DNA of 64,000 nt, taken from an uncultured Eubacteriales bacterium (GTDB lineage Bacteria; Bacillota; Clostridia; TANB77; CAG-508). The translations under genes and the position numbers were made by a program. The notes under the pieces were generated by a model, which was not told the origin of the DNA, did not search any database, and worked only from the letters and a program-made list of their open reading frames with translations. The stretch lies in the NCBI GenBank assembly GCA_949287075.1, contig CASEEU010000022.1, positions 32,010 to 96,009 of the forward strand, written 5' to 3'. Each line of letters begins with the position of its first letter. Within the stretch, counting starts at the first letter, position 1. This document shows positions 1 to 64,000 of this stretch, one piece after another.

Positions 1-193
1 GATTGCTATTTTAACGTACGGAAATAATGGATTCCAAGGAAAAAATTAAGTAAATGTCAAATTGTAATAAATTTGTAATATTTTAGCAATCTTTTTGTAA
101 TTTTAGCAAGAAATATCATTGACAATTAATGGATTTCGTTATATGATATACACATCAAAAAATATGTGTTTTTAAATCCTAAGGAGGAAAATT

Positions 194-988
194 ATGGGAG
201 AAGTAATTGTTATCACATCAGGTAAAGGTGGAGTAGGAAAAACAACAACAACAGCAAATTTAGGTTCTAGCTTAGCATTAGAAGGAAAAAAAGTAGTACT
301 AATTGATACAGATATAGGATTACGTAATTTAGATGTTGTTATGGGATTAGAAAATAGAATTGTATATGACATTGTTGATGTTGTAGAAGAAAAATGTAAA
401 TTAAGACAAGCATTAATAAAAGATAAAAGATTTAAAGAATTATACCTATTACCAGCAGCCCAAACAAGAGATAAAAGCGCAGTAAATGAAGAGCAAATGA
501 GAAATTTAGTCGAAAAACTAAAAGAAGAATTTGATTATATATTAATAGATTGTCCTGCAGGAATTGAACAAGGATTCAAAAATGCCATTGCTGGAGCAGA
601 TAGAGCAATTGTAGTGACAACAGCAGAGATATCAGCAATAAGAGATGCTGACAGAATTATAGGACTTTTAGAGTCATCAGAAATAAAAAATCCAGAATTG
701 GTTATCAATAGAATAAGACCAAATATGGTAAGAAAAGGTGAAATGATGGATGTTGACGATATTGTTGATTTACTATCCATCGATTTAATTGGTGTTGTAC
801 CAGATGATGAATATATCATTACACAAACCAATAAAGGAGAACCAGTTATTCAAAATAGAAGAGCACCATCAGGAAAGGCGTATATTGAAATTGCCAAAAG
901 AGTATTAGGTGAAAAAATAGAAGTAACCATTCCAGGAAGAGAAAAAGGATTTTTTGCAAAATTAAAAAGATTATTTAAAAAATCATAA
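194..988 (+). CDS. minD: Septum site-determining ATPase MinD
   Basis: 264 aa with a deviant Walker A motif (GKGGVGKTT), MinD-like throughout; RBS AAGGAGG upstream; followed by minE. Confidence 0.92.
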   Translation: MGEVIVITSGKGGVGKTTTTANLGSSLALEGKKVVLIDTDIGLRNLDVVMGLENRIVYDIVDVVEEKCKLRQALIKDKRFKELYLLPAAQTRDKSAVNEEQMRNLVEKLKEEFDYILIDCPAGIEQGFKNAIAGADRAIVVTTAEISAIRDADRIIGLLESSEIKNPELVINRIRPNMVRKGEMMDVDDIVDLLSIDLIGVVPDDEYIITQTNKGEPVIQNRRAPSGKAYIEIAKRVLGEKIEVTIPGREKGFFAKLKRLFKKS

Positions 989-1017
989 TAAAACAAAGGT
1001 CGGAGGGAAATTTAAGA

Positions 1018-1620
1018 ATGTTTGAAAGCATAATGAAATTCTTTAACAAAATAAAAAAGAAAGAAGAAAAGATAGCCCCACATTCAAAAGAGGCTGCAAA
1101 AGAAAGATTACATTTAGTTCTTATGCAAGATAGAGCAAATGTTTCAGCGGATTTCTTAGAACTAATGAAACAAGAAATCATAGAAGTTATTAAAAAATAT
1201 ATAGATATAGATGAAGGAGCAATTGATGTCAGATTAACCAATAAAGAAAATGAAGACGGTACAAATGGTGCTCCAGCCTTATATGCCAATATTCCAATAT
1301 TAAATATAAAAAATGAAGCAAGAAAGATGGAAAAAAAGAAAGAAGAAGAACAAGATAATAAGCAAGAAGAAATTAAGCAAGAAGAAAACAAAAATCAAGA
1401 AAAAGAAGATGATAAAGACAATAAAAAATCAGAGGTAGCAGAAGTAGAAAATGAGCAACAAGAAGTGGTAACAGAAGAACAAAATGCAAATTCTGACGAT
1501 AAAAACGAAAAAATAGAAGAAACTAAAAATCAAGAAGAACAAAAAGAAAATAATATAGAAAATAAAGAAAAAATTGCAGAAGAAGAAAGAACAAAAGAAG
1601 AATTAAATCAAAAAAAATAA
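1018..1620 (+). CDS. minE: Cell division topological specificity factor MinE with a long low-complexity Glu/Lys/Asn-rich C-terminal extension
   Basis: N-terminal ~85 aa matches MinE (MFESIMKFF... and the ...VRLT region); total 200 aa against a typical ~90 aa; tail is EEKNQ-rich. Confidence 0.8.
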   Translation: MFESIMKFFNKIKKKEEKIAPHSKEAAKERLHLVLMQDRANVSADFLELMKQEIIEVIKKYIDIDEGAIDVRLTNKENEDGTNGAPALYANIPILNIKNEARKMEKKKEEEQDNKQEEIKQEENKNQEKEDDKDNKKSEVAEVENEQQEVVTEEQNANSDDKNEKIEETKNQEEQKENNIENKEKIAEEERTKEELNQKK

Positions 1621-1638
1621 TAGAAAAAGAGTGATTTA

Positions 1639-2745
1639 ATGAGAAAAAGAGAATTAAAAAATATGGAGTGGGGAATTTTAGTTACTGCAATTATTCTATG
1701 TGTTATAGGAATAGTTGCATTATTTTCTGCCACGCAAGAAACTGAATATGAAGAATTTACAAAACAGATCATATGGTTTGTAGTTAGTTTAATAGCTATG
1801 GTAATTGTTATGTTTATAGATTATAACTTGTTATTAAAGGCATCACCAGTATTATATGGTATATTTATTGTATTATTGATAGGCGTATTATTTACATCTC
1901 CAATTAATGGAGCAACAAGTTGGTATAACATATTTGGATTTTCATTTCAACCTGGAGAATTCGATAAAGTATTTGTTATATTATTTTTAACATATACCAT
2001 TATAAAAATTCAACGTAAAGGACAAGATGAAATTAATAGAATAACGAAATTACCAATTGCCTTAGCAGTTGTTGGAATACCGATATTATTAATTGTTATG
2101 CAACCTGATTATGGAACAGCATTAGCATATATTGTAGCAATGGCATTAATCTTATTTTCAGCAGGTTTAGACAAGAAATATATTATAGGAACTATTTTAT
2201 TAATTGCCATAGCAGTGCCTTTACTATATAATTTTGTATTACCAGAACATGCGAAAACAAGAATTGATGTATTCTTAAATCCAGAATCAGATCCTAGAGG
2301 AGCTGGATATAATATTATTCAATCTAAAATTGCTATAGGTTCTGGTGGGCTAACAGGAATGGGGATTTTGAAAGGAAACCAAACACAATTAGGATTTTTA
2401 TACCCAAAAACAACAGACTTTATTTACTCTGTTATTGGAGAAGAAATGGGATTTATTGTAGCAGGTGGTATTATATTGCTATATGTATATCTCATAACCA
2501 AATGTATTTATATTGCCAAAACTGCAAAAGATAAAGCAGGTTCTTTAATCGCAATAGGAATTACAGGAATATTTTTATTCCATGTATTAGAAAATATAGG
2601 AATGGTTATGGGATTATTACCAATAACAGGTGTACCACTACCTTTTGTCAGTTATGGAGGAAGCTCTTTAATTACAAACTTTATATGTATAGGACTATTA
2701 TTAAATATTAGTGGTAAGAGACAAAAAACAATATTTGTTCAATAA
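1639..2745 (+). CDS. rodA: SEDS-family peptidoglycan glycosyltransferase RodA (FtsW/RodA/SpoVE family)
   Basis: 368 aa polytopic membrane protein with a SEDS-like C-terminus (PLPFVSYGGSS); position after minDE is typical of mreBCD-minCDE-rodA in Firmicutes. Confidence 0.85.
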   Translation: MRKRELKNMEWGILVTAIILCVIGIVALFSATQETEYEEFTKQIIWFVVSLIAMVIVMFIDYNLLLKASPVLYGIFIVLLIGVLFTSPINGATSWYNIFGFSFQPGEFDKVFVILFLTYTIIKIQRKGQDEINRITKLPIALAVVGIPILLIVMQPDYGTALAYIVAMALILFSAGLDKKYIIGTILLIAIAVPLLYNFVLPEHAKTRIDVFLNPESDPRGAGYNIIQSKIAIGSGGLTGMGILKGNQTQLGFLYPKTTDFIYSVIGEEMGFIVAGGIILLYVYLITKCIYIAKTAKDKAGSLIAIGITGIFLFHVLENIGMVMGLLPITGVPLPFVSYGGSSLITNFICIGLLLNISGKRQKTIFVQ

Positions 2746-2752
2746 AAGTAAT

Positions 2753-2960
2753 TACAATTCAGTGTAAATGAGCTTGTATATATTTTTTTGATAAATTCCT
2801 CGGTTCAATACATGCTCTAGCCTTTCTAAAGATAAAAGAAACGAGCCTCTCGCTGCATCGCGCTTCCTCATTTCTTTTCTATTCAGAAAGGCTACGAGCA
2901 TTCCAATCACATTCGTCATTCATCAAAAAATATATACAAGCTCATTTACATTGAATTGTA
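2753..2960 (+). repeat. Palindromic element A: ~38-40 nt near-perfect terminal inverted repeats, a nested stem (gctc[g]tagcctttct) and a conserved core cgagcctctcgctgcatcgcgcttcctca
   Basis: Inverted repeats read directly (caattcagtgtaaatgagcttgtatatatttttttgat / reverse complement at 2922-2960); the core and both flanks (TTCCTCGG 5', CACATTCGTCA 3') are shared with element C at 59811-60036. Confidence 0.8.
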
Positions 2961-3017
2961 TTAAACATATAGTTATCTCTTATTATATAGATAAAAATAT
3001 CTACTTTAGAAGGAGAA

Positions 3018-3995
3018 ATGATGAGTTATATCAAGAAATTAAAAATAGGAAATGTAGAATTAGAAAATAATTTAATATTAGCACCTATGGCAGGTGTAAC
3101 CAATAGACCTTTTAGGATAATATGCAAAGAATATGGTGCAGGAATGGTTTGCACAGAAATGGCAAGTGCAAGAGCAATGTTTCATAATGATTTAAAAACT
3201 AAGAGATTGTTAAATACAGATGGAGAGAAAAGGCCAATTAGTATGCAAATATTTGGAAGTGATGAAGAATCAATGGCATATGCAGCAGAACATGTAAGTC
3301 AAAATGCAGATATTCTAGATATTAATATGGGATGTCCTGCACCAAAAGTTGTAAAAAATGGTGATGGTAGTAAATTATTATTAGATTTAGAAAAAGCAGA
3401 AAGTATCTTAAAAACAGTAATGGCACATTCAAAAGTTCCCGTTACTTTAAAAATTAGAAAAGGTTGGGATAAAGAAAACATTGTAGCTGTAGAAATAGCA
3501 AAAATTGCAGAAGCAGCTGGAATATCAGCAATAACTGTACATGGAAGAACAAGAAGTGAATTTTATACAGGAAAAGCTGATTTAGACATTATAAAACAGG
3601 TAAAAGAAAATGTACATATTCCAGTTATCGGAAATGGAGATGTGGTAGATGGTGAATCTGCAAAAAGAATGTTTGAATATACTGGTGTAGATGGTATTAT
3701 GATTGGAAGAGGAACTTTTGGAAAACCATGGATATTTAAGGAAATTATTGAATATTTAGAAACTGGTAAAAAAATGGATGAACCAACAAATGATGAAAAA
3801 CTAAAAATAATAGAGAAACATATAGATTTAGCAGTAGAAGAAAAAGGAGAAATTGCAATTAAGGAACTTCGAAAACATATTGCGTGGTATACTAAAAATC
3901 TTAAAAATTCAAGTGAATTTAGAAATTCTATTAATAAAATAGAAACAAAAGAGGAATTAATCCTTAAAATAGAAGAATATTTTAAAAGTCTCTAG
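3018..3995 (+). CDS. dusB: tRNA-dihydrouridine synthase
   Basis: 325 aa with an FMN-binding Dus signature (LAPMAGVTNRPFR, TIM-barrel motifs); RBS GGAGAA upstream. Confidence 0.9.
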   Translation: MMSYIKKLKIGNVELENNLILAPMAGVTNRPFRIICKEYGAGMVCTEMASARAMFHNDLKTKRLLNTDGEKRPISMQIFGSDEESMAYAAEHVSQNADILDINMGCPAPKVVKNGDGSKLLLDLEKAESILKTVMAHSKVPVTLKIRKGWDKENIVAVEIAKIAEAAGISAITVHGRTRSEFYTGKADLDIIKQVKENVHIPVIGNGDVVDGESAKRMFEYTGVDGIMIGRGTFGKPWIFKEIIEYLETGKKMDEPTNDEKLKIIEKHIDLAVEEKGEIAIKELRKHIAWYTKNLKNSSEFRNSINKIETKEELILKIEEYFKSL

Positions 3996-4033
3996 AATAA
4001 GATGTAGCAAAGTGTTTTATTAGGAGGCTTTTT

Positions 4034-4645
4034 TTGAATAAAAATAAAATCTTAAAAAAATTAATCATCATAATGAGTATAATGACTATTTTTTTTGCTA
4101 CATTTTTTTTTATAACAAAGAGTAAAAAAATAAAAATTGGAAATAATAGAAGTAGTCAAGAAATGATTGAAAATATTTTAAATATTAGTTCATATGAAAG
4201 TACAATAGAAGTAGAAGTCAATAGTAATAAAAATATGAACAAATATGTAATTAGACAAACATACATAGAACCCAATATATCAGAACAAGAAATATTAGAA
4301 CCAGAAAATATACAAGGTGTAAAAATTACAAAAACAGAAAAGGAATTAAAGGTAGAAAATAGCAAATTAAATATATCAAAAATATATAATAATTATCCAT
4401 ATATGACAGATAATTGTATGGATTTAAATACATTTATAGAAATATATAAACAAAATGGAAAACAAGAATATGAGGAAAAGGACAGTGAAATTATATTAAA
4501 AACAGAAAATGAAAAAAATCCATATACAAAATATAGAATATTATATATTAGCAAAAAAACGGGCAAACCTACGAAAATGGAAATAAAGGATAATAGCAAA
4601 AAAACATTAATTTACATATTATATAGAGAAGTAAAGTTTCAATAA
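4034..4645 (+). CDS. Hypothetical membrane-anchored protein (possibly YdcC/LolA-like, by its position upstream of the ndoA-like gene)
   Basis: 203 aa with one N-terminal TM segment and no clear motif; in B. subtilis ydcC lies upstream of ndoAI-ndoA. Confidence 0.35.
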
Positions 4646-4715
4646 AAACTTTACTTGGCTAATATTTAAAATAAAACACATACTTGATAATATAACAATA
4701 TTGGGAGTGAAAAAA

Positions 4716-5066
4716 ATGGTAATAAAAAGAGGAGATATGTTTTATGCAGATTTAAGCCCAGTAGTAGGTTCTGAACAAGGAGGAATTAGACCAGTATTAA
4801 TTATACAAAATGATTTAGGAAATAAATATAGTCCTACAGTTATTGCAGCGGCTATTACTTCACAAACAGGAAAAAATAAATTACCAACACATATAGAAAT
4901 TGACTCAGAAAGTTGTGGGTTAAAAAACAATTCAGTTGTTTTAACAGAACAAATACGAACAATCGATAAAAGCCGTTTAAAAGAAAAGATAGGTCATATA
5001 GATGATGAAAAAATCATTAATCAAGTAAATAATGCATTAGGAGTAAGCTTTGGGCTAGAAGAGTAA
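4716..5066 (+). CDS. mazF: MazF/PemK/EndoA-family mRNA interferase toxin, with no adjacent antitoxin gene
   Basis: [32 protein letters not shown]...KLPTHIEI is nearly identical in pattern to B. subtilis EndoA; internal ATG at 4716 preceded by GGGAG; the 70-bp upstream gap has no room for a MazE/EndoAI ORF. Confidence 0.85.
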
Positions 5067-5103
5067 AAGAGGATTTAAAATTTCTTAAATCCTCTTTTTA
5101 TAT
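5066..5103. terminator. Bidirectional rho-independent terminator between mazF (+) and the HD-GYP gene (-)
   Basis: Hairpin aagaggatttaaa...tttaaatcctctt flanked by A and T runs. Confidence 0.6.
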
Positions 5104-6050
5104 TACACTTTTAATTTTTTAATAGTTTTTACTTCTTTATATAAATTATCAATAATTGCTTTTCTAGTTTGATATGCTTCTATATATTCTTGATGAATTT
5201 GTTCTAGATTATCAACAGTTTCATCAGGTCTTGCTAATACTTTAATTCCTTCTTCATAATAACTTTTGTTTTTTTCACTTTTTGCTTTTTCCATTTTTTC
5301 TTTATATTTTAACATTTGTTTTAATCGTTTGATTTCTTCTGCTAAGTTATCAACATAACTTTGTGTACAAGAAATTTCATATTCAATATCATCAATAACA
5401 ACTTTGAATAAAGTACGAACAATAACAGGATTGCTTTTTCCAAGTTTTGCTTCTTCAGCAAGGTGATTTAATGTTCCAGAATAATTTGGTGTGACAGAAG
5501 GTTTTGTTTCATCAACTAAAATTTTTAAAGTATCAGATATACCAATATGTGATTTATATTGCCTTTTACTAACAATAGCGTCATATTCATCAGCTACTCG
5601 GATGATTTGACCTTCATAAGGAATATCTTTTTTTGTTAATCCTTGAGGATATCCTGAACCATTTAATGCTTCATGATGATATAAAGGACCAGCAGCATAA
5701 GGCCTTAATTTCAAATCTTTCATACACATTTCATATCCTAATGTAGTATGTGTTTTCATAACTTCAAATTCTTCATCTGTTAACTTGTCAGGTTTTTGTA
5801 AAATGGCAGGTGGAATAAATAATTTTCCAATATCATGTAGATAAGCACAAATAGTGCAATATTCAGTAAATCCTTTATTACAATGTAAGTATTCACAAAG
5901 TCTACAAGTTAAAGCTGCTACATTTTCACAATGTTTTCTAGTAAAAACATCTAAAGTATCTAACATATCTAATTGATAACGCATGGTTTTATCTAAGTTA
6001 TATGATTTTAAACTCGTTTTATCATAAAAATCGAATTCTGGTTGTTTCAT
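5103..6050 (-). CDS. HD-GYP domain c-di-GMP phosphodiesterase-like protein
   Basis: 315 aa with an HD motif (HDIGK) and HHEALNGSGYPQGL (HHExxxGxGYP). Confidence 0.8.
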   Translation of the reverse strand: MKQPEFDFYDKTSLKSYNLDKTMRYQLDMLDTLDVFTRKHCENVAALTCRLCEYLHCNKGFTEYCTICAYLHDIGKLFIPPAILQKPDKLTDEEFEVMKTHTTLGYEMCMKDLKLRPYAAGPLYHHEALNGSGYPQGLTKKDIPYEGQIIRVADEYDAIVSKRQYKSHIGISDTLKILVDETKPSVTPNYSGTLNHLAEEAKLGKSNPVIVRTLFKVVIDDIEYEISCTQSYVDNLAEEIKRLKQMLKYKEKMEKAKSEKNKSYYEEGIKVLARPDETVDNLEQIHQEYIEAYQTRKAIIDNLYKEVKTIKKLKV

Positions 6051-6343
6051 AATCTCATTCCTTTCTCAAAACACCAATCTAGTTACAACAAATGTGTTTC
6101 TTGTCAAATTTATTATTGTTTTTTAAATATCATTATGTTATTAAAAATATGATACCATTAAATAAAAAAAACTGCAATAAGAATAAAAAAAAATGGGAGA
6201 AGTCATGATGGACAGATAAAGAAAGAGAGCAAAACCTTATAAATCTAAAGAGAAATAGATAGATTGACATAATTTGGAAAATGGTATATAATATTTATTG
6301 TCGAAGCTTGGAAACCCTAATTCAGAAGAGGAGGTTGAGGAAA

Positions 6344-7060
6344 ATGAGCACCAGTTATTTAAAGTTATATAGATTCATAGAGAATTATGCAGTAAAAAAA
6401 GAGTTGCGGAATACGCTAATCGCATTGCCACTTGCTGTAAAGTATCACGAGGGGCAAAAGCGAGATGATGGTGAACCTTATGTCATGCACCCAATGAGGG
6501 TATGTGCTACTTTAATCTTGCTAAGGATTGAAGAAGCTTTTAGAAAGGCATATCCGAACAAAAGTCAAGAATGGGTGTGGCGGCAATGTGACATCACTTT
6601 TGCTACAGCATTATTACATGACTCTATAGAAGAAGCTCAAATACCTAAAAAGGGCAAAGAGCTGGTCACAGTCTATCACCTCGACAAAGAGGTTTTGAAA
6701 AATGTCAGAATTCTTTCGAAACCACCTAAGAGGAAAAAGCATTTTTGGAGTCAAAGGTATAGACCAAGAAAATATTATCGAAAGATATCTCGATCGTTAA
6801 TAGATTCAATGGTAAAGCCTGCTGATCGAAAAGACAATTGCAGAACATTTGGAGTATTTCCTGCAAAACGGAAGAAAAAATATATTATTGAGAATTATGA
6901 GTACATATATCCGTTATGCAAAAAAGCCAAAAGGAAATACCCTGAATTTGTGCGAATATTTGATACGCTCGAAAGATTAATAAAAGAGAATGCGGGACGA
7001 TATGAATATCTATTAGATGCAAAAACTGGTAACCTCACAGAGAGAGTCAACACATGTTGA
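6344..7060 (+). CDS. Small RelA/SpoT-type HD-domain (p)ppGpp hydrolase-like protein (SAH/Mesh1-like), in a GC-richer patch
   Basis: HEGQKRDDGEPYVMHPMRV, ALLHDSIEE and KPADRKDNCRTFG match the RelA/SpoT HD hydrolase motifs (HxGQxRxSGEPYIxHPLxV; LLHDxxED; ADRLhNmRtL); start at the ATG preceded by GAGGAGG; local GC clearly above its neighbours. Confidence 0.7.
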   Translation: MSTSYLKLYRFIENYAVKKELRNTLIALPLAVKYHEGQKRDDGEPYVMHPMRVCATLILLRIEEAFRKAYPNKSQEWVWRQCDITFATALLHDSIEEAQIPKKGKELVTVYHLDKEVLKNVRILSKPPKRKKHFWSQRYRPRKYYRKISRSLIDSMVKPADRKDNCRTFGVFPAKRKKKYIIENYEYIYPLCKKAKRKYPEFVRIFDTLERLIKENAGRYEYLLDAKTGNLTERVNTC

Positions 7061-7078
7061 CTCTCTCAACCTTTTTAT
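7040..7078 (+). terminator. Rho-independent terminator overlapping the stop codon of the HD-hydrolase gene
   Basis: Perfect hairpin gagagagtcaacacatgttgactctctc followed by ctttttat. Confidence 0.75.
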
Positions 7079-7266
7079 ATAAATGAAAATATATTTAGGA
7101 CAAATTTACACCAACTATTAAAAAAATAGAAGGTACTTTCTAATAGATAAGCTTGAAAAATAGGGGAAATTATGGTATTATAGGTAAGATAAAATAAACA
7201 AGGAAAAAGTTGAGCAATTCAATTATTTTCTAACTGGATGGATACTTAAAGAAGGGATGAGATAAA

Positions 7267-9018
7267 ATGTACAGAACAAAAACTTGTGGAGAATTAAATA
7301 TCAAAAATGTAAAAGAACATGTTGAATTAGCAGGATGGATTCAAAAAATAAGAGATTTAGGTGGAATGACCTTTATTGATTTAAGAGATGAATTTGGAAT
7401 TACACAAATTGTAGTAAATGATGAGGAATTAAAGAAATTTGTAAAAGAATTACATACAGAAAGCTGTATCCACATAGAGGGAGAAGTTGTGGAAAGAGCA
7501 AGCAAAAACCCTCATATGAAAACAGGAGATATAGAGGTTGTTGCTGAAAAAATAGAAGTATTAGGAAAATGTAAAAACGTACTTCCATTCGAAGTTAATA
7601 CAGACCAAGAAGTTAGAGAAGATTTACGATTAGAATATAGATTTTTAGATTTAAGAAATGAAAAACTACATAATAATATTTTATTACGTTCAAAAATATT
7701 AAAAACCATAAGAGACAAAATGGACGAATTAGAATTTACAGAAATTCAAACACCAATTTTAGCAAATTCTTCACCAGAAGGTGCAAGAGATTATTTGGTA
7801 CCTAGTAGATTAAATCCAGGGGAGTTTTATGCACTTCCACAAGCACCACAACAATTTAAACAATTATTGATGGTTAGTGGATTTAATAAATATTATCAAA
7901 TAGCACCATGTTTTAGAGATGAAGATCCAAGAGCAGATAGAGCACCAGGAGAATTTTATCAATTAGACTTTGAAATGAGTTTTGCTACACAAGAAGATGT
8001 CTTTAAGGTTATTGAAGAAGTGGTACCATATACATTTGAAAAATTTACAGATTGGAAAGTGGATAAAGGACCATTTGTTAGAATTCCATATAAAGAAGCT
8101 ATGGAGAAATATGGAATTGATAAACCAGATTTAAGAAATCCATTAATCATCCAAGATGTAACAGAAGTATTCAAAGATTCTGATTTTAATGCTTTTAAAG
8201 ATAAAACCATCAAAGTGATTATTGTACCAAATGGAGCAGAACAAGGAAGAAAATTCTTTGATAAAATGGGTGAATTTGCAACAACAGATGAAGTAGGCGC
8301 AAAGGGATTAGCATGGACAAAACTAGATAATGAAGGAAATGTACAAGGTGGTATTGCAAAATTTATCACAGACGAAATCAAAGAAAAACTAGAAAAAGAT
8401 TTTGGACTAGAAAAAAATGCAAGTATTTTCTTTATTGCAGATGAATTTGAAAAAGCACAAAAAATTGCAGGATTAGTCAGAATAGAATTAGGAAAACGAT
8501 TAGATTTAATTGAAAAAGGTGTATATAAATTCTGCTTTATTGTAGATTTTCCAATGTATGAATTATCTGATGAAGGAACGATTGATTTTAGCCATAATCC
8601 ATTTTCAATGCCACAAGGTGGTTTAGAAGCTTTAGAGAATAAAGATCCATTAGATATCTTAGCATATCAATATGATTTAGTATGTAATGGATATGAAATG
8701 GCATCAGGAGCTGTTAGAAATCATAACCCAGAAATTATGGTAAAAGCATTTGAAATTGCAGGATATAGTGAAGAAGATGTTAAAAATCGATTTGGTGCAT
8801 TATATAATGCCTTCCAATATGGAACGCCACCACATGCAGGTGCTGCACCTGGAATTGATAGAATGATTATGCTAATTGCAGATTCTCAAAATATAAGAGA
8901 AGTTATTGCATTTCCAAAGAACAAAAAAGCAAGAGATTTATTGATGAGAGCACCATCTGTTGTTACAGAACAACAATTAAAAGATGTGCACATTAAATTA
9001 GATTTAGATGAAAAATAA
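7267..9018 (+). CDS. aspS: Aspartate--tRNA ligase
   Basis: 583 aa, class II aaRS with FRDEDPRADRAPGEFYQLDFEMSF and the GAAPGIDRM motif 3; length typical of bacterial AspS. Confidence 0.92.
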   Translation: MYRTKTCGELNIKNVKEHVELAGWIQKIRDLGGMTFIDLRDEFGITQIVVNDEELKKFVKELHTESCIHIEGEVVERASKNPHMKTGDIEVVAEKIEVLGKCKNVLPFEVNTDQEVREDLRLEYRFLDLRNEKLHNNILLRSKILKTIRDKMDELEFTEIQTPILANSSPEGARDYLVPSRLNPGEFYALPQAPQQFKQLLMVSGFNKYYQIAPCFRDEDPRADRAPGEFYQLDFEMSFATQEDVFKVIEEVVPYTFEKFTDWKVDKGPFVRIPYKEAMEKYGIDKPDLRNPLIIQDVTEVFKDSDFNAFKDKTIKVIIVPNGAEQGRKFFDKMGEFATTDEVGAKGLAWTKLDNEGNVQGGIAKFITDEIKEKLEKDFGLEKNASIFFIADEFEKAQKIAGLVRIELGKRLDLIEKGVYKFCFIVDFPMYELSDEGTIDFSHNPFSMPQGGLEALENKDPLDILAYQYDLVCNGYEMASGAVRNHNPEIMVKAFEIAGYSEEDVKNRFGALYNAFQYGTPPHAGAAPGIDRMIMLIADSQNIREVIAFPKNKKARDLLMRAPSVVTEQQLKDVHIKLDLDEK

Positions 9019-9036
9019 GGAAAGCAGGAGGAAAAT

Positions 9037-9297
9037 ATGGAATATAGATATAGACCAAGTGGAGTTTGTTCAAGAGAAATGATAATTGAATTAGATGGTA
9101 ATATTATAAAAAAATTAACTATTGTTGGAGGATGTGCTGGAAATACAGTAGGAGTATCTAGATTGATAGAAGGAATGAACATTAATGAAGCAATTAGCAG
9201 ATTAAAAGGGATTCCTTGTGGTACAAGAGGAACATCTTGTCCAGATCAATTATCAAAAGCATTAGAAGAAGTGAAAGAAAAATATAAGATAGATTAG
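9037..9297 (+). CDS. TSCPD-domain protein
   Basis: 86 aa containing GTSCPDQLSKALEE (TSCPD motif) and conserved Cys residues. Confidence 0.7.
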   Translation: MEYRYRPSGVCSREMIIELDGNIIKKLTIVGGCAGNTVGVSRLIEGMNINEAISRLKGIPCGTRGTSCPDQLSKALEEVKEKYKID

Positions 9298-9326
9298 TGA
9301 TTATAAAATTGGAATGAGGAATTTTA

Positions 9327-10376
9327 ATGAAAGAAAAAGTGTTGTTAGGAATGAGTGGTGGCGTAGATAGTTCTGTGTCAGCCATTCTTTTAAAAAAAGC
9401 AGGATATGAAGTCATTGGTTGTACAATGAATTTATTAGATGAACCTAATGAAGAAGCAATAAAGGATGCCAAAAAAGTATGTGAAAAATTAGGTATTGAG
9501 CATCATGTTTTTGATTGCAGAAAAGAATTTAGGTGTCATGTGATTGATACTTTTATTTCTGAATATGAAAATGCAAAAACACCAAATCCTTGTGTGGAAT
9601 GTAACCAATATTTGAAATTTGGTACTTTTTATGACAAGGCAAAAGAATTAGGTTGCAAATATATTGCAACAGGACATTATGCGAAAAAAGAATATTCAGA
9701 AAAATATAAACAATATGTTTTAAGAAAATCAAATGAAGAGAAAAAAGACCAGACATATTTTTTATATACCATTCCAAAAGAAAAAGTAGAGTATATTTTA
9801 TTTCCATTGCAAGATAATATCAGTAAAGAAGATACAAGGCTATTGGCAGAAGAATATGGATTAGAAATTGCCAGTAAAAAAGACAGCCAAGAAATTTGTT
9901 TTATAAAAGATGATGATTATCAAAGATTTTTAAAAGAAAATATGCCAAAACAGCCAAAAAAAGGAAAGATTGTTTTAACAACAGGGGAAATTTTAGGAAT
10001 CCATAATGGATTAATCAATTATACAATAGGGCAAAGAAAAGGTTTAGGAATTTCTTATAAAGAACCATTATATGTTGTAAAATTAGATATTAAAAACAAT
10101 CAAGTAGTTGTTGGTACAGAAACAGAATTATATAATAATCAATTGGAAGCAATGAATGTCAATTGGATTGTAAATGTTGAAAATCAATTAGAAGAAGGAT
10201 TAGAATGTTTTGTGAAAATTCGATATAGGGCAAAAGAAGCAAAAGCAAAAGTAGTAAAAGAAAATGGAATCATAAAAGTGATTTTTAAAGAACCACAAAG
10301 AGCAATTACTCAAGGACAGTCTGTTGTATTTTATGATGAAGATGGAATTGTTTTAGGTGGAGGAAAAATTAAATAA
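9327..10376 (+). CDS. mnmA: tRNA-specific 2-thiouridylase MnmA
   Basis: 349 aa with a PP-loop (SGGVDSS) and catalytic Cys residues, as in MnmA. Confidence 0.92.
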   Translation: MKEKVLLGMSGGVDSSVSAILLKKAGYEVIGCTMNLLDEPNEEAIKDAKKVCEKLGIEHHVFDCRKEFRCHVIDTFISEYENAKTPNPCVECNQYLKFGTFYDKAKELGCKYIATGHYAKKEYSEKYKQYVLRKSNEEKKDQTYFLYTIPKEKVEYILFPLQDNISKEDTRLLAEEYGLEIASKKDSQEICFIKDDDYQRFLKENMPKQPKKGKIVLTTGEILGIHNGLINYTIGQRKGLGISYKEPLYVVKLDIKNNQVVVGTETELYNNQLEAMNVNWIVNVENQLEEGLECFVKIRYRAKEAKAKVVKENGIIKVIFKEPQRAITQGQSVVFYDEDGIVLGGGKIK

Positions 10377-10391
10377 AAAAGTAAAAGAAAA

Positions 10392-10435
10392 AAGGAAGGA
10401 AAATCGTGTTTGGATTTTCCTTCCTTCTCTTTGGT
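10392..10435 (+). terminator. Rho-independent terminator after mnmA
   Basis: Hairpin ggaaggaaaatc...gattttccttcc followed by a T-rich tail. Confidence 0.7.
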
Positions 10436-10464
10436 GATTCCGTCCCATTGTATCGAAGTTTGAT

Positions 10465-10674
10465 TTAAAGATTTTTACCACTTATGGCATAAGCAATTAT
10501 GTTACCGCAAAAAACTAACTTTCTTAGTCCGGGAAGTTTTGGGAAGTCTTCTGCTTTTGGAAGCTTTCCATCTTTGGTTACCTCGAACCTGTGATCGGGA
10601 AGGTGAATTTCCTGAGCCTCAGCTAAAATGAAAATCCATATCCCTAAATTCTGATCCCAGTAAAGGGAGGTCAT
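10465..10674 (-). pseudogene. Possible remnant ORF in a GC-richer patch (69 aa, no recognised family)
   Basis: GC content visibly higher than flanks (about 40%); short ORF with no RBS or context; probably foreign gene debris. Confidence 0.25.
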
Positions 10675-10731
10675 TGGGTTGAGTTTTCAATGCTGCATTT
10701 TAATTATATCATGTTTACATAAGAAAGTTAA

Positions 10732-11427
10732 TTATTTGCTATTCACGATTTCATCAGCCTGTGCTTGTGTAATATATTCATTTTCCACCATTGTTTTTAA
10801 AACATGAGCTTGTCTTTGATTTGCTAAATCTGGATTAACGGTTGGAGCATAGACAGAAGGGGCATTGGGAACACCAGCAAGCATAGAAGCCTCATCTAAA
10901 TTTAAATCTTTTGGGGCTTTATTATAATATCCCATACTCGCATCATAAATCCCATAATAGCCATCTCCAAAATAAGCACTATTCACATATAAAGCAAAAA
11001 TTTCATCTTTTGAAAAATTTTGCTCTAAATCATAAGCAGCAAATAGTTCACCTAATTTTCTTGTTGCAGTTTCTTCTTGTGTAAAGACTAAATTTTTGGC
11101 AACTTGTTGTGTAATGGTACTACCACCTTCTTGTAACTCACCAGTTCTAAAGTTTGTCCAAAGTGCTCGAGCAATACCAATAAAATCAACAGGACCATGG
11201 TCATAATATCTTCTATCTTCTACAGAGATAACTGCATGGATATAATCTTGAGATAATTCACTAAAAGGGGTATAGTGTTCATCTTCTGTTACTTCTGATG
11301 TTCTTGTCAACAATGGCTTTTCATCTAATGCTTTAGAATAGCTAACAAAACCAATGATGCCACATACAATAACAGCAATTAAAATCAATATAAAAATAAT
11401 CAATAATAATTTTCTAAAAAGTTTCAT
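10732..11427 (-). CDS. mtgA: Monofunctional peptidoglycan glycosyltransferase (GT51 transglycosylase)
   Basis: 231 aa with an N-terminal TM anchor and GT51 motifs (EDRRYYDH, GGSTITQQVAKN). Confidence 0.85.
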   Translation of the reverse strand: MKLFRKLLLIIFILILIAVIVCGIIGFVSYSKALDEKPLLTRTSEVTEDEHYTPFSELSQDYIHAVISVEDRRYYDHGPVDFIGIARALWTNFRTGELQEGGSTITQQVAKNLVFTQEETATRKLGELFAAYDLEQNFSKDEIFALYVNSAYFGDGYYGIYDASMGYYNKAPKDLNLDEASMLAGVPNAPSVYAPTVNPDLANQRQAHVLKTMVENEYITQAQADEIVNSK

Positions 11428-11566
11428 AAATTCTCCTTTTTGTACAGTATATACTATATAAAAAGATTTTTAAAGATAATTCATAAAATTTTAATAAAGA
11501 AAATACATTCATAAGAATTAAGTTAAGACATAAAATAATATAAATCAATATAAAAAGGAGGATGTT

Positions 11567-12397
11567 ATGGAACAAACTGTCAATTTTACTAAAATGCATG
11601 GATTGGGAAATGATTATATTTACATAGAAGCCATAAAAGGTAATCATCAAATAGATGAAGAAAAAAATATACAAAAGATCGTACGCTATTTATCAGATAG
11701 ACATTTTGGGATTGGAGGAGATGGCGTTATTTTTATAGAAAAAAGTAAAAATGCAGATTTTAAAATGAGAATGTTTAATAGTGATGGTTCTGAAGCAGAA
11801 ATGTGTGGAAATGGTATACGTTGTTTTGCAAAATATGTATATGACGAAGGATTTACACAAAAAGAAATTATAAAGATTGAAACTTTAGCAGGAATAAAAG
11901 AAGTAACATTCATAAAAGATAAACAAAATAGAATAGAAAAGGTGAAAGTAAATATGGGAATTCCCAAAATAGAAGAAAAGAAACAGATATTCCTTTTTGA
12001 CGAAAAGATGGAGATAAATGTTATATCTATGGGAAATCCACATGCAATCATATTTGTAGATAATGTAGAACATATAGACATAGAAAAGTATGGATCATTT
12101 ATAGAAAATCATGAAATATTTCCTCAAAAAACGAATGTAGAATTTGTACAAATTTTGGATAAAAATTTAATAAAAATGAGAGTATGGGAAAGAGGAGCAG
12201 GAGAAACTCTAGCTTGTGGAACAGGTGCATGTGCATCTGTTGTGGCAGGAGTAATCAACAATTTAACAAGAAGAAAAGTGAAAACATTATTAACTGGTGG
12301 AGAGTTAGAAATTGAATGGGAAAAGGAAACAAATGAAATATATATGACAGGAATTGCGACAAAAGTATTTGATGGAAAAATAAAATTGGACATTTGA
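11567..12397 (+). CDS. dapF: Diaminopimelate epimerase
   Basis: 276 aa; MHGLGNDYIYIE start, catalytic Cys motifs (EMCGNGIRC and ACGTGACAS). Confidence 0.92.
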   Translation: MEQTVNFTKMHGLGNDYIYIEAIKGNHQIDEEKNIQKIVRYLSDRHFGIGGDGVIFIEKSKNADFKMRMFNSDGSEAEMCGNGIRCFAKYVYDEGFTQKEIIKIETLAGIKEVTFIKDKQNRIEKVKVNMGIPKIEEKKQIFLFDEKMEINVISMGNPHAIIFVDNVEHIDIEKYGSFIENHEIFPQKTNVEFVQILDKNLIKMRVWERGAGETLACGTGACASVVAGVINNLTRRKVKTLLTGGELEIEWEKETNEIYMTGIATKVFDGKIKLDI

Positions 12398-12428
12398 GAA
12401 TATGTATTCTTAAATGTCCAATTAGATA

Positions 12429-13937
12429 TTAAGATATTTTTTTACTTTCTTTTTGTGAAGCAATCATTTCATCTATGATTTCAGCAATGACAACACGTTC
12501 ATTATAAGGATATTTTACACCCATATATTCAATATAAAGATCATTACCAAGACCAGGAATAACTAAAATATCATCTTTATTCATCATATGAATGGCATAT
12601 CGGATGGCTTCTGTTCTATTTAAAATAACCGTATAGGCACCACCAGATTTTTTTAGACCAACTTCAATATCTGCTAATATTTTTCTAGGATCTTCTGTTC
12701 TTACTTGATCAGATGTTAAAACAGTGAAATCAGCTAATGTTCCTGAAATTTCACCCATGATAGGACGTTTTTTAGCATCTCTGTCACCACCGACACCCCA
12801 AGTACAGATAACTCTACCTTTGGTATATGGTTTTACAGTTTTTAAAATAGATTCTAAGCTAGAAGGTGTATGTGCATAATCAATCATGATGGTATAACCT
12901 AATTTATTAGGAACCAATTCACTTCTACCAAAAACACTAAATGGATTTAATCCATTTTTAATACTATCAATGGTAGCTCCAAAATATCTAGTTACAGCAA
13001 TAGCACCAAGTGCATTGTAAGCCATATATTTTCCTGGGATAGATACAGTTACATTATCTGTATAGTCATTTGTGATTAAATCAAATGAAACAGAAGCATT
13101 GGTATAAGAGAAATCTTTTGCCATGACATCCGCTTTATGGTCAATTCCAAAAGTGATGATAGATTTGTTTCCTAGTAAATCAACGGCTTTTCTAGTATAA
13201 TCATTGTCTAAATTAAGAACACAAACAGGAGCTAATTTCATGATAGAAAGCTTTGCTTGATAATAATCTTCCATATTAGGATGTTCATTAGGACTGATAT
13301 GATCTTCACTTAAATTTGTGAAAAGACAAATATCAAAATCACATCCAACAACTCTATCAAGTTTCATAGATTGAGAAGAAACTTCTAGAATAGCAATATC
13401 AACACCTTCTTTAACCATCATATCTAAAGATTGTTGTATTTTATAACTTTCAGGTGTCGTTCTGTCTGTAATTTCTAATTGTTCATCATTAATGTAAATA
13501 GCAATACTTCCAATTAATCCTACTTTATATCCTTGTTTTTGTAAAATAGATTTTATCATAAAAGTAGATGTGGTTTTACCTTTTGTTCCTGTAACACCAA
13601 TTAGTTTTAATTTTTTAGAAGGATGATCATATAAATTACAACTGCATAATCCTAAATTTTTTCTAATAGAATCAACTTTTATTATAGGAATATTTGGATA
13701 ATTCACATCATCCATATTGGTATCTTGATCAACCACAATAGCAACTGCACCATTATCAATTGCACTATCGATAAAAGCAAGTCCATTTAATTTGTAACCA
13801 TTAATGGCAAAAAAAAGTCCATTCGGTTTTATGAGACGAGAATCAGAAGATATATTTGTGATTTCTACATTTAAATCACCTTTAGAATCCATAATATCAA
13901 TATCTTTGAAAACATCTTTTAATTTCATATTTAACAC
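12429..13937 (-). CDS. murE2: Second Mur ligase E paralog (UDP-MurNAc-L-Ala-D-Glu:diamino-acid ligase) carrying DQVR in place of the canonical DNPR motif
   Basis: 502 aa, full three-domain Mur ligase (GVTGTKGKTTST P-loop, MIDYAHTP); C-terminal region reads TSDQVRTEDP whereas the dcw-cluster MurE at 52447 has TSDNPRTEDP. Confidence 0.8.
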   Translation of the reverse strand: MLNMKLKDVFKDIDIMDSKGDLNVEITNISSDSRLIKPNGLFFAINGYKLNGLAFIDSAIDNGAVAIVVDQDTNMDDVNYPNIPIIKVDSIRKNLGLCSCNLYDHPSKKLKLIGVTGTKGKTTSTFMIKSILQKQGYKVGLIGSIAIYINDEQLEITDRTTPESYKIQQSLDMMVKEGVDIAILEVSSQSMKLDRVVGCDFDICLFTNLSEDHISPNEHPNMEDYYQAKLSIMKLAPVCVLNLDNDYTRKAVDLLGNKSIITFGIDHKADVMAKDFSYTNASVSFDLITNDYTDNVTVSIPGKYMAYNALGAIAVTRYFGATIDSIKNGLNPFSVFGRSELVPNKLGYTIMIDYAHTPSSLESILKTVKPYTKGRVICTWGVGGDRDAKKRPIMGEISGTLADFTVLTSDQVRTEDPRKILADIEVGLKKSGGAYTVILNRTEAIRYAIHMMNKDDILVIPGLGNDLYIEYMGVKYPYNERVVIAEIIDEMIASQKESKKIS

Positions 13938-14049
13938 CTCTTAATTTGTTTTATTGTTTATGCTTTTTATATTATAAAACTTTTTTTTATAAAAGTACAG
14001 GAAAAAAGAAAAAATACAGAAAAAATAAAATAACAAAGCAACAAGTTAT

Positions 14050-14235
14050 CATTCGGTGTCGAATTCCTGAAGGATATATATATTATATTTTTCGCTATCC
14101 CAACACTTTACAGACTTTAACGAAATCAGCTCCCACGGGACTGTCGCTGATTTCATAAGAGTCTGTGCGTGTCGGTCCCCACGAAACCCGCTTAAAATAT
14201 AATATATATATTCTCCAAGAATTCGACACCGAACT
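14050..14235. repeat. Palindromic element B: 42-nt near-perfect terminal inverted repeats with a 7-nt internal mismatch patch, plus a nested stem acagact...gaaatcagc
   Basis: cattcggtgtcgaattcctgaaggatatatatattatatttt pairs with its reverse complement at the other end; lies between the divergent murE2 and dapL. Confidence 0.75.
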
Positions 14236-14358
14236 GTAATAGTTGCAAAACATATATAGATGTGATAGAATGGCGGTGGATAAAATATAACTATATTTTA
14301 TTAATAAAAGTTTAATTTTCTCAAATTAAACGGTATATATAGAAAGGAATTTAATAAA

Positions 14359-15594
14359 ATGAGTAAAATCAATGAAAATTTTTTGAATTTACAAGATAGC
14401 TACTTATTTTCTACTATAGCAAAAAAAGTAGCCGAATACACAAAAAATCATCCAGATAAGGAAATGATTAAATTAGGAATAGGAGATGTTACAAAACCAA
14501 TTGTTCCAGCTTGTTTAGAAGCAATGCATAAAGCAGTTGATGAAATTGGAACGCCAGAAGGATTTAAAGGATATGGTCCAGAACAAGGATATGAATTTTT
14601 AAGAAGAGCTATTGTAGAAAATGACTATAAAGCAAGAGGCGTGGATATAGAGCTAGATGAAGTATTTGTATCAGATGGGGCAAAATGCGATTGTGGTAAC
14701 ATTGTCGACATATTTGCAAAAGAGAATAAGGTTGCGATTACTGATCCTGTATATCCAGTATACTTAGACACAAATGTTATGTCAGGTAGAAGTGGAAAAT
14801 ATAAGGAAGAAACAGGAACATATGAAAATATTGTATACTTACCAGTAACAGCTGAAAATGATTTTAAACCAGCTTTACCAAAAGAAAAAGTAGATATGAT
14901 ATATTTATGTTTCCCAAATAATCCAACAGGAACGGTATTAACCAAAGAAGATTTAAAAGTTTGGGTAGATTATGCAAAAGAAAATAACAGTATTATATTA
15001 TATGATGCTGCATATGAAGCATTTATAGAAGAAGATAATGTACCACATAGTATTTATGAAGTAGAAGGTGCAAAAGATGTAGCTATTGAATTTAAGAGTT
15101 ACTCAAAGACTGCAGGATTTACAGGTGTTAGATGTGCTTATGTAGTAATTCCAAAAACAGTAAAAGGCTATACAAAAACTGGAGAGGCAGTTGAATTTAA
15201 TAAACTTTGGAATAGAAGAACTTGTACAAAATTTAATGGTGTATCATATATTGTACAAAGAGCAGCAGAAGCTACTTATACACCAGAAGGAAGAAAACAA
15301 ATAGAAGAAAATATAGGGTATTATAAAGAAAACGCTAGAATTATCAAAAACGGATTAGAAGAAGCAGGGTTTACTGTATATGGAGCTGTAAATTCACCAT
15401 ATATTTGGTTAAAAGTACCAGAAGGAATGACTTCATGGGAATTCTTTGATAAACTCTTAGAAGAGGTAAACATTGTGGGAACACCAGGAAGTGGATTTGG
15501 ACCTCATGGAGAAGGATATTTTAGACTAACTGCTTTTGGAACAAAAGAAAATACAATAAAAGCAATTGAAAGAATAAAAAATTGGAATATATAA
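14359..15594 (+). CDS. dapL: LL-diaminopimelate aminotransferase
   Basis: 411 aa PLP aminotransferase with the characteristic DapL N-terminus [23 protein letters not shown] and a lysine in [10 protein letters not shown]. Confidence 0.88.
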
Positions 15595-15604
15595 TAAAGA
15601 GGAA

Positions 15605-15641
15605 AACAATTAGAGATTTTATTTCTAATTGTTTTTTCGTT
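15605..15641 (+). terminator. Rho-independent terminator after dapL
   Basis: Hairpin aacaattaga...tctaattgtt followed by a T run. Confidence 0.65.
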
Positions 15642-15705
15642 TAAAATAAAACAATACAATTGAAAAAAAATTAAGTAAAAGGTATAATACAATGGGTGAA
15701 GAAAA

Positions 15706-16491
15706 ATGGAGAAAACGAAAAAGGAAATATTTTTAAATAAACTCATAAAAAGAATGAAAGAAGAGGAAAAAAATATTGATAAAGCAAGTCAAATAGATAG
15801 AAAACATTATAAAATGAAAGTGAATATCAATAGATTTATACAAATTACTGAAAATCTAAAAGATAAAGATATAGGAATATTTACAGACGAAAATGTAATG
15901 ATAACACATAATGGAAATCCCTATATAACATTCATTTTAGTAATTAAAGCAATTTGTAGTAATACCAATTTAGAGATATGTGTAAATGAAACAATGGTAG
16001 GAGTCAATAGTGTGATTGTGAAAATCATAGAAGAAGTATTAAAAGAATTAAGGATACATCTACAGATTGAGGTTATAAGAAATTTAGAAATATTAAAAAA
16101 TAAAAAAGAAACGAAAATCATTGTTTTGCAAGATAAAGCACAATATTCAAAATTACGAAAAGCAAAAGTCCAAAATGTATATTATAGACCAATATATAAT
16201 GTGGCTTTATACATAGATGATGAAGAATTTGAAGAAATCAAACAAGATATCATACAATATTGTGATGAGAATTTTATAGAAATAGAAATATATGATGCAG
16301 ATAATGTGGAAGATGCAATAGAACAATTAGAGGCAGACAATGAAGGGGAATATGCGTTAATTCTAACAAAGCAAAAAATAGATAAAGATAAAATAAAAGA
16401 ATTAAAGGAAAAAGAGAATATAGAAATGAACATTAATAAAAATATTTTAACAGAATTAGAAGAAAGAATCATAAATAAAAAAATTGGATAA
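15706..16491 (+). CDS. Hypothetical protein (first gene of an operon of unknowns)
   Basis: 261 aa with no recognised motif; tightly followed by the next two genes. Confidence 0.5.
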   Translation: MEKTKKEIFLNKLIKRMKEEEKNIDKASQIDRKHYKMKVNINRFIQITENLKDKDIGIFTDENVMITHNGNPYITFILVIKAICSNTNLEICVNETMVGVNSVIVKIIEEVLKELRIHLQIEVIRNLEILKNKKETKIIVLQDKAQYSKLRKAKVQNVYYRPIYNVALYIDDEEFEEIKQDIIQYCDENFIEIEIYDADNVEDAIEQLEADNEGEYALILTKQKIDKDKIKELKEKENIEMNINKNILTELEERIINKKIG

Positions 16492-16505
16492 GTAGGTGAG
16501 AGAAA

Positions 16506-17348
16506 ATGGCAACTGTAAGAGAAATGAAGAATTTATTAAGCAAAGTAGAGATAACAATCAGTGAAGATGATATAAGAGATGCAATAGAAATTGTACAAAA
16601 AGGAGAAACATTAAAAGCGGGAGAAACAATAGAAGATAAGCTTTTAAATAATGCATCAAATATTAATTTTAAAAAATTATTAATCATTATTGTTAAGAGA
16701 AGACAAGAATTATTAAATAGATATAAAAGTCAAAAAGTATCTAATCTTTTAGAGGAAATGAATGAGAAACAATTAGAAAAAGCAATCAAATTTGCAAAAG
16801 CATATATCAAACCAGAAGAATTCGTGAAAGTAGTGACATTAGATTATACATCTGAAGGAGAACCGCCTATACGTAGAATGATAGATTCTAAAACAGTTGT
16901 ATATGGTCAAAAGATAGAAGAGAAAAACAAACTGTATGAAAAAATAAAAGATACATTACCAGATTTAGAAGTGGTTATGTTTATGGAATTATTCAAAAAT
17001 ATATTAGAAGATGACAATTTAGCAAAATTAGAATTTAAAGAACAAGTGAATGATTTTATGATACAAGAGAATATAGATTCAAAAACGATAGATACATTTT
17101 GGAAAAGTATACCAAAAGCTGAAAGTGACGAAGAAGTAAAAAACATATGTGCAGTTATTAACAAGAAAAAATTTAACGAAAGGATGAGAGACTTAATTCA
17201 AATTTGGGGACCATATATCAATGCAGAAAAATGTATTTTATTTTATGGATGTTGTATTGGTAATGAATTAGAAAAACGGAAAACCATTAGATCTAAAAGA
17301 GACGATTTTCTTGAAAAACATGGAAGATTTATTAAAAGATATTCATAA
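16506..17348 (+). CDS. Hypothetical protein (second gene of the operon of unknowns)
   Basis: 280 aa, charged and helical; C-terminal YGCCIGN motif. Confidence 0.5.
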   Translation: MATVREMKNLLSKVEITISEDDIRDAIEIVQKGETLKAGETIEDKLLNNASNINFKKLLIIIVKRRQELLNRYKSQKVSNLLEEMNEKQLEKAIKFAKAYIKPEEFVKVVTLDYTSEGEPPIRRMIDSKTVVYGQKIEEKNKLYEKIKDTLPDLEVVMFMELFKNILEDDNLAKLEFKEQVNDFMIQENIDSKTIDTFWKSIPKAESDEEVKNICAVINKKKFNERMRDLIQIWGPYINAEKCILFYGCCIGNELEKRKTIRSKRDDFLEKHGRFIKRYS

Positions 17349-19410
17349 ACATACAAAGATTAGTGATAATGAAGAAAAGTGGTTTGGAATAGAGGATATT
17401 TATGGAGTTTTTTCTAAGTGGAATCCAGAAACAGGAGAATATTGTACAGATAAAGATTTAATGACGGGAAAAAAATTATTGAGTGAAACAAATGGTTATG
17501 AAAACTATTGTAACAAGGAAGAATTAAAAAAGATTGCACAGGCAGAACAAAACTTGTTATATTTAGCACAAACGAAAAAATTAAGCAATGCAACTATCTA
17601 TACAATTGCCATGAATCATCCTGTATCAGAAGATACTTTAGCAGGATTATATCAATGTGGTGCTTTTAGTCTAAAACGAGTAGAAACATATGCTAGCCAA
17701 AAAGGCATGAATCTAAATCAAATAAAAGAAAAAATCAAAGAACAAAAACTTCAGGAAAATGAAATAGTGGATTTAAATAATAAAGAAACTTGGGACTTAC
17801 TAACACCAGATGAAAGATTACAGATAGCTGCCAAAAGCATAGAGAATGGAAATTATGAAACAATAAAAGGAAGAATAGAAGAACTTTATGACATACAAGA
17901 AATCGCCAATTTATATAAAGAACTTTACCATGAAAGAGAGCAAGAAGAACAAAATCAAGAATTTCAAGAAAAAAGAAAGAAATACAAAAATTTAATAATA
18001 TTACACAATGCCTTAGGAATGCAAAATAGAGAAGATATCATACTTTTGTTAGAAGAAGACTTAAGTGATGAAATGTTGACCAATTTATATAGTGATTATG
18101 TCATTAGTATGGATGTTCTTGAAAGTTATGGAGATAAAGAATTGGTAATAGAAGCATTTGAACAGGGAAAACTTCATGAAAAAGATATGAAAGAAGCGAT
18201 TTTAAGATATCCAATACCATTAGAAGAACAACAAATTTATCAATATTATCAACAAAATATTTTAATCCCAAGAGATATATTAACATTATATATAAATGAT
18301 AGAATCAACTTAGATACGATTAAAAGAATCAATGAGAAATTGCCAGAAGAACAAAAAATAGATTTAGAATTAAAAGAAGAAGAATTAGCAAATCTATATC
18401 AAAATGCTAAAAAGGAAAAGAAACGTAAACATGTAAATAGTGATATCATTGTGAAATATAAAAGATATGGATTATTATACCAAACACTAAAAAGAGAAAA
18501 TTTAAATGAAGAAGAAAAACTGGAATCAGATAAAAAAATACTAGAACATATGACAGATGTTACACAAGAAGATATCATGGAACTATACAAAGATAATTTA
18601 TTAATCTTAGAAACTGTATTACAACAAGGAGGAAATGATTTAGTAAAAAAATTAACCCTTCAAGGTGATTTGAGAACAAATGATGCAAGAAGATATTTTG
18701 AATCTGAGAAAGAAAAAGTAAGTATAGAGGAAATATTACAAAATCCAGATATGGATGAAACAGAAAAATTGATATTAATCTATACAACATATGGTGACAA
18801 TGTCAAGAAAAGAGAAAAATTAGTAAAAAACTATATTTCTGCATATGCATCAGATATAAAAGGAGAAAACACAACAACCAGAAAGAAAAAAGAGGAAGAA
18901 GAGAGGCTAACAAGTGGTAAAAATACAGTAACAGATCCATATCAAAGATGGAAACTTTTAGCATTATTAGATAAAAATTATAGTAGAAAATATGTAGGTG
19001 GATATTTAATTGTCAAATTACACAATACACAAAAAGCCATTATAGAAAAGTTGTATGGAAAAAAGTATGGGGAAGTAGAACCAGGATATAATGCATCAAC
19101 ATTTTGTTTAGCAACAGAAGAATATGAAAAATTAGAACCAGAACTCATTAGAGATAAAAATAAAGGTAAAAGATTTGATATTGCAAAATTAAGAAAGGAA
19201 GCAAGAAATCATCCAGAAATCATTACAAAAGTAACACATCATTCTGCCAGATATGATGAAAAAGGAAATGAAAAAAACAGTTGGGTAAAAAGATTATTAC
19301 AATATGTGTGTGATAAAGAACCAGAAAAAGTATATACAGAAGAGGAATTGAAGCAAATCAGCGAATGTTCAAAAGCAATTGAAAATTCCAGAAAAGAAAT
19401 AGAAAGATGA
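17311..19410 (+). CDS. Hypothetical large charged helical protein (third gene of the operon of unknowns)
   Basis: 699 aa, overlaps the upstream gene by 38 nt (translational coupling), Glu/Lys-rich, no enzymatic motifs recognised. Confidence 0.5.
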   Translation: MKNMEDLLKDIHKHTKISDNEEKWFGIEDIYGVFSKWNPETGEYCTDKDLMTGKKLLSETNGYENYCNKEELKKIAQAEQNLLYLAQTKKLSNATIYTIAMNHPVSEDTLAGLYQCGAFSLKRVETYASQKGMNLNQIKEKIKEQKLQENEIVDLNNKETWDLLTPDERLQIAAKSIENGNYETIKGRIEELYDIQEIANLYKELYHEREQEEQNQEFQEKRKKYKNLIILHNALGMQNREDIILLLEEDLSDEMLTNLYSDYVISMDVLESYGDKELVIEAFEQGKLHEKDMKEAILRYPIPLEEQQIYQYYQQNILIPRDILTLYINDRINLDTIKRINEKLPEEQKIDLELKEEELANLYQNAKKEKKRKHVNSDIIVKYKRYGLLYQTLKRENLNEEEKLESDKKILEHMTDVTQEDIMELYKDNLLILETVLQQGGNDLVKKLTLQGDLRTNDARRYFESEKEKVSIEEILQNPDMDETEKLILIYTTYGDNVKKREKLVKNYISAYASDIKGENTTTRKKKEEEERLTSGKNTVTDPYQRWKLLALLDKNYSRKYVGGYLIVKLHNTQKAIIEKLYGKKYGEVEPGYNASTFCLATEEYEKLEPELIRDKNKGKRFDIAKLRKEARNHPEIITKVTHHSARYDEKGNEKNSWVKRLLQYVCDKEPEKVYTEEELKQISECSKAIENSRKEIER

Positions 19411-19417
19411 TATTGTA

Positions 19418-19460
19418 AAGAGAAACCATATGGAATTTAGGTAGGTTTCTCTTTAACAAT
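19418..19460 (+). terminator. Rho-independent terminator after the three-gene operon
   Basis: Hairpin aaagagaaacc...ggtttctcttt. Confidence 0.65.
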
Positions 19461-19606
19461 TTGTAAATAGAAAAATACTTATCATTTAATATACAACAAT
19501 ATCATATTTAAAGAAATTAAATAAAAACAAAAGTTCGAAAGATATTGACTTTTTTAGATGGAATTTATATAATGTGAAAGAACAAAAAATAGAAAAGGAG
19601 CAAAAA

Positions 19607-20161
19607 ATGAAAGAAGAATTTTTAAAATTATTAAGAACAGTAAATCGAGAAGGAATAGAAGATATTATTAATTTTTTAGAAAAGTCAGACTTTTTTAAAG
19701 CACCAGCTAGTACTAGATTTCATGGAGATCATGAAGGGGGATTAGTAGAGCATAGTTTAAAAGTATATGAAATTTTAAAACATAAAGTAGAACACAATAT
19801 AAAAGGTGTAACAGTACCAGAAGAATCTATTATTATCATTGGATTATTACATGATATCTGTAAAACAAACTTTTATAAAGTAGATTATAGAAATGCAAAA
19901 AATGCACTAGGTGTATGGGAAAAAGTACCATATTATACGATTGAAGATACCATTCCATATGGACATGGAGAAAAATCTGTCATGATGATTACAGAATATA
20001 TGAAATTAACACCAGAAGAAAAATATGCGATTCGTTGGCATATGGGATATACAGAACCAAAAGAATTATATAATGCAATAGGTGCATCTTATACCAAATA
20101 TCCAATAGCATTATTAACACATGAAGCAGATTTAGAAGCAACATATTTTTATGACACATAG
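19607..20161 (+). CDS. HD-domain phosphohydrolase
   Basis: HD motifs (FHGDHEGGLVEHSL and LLHDICK); start chosen at the ATG with AAGGAG 7 nt upstream. Confidence 0.7.
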   Translation: MKEEFLKLLRTVNREGIEDIINFLEKSDFFKAPASTRFHGDHEGGLVEHSLKVYEILKHKVEHNIKGVTVPEESIIIIGLLHDICKTNFYKVDYRNAKNALGVWEKVPYYTIEDTIPYGHGEKSVMMITEYMKLTPEEKYAIRWHMGYTEPKELYNAIGASYTKYPIALLTHEADLEATYFYDT

Positions 20162-20205
20162 AGGTTGAAAACTTTTAAATAACAAATAAGGAAAGGAAAA
20201 AGCGT

Positions 20206-20844
20206 ATGTTAGCATATATAAAAGGAACATTAGAAATGAAAATGACAGAATATGTGGTCATTGATGTAGGGGGATTAGGATATAAAGTATTCATGTCAAG
20301 TATTGGAATGGAGAAATTAGGAAATATAGGAGAACAAGTAAAAGTATATACATATTATAGAGTAAGAGAAGATGATATTAGTATCTATGGATTTAATACA
20401 AATGAAGAATTAAGAATGTTTGAGCTATTATTATCAGTAAGCGGAGTAGGAGCGAAAACAGCATTAGCAATGCTTGCAGTATGTACACCTTCTGAATTTG
20501 TATTAGCCATTGTATCAGAAGATATTAATGTATTAACATCTATTCCAGGAATTGGACCAAAATCTGCAAAAAGAATTGTTTTAGAATTGAAAGATAAAAT
20601 TAAAAAAGAACAACAAATTCAAGAGTTAACAAATGCATCTCAAAATAATAAAGCAATAAATGAAACAAATACAAAAGTAAAACAAATGATTGAAAATGAT
20701 AACAAAGTACAAGAAGCCATAGCAGCATTACAAGTATTGGGATATAACAAAAAAGAAATAGAAAAAGCATTTATGACATTAGATAAAACAAATTTAACAA
20801 CAGAAGACTTGATTAAGAAAGGATTAATGATTCTAGCAAATTAA
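20206..20844 (+). CDS. ruvA: Holliday junction branch migration protein RuvA
   Basis: 212 aa with an OB-fold N-terminus (MLAYIKGTL...VIDVGGLGYKV) and HhH motifs (LLSVSGVGAKTALAML, IPGIGPKSAKRIV). Confidence 0.9.
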   Translation: MLAYIKGTLEMKMTEYVVIDVGGLGYKVFMSSIGMEKLGNIGEQVKVYTYYRVREDDISIYGFNTNEELRMFELLLSVSGVGAKTALAMLAVCTPSEFVLAIVSEDINVLTSIPGIGPKSAKRIVLELKDKIKKEQQIQELTNASQNNKAINETNTKVKQMIENDNKVQEAIAALQVLGYNKKEIEKAFMTLDKTNLTTEDLIKKGLMILAN

Positions 20845-20862
20845 AAAAGGAATGAAGAAGTT

Positions 20863-22107
20863 ATGAATAGTAATGAACCATTAGCATTTAGAGTGAGGCC
20901 TAGAAATTTAGAAGAATATGTTGGACAAGAACATGTTTTAGGAAAAGACAAGATATTATATAGAACAATAAAGGCAGATAGATTGTCTAGTATTATCTTA
21001 TTTGGACCACCTGGATGTGGAAAAACATCATTAGCAAGAGTGATTAGTGAAACTACAAAATATAAATTTTATAAAATCAATGCAGTTACTTCTGGAGTAG
21101 CAGATATTAAGAGAGTGGTAGAAGAAACAAAAAATTTTATGATTAATCCAGCTGGAAAAAGTATTTTATTTATTGATGAGATTCATAGATTTAATAAATT
21201 GCAACAAGATGCATTACTACCTTTTGTAGAAAATGGAACTGTTATCTTAATTGGAGCAACAACAGAAAACCCATATTTTGAAGTGAATAAAGCTTTGATT
21301 TCTAGGTCAATGGTTATCAAGCTAGAACCATTAACAACAGAAAATATTTTTACAATTTTAAAAAGTTCTCTTACAAGAAAAGATGGATTAGGGGAATATA
21401 ATATCAAAATAGAGGATGAAACATTAAAAAAATTAGCAGTGATTTCTAATGGAGATGTGAGAACAGCCTTAAATGGATTAGAAGTCGCAGTGTTAACAAC
21501 CAATATGGATACAGATGGATATATCCATATTACAGATGAAGTTATCAAAAATAGTGTACAAGATAGAAAAGCGATATTTGATAAAAATGGAGAAGCACAT
21601 TATGATAATATTAGTGCGTTTATTAAATCCATGAGAGGTTCTGACCCTGATGCAGCTGTATTTTATTTAGCCAGAGCTTTAAATGGAGGAGAAGATCCGA
21701 TGTTTTTAGCAAGAAGAATTGTGATTTGTGCTTCTGAAGATGTAGGATTGGCAAATCCACAAGCTTTGGTGGTAGCAAATTCTGCTATGCAAGCAGTACA
21801 TATGGTTGGGATGCCTGAAGCAAGAATTATCCTATCAGAAGCGGCAATATATGTAGCAGTATCTAAAAAATCAAATGCAGGTTATTTGGCAATTAATAAA
21901 GCGTTAGAAGATGTAAAAAATAAAGAAACGGGAGAAGTACCAATGCATTTAAGAAATGCACCAATCGAAGATATGAAAAATTTGGGATATAGTAATGGTT
22001 ATTTATATCCACATAACTTCCCTGGACACTATGTAGAACAACAATATTTACCAGATGAAATGATAGGAACAAAATATTATATAAAAGATGAGAATATTGA
22101 TTTATAA
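20863..22107 (+). CDS. rarA: Replication-associated recombination protein A (RarA/MgsA AAA+ ATPase), in the position where ruvB is usually found
   Basis: 414 aa with LAFRVRPRNLEEYVGQEHVLG, a GPPGCGKTS Walker A and the C-terminal MgsA domain (HYDNISAFIKSMRGSDPDAA...GEDPMFLARR); too long for RuvB and lacks RuvB-specific motifs. Confidence 0.85.
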   Translation: MNSNEPLAFRVRPRNLEEYVGQEHVLGKDKILYRTIKADRLSSIILFGPPGCGKTSLARVISETTKYKFYKINAVTSGVADIKRVVEETKNFMINPAGKSILFIDEIHRFNKLQQDALLPFVENGTVILIGATTENPYFEVNKALISRSMVIKLEPLTTENIFTILKSSLTRKDGLGEYNIKIEDETLKKLAVISNGDVRTALNGLEVAVLTTNMDTDGYIHITDEVIKNSVQDRKAIFDKNGEAHYDNISAFIKSMRGSDPDAAVFYLARALNGGEDPMFLARRIVICASEDVGLANPQALVVANSAMQAVHMVGMPEARIILSEAAIYVAVSKKSNAGYLAINKALEDVKNKETGEVPMHLRNAPIEDMKNLGYSNGYLYPHNFPGHYVEQQYLPDEMIGTKYYIKDENIDL

Positions 22108-22132
22108 GAATAAGATAAAGAGTTATATATTA

Positions 22133-22176
22133 AAGATGACATTTTATAAAAAAACTGTCATCTTTATATTTTTTAG
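22133..22176 (+). terminator. Rho-independent terminator after rarA
   Basis: Hairpin aagatgacattttataaaaaaactgtcatctt plus a T run. Confidence 0.7.
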
Positions 22177-22232
22177 TATATGATATCAAAATGTGGAAAC
22201 TATAGATAGAAATATAACAAGAGGAGGAGAAA

Positions 22233-22457
22233 ATGCTAAGAGAAGGGAATGATGGACAAGATACAAAAGAAAATCAATGGAAAAATGAAGATGAAATATA
22301 TGTATTTGAGTTACAAAAATTTTTCGATGTAGTAGAAAATGTGGAAGATGAAGAATTAAGAAAAGCAATTATAGCTCAAATGTTAAAATGCGATAAAAGA
22401 GTGACACAATTAGCAGAAAATATTTTTCAAGAATTAGAAAAACATTGTCATAAATGA
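22233..22457 (+). CDS. Small hypothetical protein
   Basis: 74 aa with a strong RBS (GAGGAGGAG) before the ATG. Confidence 0.45.
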   Translation: MLREGNDGQDTKENQWKNEDEIYVFELQKFFDVVENVEDEELRKAIIAQMLKCDKRVTQLAENIFQELEKHCHK

Positions 22458-22515
22458 AATTTTTATTTTTTGAGGTAAGTGCATAAAAAACAAAAAAATG
22501 TAAAAAATAGAAAAT

Positions 22516-22872
22516 ATGAAAAATATAGCAAGAAAAATCATAATAGGAATATTGGCTGGAATTGTCAGTGGATTGTTTTCAACAGGTGGAGGAATGATTG
22601 TGGTTCCAGCATTAATATATTTATTAAATATGGAAGATAAGAAGGCCAGAGGAACCTCTATATTTTGTATATTACCAATGGTTATCACAAGTGGATTTTT
22701 CTATTATAAAAGCAATTATATAGACTGGAATATTTCTATCCTTTGTGCTATTGGTGGGATGATAGGGGGATATATAGGTGCAAAAATATTAAAAAAAATT
22801 CCAGTACAATACTTGAAAATGGCATTTACTATTTTTTTAATATATGCTTCCTATAAAATGATTTTTCAATAA
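22516..22872 (+). CDS. Half-size TSUP/TauE-SafE family membrane protein (first of a pair)
   Basis: 118 aa with about 4 TM segments and a Gly-rich TSUP-like first helix (GILAGIVSGLFSTGGGMIVVPAL). Confidence 0.7.
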   Translation: MKNIARKIIIGILAGIVSGLFSTGGGMIVVPALIYLLNMEDKKARGTSIFCILPMVITSGFFYYKSNYIDWNISILCAIGGMIGGYIGAKILKKIPVQYLKMAFTIFLIYASYKMIFQ

Positions 22873-22881
22873 GAGGAAAAA

Positions 22882-23277
22882 ATGATAGAAATTTTAATAG
22901 GTATATTATCAGGAATTATTAGTGGAACAGGAATGGGAGGAGGAACAATATTAATTTTCCTCCTTATATACACATTAGGAATAGAACAACATATCGCACA
23001 AGCAACAAATTTAATTTTTTTTATTCCTACATCAATCATTGCCATTATCATAAATTTGAAAAATAAAAATATTGCTTTGCAAAGTGCAGTATTGATTTCA
23101 GTATTTGGAATATTCGGTGCGATTATTGGTGCCAATATATCTATTAATATTGATGTCAATGTATTAAGAAAATGTTTTGGTATATTTTTGCTAATGATTG
23201 CCATTCATGAAATATATACCATTATAAAATGGTATAAAAAACAAAAAATACGAGATACTAAGAAAAATGAAAGTTAA
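22882..23277 (+). CDS. Half-size TSUP/TauE-SafE family membrane protein (second of a pair)
   Basis: 131 aa with about 4 TM segments and the same Gly-rich motif (GILSGIISGTGMGGGTILIF); 10-nt gap to the upstream partner. Confidence 0.7.
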   Translation: MIEILIGILSGIISGTGMGGGTILIFLLIYTLGIEQHIAQATNLIFFIPTSIIAIIINLKNKNIALQSAVLISVFGIFGAIIGANISINIDVNVLRKCFGIFLLMIAIHEIYTIIKWYKKQKIRDTKKNES

Positions 23278-23296
23278 AAATAAGATTTTAGAGAGG

Positions 23297-23446
23297 ATGA
23301 TGAATATGAAATTTGTAAAAGGTGTTGTTATAGGAGGATTATTAGTAACAGGAGCAGCTATTATGTATACAGAAATGGGAAAAAGTACAAAAAGAAAAAT
23401 GATGAAAAAGGGAAGAAATATGATAAAGAAGATGGGAATTGTATAG
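23297..23446 (+). CDS. Possible small membrane peptide (49 aa)
   Basis: ATG preceded by GAGAGGA; one hydrophobic helix followed by a basic tail; not in the ORF table because it is shorter than 60 aa. Confidence 0.3.
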   Translation: MMNMKFVKGVVIGGLLVTGAAIMYTEMGKSTKRKMMKKGRNMIKKMGIV

Positions 23447-23502
23447 ATATTAGAATATGTAAAAAATAAAAAGAAATATACTTAGAAGTATTAAAAAGTC
23501 AA

Positions 23503-23532
23503 AAATCCAACTTAAATAAAAGTTGGATTTTT
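23503..23532. terminator. Bidirectional terminator hairpin (3' of the minus-strand Cys-rich gene fragment)
   Basis: aaaaatccaactt...aagttggattttt. Confidence 0.6.
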
Positions 23533-23558
23533 AGCTTTTAATAGCAGATTTCGATATT

Positions 23559-23890
23559 AGTAATTTGATTTGTTACAACATTTATCACAACATTTATCAT
23601 CGTATTTTTTATCGCATTTATCATCGTATTTTTCATCATATTTTTCGTCGCATTTTTTATCACATTTATCGTCTTTTTTGTCTTTACATTTGCATTTATC
23701 AGATTCTAAAAAGCAATCACATTTTTCATGTTTATCACCTTTTAAACATCTTCCTTCATGATGACATTTTGCACAAATTTTAATTTTTTTCGTGTCATTT
23801 ACCCAGATTTGGATAGCATATTGTTTTCCTGGGCATAAAGGACCAAATACGAACTCGCCCTCGCAATCGGTAAAGTTGGATAAAACCTTA
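23559..23890 (-). pseudogene. 3' portion of a gene for a Cys/Lys/Asp-rich protein (open frame of ~110 codons with no ATG/GTG/TTG start), ending in a 24-nt tandem-repeat-encoded DKCDKKYDD-like tail; probably the distal half of a gene split by the integrated element
   Basis: Minus-strand frame reads ...NFTDCEGEFVFGPLCPGKQYAIQIWVNDTKKIKICAKCHHEGRCLKGDKHEKCDCFLESDKCKCKDKKDDKCDKKCDEKYDEKYDDKCDKKYDDKCCDKCCNKSNY*; a terminator follows; there is no in-frame start back to the stop at about 23905. Confidence 0.5.
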
Positions 23891-24068
23891 AGTACAACAA
23901 AAATAAGGTATAGAGAGAGTAACTATTCATTGAAATAATATTATATAAAAAATTTTAGGAAATACTAATAAAAGAGACTTAACTTTAAAGGGTTAAGTAT
24001 TTTTTGTGAAAGAAACCTACCATTTATATATTATTTTAGGTCAAATACTATACCTTAATGTATAAAAG

Positions 24069-25712
24069 GTGGTAAGAAATATGTTAGTTATAGAAAATGT
24101 AGAAGATACAGTAATAGTATTAAAAACTCTAATATGTAGAGAAGTTAAATCATTTGATAAGAAACCAAAAGAAATTAATGTTGGAATAATAGATGTAGAC
24201 TTTTCATTAATAAGATATCTAGGACAAGCAACAGAAATAAAGGATATTGATATCAATAATTGTGGATATGTAATTATAAAAAGAAAAGATAACACTACCA
24301 CTACACTTGGAAGATTTATTTTAGAGTATTATTCAAAATATGATAATAGATTAAAGGAAATATTAGAAAATACAGAATATGAAATAAATCATATAAACAG
24401 TGATAAATTAGATAATAGAATAGAGAATTTAGAAATTGTAACACATCAAGATAATATAAAACATAGTAAAGGTTTAAATTATGACATTATATATAAAAGT
24501 GAAGATTTAAAATTATTACAAGAAATGAATAAAAATGAGAAGAAACAAGAGATAGACAAGCAATATTTAAATAGAATAAGTGGTTTATTTTTTAAATTGT
24601 ATAATTCATATATGGAGAAGAAAGAGTGTAAATTAGACATTAAAATTTTAAAATGTTGTTATTTAAAATTTAAAAATAATAAAACTAAATCTAACACAAA
24701 AGAACAAGAGATAAGAGAGAGTAAGGACTTAACTACTTTAAAACAATATAAATTAATGTCTTATTTTCATACAAATTTTATTAAAGAAATATTACAGAAA
24801 AAGAAGCAATATATTTATAAAAAAGTAGTAGGTAATAATATAACTTTACTAAATAAATATATAGAAAGATACCCTATACTAAAAAATATATTTAAAAAAT
24901 ATAAAATAATGGACAAAGAATTTAAAGAACAATTAAAGTTTGATAAATCTAACAGTAGAAATATATTAATAGACTTCTTAACAGACATATATAAATTTAA
25001 TTGGTATGTAATAGAAAATGGACACATACTATTAACTGTTAATATTAGAAATTTTATTAATGTAAAAGGAAAGTATAAAGCATTTTTAACATTATATTTA
25101 TTAGGTTTATTAAAAAGACAAAATGATATTTCTAAACAAAATACTATTTCTAACCGTTTAGTACACACACCTAGTTTTATACATATACCATTTTATACAG
25201 ATGAACTTTTAAAACAAGCTAATAATATAGCCAAAGATTTATTGCCCTTAAATCTTAATAAATTTACTTACTTTTTAATTAGACAAGAGTTTGGAGAAGA
25301 AATAGCTGATTCTATTTATAAAAATAAAAAATCTAAATCTAATTACAAGTATGGTTTAAGAGCCAAAGAAGATATTATAGAATTTATTAAAACTGACAAA
25401 GACATTTTAAATTTTGGTTTTATGACTGTTGAAGAAATTTTTGACCACATACAAGGTTTAAATGTTCAAAGACAAATAAAAGGAGAAAATTACAACAATA
25501 TCTATAATAGTTTTATAAATTTTATAAAATCATTACTTCTATACAACACAGATACTAAAAAGAGATTAGATGAATTAGGTTTTACTTATATATCTTTAAA
25601 TACTAAAATTATAGAAAATATTAAAAAATATCAAAAAGAACAAGGTTTTGATTTTCCTATTTCTCTAAAACCAAAAGAGAAAGTAATAGTAATGAAAAAG
25701 TTAATTAAATAA
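24069..25712 (+). CDS. HNH endonuclease-domain protein with a long Lys/Asn-rich C-terminal region
   Basis: The N-terminal ~140 aa carries a phage-type HNH motif (GYVIIKRKD...EINHINSDKLDNRIENLEIVTHQDNIKH); the remaining ~400 aa are uncharacterised. Confidence 0.7.
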   Translation: MVRNMLVIENVEDTVIVLKTLICREVKSFDKKPKEINVGIIDVDFSLIRYLGQATEIKDIDINNCGYVIIKRKDNTTTTLGRFILEYYSKYDNRLKEILENTEYEINHINSDKLDNRIENLEIVTHQDNIKHSKGLNYDIIYKSEDLKLLQEMNKNEKKQEIDKQYLNRISGLFFKLYNSYMEKKECKLDIKILKCCYLKFKNNKTKSNTKEQEIRESKDLTTLKQYKLMSYFHTNFIKEILQKKKQYIYKKVVGNNITLLNKYIERYPILKNIFKKYKIMDKEFKEQLKFDKSNSRNILIDFLTDIYKFNWYVIENGHILLTVNIRNFINVKGKYKAFLTLYLLGLLKRQNDISKQNTISNRLVHTPSFIHIPFYTDELLKQANNIAKDLLPLNLNKFTYFLIRQEFGEEIADSIYKNKKSKSNYKYGLRAKEDIIEFIKTDKDILNFGFMTVEEIFDHIQGLNVQRQIKGENYNNIYNSFINFIKSLLLYNTDTKKRLDELGFTYISLNTKIIENIKKYQKEQGFDFPISLKPKEKVIVMKKLIK

Positions 25713-25756
25713 CCCTTAAATTATATATTTTTATAGGAAAGGTAGGTTTTAAAATT

Positions 25757-25930
25757 ATGATAACTTATACTGTTAAAGAACTAGAACCAATTTTAAAAAG
25801 AAAATCTAAAACTATAAAAAGATACATCAAAGATGGAGAACTTGAAGCAACTAGAATTGGTAAAGGCTACATCATTACAGAAGAAAAAGTAAGAGAATTT
25901 TTTGAGGACTACAAAGTTCCTAAAAAATAG
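25757..25930 (+). CDS. Excisionase-family/MerR-like HTH DNA-binding protein (candidate recombination directionality factor)
   Basis: 57 aa: TVKELEPILKRKSKTIKRYIKDGELEATRIGKGYIITEEKVREFF matches the excisionase-family DNA-binding domain pattern; shorter than 60 aa so absent from the ORF table. Confidence 0.55.
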   Translation: MITYTVKELEPILKRKSKTIKRYIKDGELEATRIGKGYIITEEKVREFFEDYKVPKK

Positions 25931-26329
25931 AACTTTTAAAATTTTATATAGGTTTTAAATATTCTGTATATCTCTTAATTATCAGAATGACATCAGATGA
26001 ACTTTCATAATTAATTAAATAAATTATATATCTAAAATATAAAATGTATCAGATTTTATTGTGAAATTGTTTTAAAACAGTCTATTTACAAAGATGAAAT
26101 GATGGTTTAATATAAATTAAACAAATGAAAAATGTTTATTTGTCAGATATTTAGAGAATTTATTTTAATATTTGGATAAATTCTCTTACCCCCTCATTTT
26201 ATTTTAGAAAGTAGGTGTTATAAATGAAGATACATTTTTATAATTTAATTTTAAATAGTTCGTGAACTCTCTATTGTTAAGCAGTAGAGAGTTTTATTTT
26301 TTAGTTTAATATGGGAGAAGAGAATTAAT

Positions 26330-26548
26330 ATGTTTTATAAAAAGGGAGAGATAAGACCGTACTTATTAAATAATGTTGTACATTTTGAAAAAATTTTAAA
26401 AATAAATAAAAAGGAAAAAACATATACAATAGAAGATATATTTACAAAAGAAATAAATATTATTGGTGAAAATGATATTTTTTTAGGAGATGATTATAGA
26501 ACAATAAATATAATAAGAATTCATTTTCAAATTCTTATTATAAAATAA
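26330..26548 (+). CDS. Hypothetical small protein (island)
   Basis: 72 aa ORF with a GGGAGAAG RBS. Confidence 0.35.
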   Translation: MFYKKGEIRPYLLNNVVHFEKILKINKKEKTYTIEDIFTKEINIIGENDIFLGDDYRTINIIRIHFQILIIK

Positions 26549-26574
26549 ATCAAACAAAAAGGAGAGAAAAAGAA

Positions 26575-27069
26575 ATGGAAGAAAAAATCGTAATTAGTAA
26601 AACAGTGCTTAAAGATTTAATTAATTATAATAATGAAGTTTTAGACTTATTGAAAAAAGTAGATAATGTGAATATAGATAAGTACAAAAATATTAATGAA
26701 AAATTAGAAGATATTATTAGAAAAGAAAGTTGTATAAATGGGTTTGGAGAGATATTTGAAATAAAGAATATAAAAATAGACATAGAAAAATTACCATTAT
26801 TAAAATTTATACTTCGTGAGTTTGGAGAAGATTTATATACACCATCAAAGGTTAATGAAGAATTAAGAAAGAAAAAAATAAAATTAGGGGAAGAATTAGA
26901 AGGTACATTTACAGAAGAGCAGAAAGAAAAATTTATAGAATATTGGGACTTGGAAAATCAAATAGAAGAAGAATTAGAAAGTCAATTATTTATGTATGGT
27001 TTTATAATGGCACAAGAATTAAAAAATGAAGTCGAAAGTACAAGAATTAATAAACTACTAGACAAATAA
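26575..27069 (+). CDS. Hypothetical protein (island)
   Basis: 164 aa with an AAGGAGAG RBS; no motif. Confidence 0.45.
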   Translation: MEEKIVISKTVLKDLINYNNEVLDLLKKVDNVNIDKYKNINEKLEDIIRKESCINGFGEIFEIKNIKIDIEKLPLLKFILREFGEDLYTPSKVNEELRKKKIKLGEELEGTFTEEQKEKFIEYWDLENQIEEELESQLFMYGFIMAQELKNEVESTRINKLLDK

Positions 27070-27078
27070 GCTAGTAGT

Positions 27079-27279
27079 TTATTTTGTGAACTTAAATAAA
27101 TCGTTAGGTTCACAATTTAAAATTTTACAAAATTTTTCTATGTTTTCGTACTTTATAGATTTAGTTTTATTTTCTACAATATTATTAAAATTTGTGTAAC
27201 TCATATCTAATTGATTAAACAACCAATATTTAGTTTTACCTTGTTTTTTTAATAGTTCAACAACATTTAATTTTAACAT
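27079..27279 (-). CDS. XRE-family (Cro/CI-type) HTH transcriptional regulator
   Basis: 66 aa: LLKKQGKTKYWLFNQLDMSYTNFNNIVENKTKSIKYENIEKFCKILNCEPNDLF is a typical HTH_XRE pattern. Confidence 0.7.
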   Translation of the reverse strand: MLKLNVVELLKKQGKTKYWLFNQLDMSYTNFNNIVENKTKSIKYENIEKFCKILNCEPNDLFKFTK

Positions 27280-27433
27280 ACAGACACCTCACAATTCTGT
27301 ATATATTGTAGAAAAAATCAAATAAAAATATAACTCACGAAAGCAATAGACAAATAAAAATAAAAGTGATATACTTCTAAAAAAGAGTTGGAGGTGTATT
27401 GTTAAAAATAATTGAATTAGAAAAGAGTTAGAA

Positions 27434-27706
27434 ATGAATAATTATTTTGAATTTGATGAAGAAGAACTTAGGAAAATAATGTTAGAAATGATTAATTATA
27501 AAGAAGATTCACTTTATAATAAAGATTTAGACATAATGTGTAACTTGAAAATTCGAAGAAAAGATTTAGGAAAAGAAAAGACTTTAAAATATAAAGTAAA
27601 TAATAAAAAGAAGCAAACAAAAATTAAAATACCAAAAGAAATAGAAAATGGACAAAGTATAGTTTATATCAAAGAGGGAGAAAAGAAAAATAATATAGTT
27701 TTATAG
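27434..27706 (+). CDS. Hypothetical small protein (island)
   Basis: 90 aa. Confidence 0.35.
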   Translation: MNNYFEFDEEELRKIMLEMINYKEDSLYNKDLDIMCNLKIRRKDLGKEKTLKYKVNNKKKQTKIKIPKEIENGQSIVYIKEGEKKNNIVL

Positions 27707-27729
27707 GTAGAAAGGAAAAAGTTTAAAAG

Positions 27730-27939
27730 ATGAATATTGAAGATTATACATATTCAGTAAATGGAAAAGAAATAACATTTGAAGAATTTTTAGACGAATA
27801 TAGAAAATTATTTAGAACAGATATAGCATTTGAAAGAGGCAAAGAAAGATTAAATAATATATTGGAAGAAAAAGATTTTTCTAATTGGAATGTTATAGGG
27901 AGAAAAGATAACAAACATTTAAAGGTAACTAGAAAATAG
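27730..27939 (+). CDS. Hypothetical small protein (island)
   Basis: 69 aa. Confidence 0.35.
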   Translation: MNIEDYTYSVNGKEITFEEFLDEYRKLFRTDIAFERGKERLNNILEEKDFSNWNVIGRKDNKHLKVTRK

Positions 27940-28013
27940 TAAAACTTAAAGAAGATAGAAAAATATCATTAGAAAATTATTATACAAGCAAAATATATTT
28001 AGGAGGAAGAGTA

Positions 28014-28484
28014 ATGATAGTATTGATATTAGCGATTGTCTGTGTGACTATAATATTATATGTAGAAGGAAGAAAAGAAAAAAGCAAGGGTTATGTAATA
28101 ATAATAAGTTCATTAATATGGTTTATATTAATAATAGCTATATTAATAAAAGGAGTACAATTCTTATTTAGCCCTGCACCAGTAGAAAATACTGATAATG
28201 ATGCTATATTGTGTGCACAACAAGTTGTAAAGGATACATTAAGAGATCCAAGTTCAGCAAAATTTAATAGTAAACAAGTTTTGGAAAAAGATAATTATAG
28301 CAGATATTTAATAGAGTTAGATGTCAGTGGTAAAAATGGCTTTGGAGGAGTAAGCAGAGAAGTGTATTATGTAGTTGTAAAATATAATTCAACTAAAGAA
28401 AATTTTGAATATTATACAAACAATGCTGTCGGAACTGATAAAGAGACTGTAAAAGCTTTAAATAATTGGGGAGAAGCTGAATAA
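28014..28484 (+). CDS. Membrane-anchored hypothetical protein (island)
   Basis: 156 aa with two N-terminal hydrophobic segments and an extracytoplasmic domain. Confidence 0.45.
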   Translation: MIVLILAIVCVTIILYVEGRKEKSKGYVIIISSLIWFILIIAILIKGVQFLFSPAPVENTDNDAILCAQQVVKDTLRDPSSAKFNSKQVLEKDNYSRYLIELDVSGKNGFGGVSREVYYVVVKYNSTKENFEYYTNNAVGTDKETVKALNNWGEAE

Positions 28485-28590
28485 ATACTGTCTTGATAAT
28501 AGTATATTTATATTTAACTTTAATCAATAATAAAATATTGTTAGAAAAATAATAAATTTTAGTAAATTATAAAAAGGAAGATTAGAAACA

Positions 28591-37461: not shown

Positions 37462-40400
37462 TTGAAAACAAATAGAATATTAAAAATTGATGGAACCATA
37501 CTAGATAAAAGGCAATTAGAAAACCATTTACAAAAAATTGCATCAAACCATAATTTAATCAATAAACCATCTAAAGAAACATATCCAATTCCTCAATTAA
37601 TAGAAAACTATGAAACCATAAAAATGGTTTATCATTTATTAAATGAACATGTAAAACTAGGAATGGCAACACATCCAGCAGGTGAATGGTTATTAGATAA
37701 TTTTTATATTATAGAAGAAACGGTAAAACAAATTCAAAAAGAATTAACATTAAAAAAATATATGAATTTTCTAGGGATTGCGAACGGAAAATACAAAGGA
37801 TTTGCCAGAATATATGTATTAGCAGCAGAGATTGTAGCCTATACAGATAATAAAATTGAAAAAGAAGACTTAGAAGATTATTTAGCAAGTTATCAAGAAA
37901 AAAAGACATTAAGTATGGAAGAAATCTGGAATATTGGTTTGTTTCTTCAAATAGCTATTATTGAAAATATTCGAGAAATTTGTGAAAAAATATACAGTAG
38001 TCAAATACAAAAAATGAAAGCAGAAAATATCGTACAAAAATTAATTGAAACACCACAAAATCATAAAGAAAATCATATATATCATTTGAAAAATATCAAA
38101 AAAGATATGTTACATGATGTCAAATATCCATTTATCGAATATATGTCCTATATCCTAAAACGATATGGAAAAAAGGGATATCGCTATTTAAAAATATTAG
38201 ATGAAATTGTAGAAATGACAGGAACAACAGTACAAGAAGTGATTAAAAAAGAACATTTTGATATTGCAGTAAAAAAAGTATCTATTGGAAATAGTATTAC
38301 CAGTATAAAAACCATACAAAGAATTAATTTTTTAGAGATTTTTGAAAAAATAAATGGTGTAGAAGAAATTCTAAAACAAGATCCGGCAGATGTATATTCT
38401 AAAATGGATAATCCGACAAAAGAGAGTTATAGAAATATCATTAAAGAAATATCGAAAAAAACAAAAATATCAGAAATTTATATAGCTAAAAAGATTTTAC
38501 AACTAGCAAAAGAGAATAAAGAAGATGAGAAAAAAGCACATATAGGATATTACATGATAGATAAAGGAATTGAAAAAGTTTATCAAGAATTACAGTATAA
38601 AGTACCAAAACATATGAGAGAAAAAACAAAACAAACATTATATATTGCAATGAATATCATCTTATCAATTGTCGTATCAATGGCATTTAGTAGTATTTTA
38701 AATCTATATATCAAAAATGTAGGAATATATCTGTTGAGTTTTTTCATTCTATTTATCCCATCTTCAGAAATTGTAACACAAATTATACAATATATCTTAA
38801 GTAAAATGGTAAAACCAAAAACCATTCCAAAAATCGATTTTTCAAAAGGAATCGATGAAGAACATGCATGTATGGTAGTCATTCCAACCATTTTGAAAAA
38901 TAAAGAAAAAGTAAAAGAATTGATGCACAAATTAGAAGTATATTATATTGCTAATCAATCAAAGAATTTGTATTTTACTTTGTTAGGAGATTGTTCAGAA
39001 AGTACTTTGCAAGAAGAAAAAGCGGACAATGAAGTGATTGAAACAGGAATACAATTAGCAGAAAAATTAAATAAAACATATGCAAAAGAAAATAATTTTC
39101 CTATTTTTCATTTTATCTATCGAAAAAGAGAATGGAATGAAAAAGAAAATTGTTATTTAGGTTGGGAAAGAAAAAGAGGGATGCTTACACAATTTAATGA
39201 ATATCTGTTAGAAAATGAAGAAAATGTATTTCGTACCAATACCATAGAGGAATATAAAGATTGTATTCCCCAAATACAATATGTGATTACATTAGATGCA
39301 GATACAGAGCTAATTTTAAATTCTGCATTTGAATTAGTAGGGGCAATGGCACATATCTTAAATAAACCAGTCATTGATGAAGAGAAAAATATTGTAGTAG
39401 AAGGACATGGAATGATTCAACCCAGAATTGGAATCAATTTGGAAATTTCATACAAAACCTTATTTACACAAATATTTGCAGGAGCAGGTGGATTAGATTC
39501 TTATACAAATGCCATTTCTGATTTATACCAAGATAATTTTGAAGAAGGTATTTTTACAGGAAAAGGAATCTATGATGTAAAGGTATTTTCAAGAGTACTA
39601 AAAAATGCCATACCAGAAAATACCGTATTAAGTCATGACTTATTAGAAGGATGTTATTTACGTTGTGGTTTAGCAACAGACATTATGCTAATGGATGGAT
39701 ATCCTTGCAAATATAATAGTTTTATGAACCGATTGTCTAGATGGATAAGAGGAGATTGGCAAATTATTGGTTGGTTAAAAGGAAAAGTAAATAGCAAAAT
39801 AGGAAACATACAAAATCCCTTAAATTGTCTTTCAAAATATAAAATTTTTGATAATTTAAGAAGAAGTTTTATTGAATGTATGGCTATCATTTCTCTTATT
39901 TTATTTGCTGTGTTAGGAAAACTATATCAATTTGAAACATATCCATTTGTTATCATAACTCTAATAGCAGTAGTCATGCCATATATTCTAGAAATGTTTA
40001 ATACCATGTTAGTAAAAAAAGAAGGGGAGCATAAACAAAAGAAATTTTCTCCAAAGATTTCAGGATATAAAGGAATTGGGCTAAGAATATTCATTATGAT
40101 AGGCGTATTACCATATAAAGCATATATTTCTTGTATAGCTATCATAAAAACATTGTATCGTAAATGGATTAGTCACAAAAAACTATTAGAATGGATGACA
40201 TCAGAAGAAGCAGAAAAACAAGCAAAAAATGATGTGATGTCATATGTAAAACAAATGTGGTTTAATATTGCTTTTGGAATTTTGAGCATAGGATATGCTT
40301 TAACTAGCAAAAATTTTGGAGATTTTATTATACAAACCATATTAGGTATTTTATGGATATTTGCACCTTTTATGATGTGGTATATTAGCAAAGAGAAAAA

Positions 40401-43400
40401 AGAAATAAAAGCAATTGAAACATTAGATAAAACAGAAATAGAATATATCTTAGAAATTGGAAGAAAAACATGGCAATTTTTTAAACAATACATTACCAAA
40501 GAAAATAATTATCTGATGTCAGATAATTATCAAGAAGATAGAAAACAAAAAATTGTTACAAGGACATCCTCAACCAATATAGGATTATCCATTTTAGCCA
40601 TTGTTTCAAGTTATGATTTACAATATGAAGCTTTACCAGAGACAATTGATTTGTTGTATAAAGTAGTCAATTCAGTGGATAGTCTGCAAAAATGGAATGG
40701 ACATTTATATAATTGGTATGATACAAAAACAAAAGAACCATTAAGACCAAGATATATTTCAACAGTAGATAGTGGGAATTTTGTGGGATATCTGTATGTA
40801 ACAAAAGCATTTTTAAAAGAAATACAAGAAATATTGCAAAATGATGATTTGTTGATTTCAAAACCAACAGAAACAAAAAAAACAATAGACATAACAAATA
40901 AAGAAGAAAAGGTGAAAGTACAAAATCAAATACATGAAATGTTGGAAATCATTAAAAGAATTATTGACCAAACAGACTTTACTAATTTATACAGTCAAGA
41001 ACATCAAATCTTTTCAATCGGATACAATATCGAAGAGAACAAATTAACAGATTCATATTATGACTTGTTAGCAACAGAGGCGAGACAAGCAAGTTTAGTT
41101 GCCATTGCCAAAAAAGATATTCCATCAAAACATTGGAACCATTTAAGTAGAACATTAACAGTTTTGGAAAAATATAAAGGATTGATTTCTTGGTCAGGAA
41201 CAGCATTTGAATATTTAATGCCAAATATCAATATTCCAAAATATAAAGGTAGCTTATTAGATGAATCTTGCAAATTTATGATGATGAGTCAAATGAAATA
41301 TGCAGAAGAAATGCATTTACCATTTGGCGTATCAGAAGCTGCGTTTAATTTAAAAGATTTACAATCCAATTATCAATATAAGGCGTTTGGAATTCCATGG
41401 CTAGGATTAAAAAGAGGATTGGCAGATGAAATGGTGGTATCTTCTTATGGTAGTATGTTAGCCATTACAGATATTCCAAAAGAAGTGGTAAAAAATTTAA
41501 AAATATTGGAACAATATGGAATGTACAACAAATATGGATTTTATGAATCTTTAGATTTTACACCAGAAAGAGTTAGAAAAGGAAAACAGGCAGAAGTTGT
41601 AAAAACATACATGGCACATCATCAAGGGTTGATTTTGTTATCAATTAACAATTTAATCAATCAATTCATTTTACAAAAACGATTTACAAAAAATCCAGAA
41701 ATACAAGCCGTTACCATATTACTTCAAGAAACGATGCCAGAAAAAGCCATTATTACAAAAGAAGATAAAGAAAAAGTAGAAAAATTAAAATATAAAGACT
41801 ATGAAGATTATATTGTAAGAGCGTATACCAAAATAGATGAAAGATTGATCACAGGAAATGTAATATCTAACGAAAATTACATGATAGCAATGAATCAAAA
41901 AGGGGAAGGATTTAGTCAATATAAAAATATGTATATTAATCATTTTAAACGTACAGATGATGATATACAAGGAATGATATTTTATATCAAAAGCATTAAA
42001 AATAAGCAAATCATGAGTTCAAGTTATTCACAAAATATAAAAAATGAAAATCAATATCAAATTCGATTTATGCCAGATAAAAATGAACAAGAGATAACAA
42101 GTGGAAATATAAAAGCAACCATAAAAATGACAGTGGCTTCAAATGAACCAGTGGAAATAAGAAGAATGATATTAGAAAATTTAGGAAATGAAGAAGAAAT
42201 TGTAGAATTAACAGGATATTTTGAACCCGTCTTGGCGCCAAAGGAACAATATTATGCTCATCCAGCATTTAATAATTTGTTTTTAGTATATGAATATGAT
42301 GAAAAAAATGAAGCTTTACTGGTAAAAAGAAAGAAAAGAGAATTAGGACAGAACGAAATCTTTTTAGCTACGACATTGCATGTGAGTAGGGATGATAGAA
42401 TTGGTGATTTAGAATATGAAATAGAAGAAGAAAAATTTATGGGAAGAGGAAATTTAAAAATACCAAAGATGGTAAAAGATTCATTGCCATTTTCTAAAAA
42501 AATAGGTCTTGTAACAGAACCAGTAGTTGCATTAAAAAGAACCATCAAAATAAAAAGCCAAGAAAAGGTAGTGGTTGATTTTATAGTATCTGTAGAAGAA
42601 AATAAAGAACAAACTGTTCAAAACTTAGAAAAATATATGTCTTTTGAAAATGTAAAAAATGAATTTGACTTGTCAAAAGCAAGGGTAGAAGCAGAAACAA
42701 GATATTTAAATGTAAAAGGAAAAGATATAGAAAACTTTCAAAAAATGTTGGCATATATCTTGTTTGATGATTCGATGAAAAGTGTGGAAAAAGAAAAAAT
42801 AAAACAAATACAATCATTCAAGCAAAATGATTTATGGAAATATGGAATATCAGGTGATTTACCAATCATATTGGTGAAAATGAAAAGTACAAATGATGCA
42901 GATGGATTAAAAGAAGTTTTAAAAGCATATGAATATTTTAAAACCAAAAATGTGGAGACAGAGATTGTGATAATAGACGAAGAAAAGTATAGTTATGAAA
43001 ATTATGTAAGAGAAGAAATAGAATCAACCATATTGAACCAACATATGGGATATTTAAAAAATATAAAAGGTGGAATCTTTATATTAAACGAAGAAGAAAT
43101 GGACGAAAAAGATATTACATTTTTAGAATTTATATCAATGATGACAATAGACTGTGAAAAAGGAAATTTAGAAAATAACCTAAAAGAAATAGAAGAAACT
43201 TATTTAGAAACCTATAAAGAAATTAGTGAAGAAGAAAACACAAATCAATTTATAGAAGAAAACACAGAAGATATCGACATCTTAAAAGATACAGAAAACT
43301 TGAAATATTATAATGAATATGGTGGTTTTTCAGAAGATGGAAAAGAATATTGGATATGTGTGAATAAACAAAAGCGTTTGCCAACTGTGTGGTCACATAT

Positions 43401-45753
43401 TATGGCAAATGAAACGTTTGGAACCATTGTTACAGAAAATATGGGAGGATATAGTTGGTACAAAAATAGCCGACTAAATCGATTAACCAGTTGGAATAAT
43501 AATCCAAGTCTTGACATTCCATCAGAAGTTATTTATGTAAAAGATATGGATACAAAGAAAAGCTGGTCTTTAGGATTAAACCCAATGCCAGATAATCAAA
43601 ACTATAATGTGGTTTATGGGTTTGGTTATTGTAAATATATGCATAGCCATTTAGGAATGGAACAAGAATTAGAAATCTTTGTTCCAAGGGAAGATAGTTG
43701 TAAAATTGGTATTTTAAAATTAAGTAATAAAACACCAAATCGAAAACATCTAAAACTATATTATTATATAAAACCAGTGATTGGAGAAGATGAATTCAAA
43801 ACATCTGGAAACATTCATATCAAATTTGATAGAAATAGTAATGTGATAACTGCCAATAATTTATATACAAATGAAATCGATCAAACAAAATTATATATGT
43901 CATCTAGTGAAAAAATAAAAAGTTATACAGGAGATAAAAAATTTTTCTTAGGAAAAAATGGGTTATCCAATCCAGATGGTATAAAAAAGCTTAGATTAAA
44001 TAATAGTGATGCCATTGGTAGAGAGACATGTATAGTAATGGAAATAGAAGTAGAAATTGAAAGTTTTTCTAATAAAGACATAGCCTTTATTTTAGGAGCA
44101 GAAGAAACCATAATGGATTGTAAAAATATAGCTTATAAATATAGTAAATTACAAAATTGTAAACAAGAATTAGAACGTGTAAAAAATTATTGGAAAGAAC
44201 TATTAGGAAAACTCCAAATATATACTCCATTAGAATCAACTAATATTTTATTAAATGGTTGGTGTATCTATCAAACATTAGAAAGTAGACTTTTAGGAAG
44301 AAGTGGATATTATCAATCAGGAGGTGCATTTGGATTTAGAGACCAATTACAAGACACGATTGCTTTAAAATATATTTCACCAGAATTTTTAAAACAACAA
44401 ATTATCAAACATAGTCAACATCAATTTGAAGAAGGAGATGTAGAACACTGGTGGCATGAAGAAACGGGTAGAGGAATTCGAACAAGATTTTCAGATGATT
44501 TACTATGGTTACCATATCTTGTATTACAATATATTCACTTTACAGGAGATGATAGCATTTTAGATATAGAAACACCATATTTAAAAGGTGCTATCTTAGA
44601 AGAAGGTGTAGATGAAAAATATGACAAATATCTACCAAGTGAAAAACAAGAAAGTATTTATTGGCATTGTATCAGAGCAATCGAAAAAAGTTTCAACTTT
44701 GGAGAAAATGGATTACCGAAAATTGGTAGTGGGGATTGGAATGATGGATTTAGTACAGTAGGAAATAAAGGAAGAGGAGAAAGTGTATGGTTAGGATTTT
44801 TCTTGTATAACATTTTAGACGAATTTATTCCAATATGTGAAATGATGGAAAAGAAAGAAAGAGAAAACTTAGAAGAAAATGTATATCATGAAGACGAATT
44901 TCAAAAGAAAGAAGTTGAAAGTCGAAGTGCAAAATGGAGAACAATCAAAATCCAATTGAAAAAAGCATTAAACACAAATGGTTGGGATGGCAGATGGTAT
45001 AAAAGAGCATTTATGGATGATGGAAATGTATTAGGTAGTATGGAAAATGATGAATGTAGAATTGATAGTATTGCACAAAGTTGGAGTATTATATCAAAAG
45101 CAGGAGATAATGATAAAAAATATATTTCAATGGAAAGTTTAGAAAATCATTTAGTAGATAAAGAAAATGGCATTATAAAACTATTAGACCCACCATTTGA
45201 AAAAGGACATTTAGAACCAGGATATATCAAAGCCTATTTACCAGGTGTCAGAGAAAATGGAGGACAATATACACACGCAAGTTGTTGGGCAATTATTGCA
45301 GAAGCATTATTAGGATTTGGAGATAAAGCCTTAGAATTTTATAGAATGATTAATCCAATCGAACATGCAAGAACAAAAGATGCTAGTAGTAAATATAAGG
45401 TAGAACCATATGCTATTGCAGCAGATATATATGGAGCAGGTAACCTAGCTGGAAGAGGTGGATGGACTTGGTATACAGGTTCAAGTAGTTGGTATTATAT
45501 TGCGGGAATCGAATATATATTAGGACTAAAAATAAAAGAAGGATATCTAACGATAGAACCATGCATTCCAAAAGATTGGAAAGAATATTTAATGAGATAT
45601 AAATGGAAAGATAGTATTTATAATATAAAAGTAATGAATCAAAATCAAAAAAATACGGGAGTAGAAAAAGTATTGTTGAATGGAGAAGAGGTTGAGAATA
45701 AGATAAAATTAGATGGAAGTAATAAAGTGTATCATATTGAGGTGTATATGTAG
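37462..45753 (+). CDS. cgs: Cyclic beta-1,2-glucan synthase homolog (Cgs/NdvB/ChvB-like: membrane GT84 glycosyltransferase domain plus C-terminal GH94 glucan phosphorylase domain)
   Basis: 2763 aa from a TTG start. The central region (ITLDADTELILNSAFELV...GHGMIQPRIGI...FAGAGGLDSYTNAISDLYQDNFEEGIFTGKGIYDVKVF...PENTVLSHDLLEG) matches the NdvB GT84 core, with multiple TM segments, and the C-terminal ~1000 aa are GH94-like. The length is characteristic of Cgs. Confidence 0.75.
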   Translation: MKTNRILKIDGTILDKRQLENHLQKIASNHNLINKPSKETYPIPQLIENYETIKMVYHLLNEHVKLGMATHPAGEWLLDNFYIIEETVKQIQKELTLKKYMNFLGIANGKYKGFARIYVLAAEIVAYTDNKIEKEDLEDYLASYQEKKTLSMEEIWNIGLFLQIAIIENIREICEKIYSSQIQKMKAENIVQKLIETPQNHKENHIYHLKNIKKDMLHDVKYPFIEYMSYILKRYGKKGYRYLKILDEIVEMTGTTVQEVIKKEHFDIAVKKVSIGNSITSIKTIQRINFLEIFEKINGVEEILKQDPADVYSKMDNPTKESYRNIIKEISKKTKISEIYIAKKILQLAKENKEDEKKAHIGYYMIDKGIEKVYQELQYKVPKHMREKTKQTLYIAMNIILSIVVSMAFSSILNLYIKNVGIYLLSFFILFIPSSEIVTQIIQYILSKMVKPKTIPKIDFSKGIDEEHACMVVIPTILKNKEKVKELMHKLEVYYIANQSKNLYFTLLGDCSESTLQEEKADNEVIETGIQLAEKLNKTYAKENNFPIFHFIYRKREWNEKENCYLGWERKRGMLTQFNEYLLENEENVFRTNTIEEYKDCIPQIQYVITLDADTELILNSAFELVGAMAHILNKPVIDEEKNIVVEGHGMIQPRIGINLEISYKTLFTQIFAGAGGLDSYTNAISDLYQDNFEEGIFTGKGIYDVKVFSRVLKNAIPENTVLSHDLLEGCYLRCGLATDIMLMDGYPCKYNSFMNRLSRWIRGDWQIIGWLKGKVNSKIGNIQNPLNCLSKYKIFDNLRRSFIECMAIISLILFAVLGKLYQFETYPFVIITLIAVVMPYILEMFNTMLVKKEGEHKQKKFSPKISGYKGIGLRIFIMIGVLPYKAYISCIAIIKTLYRKWISHKKLLEWMTSEEAEKQAKNDVMSYVKQMWFNIAFGILSIGYALTSKNFGDFIIQTILGILWIFAPFMMWYISKEKKEIKAIETLDKTEIEYILEIGRKTWQFFKQYITKENNYLMSDNYQEDRKQKIVTRTSSTNIGLSILAIVSSYDLQYEALPETIDLLYKVVNSVDSLQKWNGHLYNWYDTKTKEPLRPRYISTVDSGNFVGYLYVTKAFLKEIQEILQNDDLLISKPTETKKTIDITNKEEKVKVQNQIHEMLEIIKRIIDQTDFTNLYSQEHQIFSIGYNIEENKLTDSYYDLLATEARQASLVAIAKKDIPSKHWNHLSRTLTVLEKYKGLISWSGTAFEYLMPNINIPKYKGSLLDESCKFMMMSQMKYAEEMHLPFGVSEAAFNLKDLQSNYQYKAFGIPWLGLKRGLADEMVVSSYGSMLAITDIPKEVVKNLKILEQYGMYNKYGFYESLDFTPERVRKGKQAEVVKTYMAHHQGLILLSINNLINQFILQKRFTKNPEIQAVTILLQETMPEKAIITKEDKEKVEKLKYKDYEDYIVRAYTKIDERLITGNVISNENYMIAMNQKGEGFSQYKNMYINHFKRTDDDIQGMIFYIKSIKNKQIMSSSYSQNIKNENQYQIRFMPDKNEQEITSGNIKATIKMTVASNEPVEIRRMILENLGNEEEIVELTGYFEPVLAPKEQYYAHPAFNNLFLVYEYDEKNEALLVKRKKRELGQNEIFLATTLHVSRDDRIGDLEYEIEEEKFMGRGNLKIPKMVKDSLPFSKKIGLVTEPVVALKRTIKIKSQEKVVVDFIVSVEENKEQTVQNLEKYMSFENVKNEFDLSKARVEAETRYLNVKGKDIENFQKMLAYILFDDSMKSVEKEKIKQIQSFKQNDLWKYGISGDLPIILVKMKSTNDADGLKEVLKAYEYFKTKNVETEIVIIDEEKYSYENYVREEIESTILNQHMGYLKNIKGGIFILNEEEMDEKDITFLEFISMMTIDCEKGNLENNLKEIEETYLETYKEISEEENTNQFIEENTEDIDILKDTENLKYYNEYGGFSEDGKEYWICVNKQKRLPTVWSHIMANETFGTIVTENMGGYSWYKNSRLNRLTSWNNNPSLDIPSEVIYVKDMDTKKSWSLGLNPMPDNQNYNVVYGFGYCKYMHSHLGMEQELEIFVPREDSCKIGILKLSNKTPNRKHLKLYYYIKPVIGEDEFKTSGNIHIKFDRNSNVITANNLYTNEIDQTKLYMSSSEKIKSYTGDKKFFLGKNGLSNPDGIKKLRLNNSDAIGRETCIVMEIEVEIESFSNKDIAFILGAEETIMDCKNIAYKYSKLQNCKQELERVKNYWKELLGKLQIYTPLESTNILLNGWCIYQTLESRLLGRSGYYQSGGAFGFRDQLQDTIALKYISPEFLKQQIIKHSQHQFEEGDVEHWWHEETGRGIRTRFSDDLLWLPYLVLQYIHFTGDDSILDIETPYLKGAILEEGVDEKYDKYLPSEKQESIYWHCIRAIEKSFNFGENGLPKIGSGDWNDGFSTVGNKGRGESVWLGFFLYNILDEFIPICEMMEKKERENLEENVYHEDEFQKKEVESRSAKWRTIKIQLKKALNTNGWDGRWYKRAFMDDGNVLGSMENDECRIDSIAQSWSIISKAGDNDKKYISMESLENHLVDKENGIIKLLDPPFEKGHLEPGYIKAYLPGVRENGGQYTHASCWAIIAEALLGFGDKALEFYRMINPIEHARTKDASSKYKVEPYAIAADIYGAGNLAGRGGWTWYTGSSSWYYIAGIEYILGLKIKEGYLTIEPCIPKDWKEYLMRYKWKDSIYNIKVMNQNQKNTGVEKVLLNGEEVENKIKLDGSNKVYHIEVYM

Positions 45754-46075
45754 AGTTCTATTTGGATAATAATACAATTGATGATAACCTATTTGGAAAT
45801 GAAAATAATATTGTATTTTATACGGATGAAGAATTAGAGGAAGATAGCACATGTGCAAAAATTGCACATATGGGTAATAATAATAAACAACAGTATATTA
45901 CGAAAAATTTAGAATTAAACAAGATAAAGCATATATTTCCAGTATGGATCAAATGTTAGACAAGTATTTAAAAGAGAATAAATAATTTTTTTAAAATTCT
46001 TGATATTCAAAAGTCACAAAAAAATAATTCTCTCATATATATAGTAATAAAAGCTATAAAGGGAGGATTATTTTT

Positions 46076-46756
46076 ATGGCAAAAATATTAGTGTTTAATA
46101 ACGACACAGATAGAATGGAAACCTATTACAGAAATGAAGCTGACCCAATGCCATATAATACAAATGGAACACTAAGAGTGAGAGAATTTAGAGGTTCAAG
46201 CAGAAGTAATATATTATGGACAACAAAAAGAACCATGCAAAGTTGGAATAGTCAAAGATATATTTTTGGCGGACCAATACCAGTGGGATTTGCTTTTAAA
46301 AGACCATATGAAGGTGGACACGGAAACCAAAGTCAACATTATGCAGGCGTAGCCTTTGATGTTGGGCAAACATTATCAGCAGAGAGAAGGAGAGTGCTTT
46401 GGAACAGTGCAAATAATTCAGGAGTATGGACATATGTAGAGCCAATTTCGTTAACACCTACATGGGTACATTTTGATAAAAGATTTGGAAGTCCTGCTTG
46501 CAGTACAGGAGGTTTTCCACAATTAAAAAGAGGAAGTTTAAGTAATTATGTATTAATTGCACAAGATGATTTAAATACTTTGGGATATCGTACAAACGGA
46601 TTAGATGGTATATTTGGTCCAGCAACACAAAATGCGGTAAGAGAATATCAAAGAACAAGAGGATTGGCTGTTGATGGAATTGTTGGTTGCAATACATGGC
46701 GTTCACTTCAAGAAGAAGTGGTGGGAACAGGAGCAACAAGTACAACGATTAATTAA
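46076..46756 (+). CDS. M15-family zinc D,D-peptidase domain fused to a peptidoglycan-binding (PG_binding_1) domain; GC-richer than its surroundings
   Basis: GGHGNQSQHYAGVAFD (HxxGxAxD motif) plus C-terminal LNTLGYRTNGLDGIFGPATQNAVREYQRTRGLAVDGIVGCNTWRSL; followed by a terminator. Confidence 0.7.
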   Translation: MAKILVFNNDTDRMETYYRNEADPMPYNTNGTLRVREFRGSSRSNILWTTKRTMQSWNSQRYIFGGPIPVGFAFKRPYEGGHGNQSQHYAGVAFDVGQTLSAERRRVLWNSANNSGVWTYVEPISLTPTWVHFDKRFGSPACSTGGFPQLKRGSLSNYVLIAQDDLNTLGYRTNGLDGIFGPATQNAVREYQRTRGLAVDGIVGCNTWRSLQEEVVGTGATSTTIN

Positions 46757-46759
46757 TCA

Positions 46760-46792
46760 AAAAGACTATTTCTAACAAAGAAATAGTCTTTT
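46760..46792 (+). terminator. Rho-independent terminator after the M15 peptidase gene
   Basis: aaaagactatttct...agaaatagtctttt. Confidence 0.7.
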
Positions 46793-46884
46793 ATCATATA
46801 TGGAGAATTTTGTGGTAATAGTTATAAATTGATTGACAAAAGAACAAAAGTTTGATAGCATATAGCAAGTAAATAGAGGAGAAT

Positions 46885-47232
46885 TTGAAAATGAACAATA
46901 AAAATTTATATATAAGAAGTAGTTCAGCAGAATTTCTAATATTTGAACAACAGAAAAAAGAACATGGAATTGAAGTGCGTTTTGAAGATGGAGATTTATG
47001 GCTTACTCAAAAGGCGTTAGGAGAATTATTTAATACTACAAGGAATAATATAACTATGCATCTCCAAGAGATATATAGTAGTAGTGAACTTGATGAAAAT
47101 TCAACTAGTAAGGATTTCTTACTAGTTCAAAAAGAGGGAAATAGAGAAGTAAAAAGAAAAGTAAAGTATTACAATTTAGATGCAGTAATCTCTGTTGGAT
47201 ATAGAGTAAATACAGATAGAGCAAAAGTATAG
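46885..47232 (+). pseudogene. Truncated RhuM-family (virulence-associated) gene, N-terminal ~115 aa only
   Basis: ...EVRFEDGDLWLTQKALGELFNTTRNNITMHLQEIYSSSELDENST...KYYNLDAVISVGYRVNTDRAKV* matches the RhuM N-terminus and stops where full-length proteins (about 340 aa) continue. Confidence 0.6.
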
Positions 47233-47393
47233 AGTTGTACAAGATAAATTATACAAATCTGACTTTGATAAATTAACGGAAAGTAGTGAAAATTATAGAA
47301 TATTAAAATAAAATTGACAAAACAGGTATAACAAGTAATAAAAACTAAAAAGAAAGTGTTCAATACTAAAATGAGCACTTTCTTTTTTTTGTT

Positions 47394-47774
47394 TTAAGCA
47401 TCTTTATAATTACCACTTTTTTCTTCTTGCATTTTGACAAGTTGAGTTGCTAATAAATAAACAACTTCTTTATTATAATTGTTCAATTTTAGGTAAGTCT
47501 CTAAAAACTTATCATCTACTAAATCATTAAAAGAGGAAGCATCATTATCTATTAAATCATCAAAAAGAAAATTAGAACTAATATTTAGTGCTTTACAAAG
47601 ATTAATAATGGTTGTAGCACTTCCAAAAGCAATACCTCTTTCTAATTGACTAATATATCTTGTTGATAAAGAAAGTTTTTCTGCTAATTTTTCTTGCGTA
47701 TAGTTTGTTCTAGATCTAGCTAATTTAATTTTTTTACCAATATTTTTTCTTAAATATTTTTCATTATTATCCAT
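47394..47774 (-). CDS. XRE-family HTH transcriptional regulator
   Basis: 126 aa; IKLARSRTNYTQEKLAEKLSLSTRYISQLERG is an HTH_XRE pattern; bidirectional terminator at 47346-47390. Confidence 0.75.
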   Translation of the reverse strand: MDNNEKYLRKNIGKKIKLARSRTNYTQEKLAEKLSLSTRYISQLERGIAFGSATTIINLCKALNISSNFLFDDLIDNDASSFNDLVDDKFLETYLKLNNYNKEVVYLLATQLVKMQEEKSGNYKDA

Positions 47775-48038
47775 AAACTTTCCTCCATACTAATTTGTAT
47801 AAAAGTATATCAATTAGAAAGTTAAAAAAGAACGAACTTATAATATGATAAAAAGAATACAAAAGAACGAATCATTCATAAAAACTCATACAAAATAAAT
47901 GAGAAAATGAAAAAAATATAAAAAAAATTGAAAAAATTTGAAAAAAGTATTGCAAAATCAAAAAAGTTATATTAGAATTTAGGTGAAGTGGAGAGAAGTG
48001 GTACAAAGTGGTGGAAAAAGGAAATGAGGTGGAGACCA

Positions 48039-48464
48039 TTGCTAATTGGTGAATATGAGCATTCTCTAGACGCTAAAGGCAGATTAATTATGCCAGTAAA
48101 ATTGAGACAAGATATGGGAGAAAAGTTCATCGTAACAAAAGGGTTAGATGGATGTTTATTTGCTTTTTCACAAGAAGAATGGTTAAATTTTGAAACAAAA
48201 TTAAAAGCATTACCACTTTCAGATAAAAATGCCAGAAACTTTGTAAGATTTTTCTTATCAGGCGCAACAGAGTGTGAGATAGATAAACAAGGAAGATTTT
48301 TAATACCAAACAATTTAAGAAATGCAGCAAATCTAGAAAAAGAAGTTGTTATCATCGGTGTTGGGACAAGACTAGAAATATGGGATAAAGGCATTTGGGA
48401 AAAATGCGATGAAGATATATCAGCAGATGAAATAGCTGAAAATATGGCAAATCTAGGTATATAA
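48039..48464 (+). CDS. mraZ: Transcriptional regulator MraZ
   Basis: TTG start preceded by GAGGTGGAG; [22 protein letters not shown] and a second DxxGR repeat ([15 protein letters not shown]); start of the dcw cluster. Confidence 0.88.
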
Positions 48465-48485
48465 CTTGAAAAAGTTTATATAGAT

Positions 48486-48715
48486 ACAAAAGACAAATAT
48501 ACAAAAGATAAATGAAAAATTCACAAAAGATAAAAAGAAAAGTATACAAAAGATAAAGATACAAAAGCTTTAAAAAATACAAAAGATAAATTTTTTAAAG
48601 TACAAAAGATTCTAGGATACAAATCAAAAAATAATAAGATACAAAAGCGAATGATTACAAAAGAATTCGTAAAAACAATTTGAAACCCAAAAGAAAAATG
48701 ACAATATACAAAGAT
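48486..48715. repeat. Array of about 11 direct copies of the motif (G/T)ATACAAAAGATAAA (core ACAAAAGA) at irregular 15-23 nt spacing, in the mraZ-rsmH intergenic region
   Basis: ACAAAAGA (or a 1-mismatch variant) begins at about 48486, 48501, 48523, 48546, 48561, 48579, 48602, 48619, 48641, 48657 and 48707. Confidence 0.85.
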
Positions 48716-48720
48716 AAAGA

Positions 48721-48748
48721 CAACTGGTAGTTTTCTAATTACCAGTTG
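48721..48748 (+). promoter_or_regulatory. Stem-loop (possible attenuator or terminator) just upstream of the rsmH RBS
   Basis: caactggtagttttctaattaccagttg forms a 10-bp perfect stem; it is followed by tttaagc rather than a clean T run. Confidence 0.45.
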
Positions 48749-48781
48749 TTTAAGCATAATAAAAAAATAAGAGGTGTAAAA

Positions 48782-49711
48782 TTGAAATTTGAACATAAAC
48801 CTGTCTTGCTTCAAGAATGTATAGAAGGATTACAGATAAAGCCAAATGGTATTTATGTGGATGGCACAATGGGAGGAGCAGGGCATAGTATAGAAATTGT
48901 AAAAAGATTATCAGATGATGGGTTATTAATTGGAATTGATAGAGATGAAGAAGCTTTAAAAGCTTCAAAAGAAAGATTAGAAAAATATAAAAATGTAACA
49001 TATGTCCATGATAATCATGACAATATAAAAGAAATATTGCAAAAACTTAAAATCAATCAGGTGGATGGAATCTTATTAGATTTAGGTGTTTCTTCATATC
49101 AATTAGATGAAAGAAATAGAGGCTTTAGTTATTTAGGTGAAAATGAACTAGATATGAGAATGGATAAAAGCCAAGAATTGACAGCGAAAAGAGTTGTAAA
49201 TTACTATTCTGAAAAAGAATTGGCAAATATCATTTATGAATATGGAGAAGAACGATTTTCAAGACAAATTGCGAAAAACATTTGCAATTATAGAAAAGAA
49301 AAGACAATTAACACAACAAAAGAATTGGTAGATATTATTGAAAAATCTATACCAAAATCAAAACAAAATGACGGACATCCAGCAAAAAGAACATTTCAAG
49401 CAATTAGAATAGAAGTAAACAATGAAATTAAACCATTATACAACACAGTAAAAGATTGTATTGATTGTTTAAAACCACAAGGAAGATTATGTATCATTAC
49501 ATTTCATTCATTAGAAGATAGAGCAGTCAAAAATGCTTACATAGAAGCAAAAGGGAAATGCACTTGTCCAAGTGATTTACCATATTGTGTATGTGGAGCA
49601 AAAACATTGGGAAACATTATTACCAAAAAACCAATCATAGCAACTAAAGAAGAACAAGAAGAAAATTCTAGAAGTAAAAGTGCAAAATTAAGAATTTTTG
49701 AAAAGATATAA
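48782..49711 (+). CDS. rsmH: 16S rRNA (cytosine1402-N4)-methyltransferase RsmH (MraW)
   Basis: TTG start with GAGGTG RBS; [16 protein letters not shown]; SAM-binding GGAGHS motif. Confidence 0.9.
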
Positions 49712-49742
49712 AAACAAAAGCAAAGAGGAGGTGAGATAACCT

Positions 49743-50240
49743 ATGGCAGCAAGATATCAATATGAAACAAGTCCAAGAAAGTTAGAACCGGATATTAGAA
49801 AAGAAAAGAAAAAACAAAATATTAAAGTAGTAAAAGACTTGCCAAAGCAAGATGTAAAATTATCAAAAGAACAAAAAATGAAACATAGAAAAGCAACTTT
49901 ATTAGTTATGGTTATATTTGCTGTATTATTTACCATAAGTTATCGAAATACTCAAATTAACGAAAAATTTAATGAAATGCAAGAATTAAAAACAAAATTA
50001 TCATCATTACAAAAGGAAAATGAACAATTGCAAGTAACAATAGAAAATAGTCTAAATTTAAGCAATATAGAAAAACAAGCAAAAGAAAAATTAGGTATGC
50101 AAAAATTAACGAATAAACAAACAGTGTATGTTAGTTTACCTAAAAAAGATTATATAGAATCTGCAACAGAAAAAGTAGAGATTAGTGACAATAATGAAAA
50201 TTGGTTTCAAAAATTAGTTGATAAAATTTTTAATAAATAA
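49743..50240 (+). CDS. ftsL: Cell division protein FtsL-like (septum formation initiator family)
   Basis: 165 aa bitopic protein: basic N-terminus, TM segment (LLVMVIFAVLFTISY), coiled coil; located between rsmH and the PBP gene. Confidence 0.7.
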   Translation: MAARYQYETSPRKLEPDIRKEKKKQNIKVVKDLPKQDVKLSKEQKMKHRKATLLVMVIFAVLFTISYRNTQINEKFNEMQELKTKLSSLQKENEQLQVTIENSLNLSNIEKQAKEKLGMQKLTNKQTVYVSLPKKDYIESATEKVEISDNNENWFQKLVDKIFNK

Positions 50241-50354
50241 TTTTATAATAATACAAAAGTAGTCAATAGCATATATTAAAAATATATGCTATTGACTACT
50301 TTTGTATAGGCATAAAAATATTCACCTCTAATACATATTATTAGAGGTGTTTTT

Positions 50355-52346
50355 ATGAAAGAAATTAAACTATCGAGCAAGAAAAAAATGAGAAATATTT
50401 TATTTGTATCTTTTTTGATCATTATTTGTTTAATTGTTAGACTAGGATATATACAATTAATACAAGGAAAAGAATTGGCTAAACTTGCTTATGAACAACA
50501 AACATTAGATAGAAAAATCAACCCGAAAAGAGGGACCATTTATGATGCAACAGGCAAAAATATATTAGCTGTTAGTAGTACAGTAGAAACAGTTACAGTC
50601 AATCCAGGAAATATCTCTGCTGAAAATAAAGAAAAAGTAGCAAAAGCTTTGTCAGATATATTTGATTTAGATTATGAAACTGTATTGAAAAAAGTAAAGA
50701 AAAGGAGTTCTATTGAAACAATTGTAAGAAAAGTCGAAAAAGAGAAAGCAGATATTTTGAGAGAATGGATGGAGCAAAACAATATTACAATCGGGATTAA
50801 TATTGATGAAGATACAAAGCGATATTATGCATATAATAGTTTTGCATCACAAATTATTGGATTTTGCGGAAGTGATAATCAAGGATTAGATGGGATAGAG
50901 GCAAAATATGAAGAAGAATTAAAAGGAGAACAAGGAGCAATTCAAAAACATACAGATGCAAAAGGAGGAGAGATTGGAGAAGAAGGGGAAAATTATGTAC
51001 CAGCTGTAGATGGAAATGATTTGGTATTAACCATTGATTTAACCATACAATCAATTGTCGAAAAATATTTGGAAGAAGCTTGTATAGATAATGTTTGTAC
51101 TGATGGAGGAAGTATTATTGTCATGAATCCACAAAACGGAGATATTTTGGCTATGGCCAATTATCCAAATTACAATTTAAATGAACCATATGAGCCATAT
51201 ACAGAAGAATTAAAAGCAACATGGGATTCTTTGGAGCAGTCAGAAAAAACAACACATTTACAAGCGGTTTGGAGAAACAAAGCGATTGCAGATACCTATG
51301 AACCAGGTTCTGTGTTTAAGTTAATTACAGCTTCAGCAGCATTGGAAGAAGGAATTACAGATACAGATAATGAGGGGGAATTTTCTTGCACAGGTGGGAT
51401 TGAAGTTGCAGGTGTTAGAATAAAGTGTTGGAGATATTATAGGCCACATGGTTCAGAAAGTTTAAGGCAAGCTTTAATGAATTCTTGTAATCCTGTTTTT
51501 ATTGGATTAGGACAAAAAATAGGAGTAACAAAATATTATGAATATTTGGAAAAATTCAAATTACTACAAACAACAGGAATTGACTTGCCAGGAGAAGCAG
51601 GAAGTATATTTTTAGCAAAAGAAAAAGCAGGACCAGTAGAGTTGGCAACTATTAGTTTTGGGCAAAGATTTGAAATTACACCAATACAATTAGCAACAGC
51701 GGTGTCTAGTATTGCTAATGGGGGAAATAGTATAAAACCAAGAGTGGTAAAACAAATCATTAATAGTGAAACAAAAGAAGTAACAGATATTCCAGTAAAA
51801 AAAGGAGATATGGTTATTTCAAAAGAAACTTCTGAAAAAGTATTAAGTATGATGGAAAGTGTTGTATCAGAAGGAACTGGAAAAAATGCAAAAGTAGCAG
51901 GATACAGAATTGGTGGAAAAACAGGAACTTCAGAAGATGGGGTTAATACAAATAAATATGTAACATCTTTTTGTGGAGTAGCACCAATTGACAATCCACA
52001 AGTGGTTGTATTAGTGACTTTATATAATCCAACAGGTGAAGGAGGACACCAAGGAGGTGGGGTAGCAGCACCTGTAGGAGGACAGATATTTAGTGAAATA
52101 TTGCCATATTTAGAAGTCAATAAACAAGTTTTAGAAGAAGATGAAGAAGAAATCATTCATCAGATACAGGTACCAGATGTGATGGGAAAAACATTAGAAG
52201 AAGCAAAACAGATTCTAAAAGAGAATCATTTAGAAATGTATTTAGAAAATGAAGAAGTAGATATGAAAAATACTTATGTAAAAAATCAAATTCCTAGTAG
52301 TGGGATAACTGTAAATGAACAAAGTAAAGTAGTGGTAGAATATTAA
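50355..52346 (+). CDS. Class B penicillin-binding protein with a C-terminal PASTA domain (FtsI/SpoVD/PBP2B-type)
   Basis: 663 aa with the transpeptidase motifs SVFK, SCN and KTGT plus a PASTA domain (IQVPDVMGKTLEEAKQIL). Confidence 0.88.
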   Translation: MKEIKLSSKKKMRNILFVSFLIIICLIVRLGYIQLIQGKELAKLAYEQQTLDRKINPKRGTIYDATGKNILAVSSTVETVTVNPGNISAENKEKVAKALSDIFDLDYETVLKKVKKRSSIETIVRKVEKEKADILREWMEQNNITIGINIDEDTKRYYAYNSFASQIIGFCGSDNQGLDGIEAKYEEELKGEQGAIQKHTDAKGGEIGEEGENYVPAVDGNDLVLTIDLTIQSIVEKYLEEACIDNVCTDGGSIIVMNPQNGDILAMANYPNYNLNEPYEPYTEELKATWDSLEQSEKTTHLQAVWRNKAIADTYEPGSVFKLITASAALEEGITDTDNEGEFSCTGGIEVAGVRIKCWRYYRPHGSESLRQALMNSCNPVFIGLGQKIGVTKYYEYLEKFKLLQTTGIDLPGEAGSIFLAKEKAGPVELATISFGQRFEITPIQLATAVSSIANGGNSIKPRVVKQIINSETKEVTDIPVKKGDMVISKETSEKVLSMMESVVSEGTGKNAKVAGYRIGGKTGTSEDGVNTNKYVTSFCGVAPIDNPQVVVLVTLYNPTGEGGHQGGGVAAPVGGQIFSEILPYLEVNKQVLEEDEEEIIHQIQVPDVMGKTLEEAKQILKENHLEMYLENEEVDMKNTYVKNQIPSSGITVNEQSKVVVEY

Positions 52347-52446
52347 AAAAGTCATAAAAACTCTATACAAAAAATGATTTTCGTTATATAATATGAGAGA
52401 TTAAATGGAGTCATTTGCAAAATTCAAGTATTCATAATCGAAAGGA

Positions 52447-53952
52447 TTGAAAGAAATGGAATTAAAACAATTATTAGTAGGTTTAGAGAATTTAAAAGTA
52501 AAAGGAAATCTAGATATTGAAATCTCTGGAATTGAAAACAATTCACAAAATGTAAAAAAAGGATATTTATTTGTAGCCATACAAGGATTTTCAACAGATG
52601 GGCATCAATATGTGGAAAGTGCTATACAAAATGGTGCAGTAGCCATCATGATTCAAGAAGGCTGTAACTTAAAAGGGGTTAAAATACCAGATAATGTAAC
52701 AGTAGTAATGGCAAAAGATACAAGAGAAGGATTAGCCATTGTATCAGATAATTTTTATGATCATCCATCAAGAAAATTTAAATTAATTGGTGTTACAGGA
52801 ACAAAAGGAAAAACAACTACTACGTTTATGCTAAAAGAAATATTTGAAAAAGCAGGAAAAAAAGTAGGGTTAATTGGAACAATTGCTATATATATTAATG
52901 GAAAAAAATTAAAAGATAGTGATAGAACAACACCAGAAAGTTTAGAATTGCAACAAATTTTTGCAGAAATGGCAAAACAAGGTGTTGAAGTGGTCGTAAT
53001 GGAAGTTTCATCACAAAGTCTAAAATTAAAAAGAGTAGACAGATGTGATTTTGATATTGCTATATTTACCAATTTTTCAGAAGATCATATTAGCCCAAAA
53101 GAGCATCCAGATATGCAAGATTATTTTAATGCAAAATTAAAATTATTTAAAATGTGTAAAACAGGAATTACAAACGCAGATGATTTACAAGGAGCAAAGA
53201 TACCAAGATTGTTTCCAGAGAGTAATATTACAACATATGGAATTGATAATTATGCAAATCTTTTGGCAAAAGATATTACCATTACAAATTCTTATGTAGA
53301 TTTTAAAGTAAAATTAAAAGATAAAAATGAAAGAGTAAAAACAGGAATACCTGGAAGGTTTAGTGTATATAATTCATTAGCGGCTATTTGTGTTGCGCAA
53401 AAATTTGGAATAGCCCCTGAACCTATAAAAGAAGCGTTATTGGAAGTAAGAGTACCAGGTAGATCTGAATTAGTAAATAATAAAAGAGAAATACCAATCA
53501 TGATAGATTATGCACATTCACCTGAAAGTTTAGAAAACATATTACAAGCAACCAAAAGTTATACAAGAGGAAAGGTAATATCTGTATTTGGGTGTGGAGG
53601 AGATAGAGATCCAGGTAAAAGACCAATTATGGGAGAAATATCAGGAAGAATTGCTGATTTTACAATTATTACGTCTGATAATCCAAGAACAGAAGATCCT
53701 AAAATGATAGTAAATCAAATTGAAGAAGGTTTGAAAAAGAAAAATGGAAAATATATGGTAATGATTGATAGAAAAGAAGCAATAAAAGAAGCAATTAAAA
53801 TGGCAACAAAGCGAGATATTGTTATTTTAGCAGGAAAAGGGCATGAACTATATCAAGAAATTGATGGAGAGAAATATCCTTTTGATGAAAGAGTAATTGT
53901 TAGAGAAATAATAGATGAATTAGAATCTGAAACAAAGAACAAGAAAAAATAA
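52447..53952 (+). CDS. murE: UDP-N-acetylmuramoyl-L-alanyl-D-glutamate--2,6-diaminopimelate ligase (canonical DNPR motif)
   Basis: 501 aa Mur ligase with GVTGTKGKTTTTFM and TSDNPRTEDP; position in the dcw cluster. Confidence 0.9.
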   Translation: MKEMELKQLLVGLENLKVKGNLDIEISGIENNSQNVKKGYLFVAIQGFSTDGHQYVESAIQNGAVAIMIQEGCNLKGVKIPDNVTVVMAKDTREGLAIVSDNFYDHPSRKFKLIGVTGTKGKTTTTFMLKEIFEKAGKKVGLIGTIAIYINGKKLKDSDRTTPESLELQQIFAEMAKQGVEVVVMEVSSQSLKLKRVDRCDFDIAIFTNFSEDHISPKEHPDMQDYFNAKLKLFKMCKTGITNADDLQGAKIPRLFPESNITTYGIDNYANLLAKDITITNSYVDFKVKLKDKNERVKTGIPGRFSVYNSLAAICVAQKFGIAPEPIKEALLEVRVPGRSELVNNKREIPIMIDYAHSPESLENILQATKSYTRGKVISVFGCGGDRDPGKRPIMGEISGRIADFTIITSDNPRTEDPKMIVNQIEEGLKKKNGKYMVMIDRKEAIKEAIKMATKRDIVILAGKGHELYQEIDGEKYPFDERVIVREIIDELESETKNKKK

Positions 53953-53975
53953 AACAAAAGAAAGGATGGATTAAA

Positions 53976-54956
53976 TTGATATTCGAGGCAAAAGTATTAA
54001 TCATTGCATTTATTGTATCAATCATTATGGGATTTATCATTATACCAATATTGAAAAAAAGAAAAGTGGGGCAAATAGAAAGAGATGATGGACCACAATC
54101 TCATTTAAAAAAACAAGGAACACCTACAATGGGGGGGATTATTATCATTATTACTATGATTATAGTAGTAATAGGAACATACACATATTTATCCATAAAT
54201 GGAGAAACAGATTTAGCACATAAATTATTGCCAATATTAGTATTAACAATTGGATTTGGATTGATTGGATTTATTGATGATTTTAAGAAATTAGTATTAA
54301 AAAATACAGAAGGATTAAAACCAAGTTATAAAATGATAGGATTACTTATCATTTCAGTAGCATATGTTATTTATTTAGTATATGGATTAAAAATAGAAAC
54401 ACAAACGTATATACCAATCATAAAAACATATATGAATATGCCAGTTTTTATATATATACCATTTGCTATTCTTGTTATACTAGGAACAACAAATGCAGTG
54501 AATTTGACAGATGGAATCGATGGATTATCATCTAGTGTATGTGCCATTATTATTACCTGTTTAGCAATCATAGGAATTCGTTTGCAATTATATGAAGTAT
54601 CAATATTTGCAAGTGTTGTGATAGGTGCAGTTTTAGGATTTTTAATGTTTAATATTCACCCAGCAAAGGTATTTATGGGAGATACAGGATCTCTTATGTT
54701 AGGAGGCGTTATATCAGGATTAGCATTATATTTAGAAATGCCATTACTATTACTTATAATTGCATTAATACCAGTATTAGAAACTATATCTGTTATGATA
54801 CAAGTGGCATATTTTAAAAAGACAGGAAAACGATTCTTCAAAATGGCACCATTACATCATCATTTTGAATTATCAGGTTGGAAAGAAAATAAAGTAGTTG
54901 TTGTATTTAGTGTAGCAACATTATTATTATGTATTATTGGACTAATGGTAATTTAA
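53976..54956 (+). CDS. mraY: Phospho-N-acetylmuramoyl-pentapeptide transferase MraY
   Basis: 326 aa polytopic protein with the MraY motifs (TPTMGG, NAVNLTDGIDGL, FMGDTGSL); directly follows murE with no murF in between. Confidence 0.9.
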   Translation: MIFEAKVLIIAFIVSIIMGFIIIPILKKRKVGQIERDDGPQSHLKKQGTPTMGGIIIIITMIIVVIGTYTYLSINGETDLAHKLLPILVLTIGFGLIGFIDDFKKLVLKNTEGLKPSYKMIGLLIISVAYVIYLVYGLKIETQTYIPIIKTYMNMPVFIYIPFAILVILGTTNAVNLTDGIDGLSSSVCAIIITCLAIIGIRLQLYEVSIFASVVIGAVLGFLMFNIHPAKVFMGDTGSLMLGGVISGLALYLEMPLLLLIIALIPVLETISVMIQVAYFKKTGKRFFKMAPLHHHFELSGWKENKVVVVFSVATLLLCIIGLMVI

Positions 54957-55031
54957 ACATTGTGTAAGAAAAAGACAAAAGAAAAGGTCGAAAATTAATT
55001 CTTTTCCAAAAGAGCGAAGAATTTAAAACAT

Positions 55032-56201
55032 GTGGCTTTTTTTCTTGAGAAAGGAATGGTAAAAAGAATGGCAAAAAAGAAAGGGAAGAGTTTTTCAAGC
55101 TTTCTAAAAAACCCAATTGATTTTACATTACTGATAACCATATTATTATTGTTATCAATTGGATTAATCATGCTACTTTCAGCAAGTTCACCATCAGCAC
55201 TTTCTGAAAGTGGAAATAGTTACTCATATTTTTTTAGACAGGCAATATTTGCAGTAGCTGGATTATTTATGATGTGGGTAATTTCTAATATAGACTTTCG
55301 ATTTTATCAAAAATATTATAAATTAGCATATGTTGTAGCTTTTATATTACTGCTAGCAGTACCATTTATAGGAAGAGAAGTAAATGGGGCAAAAAGATGG
55401 ATATATGTAACAGAAACACTTTCAATCCAACCATCTGAATTGGTAAAACTATTAATGATTATTTTTTATGCAGGAATATTAGTAAAAAATAGAGATGAAC
55501 TAAATAAATATGGAAAGGGCTTTTTAAAACATATCATCATGATAGCACCAATCATTGTCTTGTTATTAATAGAACCACACTTTAGTGCATCAATTGTTAT
55601 TGTTGGAATTGTAGCAATTATGATGATTATTGCAGGTTGTAAATTTTGGCATTTTCTTGTAACAGGTTCAGTTGTGGGAGTGCCATTAGGAATAGGATTA
55701 ATTGTAACATCACCATATCGTTTGCAAAGGGTTACAACATTTTTAGATCCATGGAAAGATGCAACAGATACAGGTTGGCAAGTAATCCAAAGTTTATATG
55801 CAATTGGATCAGGAGGATTATTTGGAGCAGGACTAGGAGAAAGTAAACAAAAATATTTGTATATCCCAGAACCACATAATGACTTTATTTTCTCAATATT
55901 AGCAGAGGAATTGGGATTTATAGGATGTGCAGTCGTAATTATATTATTTGCCATATTTATATGGAGAGGAATATTAATTGCAATGAAATCACCAGATATG
56001 TTTGGAAGTTTAGTTGCTATAGGAATTACGGCACAAGTAGCTATACAAGTGATTATCAATATAGCAGTTGTTACTTCATCAATGCCAGCAACAGGAATGC
56101 CATTACCGTTTTTTAGTTATGGAGGAACATCACTATTTATCTTACTCTGTGAGATGGGAGTGCTCTTAAATATTTCAAAAGCAGGAGCAAAAAAAGAATA
56201 G
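55032..56201 (+). CDS. ftsW: SEDS-family protein FtsW/SpoVE
   Basis: 389 aa with a SEDS C-terminus (MPATGMPLPFFSYGGTS); the true start may be an internal ATG at about 55056 or 55068. Confidence 0.85.
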   Translation: MAFFLEKGMVKRMAKKKGKSFSSFLKNPIDFTLLITILLLLSIGLIMLLSASSPSALSESGNSYSYFFRQAIFAVAGLFMMWVISNIDFRFYQKYYKLAYVVAFILLLAVPFIGREVNGAKRWIYVTETLSIQPSELVKLLMIIFYAGILVKNRDELNKYGKGFLKHIIMIAPIIVLLLIEPHFSASIVIVGIVAIMMIIAGCKFWHFLVTGSVVGVPLGIGLIVTSPYRLQRVTTFLDPWKDATDTGWQVIQSLYAIGSGGLFGAGLGESKQKYLYIPEPHNDFIFSILAEELGFIGCAVVIILFAIFIWRGILIAMKSPDMFGSLVAIGITAQVAIQVIINIAVVTSSMPATGMPLPFFSYGGTSLFILLCEMGVLLNISKAGAKKE

Positions 56202-56207
56202 AGGTTG

Positions 56208-56344
56208 CCAAAGGGGACGAGTGATGATTTTGGGGACGGAGCAAAAAATCATCATTTATAGAAATATTTCATTTAATACTTTTTGAAGAACAATATGATG
56301 ATTTTTTGCTCCGTCCCCAAAATCATCAGCACGATCCCTTTGGT
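56208..56344. repeat. Palindromic element D: 47-nt near-perfect inverted repeats (with a 7-nt mismatch patch) flanking a 40-45-nt AT-rich loop, GC-richer than its surroundings
   Basis: ccaaaggggacgagtgatgattttggggacggagcaaaaaatcatca pairs with tgatgattttttgctccgtccccaaaatcatcagcacgatccctttgg; intergenic between ftsW and murG. Confidence 0.8.
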
Positions 56345-56374
56345 AATCAAGTAAAAAATGGAAAGGAAGAAAAA

Positions 56375-57493
56375 ATGAAAGTAGTGATTGCAGCAGCAGG
56401 GACAGCAGGTCATATCAATCCAGGTCTAGCGATAGCAAAAAAAATACAAGAAGAACAAAAAGATTCTAAAATTATTTTTATAGGAACAACAAGAGGATTG
56501 GAAAATGATCTAGTTCCAAGAGCTGGATATGAATTAAAAACAATTGAAGCTTATGGATTAAGTAAGAAAATATCCATTGAAAATATAAAGAAAATGCTGA
56601 AAACATTAAAGGGATTTAGAGAAGCAAAAAAAATATTAAAAGAAATCAATCCAGACGTAGTAATAGGAACTGGGGGATATATTTGTGGTGCGACTATATC
56701 AGCAGCACATCGATTAAAAATTCCAACAGTATTGCATGAAAGTAATGCTTTTCCAGGAAAAGCAGTAAAACTATTAGCAAAAAAAACAGATACGATTTTA
56801 GTATCTTTTGAAGATGCTATAGGAAGAATAAAACATGCTAAAAAAATTGTATATACAGGAACACCTGTAAAAATAAAAAAACAGAATTATACAGAAGAAC
56901 AAAAAAATGAAATGATAAAAAAAGTAGGATTAAATAAAGAAAAACCAATCGCATTAGTGTTTGGAGGAAGCCAAGGAGCAAGAAGAATAAATAATGCCAT
57001 AATGGAAATTATAAAATCAGAGTTAAATGAAAATTATCAAATGATTTGGGCAACAGGACCAAAACAATATGATATTGTTAAAGAAGAATTAGAAAATCAA
57101 CACAAAAATATTAACTATATAAAAAATATGAAAATTCTTCCATATATATATAATATGGAGGAAATCATGAATATTGTAGATGTCATTGTGGCAAGAAGTG
57201 GAGCAATGACAATTACAGAAATCGCAAAATTAGGAAAACCATCTATTTTAGTACCATTACCAAATGTTAGTCATGACCATCAATTATATAATGCAAAAGT
57301 ACTACAAAATATTGAAGCGGCAGATATTATTTTAGATAATGAATTAACAGGAGAAAAATTAAATACCAATATAGAGAATATAGTATTGGATAAAGAAAAA
57401 TGTCGAAAAATGGGAGAAAAGGCATTAACTGTTGCGACAGACAATGTAGAAGATAAAATATATGAACAAATTATAGAAACAATAGGAAATTGA
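56375..57493 (+). CDS. murG: UDP-N-acetylglucosamine--N-acetylmuramyl-(pentapeptide) pyrophosphoryl-undecaprenol GlcNAc transferase MurG
   Basis: Start at the internal ATG (MKVVIAAAGTAGHINPGLAIA) preceded by GGAAAGGAAG; the listed ORF extends upstream into palindrome D from a TTG; GT28 family. Confidence 0.88.
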   Translation: MKVVIAAAGTAGHINPGLAIAKKIQEEQKDSKIIFIGTTRGLENDLVPRAGYELKTIEAYGLSKKISIENIKKMLKTLKGFREAKKILKEINPDVVIGTGGYICGATISAAHRLKIPTVLHESNAFPGKAVKLLAKKTDTILVSFEDAIGRIKHAKKIVYTGTPVKIKKQNYTEEQKNEMIKKVGLNKEKPIALVFGGSQGARRINNAIMEIIKSELNENYQMIWATGPKQYDIVKEELENQHKNINYIKNMKILPYIYNMEEIMNIVDVIVARSGAMTITEIAKLGKPSILVPLPNVSHDHQLYNAKVLQNIEAADIILDNELTGEKLNTNIENIVLDKEKCRKMGEKALTVATDNVEDKIYEQIIETIGN

Positions 57494-57548
57494 GGCTATA
57501 GGAAAATAAAAGATTTTATTATATATAGAATAAAATGAGAGGGAAAAA

Positions 57549-59027
57549 ATGTTTAGGAGTATTCAATTTAAAATAATTGTTGTATTTTTTTTAATAGGTA
57601 TTATTGTAATTACAGGATTAGGCCTTGTATATATACAATCAATTAATCATTTAGAAGTCAACCTTGGAAATAAAGAAATTGGAAATATGGAAGAATTAGC
57701 TCAATTTATAGAACAAATGCGAAATATGAATATTACAGCACTTATTATCGCAGGGATTGTATTTTTTGTAGCTGGTATTTTAATAGCCATTGTTTTATCA
57801 AGATTTGTTATATATCCGATTAATAAATTAATAAAAAGTGCAGAAAAAATTACAGAAGAAGAAAAGAAAAAAGATAAAATAAGTATATCTAAAGAAGAAA
57901 TTAAAAAAAGCAAAAAAGATATGGTGAATATAGAAGATGTATTAGGTGTCATGACAACAGAATTGAAAGAAAAATTGAGTGAAGTTTCTACACAAAAAAA
58001 TCAAATAGAAACGATTCTTTTACACATGACAGATGGAATTATTGCCTTTAATATGGAAGGGGAAATCATATTAATCAATCCTGCAGCCAAAAAGTTTTTA
58101 AGCATTAGACCAGAAGATATCACATTTGATGATATTTTTGCAAAGTTTAATTTAGGAATTAATATGGAAAAAATTATTTATCTAGAGAACTGGACATCAA
58201 CAGAACAAAGAATTCAAGTAGAAGATACATATGTAAATGTATTTTTTGCACCGTTTAAAAATGAATCAGATAGACCGAATGGTGTAATTGCAGTTATTCA
58301 AGACATAACAGAACATGTGCGATTAGATAATATGCAAAAAGAATTTGTAGCAGATGTCTCACATGAATTAAAAACACCAATTACATCAATTATGGGATAT
58401 GCAGATACTTTATTAGAAGGAGAATATGATAAAGAAACTCAGGACAAGTTTTTAAATGTGATTGCATCAGAAGCACGAAGAATGGCAAGACTCGTTACAG
58501 ATTTATTAACTTTATCAAGATATGACAATAATAAAAATAGAGTAAGAAAAGTGTCTTTTGATTTAGGTGAACTAGTGAAGAAATGCCAAGACAAATTAGC
58601 AATAGAAATAAAAAAGAAACATCATATAGTAAATTCTTTTGTAACTGCAGATGTTCCACCAGTTTATGCTGATAAAGATGATATTGAAAGAGTTATTTTA
58701 AACATTTTAACAAACAGTATTAAATATACACCAGAAGGTGGAGAAATCAAAATATATGTAGGATTTGTGTATAATGATGCATATATAAAGATTTTTGATA
58801 ATGGAATTGGAATACCAGAAGAAGATTTATCTAGAATATTTGAAAGATTTTATAGAGTAGACAAAGCTCGTACAAGAGAAATGGGAGGAACAGGTCTTGG
58901 ACTTTCCATTGCAAAAGAAATTTTGGATAAAAATGGAGGAAGTATTGATATAAAAAGTACAGTAGGAAAAGGAACAGAGGTAGTCATTAGAATACCAACC
59001 AAAGAAGTAAAAGAAGTGATTAGTTAA
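57549..59027 (+). CDS. Sensor histidine kinase (HAMP/PAS-HisKA-HATPase_c) with no adjacent response regulator
   Basis: 492 aa with 2 TM segments, H-box FVADVSHELKTPITSI, and N, G1 and G2 boxes (GGTGLGLSIAKEI). Confidence 0.85.
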   Translation: MFRSIQFKIIVVFFLIGIIVITGLGLVYIQSINHLEVNLGNKEIGNMEELAQFIEQMRNMNITALIIAGIVFFVAGILIAIVLSRFVIYPINKLIKSAEKITEEEKKKDKISISKEEIKKSKKDMVNIEDVLGVMTTELKEKLSEVSTQKNQIETILLHMTDGIIAFNMEGEIILINPAAKKFLSIRPEDITFDDIFAKFNLGINMEKIIYLENWTSTEQRIQVEDTYVNVFFAPFKNESDRPNGVIAVIQDITEHVRLDNMQKEFVADVSHELKTPITSIMGYADTLLEGEYDKETQDKFLNVIASEARRMARLVTDLLTLSRYDNNKNRVRKVSFDLGELVKKCQDKLAIEIKKKHHIVNSFVTADVPPVYADKDDIERVILNILTNSIKYTPEGGEIKIYVGFVYNDAYIKIFDNGIGIPEEDLSRIFERFYRVDKARTREMGGTGLGLSIAKEILDKNGGSIDIKSTVGKGTEVVIRIPTKEVKEVIS

Positions 59028-59144
59028 TTAAATAGAACCATTAACTTGTAATAAATAATTAAAAAAGTGAATAATTGGAATTGAAAAATAAAAAGAATTC
59101 ATGTATAATAAATAAGATTTTTAAAGTTTAAAGGAGAGAGAAAA

Positions 59145-64000: not shown

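Follow-up and report, generated by a model that had tools for sequence, protein, structure and literature searches.

The window, by which we mean the whole 64 kb stretch of DNA that was analysed, contains two intergenic elements, A and C. A (2753–2960) lies in the gap between rodA and dusB and C (59810–60037) in the gap between lepB and holB. Each forms one long nested hairpin, and the two span 208–228 nt in length. A folds at -85.1 kcal/mol (z -14.2 against shuffles) and C at -113.1 kcal/mol (z about -18.5 to -18.6). Both are far more stable than their shuffles, and the coordinates and the nested-hairpin fold given in the original prediction stand.

All parts of A are given for the + strand. 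The 5' outer arm (2753–2795) begins with the family terminal motif (T)TACAATTCAGTG and was recognised from the inverted repeat and the fold, with its left boundary set by comparison with strain alleles without the element. It is followed by the unpaired 5' shell loop TTCCTCGGTTCAATAC (2796–2811), which is conserved in all copies and is kept in alleles whose inner module differs or is missing. The 5' half of the inner stem (2812–2841) is of the A-subfamily type, an inverted repeat that covaries among A-type copies, and leads to the GC-rich apical core X, CGAGCCTCTCGCTGCATCGCGCTTCCTCA (2842–2870), which is 66% GC in a genome of 27.5% GC and is found at 17 genome and 5 metagenome loci. The 3' half of the inner stem (2871–2901) was delimited by the fold, the inverted repeat and a module swap in L074, a swap that also places the inner-module boundary of A between CAATAC and ATGC. 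The 3' shell loop TCCAATCACATTCGTCA (2902–2918) is conserved in family copies, and the final ~13 nt of the 3' outer arm (2919–2960) align with the remnant of near-empty alleles.

C has the same layout, also on the + strand. Its 5' outer arm (59810–59861) starts with GTTTCAGTATTTTT, belongs to a perfect 50 nt repeat and holds a compensated SNP pair that segregates within the species. The 5' shell loop TTCCTCGGCTTGTTTC (59862–59877) is conserved in family copies, as is the 3' shell loop TCCACGGCACATTCGTCA (59967–59984). Between them lie the 5' half of the inner stem (59878–59907), which is of the C-subfamily type and contains TTCTAAG, the GC-rich apical core X, CGAGCCTCTCGCTGCTCGCGCTTCCTCA (59908–59935), of which exact copies exist elsewhere, and the 3' half of the inner stem (59936–59966), which contains CTAAGAA, a conserved A.A mismatch and a bulged C. 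The 3' outer arm (59985–60037) is defined by the inverted repeat and the fold.

Comparison of A and C revealed three sequences in common, none of which is expected by chance: the loop motifs TTCCTCGG (2796–2803 in A and 59862–59869 in C) and CACATTCGTCA (2908–2918 and 59974–59984) and the 28–29 nt GC-rich tip CGAGCCTCTCGCTGC(A)TCGCGCTTCCTCA (2842–2870 and 59908–59935). The unpaired parts are thus conserved, as had been proposed, though the core position read as (a/t) is actually a 1 nt indel. TTCCTC is present as direct repeats, ~67 nt apart, in the unpaired parts. The stems were described less accurately. Perfect outer repeats are found in C, where the inverted repeat extends over 50 nt, but not in A, where 36 nt pair at 97% with one G.T and the 3' arm reads cattgaattg rather than cactgaattg. 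The inner stems, also thought to be perfect, are 28 nt long and only 86–89% complementary, with mismatches and bulges that are conserved from copy to copy. Nor do the stems of A and C differ completely, as TTCAGT...ACTGAA is held by the outer ends of both and TTCTAA...AGAA by both inner stems. Inside each subfamily, the stems are homologous.

Distribution, termini and gene context

Scans with the exact core found 17 further copies, spread over seven MAGs of uncultured Clostridia, and five more in a single metagenome, the latter being the true matches alongside 18 chance matches in GC-rich contigs. A and C therefore belong to a real family, as originally claimed. Its copies fall into two subfamilies, A-type and C-type, plus variants, and copy number is low, with two copies in the 64 kb here and at most four exact-core copies per MAG. 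In the comparison with Rfam that had been suggested, no family matched A or C: there was no match at gathering score for the window, both elements or 125 kb of related loci, and permissive thresholds returned only sub-threshold plant miRNA-precursor hairpins. No match was returned by blastn of A and C against plasmids or of C against phages, or by a pattern scan of viral contigs. Full-text literature searches for the core and terminal sequences found no relevant paper, and nothing relevant was found in the literature on MITEs in Clostridia. This is a previously undescribed dispersed repeat family. Other palindromic repeats are abundant in these genomes.

The termini are conserved in the manner of terminal inverted repeats. 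A-like termini are TTACA(A/G)TTCAGT, which is common to elements with unrelated interiors, and C-like termini are GTTTCAGT. Sharing is limited to the outermost ~10–13 nt, which in C-like elements is GTTTCAGTATTTTT. The flanks often lengthen the palindrome by 2–4 bp (TTAA/TTAA, TCA/TGA, CC/GG), and neither a target-site duplication nor a clean insertion junction was found in the flanks of ~15 copies. L055, considered as an empty site from which the insertion junctions of C might be defined, has diverged too far to settle them. Across ~540 kb of loci, no autonomous IS sharing these ends was found.

The sense orientation after a gene end that was noted for A and C holds within the window but not across the family, in which orientation is mixed: ~5 loci are sense, ~6 antisense and ~4 divergent, and none of the ~15 is convergent. 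Every copy has a gene start ~10–130 nt from one end (292 nt at L013), and the neighbouring genes have no common functional theme. Promoter and terminator scans found none conserved on either strand, and inspection of both strands found no conserved sigma-A, extended -10 or sporulation-sigma motif at a fixed position. An ATG-initiated frame of 10–12 codons in some copies is not conserved, and the small-ORF reading was discarded. As explanations of the conserved motifs, attC, dif/Xer, a sigma-54 UAS, a Noc/parS-like site and a k-turn were each a poor fit by eye.

Alleles, covariation and rates of change

Four alleles of the rodA–dusB site were found among strains with identical RodA. The first is the full element A, the second has the same arms and a different inner module, Y, and the third has a truncated Y with arms that are divergent but compensated. 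The fourth is an asymmetric, near-empty footprint in which only the last 13–20 nt of the 3' arm remain. In L074, the arms and loops of A are retained and the inner module is different, a positive answer to the earlier question of whether other strains carry different cargo. The modules seen, X, Y and Z, have tips that share pyrimidine-rich flanks around a variable mini-hairpin. The layers of the element behave independently, and the inner module is replaceable inside unchanged arms. The lepB–holB gap is empty in L055 and L056, and L058 has an A-type element where the window has a C-type one. At a locus that is orthologous between two species, the interior in L011 is inverted in place relative to that in L016. 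Some copies have another hairpin family inserted into them. The elements may also be rearrangement breakpoints, as suggested by two contigs, one of which (L048) is possibly an assembly chimera across a 120 nt shared interior.

The covariation of the stems that had been proposed is real. Across the alignment, 97.6% of cells are paired compared with 85% in shuffles, and both sides change in 38 of 83 pairs, which none of 500 shuffles reached and for which slid controls gave 5–10. Its character is informative. G.U is no commoner than A.C in the outer helices (7 and 11 cells, respectively), so this asymmetry, used as a test of strand or RNA, gave no signal. The alternative pair types are 25 transition-type and 28 transversion-type (28/53), and perfect Watson–Crick stems of 40–50 bp carry ~1% G.U. 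The rarity of wobble pairs and the transversion-type swaps fit DNA-level copying. Replication template switching, a DNA-level process, is known to yield such apparent covariation together with loop inversion (PMC8794818, PMC8604942); it homogenises repeat arms and inverts spacers (PMC8604942) and maintains perfect stems (PMC8794818).

The interior evolves quite differently from the arms. All 14 C-type copies have an interior of exactly 124 nt, with no indels. Orthologous pairs differ at 0–3 of 124 positions in five of seven cases and at 12–15 in the two pairs that include L015, while the four-fold sites of the same pairs differ by 8–26% (Fisher p 5e-14 to 3e-3). The interior has therefore changed ~10 times or more slowly than four-fold sites in five pairs and ~2–3 times more slowly in the L015 pairs. 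Most orthologous interiors are 0.98–1.00 identical (0.88 in the L015 pairs), compared with 0.88–0.96 for paralogs in the same genome, and as orthologs are mostly the closer, concerted evolution was rejected as the cause of this conservation. Most orthologous copies keep an interior identity of 98–100% at a four-fold identity of just 74–80%. We conclude that the interior is under purifying selection at each locus, and the earlier view, that selection and not chance or recent origin accounts for the conservation of loops and tip, is borne out by the comparison with four-fold sites. The mini-hairpin loop at the extreme tip varies, between fixed flanks. The outer arms of the window and L051 are ~60% identical by eye, at a four-fold identity of 0.60–0.69. 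The arms thus drift near the neutral rate, yet stay strictly Watson–Crick.

Proposed fold-back DNA repeats and the alternatives

The reading we prefer, to which we give about an even chance, is that A and C are modular fold-back (nested-palindrome) DNA repeats, REPIN- or MITE-like in behaviour, of an old, low-copy family confined to one clade of low-GC uncultured gut Clostridia. Each consists of four layers: long outer arms with a conserved terminal motif (…TTCAGT / ACTGAA…) and an otherwise locus-specific sequence; a conserved, unpaired pair of shell loops (TTCCTCGG… / …CACATTCGTCA); the inner stem; and the GC-rich tip. From the patterns of change, arm complementarity is probably upheld mainly by template switching within the element during replication, which would also account for the in-place inversion and the clustered multi-base changes. 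The conserved interior is probably recognised by a trans-acting protein, either as folded single-stranded DNA or as a cruciform, and the elements may move or be lost by a REPIN-like single-strand hairpin route. The leading candidate kind of protein would be a REP-associated tyrosine (HUH/Y1) transposase (RAYT), of which the clade carries a putative single-copy syntenic gene; the alternative would be a host DNA-binding factor.

The RAYT-like gene is found in single copy at a syntenic site in close relatives (NF047646, 61–67 bits, below the cut-off of 80). No transposase, RAYT or Y1 homolog was found within the 64 kb window, where tblastn of the RAYT-like protein gave no match, and the ORF at 62279–62959, which sits where relatives have the gene, is unrelated and has no Pfam match. 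In a relative, the upstream flank of the RAYT-like gene carries a GGGGACGG motif and not an A/C-type element. X-type copies were absent both from ~38 kb of the lineage with the intact gene (L055, L056) and from ~38 kb of the lineage with a remnant of it (L053, L062).

Like REPINs, the A/C elements are non-coding and intergenic, form one long hairpin in which compensatory changes are common, and persist vertically for long periods at orthologous sites. REPIN excision is asymmetric, beginning at the left end and stopping in the right arm, and the remnant left at the 3' end is complementary to the 5' tail that was lost; the hairpins show compensatory changes (PMC3116915). The rodA–dusB footprint likewise keeps the end of the 3' arm, although a slippage deletion would look alike. 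The architecture of A and C is not that of a REP, with neither GTAG nor CGTC tags (PMC3733652). Unlike a REPIN, which is made up of two short GC-rich inverted REPs with conserved arms and a variable spacer, A and C have a single GC-rich hairpin, at the apex, and it is their interior that is most conserved and their AT-rich arms that are mostly locus-specific. They also differ from REPINs in their low copy number and in having no RAYT within the window.

Several bacterial repeats, including ERIC/IRU, Correia, RUP and BOX, are intergenic non-coding sequences of 100–250 bp that form hairpins and vary in presence between strains, and MITE-like repeats carry an inverted motif conserved at their termini, fall into subfamilies, and show nested insertion and internal deletion. 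The A/C family shares the size, hairpin, presence/absence variation, terminal motif, subfamilies, nested insertions and internal deletions. It departs from such repeats in several ways: target-site duplications were not seen, no autonomous IS sharing its ends was found, the greater part of the "TIR" is specific to the locus yet compensated perfectly, purifying selection acts on the interior in situ, and the apical module can be exchanged. Quasipalindrome template switching is documented to homogenise arms, to produce multi-base compensated changes, to extend stems and to invert spacers (PMC8604942, PMC8794818, PMC13100816), and all of these are seen in the A/C family. Template switching is a mutational mechanism rather than a class of element, and leaves the conserved loops, the termini and the dispersal unexplained.

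There is also a resemblance to attC sites. These are 57–141 nt long, have R''/L''-L'/R' boxes (RYYYAAC...GTTRRRY) and flank coding cassettes in arrays beside intI. They are recognised as a folded single strand, with a free stem sequence and conservation of just a few features that are unpaired or extrahelical, and they mediate cassette exchange. A and C share the free stem sequence, the conserved unpaired features and a cassette-like exchange, but their ends are GTTTCAG...CTGAAAC, they are 208–228 nt long, they form no array, they have no integrase and they are solitary between housekeeping genes.

Several observations count against the fold-back repeat reading: the window has no transposase or RAYT, the RAYT-like gene of a relative is flanked by a different motif and no X-type copy was seen in the ~38 kb sampled from each of the two lineages, neither target-site duplications nor clean insertion junctions were found, and copy number is low. 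The asymmetric footprint is equally explicable as an ordinary hairpin-stimulated slippage deletion, and purifying selection on each resident copy is unlike a purely selfish element and points to a function at the level of the host.

The main alternative, which we consider possible though doubtful, is a structured non-coding RNA with a functional interior, loops that bind protein or RNA and an outer duplex that is free in sequence and serves for processing or stabilisation, perhaps as an RNase III site of the sort found in rRNA processing stems. The strong covariation, the purifying selection seen site by site in loops and tip at each locus, the fixed length of 124 nt and a tip whose mini-hairpin loop varies between fixed flanks are all as expected of such an RNA. 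Near the core, one position reads C.A or U-A on the + strand and hence U.G or U-A on the - strand. The loops of the + strand are only ~29% purine; if the element is an RNA, the - strand looks the more RNA-like of the two. However, stems of 40–50 bp that are strictly Watson–Crick, with no wobble preference and with transversions making up half of the swaps, are atypical of selection at the RNA level. Inverting in place, swapping modules and varying in presence between strains is how DNA elements behave, and the A/C elements are also gained, lost, truncated and invaded by other hairpin elements. The original argument, that the pattern is the opposite of that of MITEs and hence reflects a selected RNA structure, is not supported, the outer termini being conserved like terminal inverted repeats. 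Rfam gave no match even at permissive E-values, neither strand has a conserved promoter or intrinsic terminator, and with gene orientation mixed, read-through would yield different strands at different loci. We found no evidence for dedicated strand-specific RNA genes in the A/C family, whose behaviour resembles that of mobile, recombining hairpin DNA more than that of an RNA gene. Read-through transcripts would hold a long perfect duplex, which could affect mRNA processing.

The conserved shell forms an internal loop that is asymmetric (TTCCTCGG… facing …CACATTCGTCA) and is carried on a long DNA hairpin of free sequence. Two further versions, jointly unlikely, are that it is a dedicated platform for exchanging alternative GC-tipped hairpin modules, or that the elements are host-maintained, fold-back-scaffolded RNAs. 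Under either, each copy would be kept by the host under purifying selection. The first, if true, would be a system of a new kind for single-strand hairpin recombination or cassettes, and the second an equally new family, of RNAs released from a sequence-free duplex.

It is quite unlikely that the elements are cis-acting host DNA sites, i.e. cruciform or hairpin platforms, orientation-independent and mostly upstream of genes, for a nucleoid, replication/repair or regulatory protein of the chromosome. In-situ purifying selection, independence of orientation, the unpaired TTCCTC direct repeats ~67 nt apart and a gene start near one end of every copy are consistent with this, as are contexts that are divergent at four loci and convergent at none of ~15, though in so small a sample the missing convergent contexts may be due to chance. 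On the other hand, the neighbours share no functional theme, no candidate protein was identified, and the conserved termini, alternative modules and frequent loss are left unexplained.

Long inverted repeats around a ~125 nt asymmetric segment beside gene starts, and the opposite orientations in L011 and L016 at one orthologous locus, recall an inverton, in which the arms would be recombination sites and the interior would flip to alter expression of the neighbour. This is very improbable, as strains of the window's own species have a single orientation (ten contigs at C; five and the window at A), the arms differ between copies and so provide no common recombinase site except the extreme ends, the sampled copies have no invertase adjacent and no recurrent recombinase gene beside them (a tyrosine-recombinase-like neighbour is found at L017 alone), and a convincing promoter is missing from the interior. 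Functionless palindromic debris, i.e. old MITE relics kept perfect without selection in genomes full of other palindromic repeats, is likewise a very unlikely source, for although template switching can by itself keep the arms complementary (PMC8794818), the slow evolution of the interior relative to four-fold sites and the lack of indels in 14 copies contradict it.

The A/C family separates perfect "covariation" from RNA function, two things that are usually conflated. Its stems covary at near-neutral rates, apparently via a DNA copying process, while its loops and tip are truly constrained, as shown independently by rates relative to four-fold sites. Covariation in a long perfect hairpin should therefore not be taken as proof of RNA. 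What the gut Clostridia carry is an undescribed repeat family that is modular and partly mobile, yet constrained by the host. As a module swap and an excision-like asymmetric footprint segregate within one species, the mechanism is directly testable. The elements may act as hypervariable islands between otherwise identical genes, which would be relevant to strain typing and MAG assembly.

Anatomy and distribution of the family of elements A and C

Element A (2753–2960) lies between rodA (1639–2745) and dusB (3018–3995), and element C (59810–60037) lies between lepB (59145–59783) and holB (60112–61008). Each folds as a single long nested hairpin, at −85.1 kcal/mol for A (z −14.2 against shuffled sequence) and −113.1 kcal/mol for C (z −18.6). 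Both are built of four layers: outer arms, which are a perfect 50 nt repeat in C and a 36 nt repeat in A (97%, with one G.T); an asymmetric internal loop, in which TTCCTCGG(Y)T… faces …CACATTCGTCA; an imperfect inner stem; and a tip of 28–29 nt that is 66–68% GC, compared with 27.5% genome-wide. This agrees in essentials with the original prediction, which had nevertheless called the inner stems perfect (they are 86–89% complementary), misread the 3' arm of A and given as '(a/t)' what is an indel in the core. It was an overstatement that A and C have wholly unrelated stems, as TTCAGT/ACTGAA is present at both ends and TTCTAA/AGAA in both inner stems.

When the exact core was used as a query, 17 loci were found in seven uncultured Clostridia/Eubacteriales MAGs (no more than four per MAG), along with five contigs of a single metagenome; 18 further metagenome matches were discarded as chance matches in GC-rich DNA. 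A whole-element profile found no copies in the window beyond A and C, and viral contigs, plasmids and phages yielded no match. At gathering scores Rfam returned no match; permissive thresholds added only plant miRNA-precursor hairpins, all of them sub-threshold. A literature search found no paper containing the element sequences. Two subfamilies were distinguished, the majority C-type and an A-type that comprises A and copies in L002, L013, L024 and L058. Members of a subfamily have homologous inner stems, and a relationship can be recognised at each end of their outer arms. Orthologous copies occur across species (L001/L012/L015, L003/L004/L007/L027, L005/L009, L006/L010/L023, L011/L016 and L014/L021). 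All compared data are metagenome assemblies, and as the related genomes were read as 8–21 kb pieces, the statements on copy number, partner genes and orientation draw on approximately 15 independent loci. We conclude that A and C belong to a real, undescribed, modular family of fold-back repeats.

A constrained interior within compensating arms

For seven orthologous pairs, the outer arms and the interior (the 124 nt segment inside them) were compared with four-fold degenerate sites of the flanking genes. Identity at four-fold sites was 74–80% in six pairs and 92% in the seventh, L003/L007; outer arms were 81–98% identical, and the interior was 98–100% identical in five pairs and 88–90% in the two that include L015. 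In one example pair, the interior differed at 0/124 positions and four-fold sites at 104/416 (Fisher p = 5e-14). The window and L051 share 0.60–0.69 identity at four-fold sites and, by eye, arms were approximately 60% and the interior approximately 88% identical. All 14 C-type copies have an interior of exactly 124 nt, and the span from TTCCTCGG to CATTCG is 119–120 nt in all copies with X, the GC-rich core of A and C. Concerted evolution was rejected as the source of this conservation because most orthologs (0.98–1.00; 0.88 in the two pairs with L015) are more alike than same-genome paralogs (0.88–0.96). The interior is under purifying selection. Judged from these identities and the fixed length, the loops, inner stem and tip are functionally constrained at every locus, and the arms drift at a rate that is neutral or slightly lower, with complementarity as their sole constraint.

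Stem covariation, which had been taken as the sign of a selected secondary structure, is real. Across 14 C-type copies, paired cells make up 97.6% of the total, compared with 85.4% after shuffling, and 38/83 pairs have changed on both sides, a count reached by 0/500 shuffles; sliding the partner by 1–3 columns left only 5–10 such pairs. The pattern nonetheless looks DNA-like. Of the pairs in the outer helices, 31/45 covary, with G.U in only seven cells and A.C in 11, and alternative Watson–Crick types were divided between 25 transition-type and 28 transversion-type. Compensation at the RNA level normally proceeds via G.U and is transition-biased. The arms show strict Watson–Crick compensation, and strict pairing on both strands is what would be expected from copying one arm off the other. 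As a functional RNA would also show site-by-site selection on its loops, we retain a structured RNA as an unlikely but appreciable alternative; if it is RNA, the purine-poor loops of the + strand suggest that the functional strand is opposite to the orientation originally proposed.

Replication template switching is documented to homogenise repeat arms and to produce multi-base compensated changes, stem extension and spacer inversion (PMC8604942, PMC13100816, PMC8794818). All of these documented outcomes appear in the family. A compensated SNP pair (G…C / A…T) segregates at C among strains (four and five contigs, with one aberrant contig), alleles at the A site are separated by clustered multi-base differences, and, compared with its ortholog L016, L011 has an interior flipped in place between the same locus-specific arms. 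Template switching is probably the main process that keeps the arms complementary.

Context, alleles and modules

The neighbours of the copies are unrelated housekeeping genes, and many copies are only 1–8 nt from a stop codon. Flanking genes are co-directional, with the core in sense at approximately five loci and in antisense at approximately six, and are divergent at approximately four; no convergent pair was found among approximately 15 loci, a small sample. Orientation is mixed, so the predicted sense orientation holds for both window copies but not for the family as a whole. No conserved sigma-70-type promoter or intrinsic terminator was found on either strand.

The lepB–holB gap differs among species. 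Where HolB identity is 92%, it contains a C-type element whose core is a variant and into which a three-hairpin element of approximately 170 nt has inserted. The gap is 20 nt long where it is 86%, is an empty site (terminator, approximately 40 nt and promoter) where it is 79%, and contains an A-type element where it is 74%.

Four alleles of the rodA–dusB gap were found among contigs with identical RodA. The first, in the window and five contigs, is the full element A. In the second (L074), arms and shell loops identical to those of A surround a different inner module, Y (inner stem gaatgccaagaaattctaaaataattttatgg/…, tip CGCCCTTTCACGTCAAGCGCGAACATTTT), and the swap junctions fall exactly after CAATAC and before TCCAATC. 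The third (three contigs) has divergent, fully compensated arms, and Y has collapsed to GAATGCCAAGAAATTC via a deletion between ATTC repeats. The fourth (L059, L060 and L069) is a footprint, the last approximately 20 nt of the third allele's 3' arm with that allele's flank SNPs, and aligns with the final 13 nt of A's 3' arm. Independent support for the Y-module allele comes from three further samples, in which its truncated derivative occupies this locus. The window and the third allele share 99.9% nucleotide identity in rodA and 99.4% in dusB, and differ at approximately one in five positions in the arms and 60 nt downstream spacer. This locus is a hypervariable island.

Across the intergenic region (2746–3017), approximately 15–25% of positions differ from L066 and L069, in clusters, with flanking genes 99.4–99.9% identical; one cluster in the window allele creates a 6 bp inverted repeat, TTATCT/AGATAA. 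The clusters are consistent with template-switch mutation. In a more distant relative, the gap holds another palindrome (L064:9826–10001; GGGCCAGGTCATAAAATGTATTT…AAATACATTTTATGACCTGGCCC), and thus repeatedly acquires hairpin elements.

A third module, Z, is enclosed by an A-type shell in L013 (2554–2769). The tips of X, Y and Z have common pyrimidine-rich flanks with a variable mini-hairpin between them, and several unrelated interiors share the terminus TTACA(A/G)TTCAGT. In this family, modules are thus replaced, and elements are truncated, inverted in place, interrupted by nested insertions and lost asymmetrically. X-type elements also form the junction of different genomic neighbourhoods in two contigs: L048 runs from the L005 locus (left flank and 5' arm) into C's 3' arm and holB, and in L057 (9657–10001 and 15440–15720) lepB is inverted and just the 3' part of the element is left. 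Either the genomes were truly rearranged through the shared interior, or these contigs are assembly mis-joins across its 120 nt.

Other hairpin elements and a RAYT-like gene

Element B (14052–14233), a third nested hairpin, between Mur ligase and aminotransferase genes, has a relative at L001:6696–6890. Its shell and core differ from those of A and C, and it represents a distinct family whose evolution follows a like course: loops CGCTATCCCAACACTTTACA and GCGTGTCGGTCCCC(A/C)CGAAACCCGCTT and tip TCCCACGGGACTGT are kept, and different complementary sequences have taken the place of the inner stem and, apart from its inner approximately 20 nt, of the outer stem. In L001 the copy terminates with TTACAGTTCAGTG, as A-type elements do. 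In the window, the minus-strand Mur-ligase gene (12429–13937) and element B separate DAP-epimerase and aminotransferase genes that directly adjoin in L062 and L063, which suggests that gene and element were gained or lost as one.

The small three-hairpin element (146–169 nt; L051:9588–9756, L051:17098–17243 and L057:7018–7173) has conserved joints (…GCACA…GCG.YGA.CAA…TTGT(T)C) and covarying stems. Insertions of it were found in three host elements: two of X type, at the 5' shell loop in one and the 3' inner stem in the other, and one in L057 that has a Z-like core and a different shell. The window also includes an imperfect palindrome (50236–50322; 42 nt arms, 88%, 3 nt loop) after an ftsL/divIC-like gene and before a PBP gene, probably a terminator-like hairpin, and a 2763-aa ORF (37462–45753).

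Downstream of holB in relatives, a Y1/HUH gene with a C-terminal extension lies between the ferredoxin and thiamine pyrophosphokinase genes (L055:12126–12884, or 12216–12884 with the frame open farther upstream; also L056). Its best model is the REP-associated tyrosine transposase (RAYT), at 61–67 bits against a cut-off of 80, and the IS200 model scores 25 bits. Homologs at 67–77% identity lie on contigs that match in length those with HolB or DusB orthologs. Judged by these lengths alone, the gene appears to be single-copy, syntenic and vertically inherited, a pattern typical of RAYTs. It is absent from the window and from L051, and remnants are present at 12200–12600 in L053 and L054. The window site holds an unrelated 226-aa ORF (62279–62959) with no Pfam match.

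The upstream flank of the RAYT-like gene carries GGGGATTTTGGGGACGGA, the arm motif not of A or C but of another window palindrome (56222–56328), a perfect 34 nt inverted repeat (…GATTTTGGGGACGGAGC…) between ftsW and murG that overlaps the earliest possible murG start. Its GGGGACGG is immediately upstream of the gene in L055 (12070–12100), and occurs in palindromic doublets or tandems at L064:12114–12302 and L051:18176–18380. This motif looks like the true REP/REPIN of the clade.

Excision of REPINs, hairpin-forming REP doublets, begins at the left end and terminates within the right arm, and what stays behind is a 3' remnant that is complementary to the 5' tail removed (Bertels and Rainey, PMC3116915). 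The rodA–dusB footprint has this asymmetry; a hairpin-stimulated slippage deletion would match it equally well. Unlike REPINs, the family is without a REP doublet, and unlike classical MITEs it is without target duplication, and no autonomous relative was found in approximately 540 kb of loci. As it also fails to fit attC sites or Rfam families, we assign it to no named family and place it among palindromic intergenic repeats as a new form of them.

Less likely than either our preferred reading or a structured RNA is that the elements serve as a host DNA-binding platform, which we consider improbable, and that they are invertons or functionless debris is very improbable indeed. Our preferred reading, which we regard as evenly balanced between right and wrong, joins template-switched arms, an interior recognised by a trans-acting factor and REPIN-like gain and loss. 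The interior would be the module that this factor recognises, either as folded single-stranded DNA or as a cruciform, elements would come and go by a REPIN-like hairpin route, and the RAYT-like Y1/HUH gene of relatives may be their partner.

What the first reader, a model, noticed from the sequence alone, without database searches (positions are those of the whole stretch)
12429..13937. Second MurE paralog with DQVR in place of DNPR, clustered with dapF, dapL and mtgA
Two full-length murE genes are present. The dcw-cluster copy (52447-53952) has the canonical meso-DAP-specifying DNPR motif. The second copy (minus strand) has DQVR at the same position and is flanked by dapF (DAP epimerase), dapL (LL-DAP aminotransferase) and a monofunctional transglycosylase. 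Established knowledge: the DNPR motif in E. coli MurE contacts the distal carboxylate of meso-DAP, while Lys-adding enzymes differ there. Inference: MurE2 may add a different diamino acid (LL-DAP, lanthionine, amidated DAP), or may act at a different time such as spore cortex synthesis, or the duplication may provide resistance. The dcw cluster here also lacks murF and murD, so Mur ligase organisation in this genome is atypical.
Basis: partly seen in the sequence, partly recalled or inferred. Interest (0 to 1): 0.55.

Follow-up and report, generated by a model that had tools for sequence, protein, structure and literature searches.

The report
Second MurE with remodelled DAP pocket
An uncultured low-GC gut Clostridia genome carries the normal cell-wall ligase MurE plus a conserved second copy that sits among diaminopimelate-synthesis genes and has an altered amino-acid pocket at three almost universally conserved positions, so it probably adds a DAP-like residue with a changed preference, but no enzyme assay exists.

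Summary
MurE2 (12429-13928, minus strand; the start is probably the ATG at 13928) is a full-length MurE, 50% identical to the dcw-cluster MurE1. It has DQVR where MurE1 has DNPR, and also GLGND where MurE1 has GKGHE.

MurE2 is not a decaying copy:
- All catalytic residues are invariant across 120 clade members.
- dN/dS is about 0.10.
- The AlphaFold model is confident and matches solved MurE structures.
- Ten related species keep a perfect TTGACA-17-TATAAT promoter upstream.

The signature Q414/L465/D468 (E. coli numbering) is fixed in the whole MurE2 clade and absent from 143 outgroup MurE representatives, where N/K/E are 97% conserved. MurE2 is the derived copy, and its fixed changes concentrate around the third-amino-acid pocket. 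The Arg and Asp that hold the distal carboxylate and amine of DAP are kept.

The gene lies tail-to-tail with dapF in 21 species genomes. Its upstream neighbour is dapL in some lineages and the unrelated DAP-pathway gene dapD in another.

Best reading: a vegetatively expressed, neofunctionalised ligase for a DAP-type substrate. The exact substrate (LL-DAP, another analogue, or still meso-DAP) is unresolved. Sporulation-specific expression of MurE2 and a resistance role are not supported. This is a new variant of a known kind and of moderate interest.

The parts
12429..13928 (-). murE2, a paralogous UDP-MurNAc-L-Ala-D-Glu:diamino-acid ligase (499 aa from ATG 13928; the mechanical ORF starts at GTG 13937)
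   Evidence: TIGR01085 418 bits, NF001126 485.6 bits; RBS and ATG; catalytic residues invariant; dN/dS 0.10; AF2 pLDDT 91.4; Foldseek TM 0.87-0.91 to M. tuberculosis MurE
12699..12710 (-). DQVR, equivalent to E. coli D413-N414-P415-R416. The fixed change is N414Q; Asp and Arg are kept.
   Evidence: Q 120/120, R 120/120, V 68 / A 46; Q in 0/143 outgroups, N in 97%
12540..12554 (-). GLGND loop, equivalent to E. coli G464-K465-G466-H467-E468. The fixed changes are K465L and E468D.
   Evidence: L 120/120, D 120/120; L and D each in 0/143 outgroups; K and E 97%
13971..13999 (-). Promoter-like block TGTACT-17-TATAAT upstream of murE2. It is conserved in the two closest species. More distant orthologs have a perfect TTGACA-17-TATAAT.
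   Evidence: window, L001 and L002 share the block; 10 species with the perfect consensus
14052..14233 (.). Long near-perfect hairpin inserted between murE2 and dapL. It is not part of the conserved locus.
   Evidence: z about -12 on both strands; absent from the 94%-identity species L001
11567..12397 (+). dapF (diaminopimelate epimerase), convergent with murE2. The pairing is conserved in 21 species genomes.
   Evidence: (TIGR00652, 316 bits)
14359..15594 (+). dapL (LL-diaminopimelate aminotransferase), divergent from murE2
   Evidence: TIGR03542, 622 bits; also adjacent in L002 and L017-L020
10732..11427 (-). Monofunctional peptidoglycan glycosyltransferase (Transgly domain only)
   Evidence: (adjacent in 18 of 21 species loci)
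52456..53952 (+). murE1, the canonical dcw-cluster MurE with DNPR and GKGHE
   Evidence: (NF001126, 578.6 bits)

Best explanation
MurE2 is an active ATP-dependent Mur ligase. It arose by an old duplication of murE inside this uncultured low-GC Clostridia lineage and then remodelled the pocket that holds the side chain of the third stem-peptide residue. It keeps everything needed for the chemistry: the P-loop, the Mg ligands, the carbamylated-Lys position and the Arg389 equivalent. It also keeps the Asp and Arg that clamp the distal amine and carboxylate of a diaminopimelate-type substrate. It has changed three near-universal residues (N414Q, K465L, E468D) and the strands that carry them. It is transcribed on its own from a housekeeping-type promoter and stays physically tied to DAP-pathway genes. 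I infer that during normal growth it ligates a DAP-pathway diamino-dicarboxylic acid to UDP-MurNAc-L-Ala-D-Glu, with a specificity or binding geometry different from the canonical meso-DAP enzyme MurE1. LL-DAP, which is the substrate of DapF and the product of the DapL and DapD branches, is the most obvious candidate. Shown: gene integrity, purifying selection, the derived pocket, the promoter and the synteny. Inferred: the substrate and the division of labour with MurE1.
For: - Fold and family: three Mur-ligase domains are present (precomputed Pfam). MurE HMM scores exceed their cut-offs. The AF2 model has pLDDT 91.4 and pTM 0.90, and its best structural matches are solved MurE enzymes.
- Activity and selection: catalytic residues are invariant in 120/120 members. 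dN/dS is 0.10, against 0.13 for MurE1.
- Pocket: Q414, L465 and D468 are fixed in the clade, including the 62%-identity members, which read DQVR/GLGHD. These states occur in 0 of 143 outgroup representatives.
- Direction of change: of 38 fixed MurE1/MurE2 differences, 22 lie in the C-terminal domain (Fisher p = 0.002). MurE2 is the derived state at 15 sites and MurE1 at 3.
- Structural meaning: in solved MurE structures Asn414 and Arg416 bind the D-centre carboxylate, and Asp413 and Glu468 bind the distal amine (PMC3829189).
- Context: murE2-dapF is convergent in 21 species genomes. The upstream neighbour is dapL in six lineages and the non-homologous DAP gene dapD in an otherwise unrelated neighbourhood.
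- Expression: a perfect TTGACA-17-TATAAT is conserved in 10 species where the surrounding sequence is unalignable.
- Origin: GC content equals that of the rest of the genome. The nearest non-clade relatives are the MurE1 enzymes of the same lineage.
Against: - There are no biochemical data.
- N to Q and E to D are conservative. One side chain lengthens and the other shortens, so they could compensate for each other and preserve meso-DAP binding.
- MurE2 still passes NCBI's meso-DAP MurE equivalog cut-off (485.6 against 373).
- LL-DAP actinobacteria keep the canonical recognition residues, and E. coli MurE accepts LL-DAP in vitro (PMC2993542). No precedent therefore links this motif to LL-DAP.
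- Adjacency to dapF fits meso-DAP, the DapF product, at least as well as LL-DAP.
- All four neighbouring genes are separate transcription units, and part of the synteny extends to housekeeping genes (ruvA, mgsA). Some of the adjacency may therefore be inherited gene order.
- Co-occurrence of MurE1 and MurE2 in one genome is shown only for this window.
Confidence: 0.45

Rival explanations
1. MurE2 is still a meso-DAP ligase. It would be an isozyme with different kinetics or regulation, for example constitutive expression outside the MraZ-controlled dcw operon, or a different affinity or feedback behaviour. On this view the pocket changes compensate for each other.
For: - It passes the meso-DAP equivalog cut-off.
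- Arg416, Asp413 and Arg389 are kept.
- N to Q and E to D keep the chemistry.
- It is paired with dapF, which makes meso-DAP.
- It has its own strong sigma-A-type promoter.
Against: Duplicates kept for dosage or regulation rarely fix radical changes at positions that are 92-97% conserved across the family. Here those include K465L, F383W, C385V, A463P and Q471I, and none of the three key states occurs in 143 outgroups. The changes cluster on the three loops that form the amino-acid pocket.
Confidence: 0.33
2. The two enzymes divide the work by developmental stage. Either MurE2 serves the spore cortex, or the reverse holds: MurE2 builds the vegetative wall and the canonical MurE1 supplies meso-DAP precursors for the cortex, as in Lysinibacillus sphaericus.
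For: - From my own knowledge, L. sphaericus has a vegetative L-Lys-adding enzyme and a sporulation-specific meso-DAP-adding enzyme.
- The dcw PBP and SEDS proteins next to murE1 score close to the SpoVD and SpoVE models (593 and 403 bits, both below cut-off).
- In a sister species the dcw PBP gene is split by a serine-recombinase element in about half the strains. That shows it tolerates interruption, as sporulation genes sometimes do.
Against: - murE2 carries a conserved consensus sigma-A promoter, which argues against the cortex-specific version.
- No sporulation gene was identified in the 64 kb window.
- The FtsW-like gene passes the FtsW cut-off, not the SpoVE one.
- It is unknown whether this lineage sporulates.
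Confidence: 0.12
3. MurE2 adds a non-DAP residue such as L-Lys or L-Orn, or a sulphur analogue such as meso-lanthionine.
For: The pocket is remodelled. Near relatives outside the clade have lost the motif Arg, which is expected for Lys/Orn-type enzymes: P0208 has DQVF and P0146 has ENPM. E. coli MurE accepts lanthionine (own knowledge).
Against: - Arg416 is invariant (120/120), whereas the Lys enzyme of S. aureus has Ala there.
- The score against the Lys-ligase model is 321, with a cut-off of 536.
- The DAP-gene context is conserved.
- The adjacent DapF has all canonical DapF motifs and scores 316 bits.
Confidence: 0.07
4. MurE2 is a resistance or immunity copy that is insensitive to an inhibitor or antimetabolite of MurE, or it has left peptidoglycan synthesis altogether, as the plant MurE-like proteins have.
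For: The altered pocket could exclude an analogue. The plant MurE-like protein PAP11 and moss PpMurE2 show that the fold can take on non-ligase roles.
Against: There is no biosynthetic cluster, transporter or mobile context around murE2. It is vertically inherited at genomic GC content. All ligase catalytic residues are invariant, which is unlike a protein that has lost the activity.
Confidence: 0.03

Closest known systems
meso-DAP-adding MurE (E. coli 1E8C, M. tuberculosis 2WTZ/2XJA, M. thermoresistibile 8G6P; NCBIfam NF001126/TIGR01085)
   Same: Same three-domain fold (TM 0.81-0.91). Same catalytic residues. HMM scores are above cut-off. Asp413, Arg416 and Arg389 are kept.
   Different: N414Q, K465L and E468D are fixed, plus F383W, C385V, A463P and Q471I. 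None of the three key states is seen in 143 other MurE representatives. It lies outside the dcw cluster, between DAP-synthesis genes.
L-Lys-adding MurE of Staphylococcus aureus (4C12; DNPA motif)
   Same: Same fold (TM 0.86). In both, specificity is set by the same loops.
   Different: The S. aureus enzyme loses the Arg (DNPA) and keeps Glu460. MurE2 keeps the Arg and changes the Glu to Asp. MurE2 scores 321 against the Lys-ligase model, whose cut-off is 536.
Thermotoga maritima MurE (4BUB; DDPR; adds L- and D-Lys and accepts meso-DAP in vitro)
   Same: It is a natural variant at the second motif position that keeps the Arg. This shows that position 414 tunes specificity.
   Different: T. maritima keeps GRGHE and is the only MurE of its genome. 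MurE2 also changes the 464-468 loop and coexists with a canonical copy.
Two diamino-acid-adding enzymes of Lysinibacillus (Bacillus) sphaericus: vegetative L-Lys and sporulation meso-DAP (own knowledge; not retrieved here)
   Same: One genome holds two MurE-type activities that differ in their amino-acid pocket.
   Different: There the split is Lys against DAP and is developmental. Here both copies look DAP-type, and MurE2 has a housekeeping-type promoter.
Second MurE homologues of plants (PpMurE2, PAP11 of the plastid RNA polymerase)
   Same: They are duplicated MurE homologues retained next to a functional copy.
   Different: The plant copies keep DNPR but gain extensions, and preliminary in vitro work indicates that PpMurE2 does not act as a ligase (PMC9434261). 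MurE2 has no extensions, keeps all catalytic residues and changes only the pocket.

Membership tests
Mur ligase / MurE (UDP-MurNAc-tripeptide synthetase, TIGR01085) | Three domains: Mur_ligase N-terminal, central ATP-binding, C-terminal | tested here: met
   Orthologs carry PF01225, PF08245 and PF02875. The AF2 model has pTM 0.90 and matches MurE structures at TM 0.87-0.91.
Mur ligase / MurE (UDP-MurNAc-tripeptide synthetase, TIGR01085) | Whole-protein score above the curated cut-off | tested here: met
   TIGR01085 scores 418.1 bits against a cut-off of 257.3.
Mur ligase / MurE (UDP-MurNAc-tripeptide synthetase, TIGR01085) | P-loop GxxGKT(T), Mg ligands (E. coli E182, H210), the carbamylatable Lys224, His359 and Arg389 | tested here: met
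   All are invariant in 120/120 clade members. Carbamylation itself cannot be tested here.
meso-DAP-specific MurE (DNPR class; NF001126 equivalog) | DNPR motif, in which Asn414 and Arg416 bind the D-centre carboxylate | tested here: not met
   The motif is DQVR. Asn is replaced by Gln in 120/120 members and Arg is retained.
meso-DAP-specific MurE (DNPR class; NF001126 equivalog) | GKGHE loop, in which Glu468 binds the distal amine | tested here: not met
   The loop is GLGND (GLGHD in distant members). K465L and E468D are fixed.
meso-DAP-specific MurE (DNPR class; NF001126 equivalog) | Score above the curated equivalog cut-off | tested here: met
   485.6 bits against a cut-off of 373; MurE1 scores 578.6.
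meso-DAP-specific MurE (DNPR class; NF001126 equivalog) | Catalytic preference for meso-DAP | not testable with these tools
   This needs an enzyme assay.
L-Lys-adding MurE (NF010628) | Loss of the motif Arg (DNPA type) and a score above the cut-off | tested here: not met
   The Arg is kept. The score is 321.1 bits against a cut-off of 536.
Sporulation-specific cell-wall paralogue | Expression from a sporulation sigma-factor promoter rather than a sigma-A promoter | tested here: not met
   A perfect TTGACA-17-TATAAT is conserved in 10 species. The window has TGTACT-17-TATAAT. Expression itself was not measured.

The most novel reading that the evidence does not exclude
These gut Clostridia build vegetative peptidoglycan with a third-position residue that is not meso-DAP. 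Candidates are LL-DAP or another DAP-pathway or analogue diamino-dicarboxylic acid, added by MurE2. The canonical MurE1 would be kept for a second pool of meso-DAP precursors, for example for septum or cortex. That would mean two stem-peptide chemistries in one cell and a previously unrecognised specificity motif (DQxR + GLGxD) for MurE.
Probability: 0.3. Interest if true: 0.65.

Novelty: new variant of a known kind. Interest (0 to 1): 0.45.

Why it matters
MurE decides the third residue of the peptidoglycan stem peptide. That residue governs cross-linking and lysin and antibiotic susceptibility. In the gut it also affects recognition by host NOD1, which is tuned to meso-DAP-type fragments (own knowledge).

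A conserved, expressed MurE with a pocket not seen in other MurE enzymes would have three consequences:
- It would give a sequence signature for predicting an unknown wall chemotype in an abundant but uncultured gut lineage.
- It would provide a natural experiment on how MurE specificity is encoded beyond the DNPR motif.
- It would warn that automatic annotation as 'meso-DAP ligase' hides functional diversity.

If MurE2 turns out to be an ordinary meso-DAP isozyme, the finding reduces to a lineage-specific duplication.

Tried and rejected
- Pseudogene or decaying duplicate: rejected. dN/dS is 0.10, the catalytic residues are invariant and the promoter is conserved.
- Recent horizontal transfer: rejected. 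GC and GC3 match neighbouring genes. The nearest relatives outside the clade are MurE1 enzymes of the same lineage, although the sister relationship has only 51% NJ bootstrap support.
- Riboswitch control of the DAP-gene cluster: no Rfam family was found in the window or in seven orthologous loci. The GC-rich structure upstream of murE2 is a long hairpin insertion missing from the closest species.
- DQVR as a known LL-DAP signature: not supported by the literature found. Searches for 'MurE2' or 'two murE' found only the plant and Streptomycetaceae cases, and in the latter the 'second murE' is a short DUF1727 protein.
- Co-occurrence of MurE1 and MurE2 in other genomes: I compared samples and records holding MurE1 orthologs (P0270, P0284, P0292, P0335, P0381) with those holding MurE2 orthologs (P0006, P0085, P0103). 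No shared assembly turned up. The tools return at most 10 kb of flank, and the two genes are 38.5 kb apart here, so this stays open. Indirect support is that both ortholog series show parallel identity steps.
- Literature searches for L. sphaericus adding enzymes and lanthionine/MurE specificity returned nothing directly usable.
Full report
**Observation**

The window is a chromosome piece of about 28-29% GC. Its closest relatives are uncultured gut 'Clostridia bacterium' MAGs and Clostridium sp. CAG:343.

ORF 12429-13937 (-) encodes a 502-aa MurE homologue, and ORF 52447-53952 (+) a 501-aa one. They are 50% identical end to end. Both exceed the curated cut-offs of TIGR01085 (MurE) and of the NF001126 meso-DAP ligase equivalog. 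MurE2 scores 485.6 bits and MurE1 578.6, against a cut-off of 373.

The true start of murE2 is probably the ATG at 13928. It sits 8 nt after an AAGAGG ribosome-binding site and gives 499 aa, like ortholog P0001.

MurE2 reads DQVR where MurE1 reads DNPR. The alignment to E. coli MurE places these four residues on D413-N414-P415-R416. The loop that in E. coli is G464-K-G-H-E468 reads GKGHE in MurE1 and GLGND in MurE2.

The flanking genes are as described: a monofunctional transglycosylase, dapF and dapL. The dcw cluster is mraZ-rsmH-ftsL-PBP-murE1-mraY-ftsW-murG, without murF or murD.

**Is MurE2 a working gene?**

Yes, on five counts.
- Its 120 best database relatives (65-98% identity) all carry DQ[V/A/I/P]R, and 119 of the 120 matched GLG[N/S]DLY.
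- In an alignment of 120 MurE2-type and 121 MurE1-type sequences with E. coli MurE, the functional residues are invariant in both groups. These are the P-loop, the E182/H210 metal ligands, the carbamylatable Lys224, His359 and Arg389.
- Against the closest species, dN/dS is 0.10 for MurE2 (dS 0.31) and 0.13 for MurE1.
- An AlphaFold2 model built on an alignment of 34 sequences has mean pLDDT 91.4 and pTM 0.90. Its best matches among solved structures are the MurE enzymes of M. tuberculosis (TM 0.87-0.91), M. thermoresistibile, S. aureus, E. coli and T. maritima.
- GC and GC3 of murE2 equal those of its neighbours.

**How unusual is the pocket?**

An exhaustive HMMER search of 1.84 billion cluster representatives found 40,884 relatives. 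I looked at the best 150 together with the two window copies.
- DNPR occurs 118 times and DNSR 11 times.
- GKGHE occurs 123 times.
- DQxR appears only in MurE2, its cluster representative P0091, a fragment (P0129) and P0122. P0122 is a singleton at 49% identity with DQIR/GFGHD.
- P0208 has DQVF/GLGHE.

More distant MurE2 orthologs (62% identity, L017-L020) have DQVR and GLGHD. A MurE1 ortholog (L036) has DNVR. The clade-defining changes are therefore N414Q, K465L and E468D, not P415V.

Thirty-eight positions are fixed differently in the two clades. Twenty-two of them lie in the C-terminal domain (12.8 per 100 residues, against 6.5 in the central domain and 1.0 in the N-terminal domain; Fisher p = 0.002).

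Polarising these sites with 143 outgroup representatives shows MurE2 derived at 15 sites and MurE1 at 3. The derived MurE2 states include positions that are otherwise 80-97% conserved.

| Change (E. coli numbering) | Common state in outgroups | MurE2 state in outgroups |
|---|---|---|
| N414Q | 97% | 0/143 |
| K465L | 97% | 0/143 |
| E468D | 97% | 0/143 |
| F383W | 92% | 0/143 |
| C385V | 85% | 0/143 |
| A463P | 80% | 0/143 |
| Q471I | 83% | about 4% |

From general knowledge of the Mur-ligase C-terminal domain, these residues sit on the three loops that follow strands β1 (GGDRD), β2 (DNPR) and β4 (GKGHE) and form the amino-acid pocket.

According to the S. aureus MurE structure paper, Asn414 and Arg416 hydrogen-bond the D-centre carboxylate of meso-DAP. 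Asp413 and Glu468 bind the distal amine. The Lys enzyme replaces the Arg by Ala (PMC3829189). MurE2 keeps Asp and Arg, lengthens Asn to Gln, shortens Glu to Asp and removes the Lys. The simplest reading is that the substrate still has a distal carboxylate and amine (a DAP-type molecule) but is held differently.

**Origin**

In a neighbour-joining tree of 160 MurE sequences, bootstrap support was as follows.

| Grouping | Bootstrap support |
|---|---|
| MurE1 orthologs monophyletic | 100% |
| MurE2 plus P0122 | 100% |
| MurE2 alone | 82% |
| The two groups as exclusive sisters | 51% |

Three further variant-pocket representatives fall nearby without support: P0160 (FNPR/GLGHN), P0146 (ENPM/GLGEE) and P0208. 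No sequence outside its own cluster is more similar to MurE2 than MurE1 is. An old duplication within the lineage, followed by asymmetric divergence of MurE2, is the most economical history.

**Genomic context**

A scan of one genome per GTDB species returned 21 species with a MurE2 ortholog, all uncultured gut Clostridia.
- In all 21, dapF lies immediately downstream and convergent.
- In 18, the monofunctional transglycosylase follows.
- Two (L017, L020) have a class B PBP paralogue in that place.
- Five (L002, L017-L020) have dapL upstream, as in the window.

In a further lineage (L070; MurE2 67% identical) the wider neighbourhood is unrelated (polC, rseP, cdsA, uppS, frr, pyrH). Even so, murE2 is again followed by dapF. 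It is preceded by dapD, a tetrahydrodipicolinate N-succinyltransferase (NF008808, 261 bits against a cut-off of 204). dapD is a DAP-pathway gene that is not homologous to dapL. This is the strongest sign that the link to DAP metabolism is selected rather than inherited.

There are caveats.
- The four genes alternate in orientation, so they are not co-transcribed.
- Part of the synteny extends to ruvA and mgsA.
- In one species a 5-kb insertion separates murE2 from dapF.
- The DapF next to murE2 has all canonical DapF motifs and a high equivalog score.

**Expression**

Ten species share a perfect TTGACA-17-TATAAT, about 30 nt upstream of a GGAGG ribosome-binding site. The surrounding sequence is unalignable, so this is a phylogenetic footprint of a strong housekeeping promoter. 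The window and its two closest relatives share a different block, TGTACT-17-TATAAT. No riboswitch or other Rfam family is present. This argues against the idea that MurE2 is made only during sporulation. No sporulation gene was recognised in the window.

**What does it do?**

The evidence shows a selected, expressed ligase with a derived pocket, tied to DAP genes. It does not reveal the substrate.
- LL-DAP is the obvious candidate. It is the product of the DapL and DapD branches and the substrate of DapF. However, LL-DAP actinobacteria keep the canonical residues, and E. coli MurE accepts LL-DAP in vitro (PMC2993542), so there is no precedent for the motif.
- The N-to-Q and E-to-D pair could be compensatory, leaving meso-DAP as the substrate.

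I put altered DAP-type specificity at 0.45 and a meso-DAP isozyme at 0.33. A developmental split, in either direction, gets 0.12, a non-DAP substrate 0.07, and resistance or a non-ligase role 0.03.

**Limits**

MurE1 and MurE2 are shown in one genome only for this window. Attempts to find both in another assembly failed for technical reasons. The parallel series of ortholog identities suggests that the two co-occur across the genus but does not prove it. The series are MurE1 at 100, 90, 88, 86 and 82% and MurE2 at 98, 86, 83, 78 and 74%.

**Comparison and novelty**

MurE2 is a member of the MurE family by fold, catalytic residues and HMM score. It fails two sequence features that define the meso-DAP class (Asn414 and the GKGHE loop) and does not fit the Lys class. 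Known analogies all differ in which residues changed:
- the T. maritima DDPR enzyme;
- the two adding enzymes of L. sphaericus (own knowledge);
- the plant MurE-like duplicates.

I found no description of a DQxR/GLGxD MurE. I rate it a new variant of a known kind, of moderate interest.

Noticed in passing
window 2753-2960 and 59810-60037; L078-L082: A family of intergenic palindromic elements of about 210-230 nt. They share conserved core motifs: ATTTCCTCGG, an apex CGAGCCTCTCGCTGC(A)TCGCGCTTCCTCA, and CACATTCGTCA. The stems of 36-50 nt differ between copies but are almost perfectly complementary within each copy (RNA MFE -115 and -85 kcal/mol, z -18.5 and -16.3). Five more copies lie on equal-coverage contigs of one metagenome, with a hypervariable stretch of about 18 nt mirrored exactly in the other arm. 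There is no Rfam family and no match in viral contigs. Their nature is unknown..
   Followed up: partly
window 14052-14233: A different long hairpin with a GC-rich core sits between murE2 and dapL (z about -12 on both strands). It is absent from the 94%-identity species L001, so it is a recent insertion. It may have displaced the ancestral murE2 promoter..
   Followed up: partly
window 50236-50322 and 56222-56328: Two more long inverted repeats lie inside the dcw cluster, one between ftsL and the PBP gene and one between ftsW and murG (34-42 nt arms, 88-100% complementary). The second overlaps the mechanical TTG start of murG..
   Followed up: no
L051, L052, L054, L056, L057, L059, L084 (sister species; upstream of murE1): In about half the strains that carry an identical MurE1 (P0292), the dcw PBP gene is split 58 codons before its end. 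The inserted element is more than 9 kb long and carries three serine-recombinase genes, a PemK toxin and a sigma-70 region-4 protein. Other strains have the intact 661-aa PBP. This resembles the intervening elements found in sporulation genes, or it may be an ordinary integrative element..
   Followed up: partly
P0160, P0146, P0208, P0122 (database representatives): Other MurE relatives near this lineage also replace K465 by Leu or Phe and vary the DNPR motif (FNPR/GLGHN, ENPM/GLGEE, DQVF/GLGHE, DQIR/GFGHD). This suggests a wider radiation of pocket variants in uncultured Firmicutes. P0160's cluster has 37 members on contigs of up to 365 kb..
   Followed up: partly
window about 23500-37400: A low-GC island (21-25% GC) carries an HNH endonuclease, a resolvase, a ParE toxin, a serine-recombinase fragment and zinc-ribbon proteins. 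It is a likely mobile element lying between murE2 and the dcw cluster..
   Followed up: no
window 15706-19410: Three consecutive Lys/Glu-rich ORFs (261, 280 and 699 aa) between dapL and ruvA have no hit in Pfam or NCBIfam. An unannotated ORF occupies the same position in L019 and L017..
   Followed up: no
window 22516-23277; L071 6997-7742: The TauE/SafE permease is encoded as two adjacent half-length ORFs, both in the window and in a distant relative. The split therefore looks conserved rather than a sequencing error..
   Followed up: no
L073-L076: In some related species murE1-mraY follows pyrB-pyrI instead of the PBP gene, so the dcw cluster is broken upstream of murE1..
   Followed up: no
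window 37462-45753: A single 2763-aa ORF. Its ortholog in a sister species carries Glycoamylase and GH94 domains (cyclic beta-1,2-glucan synthase or glycan phosphorylase type)..
   Followed up: no
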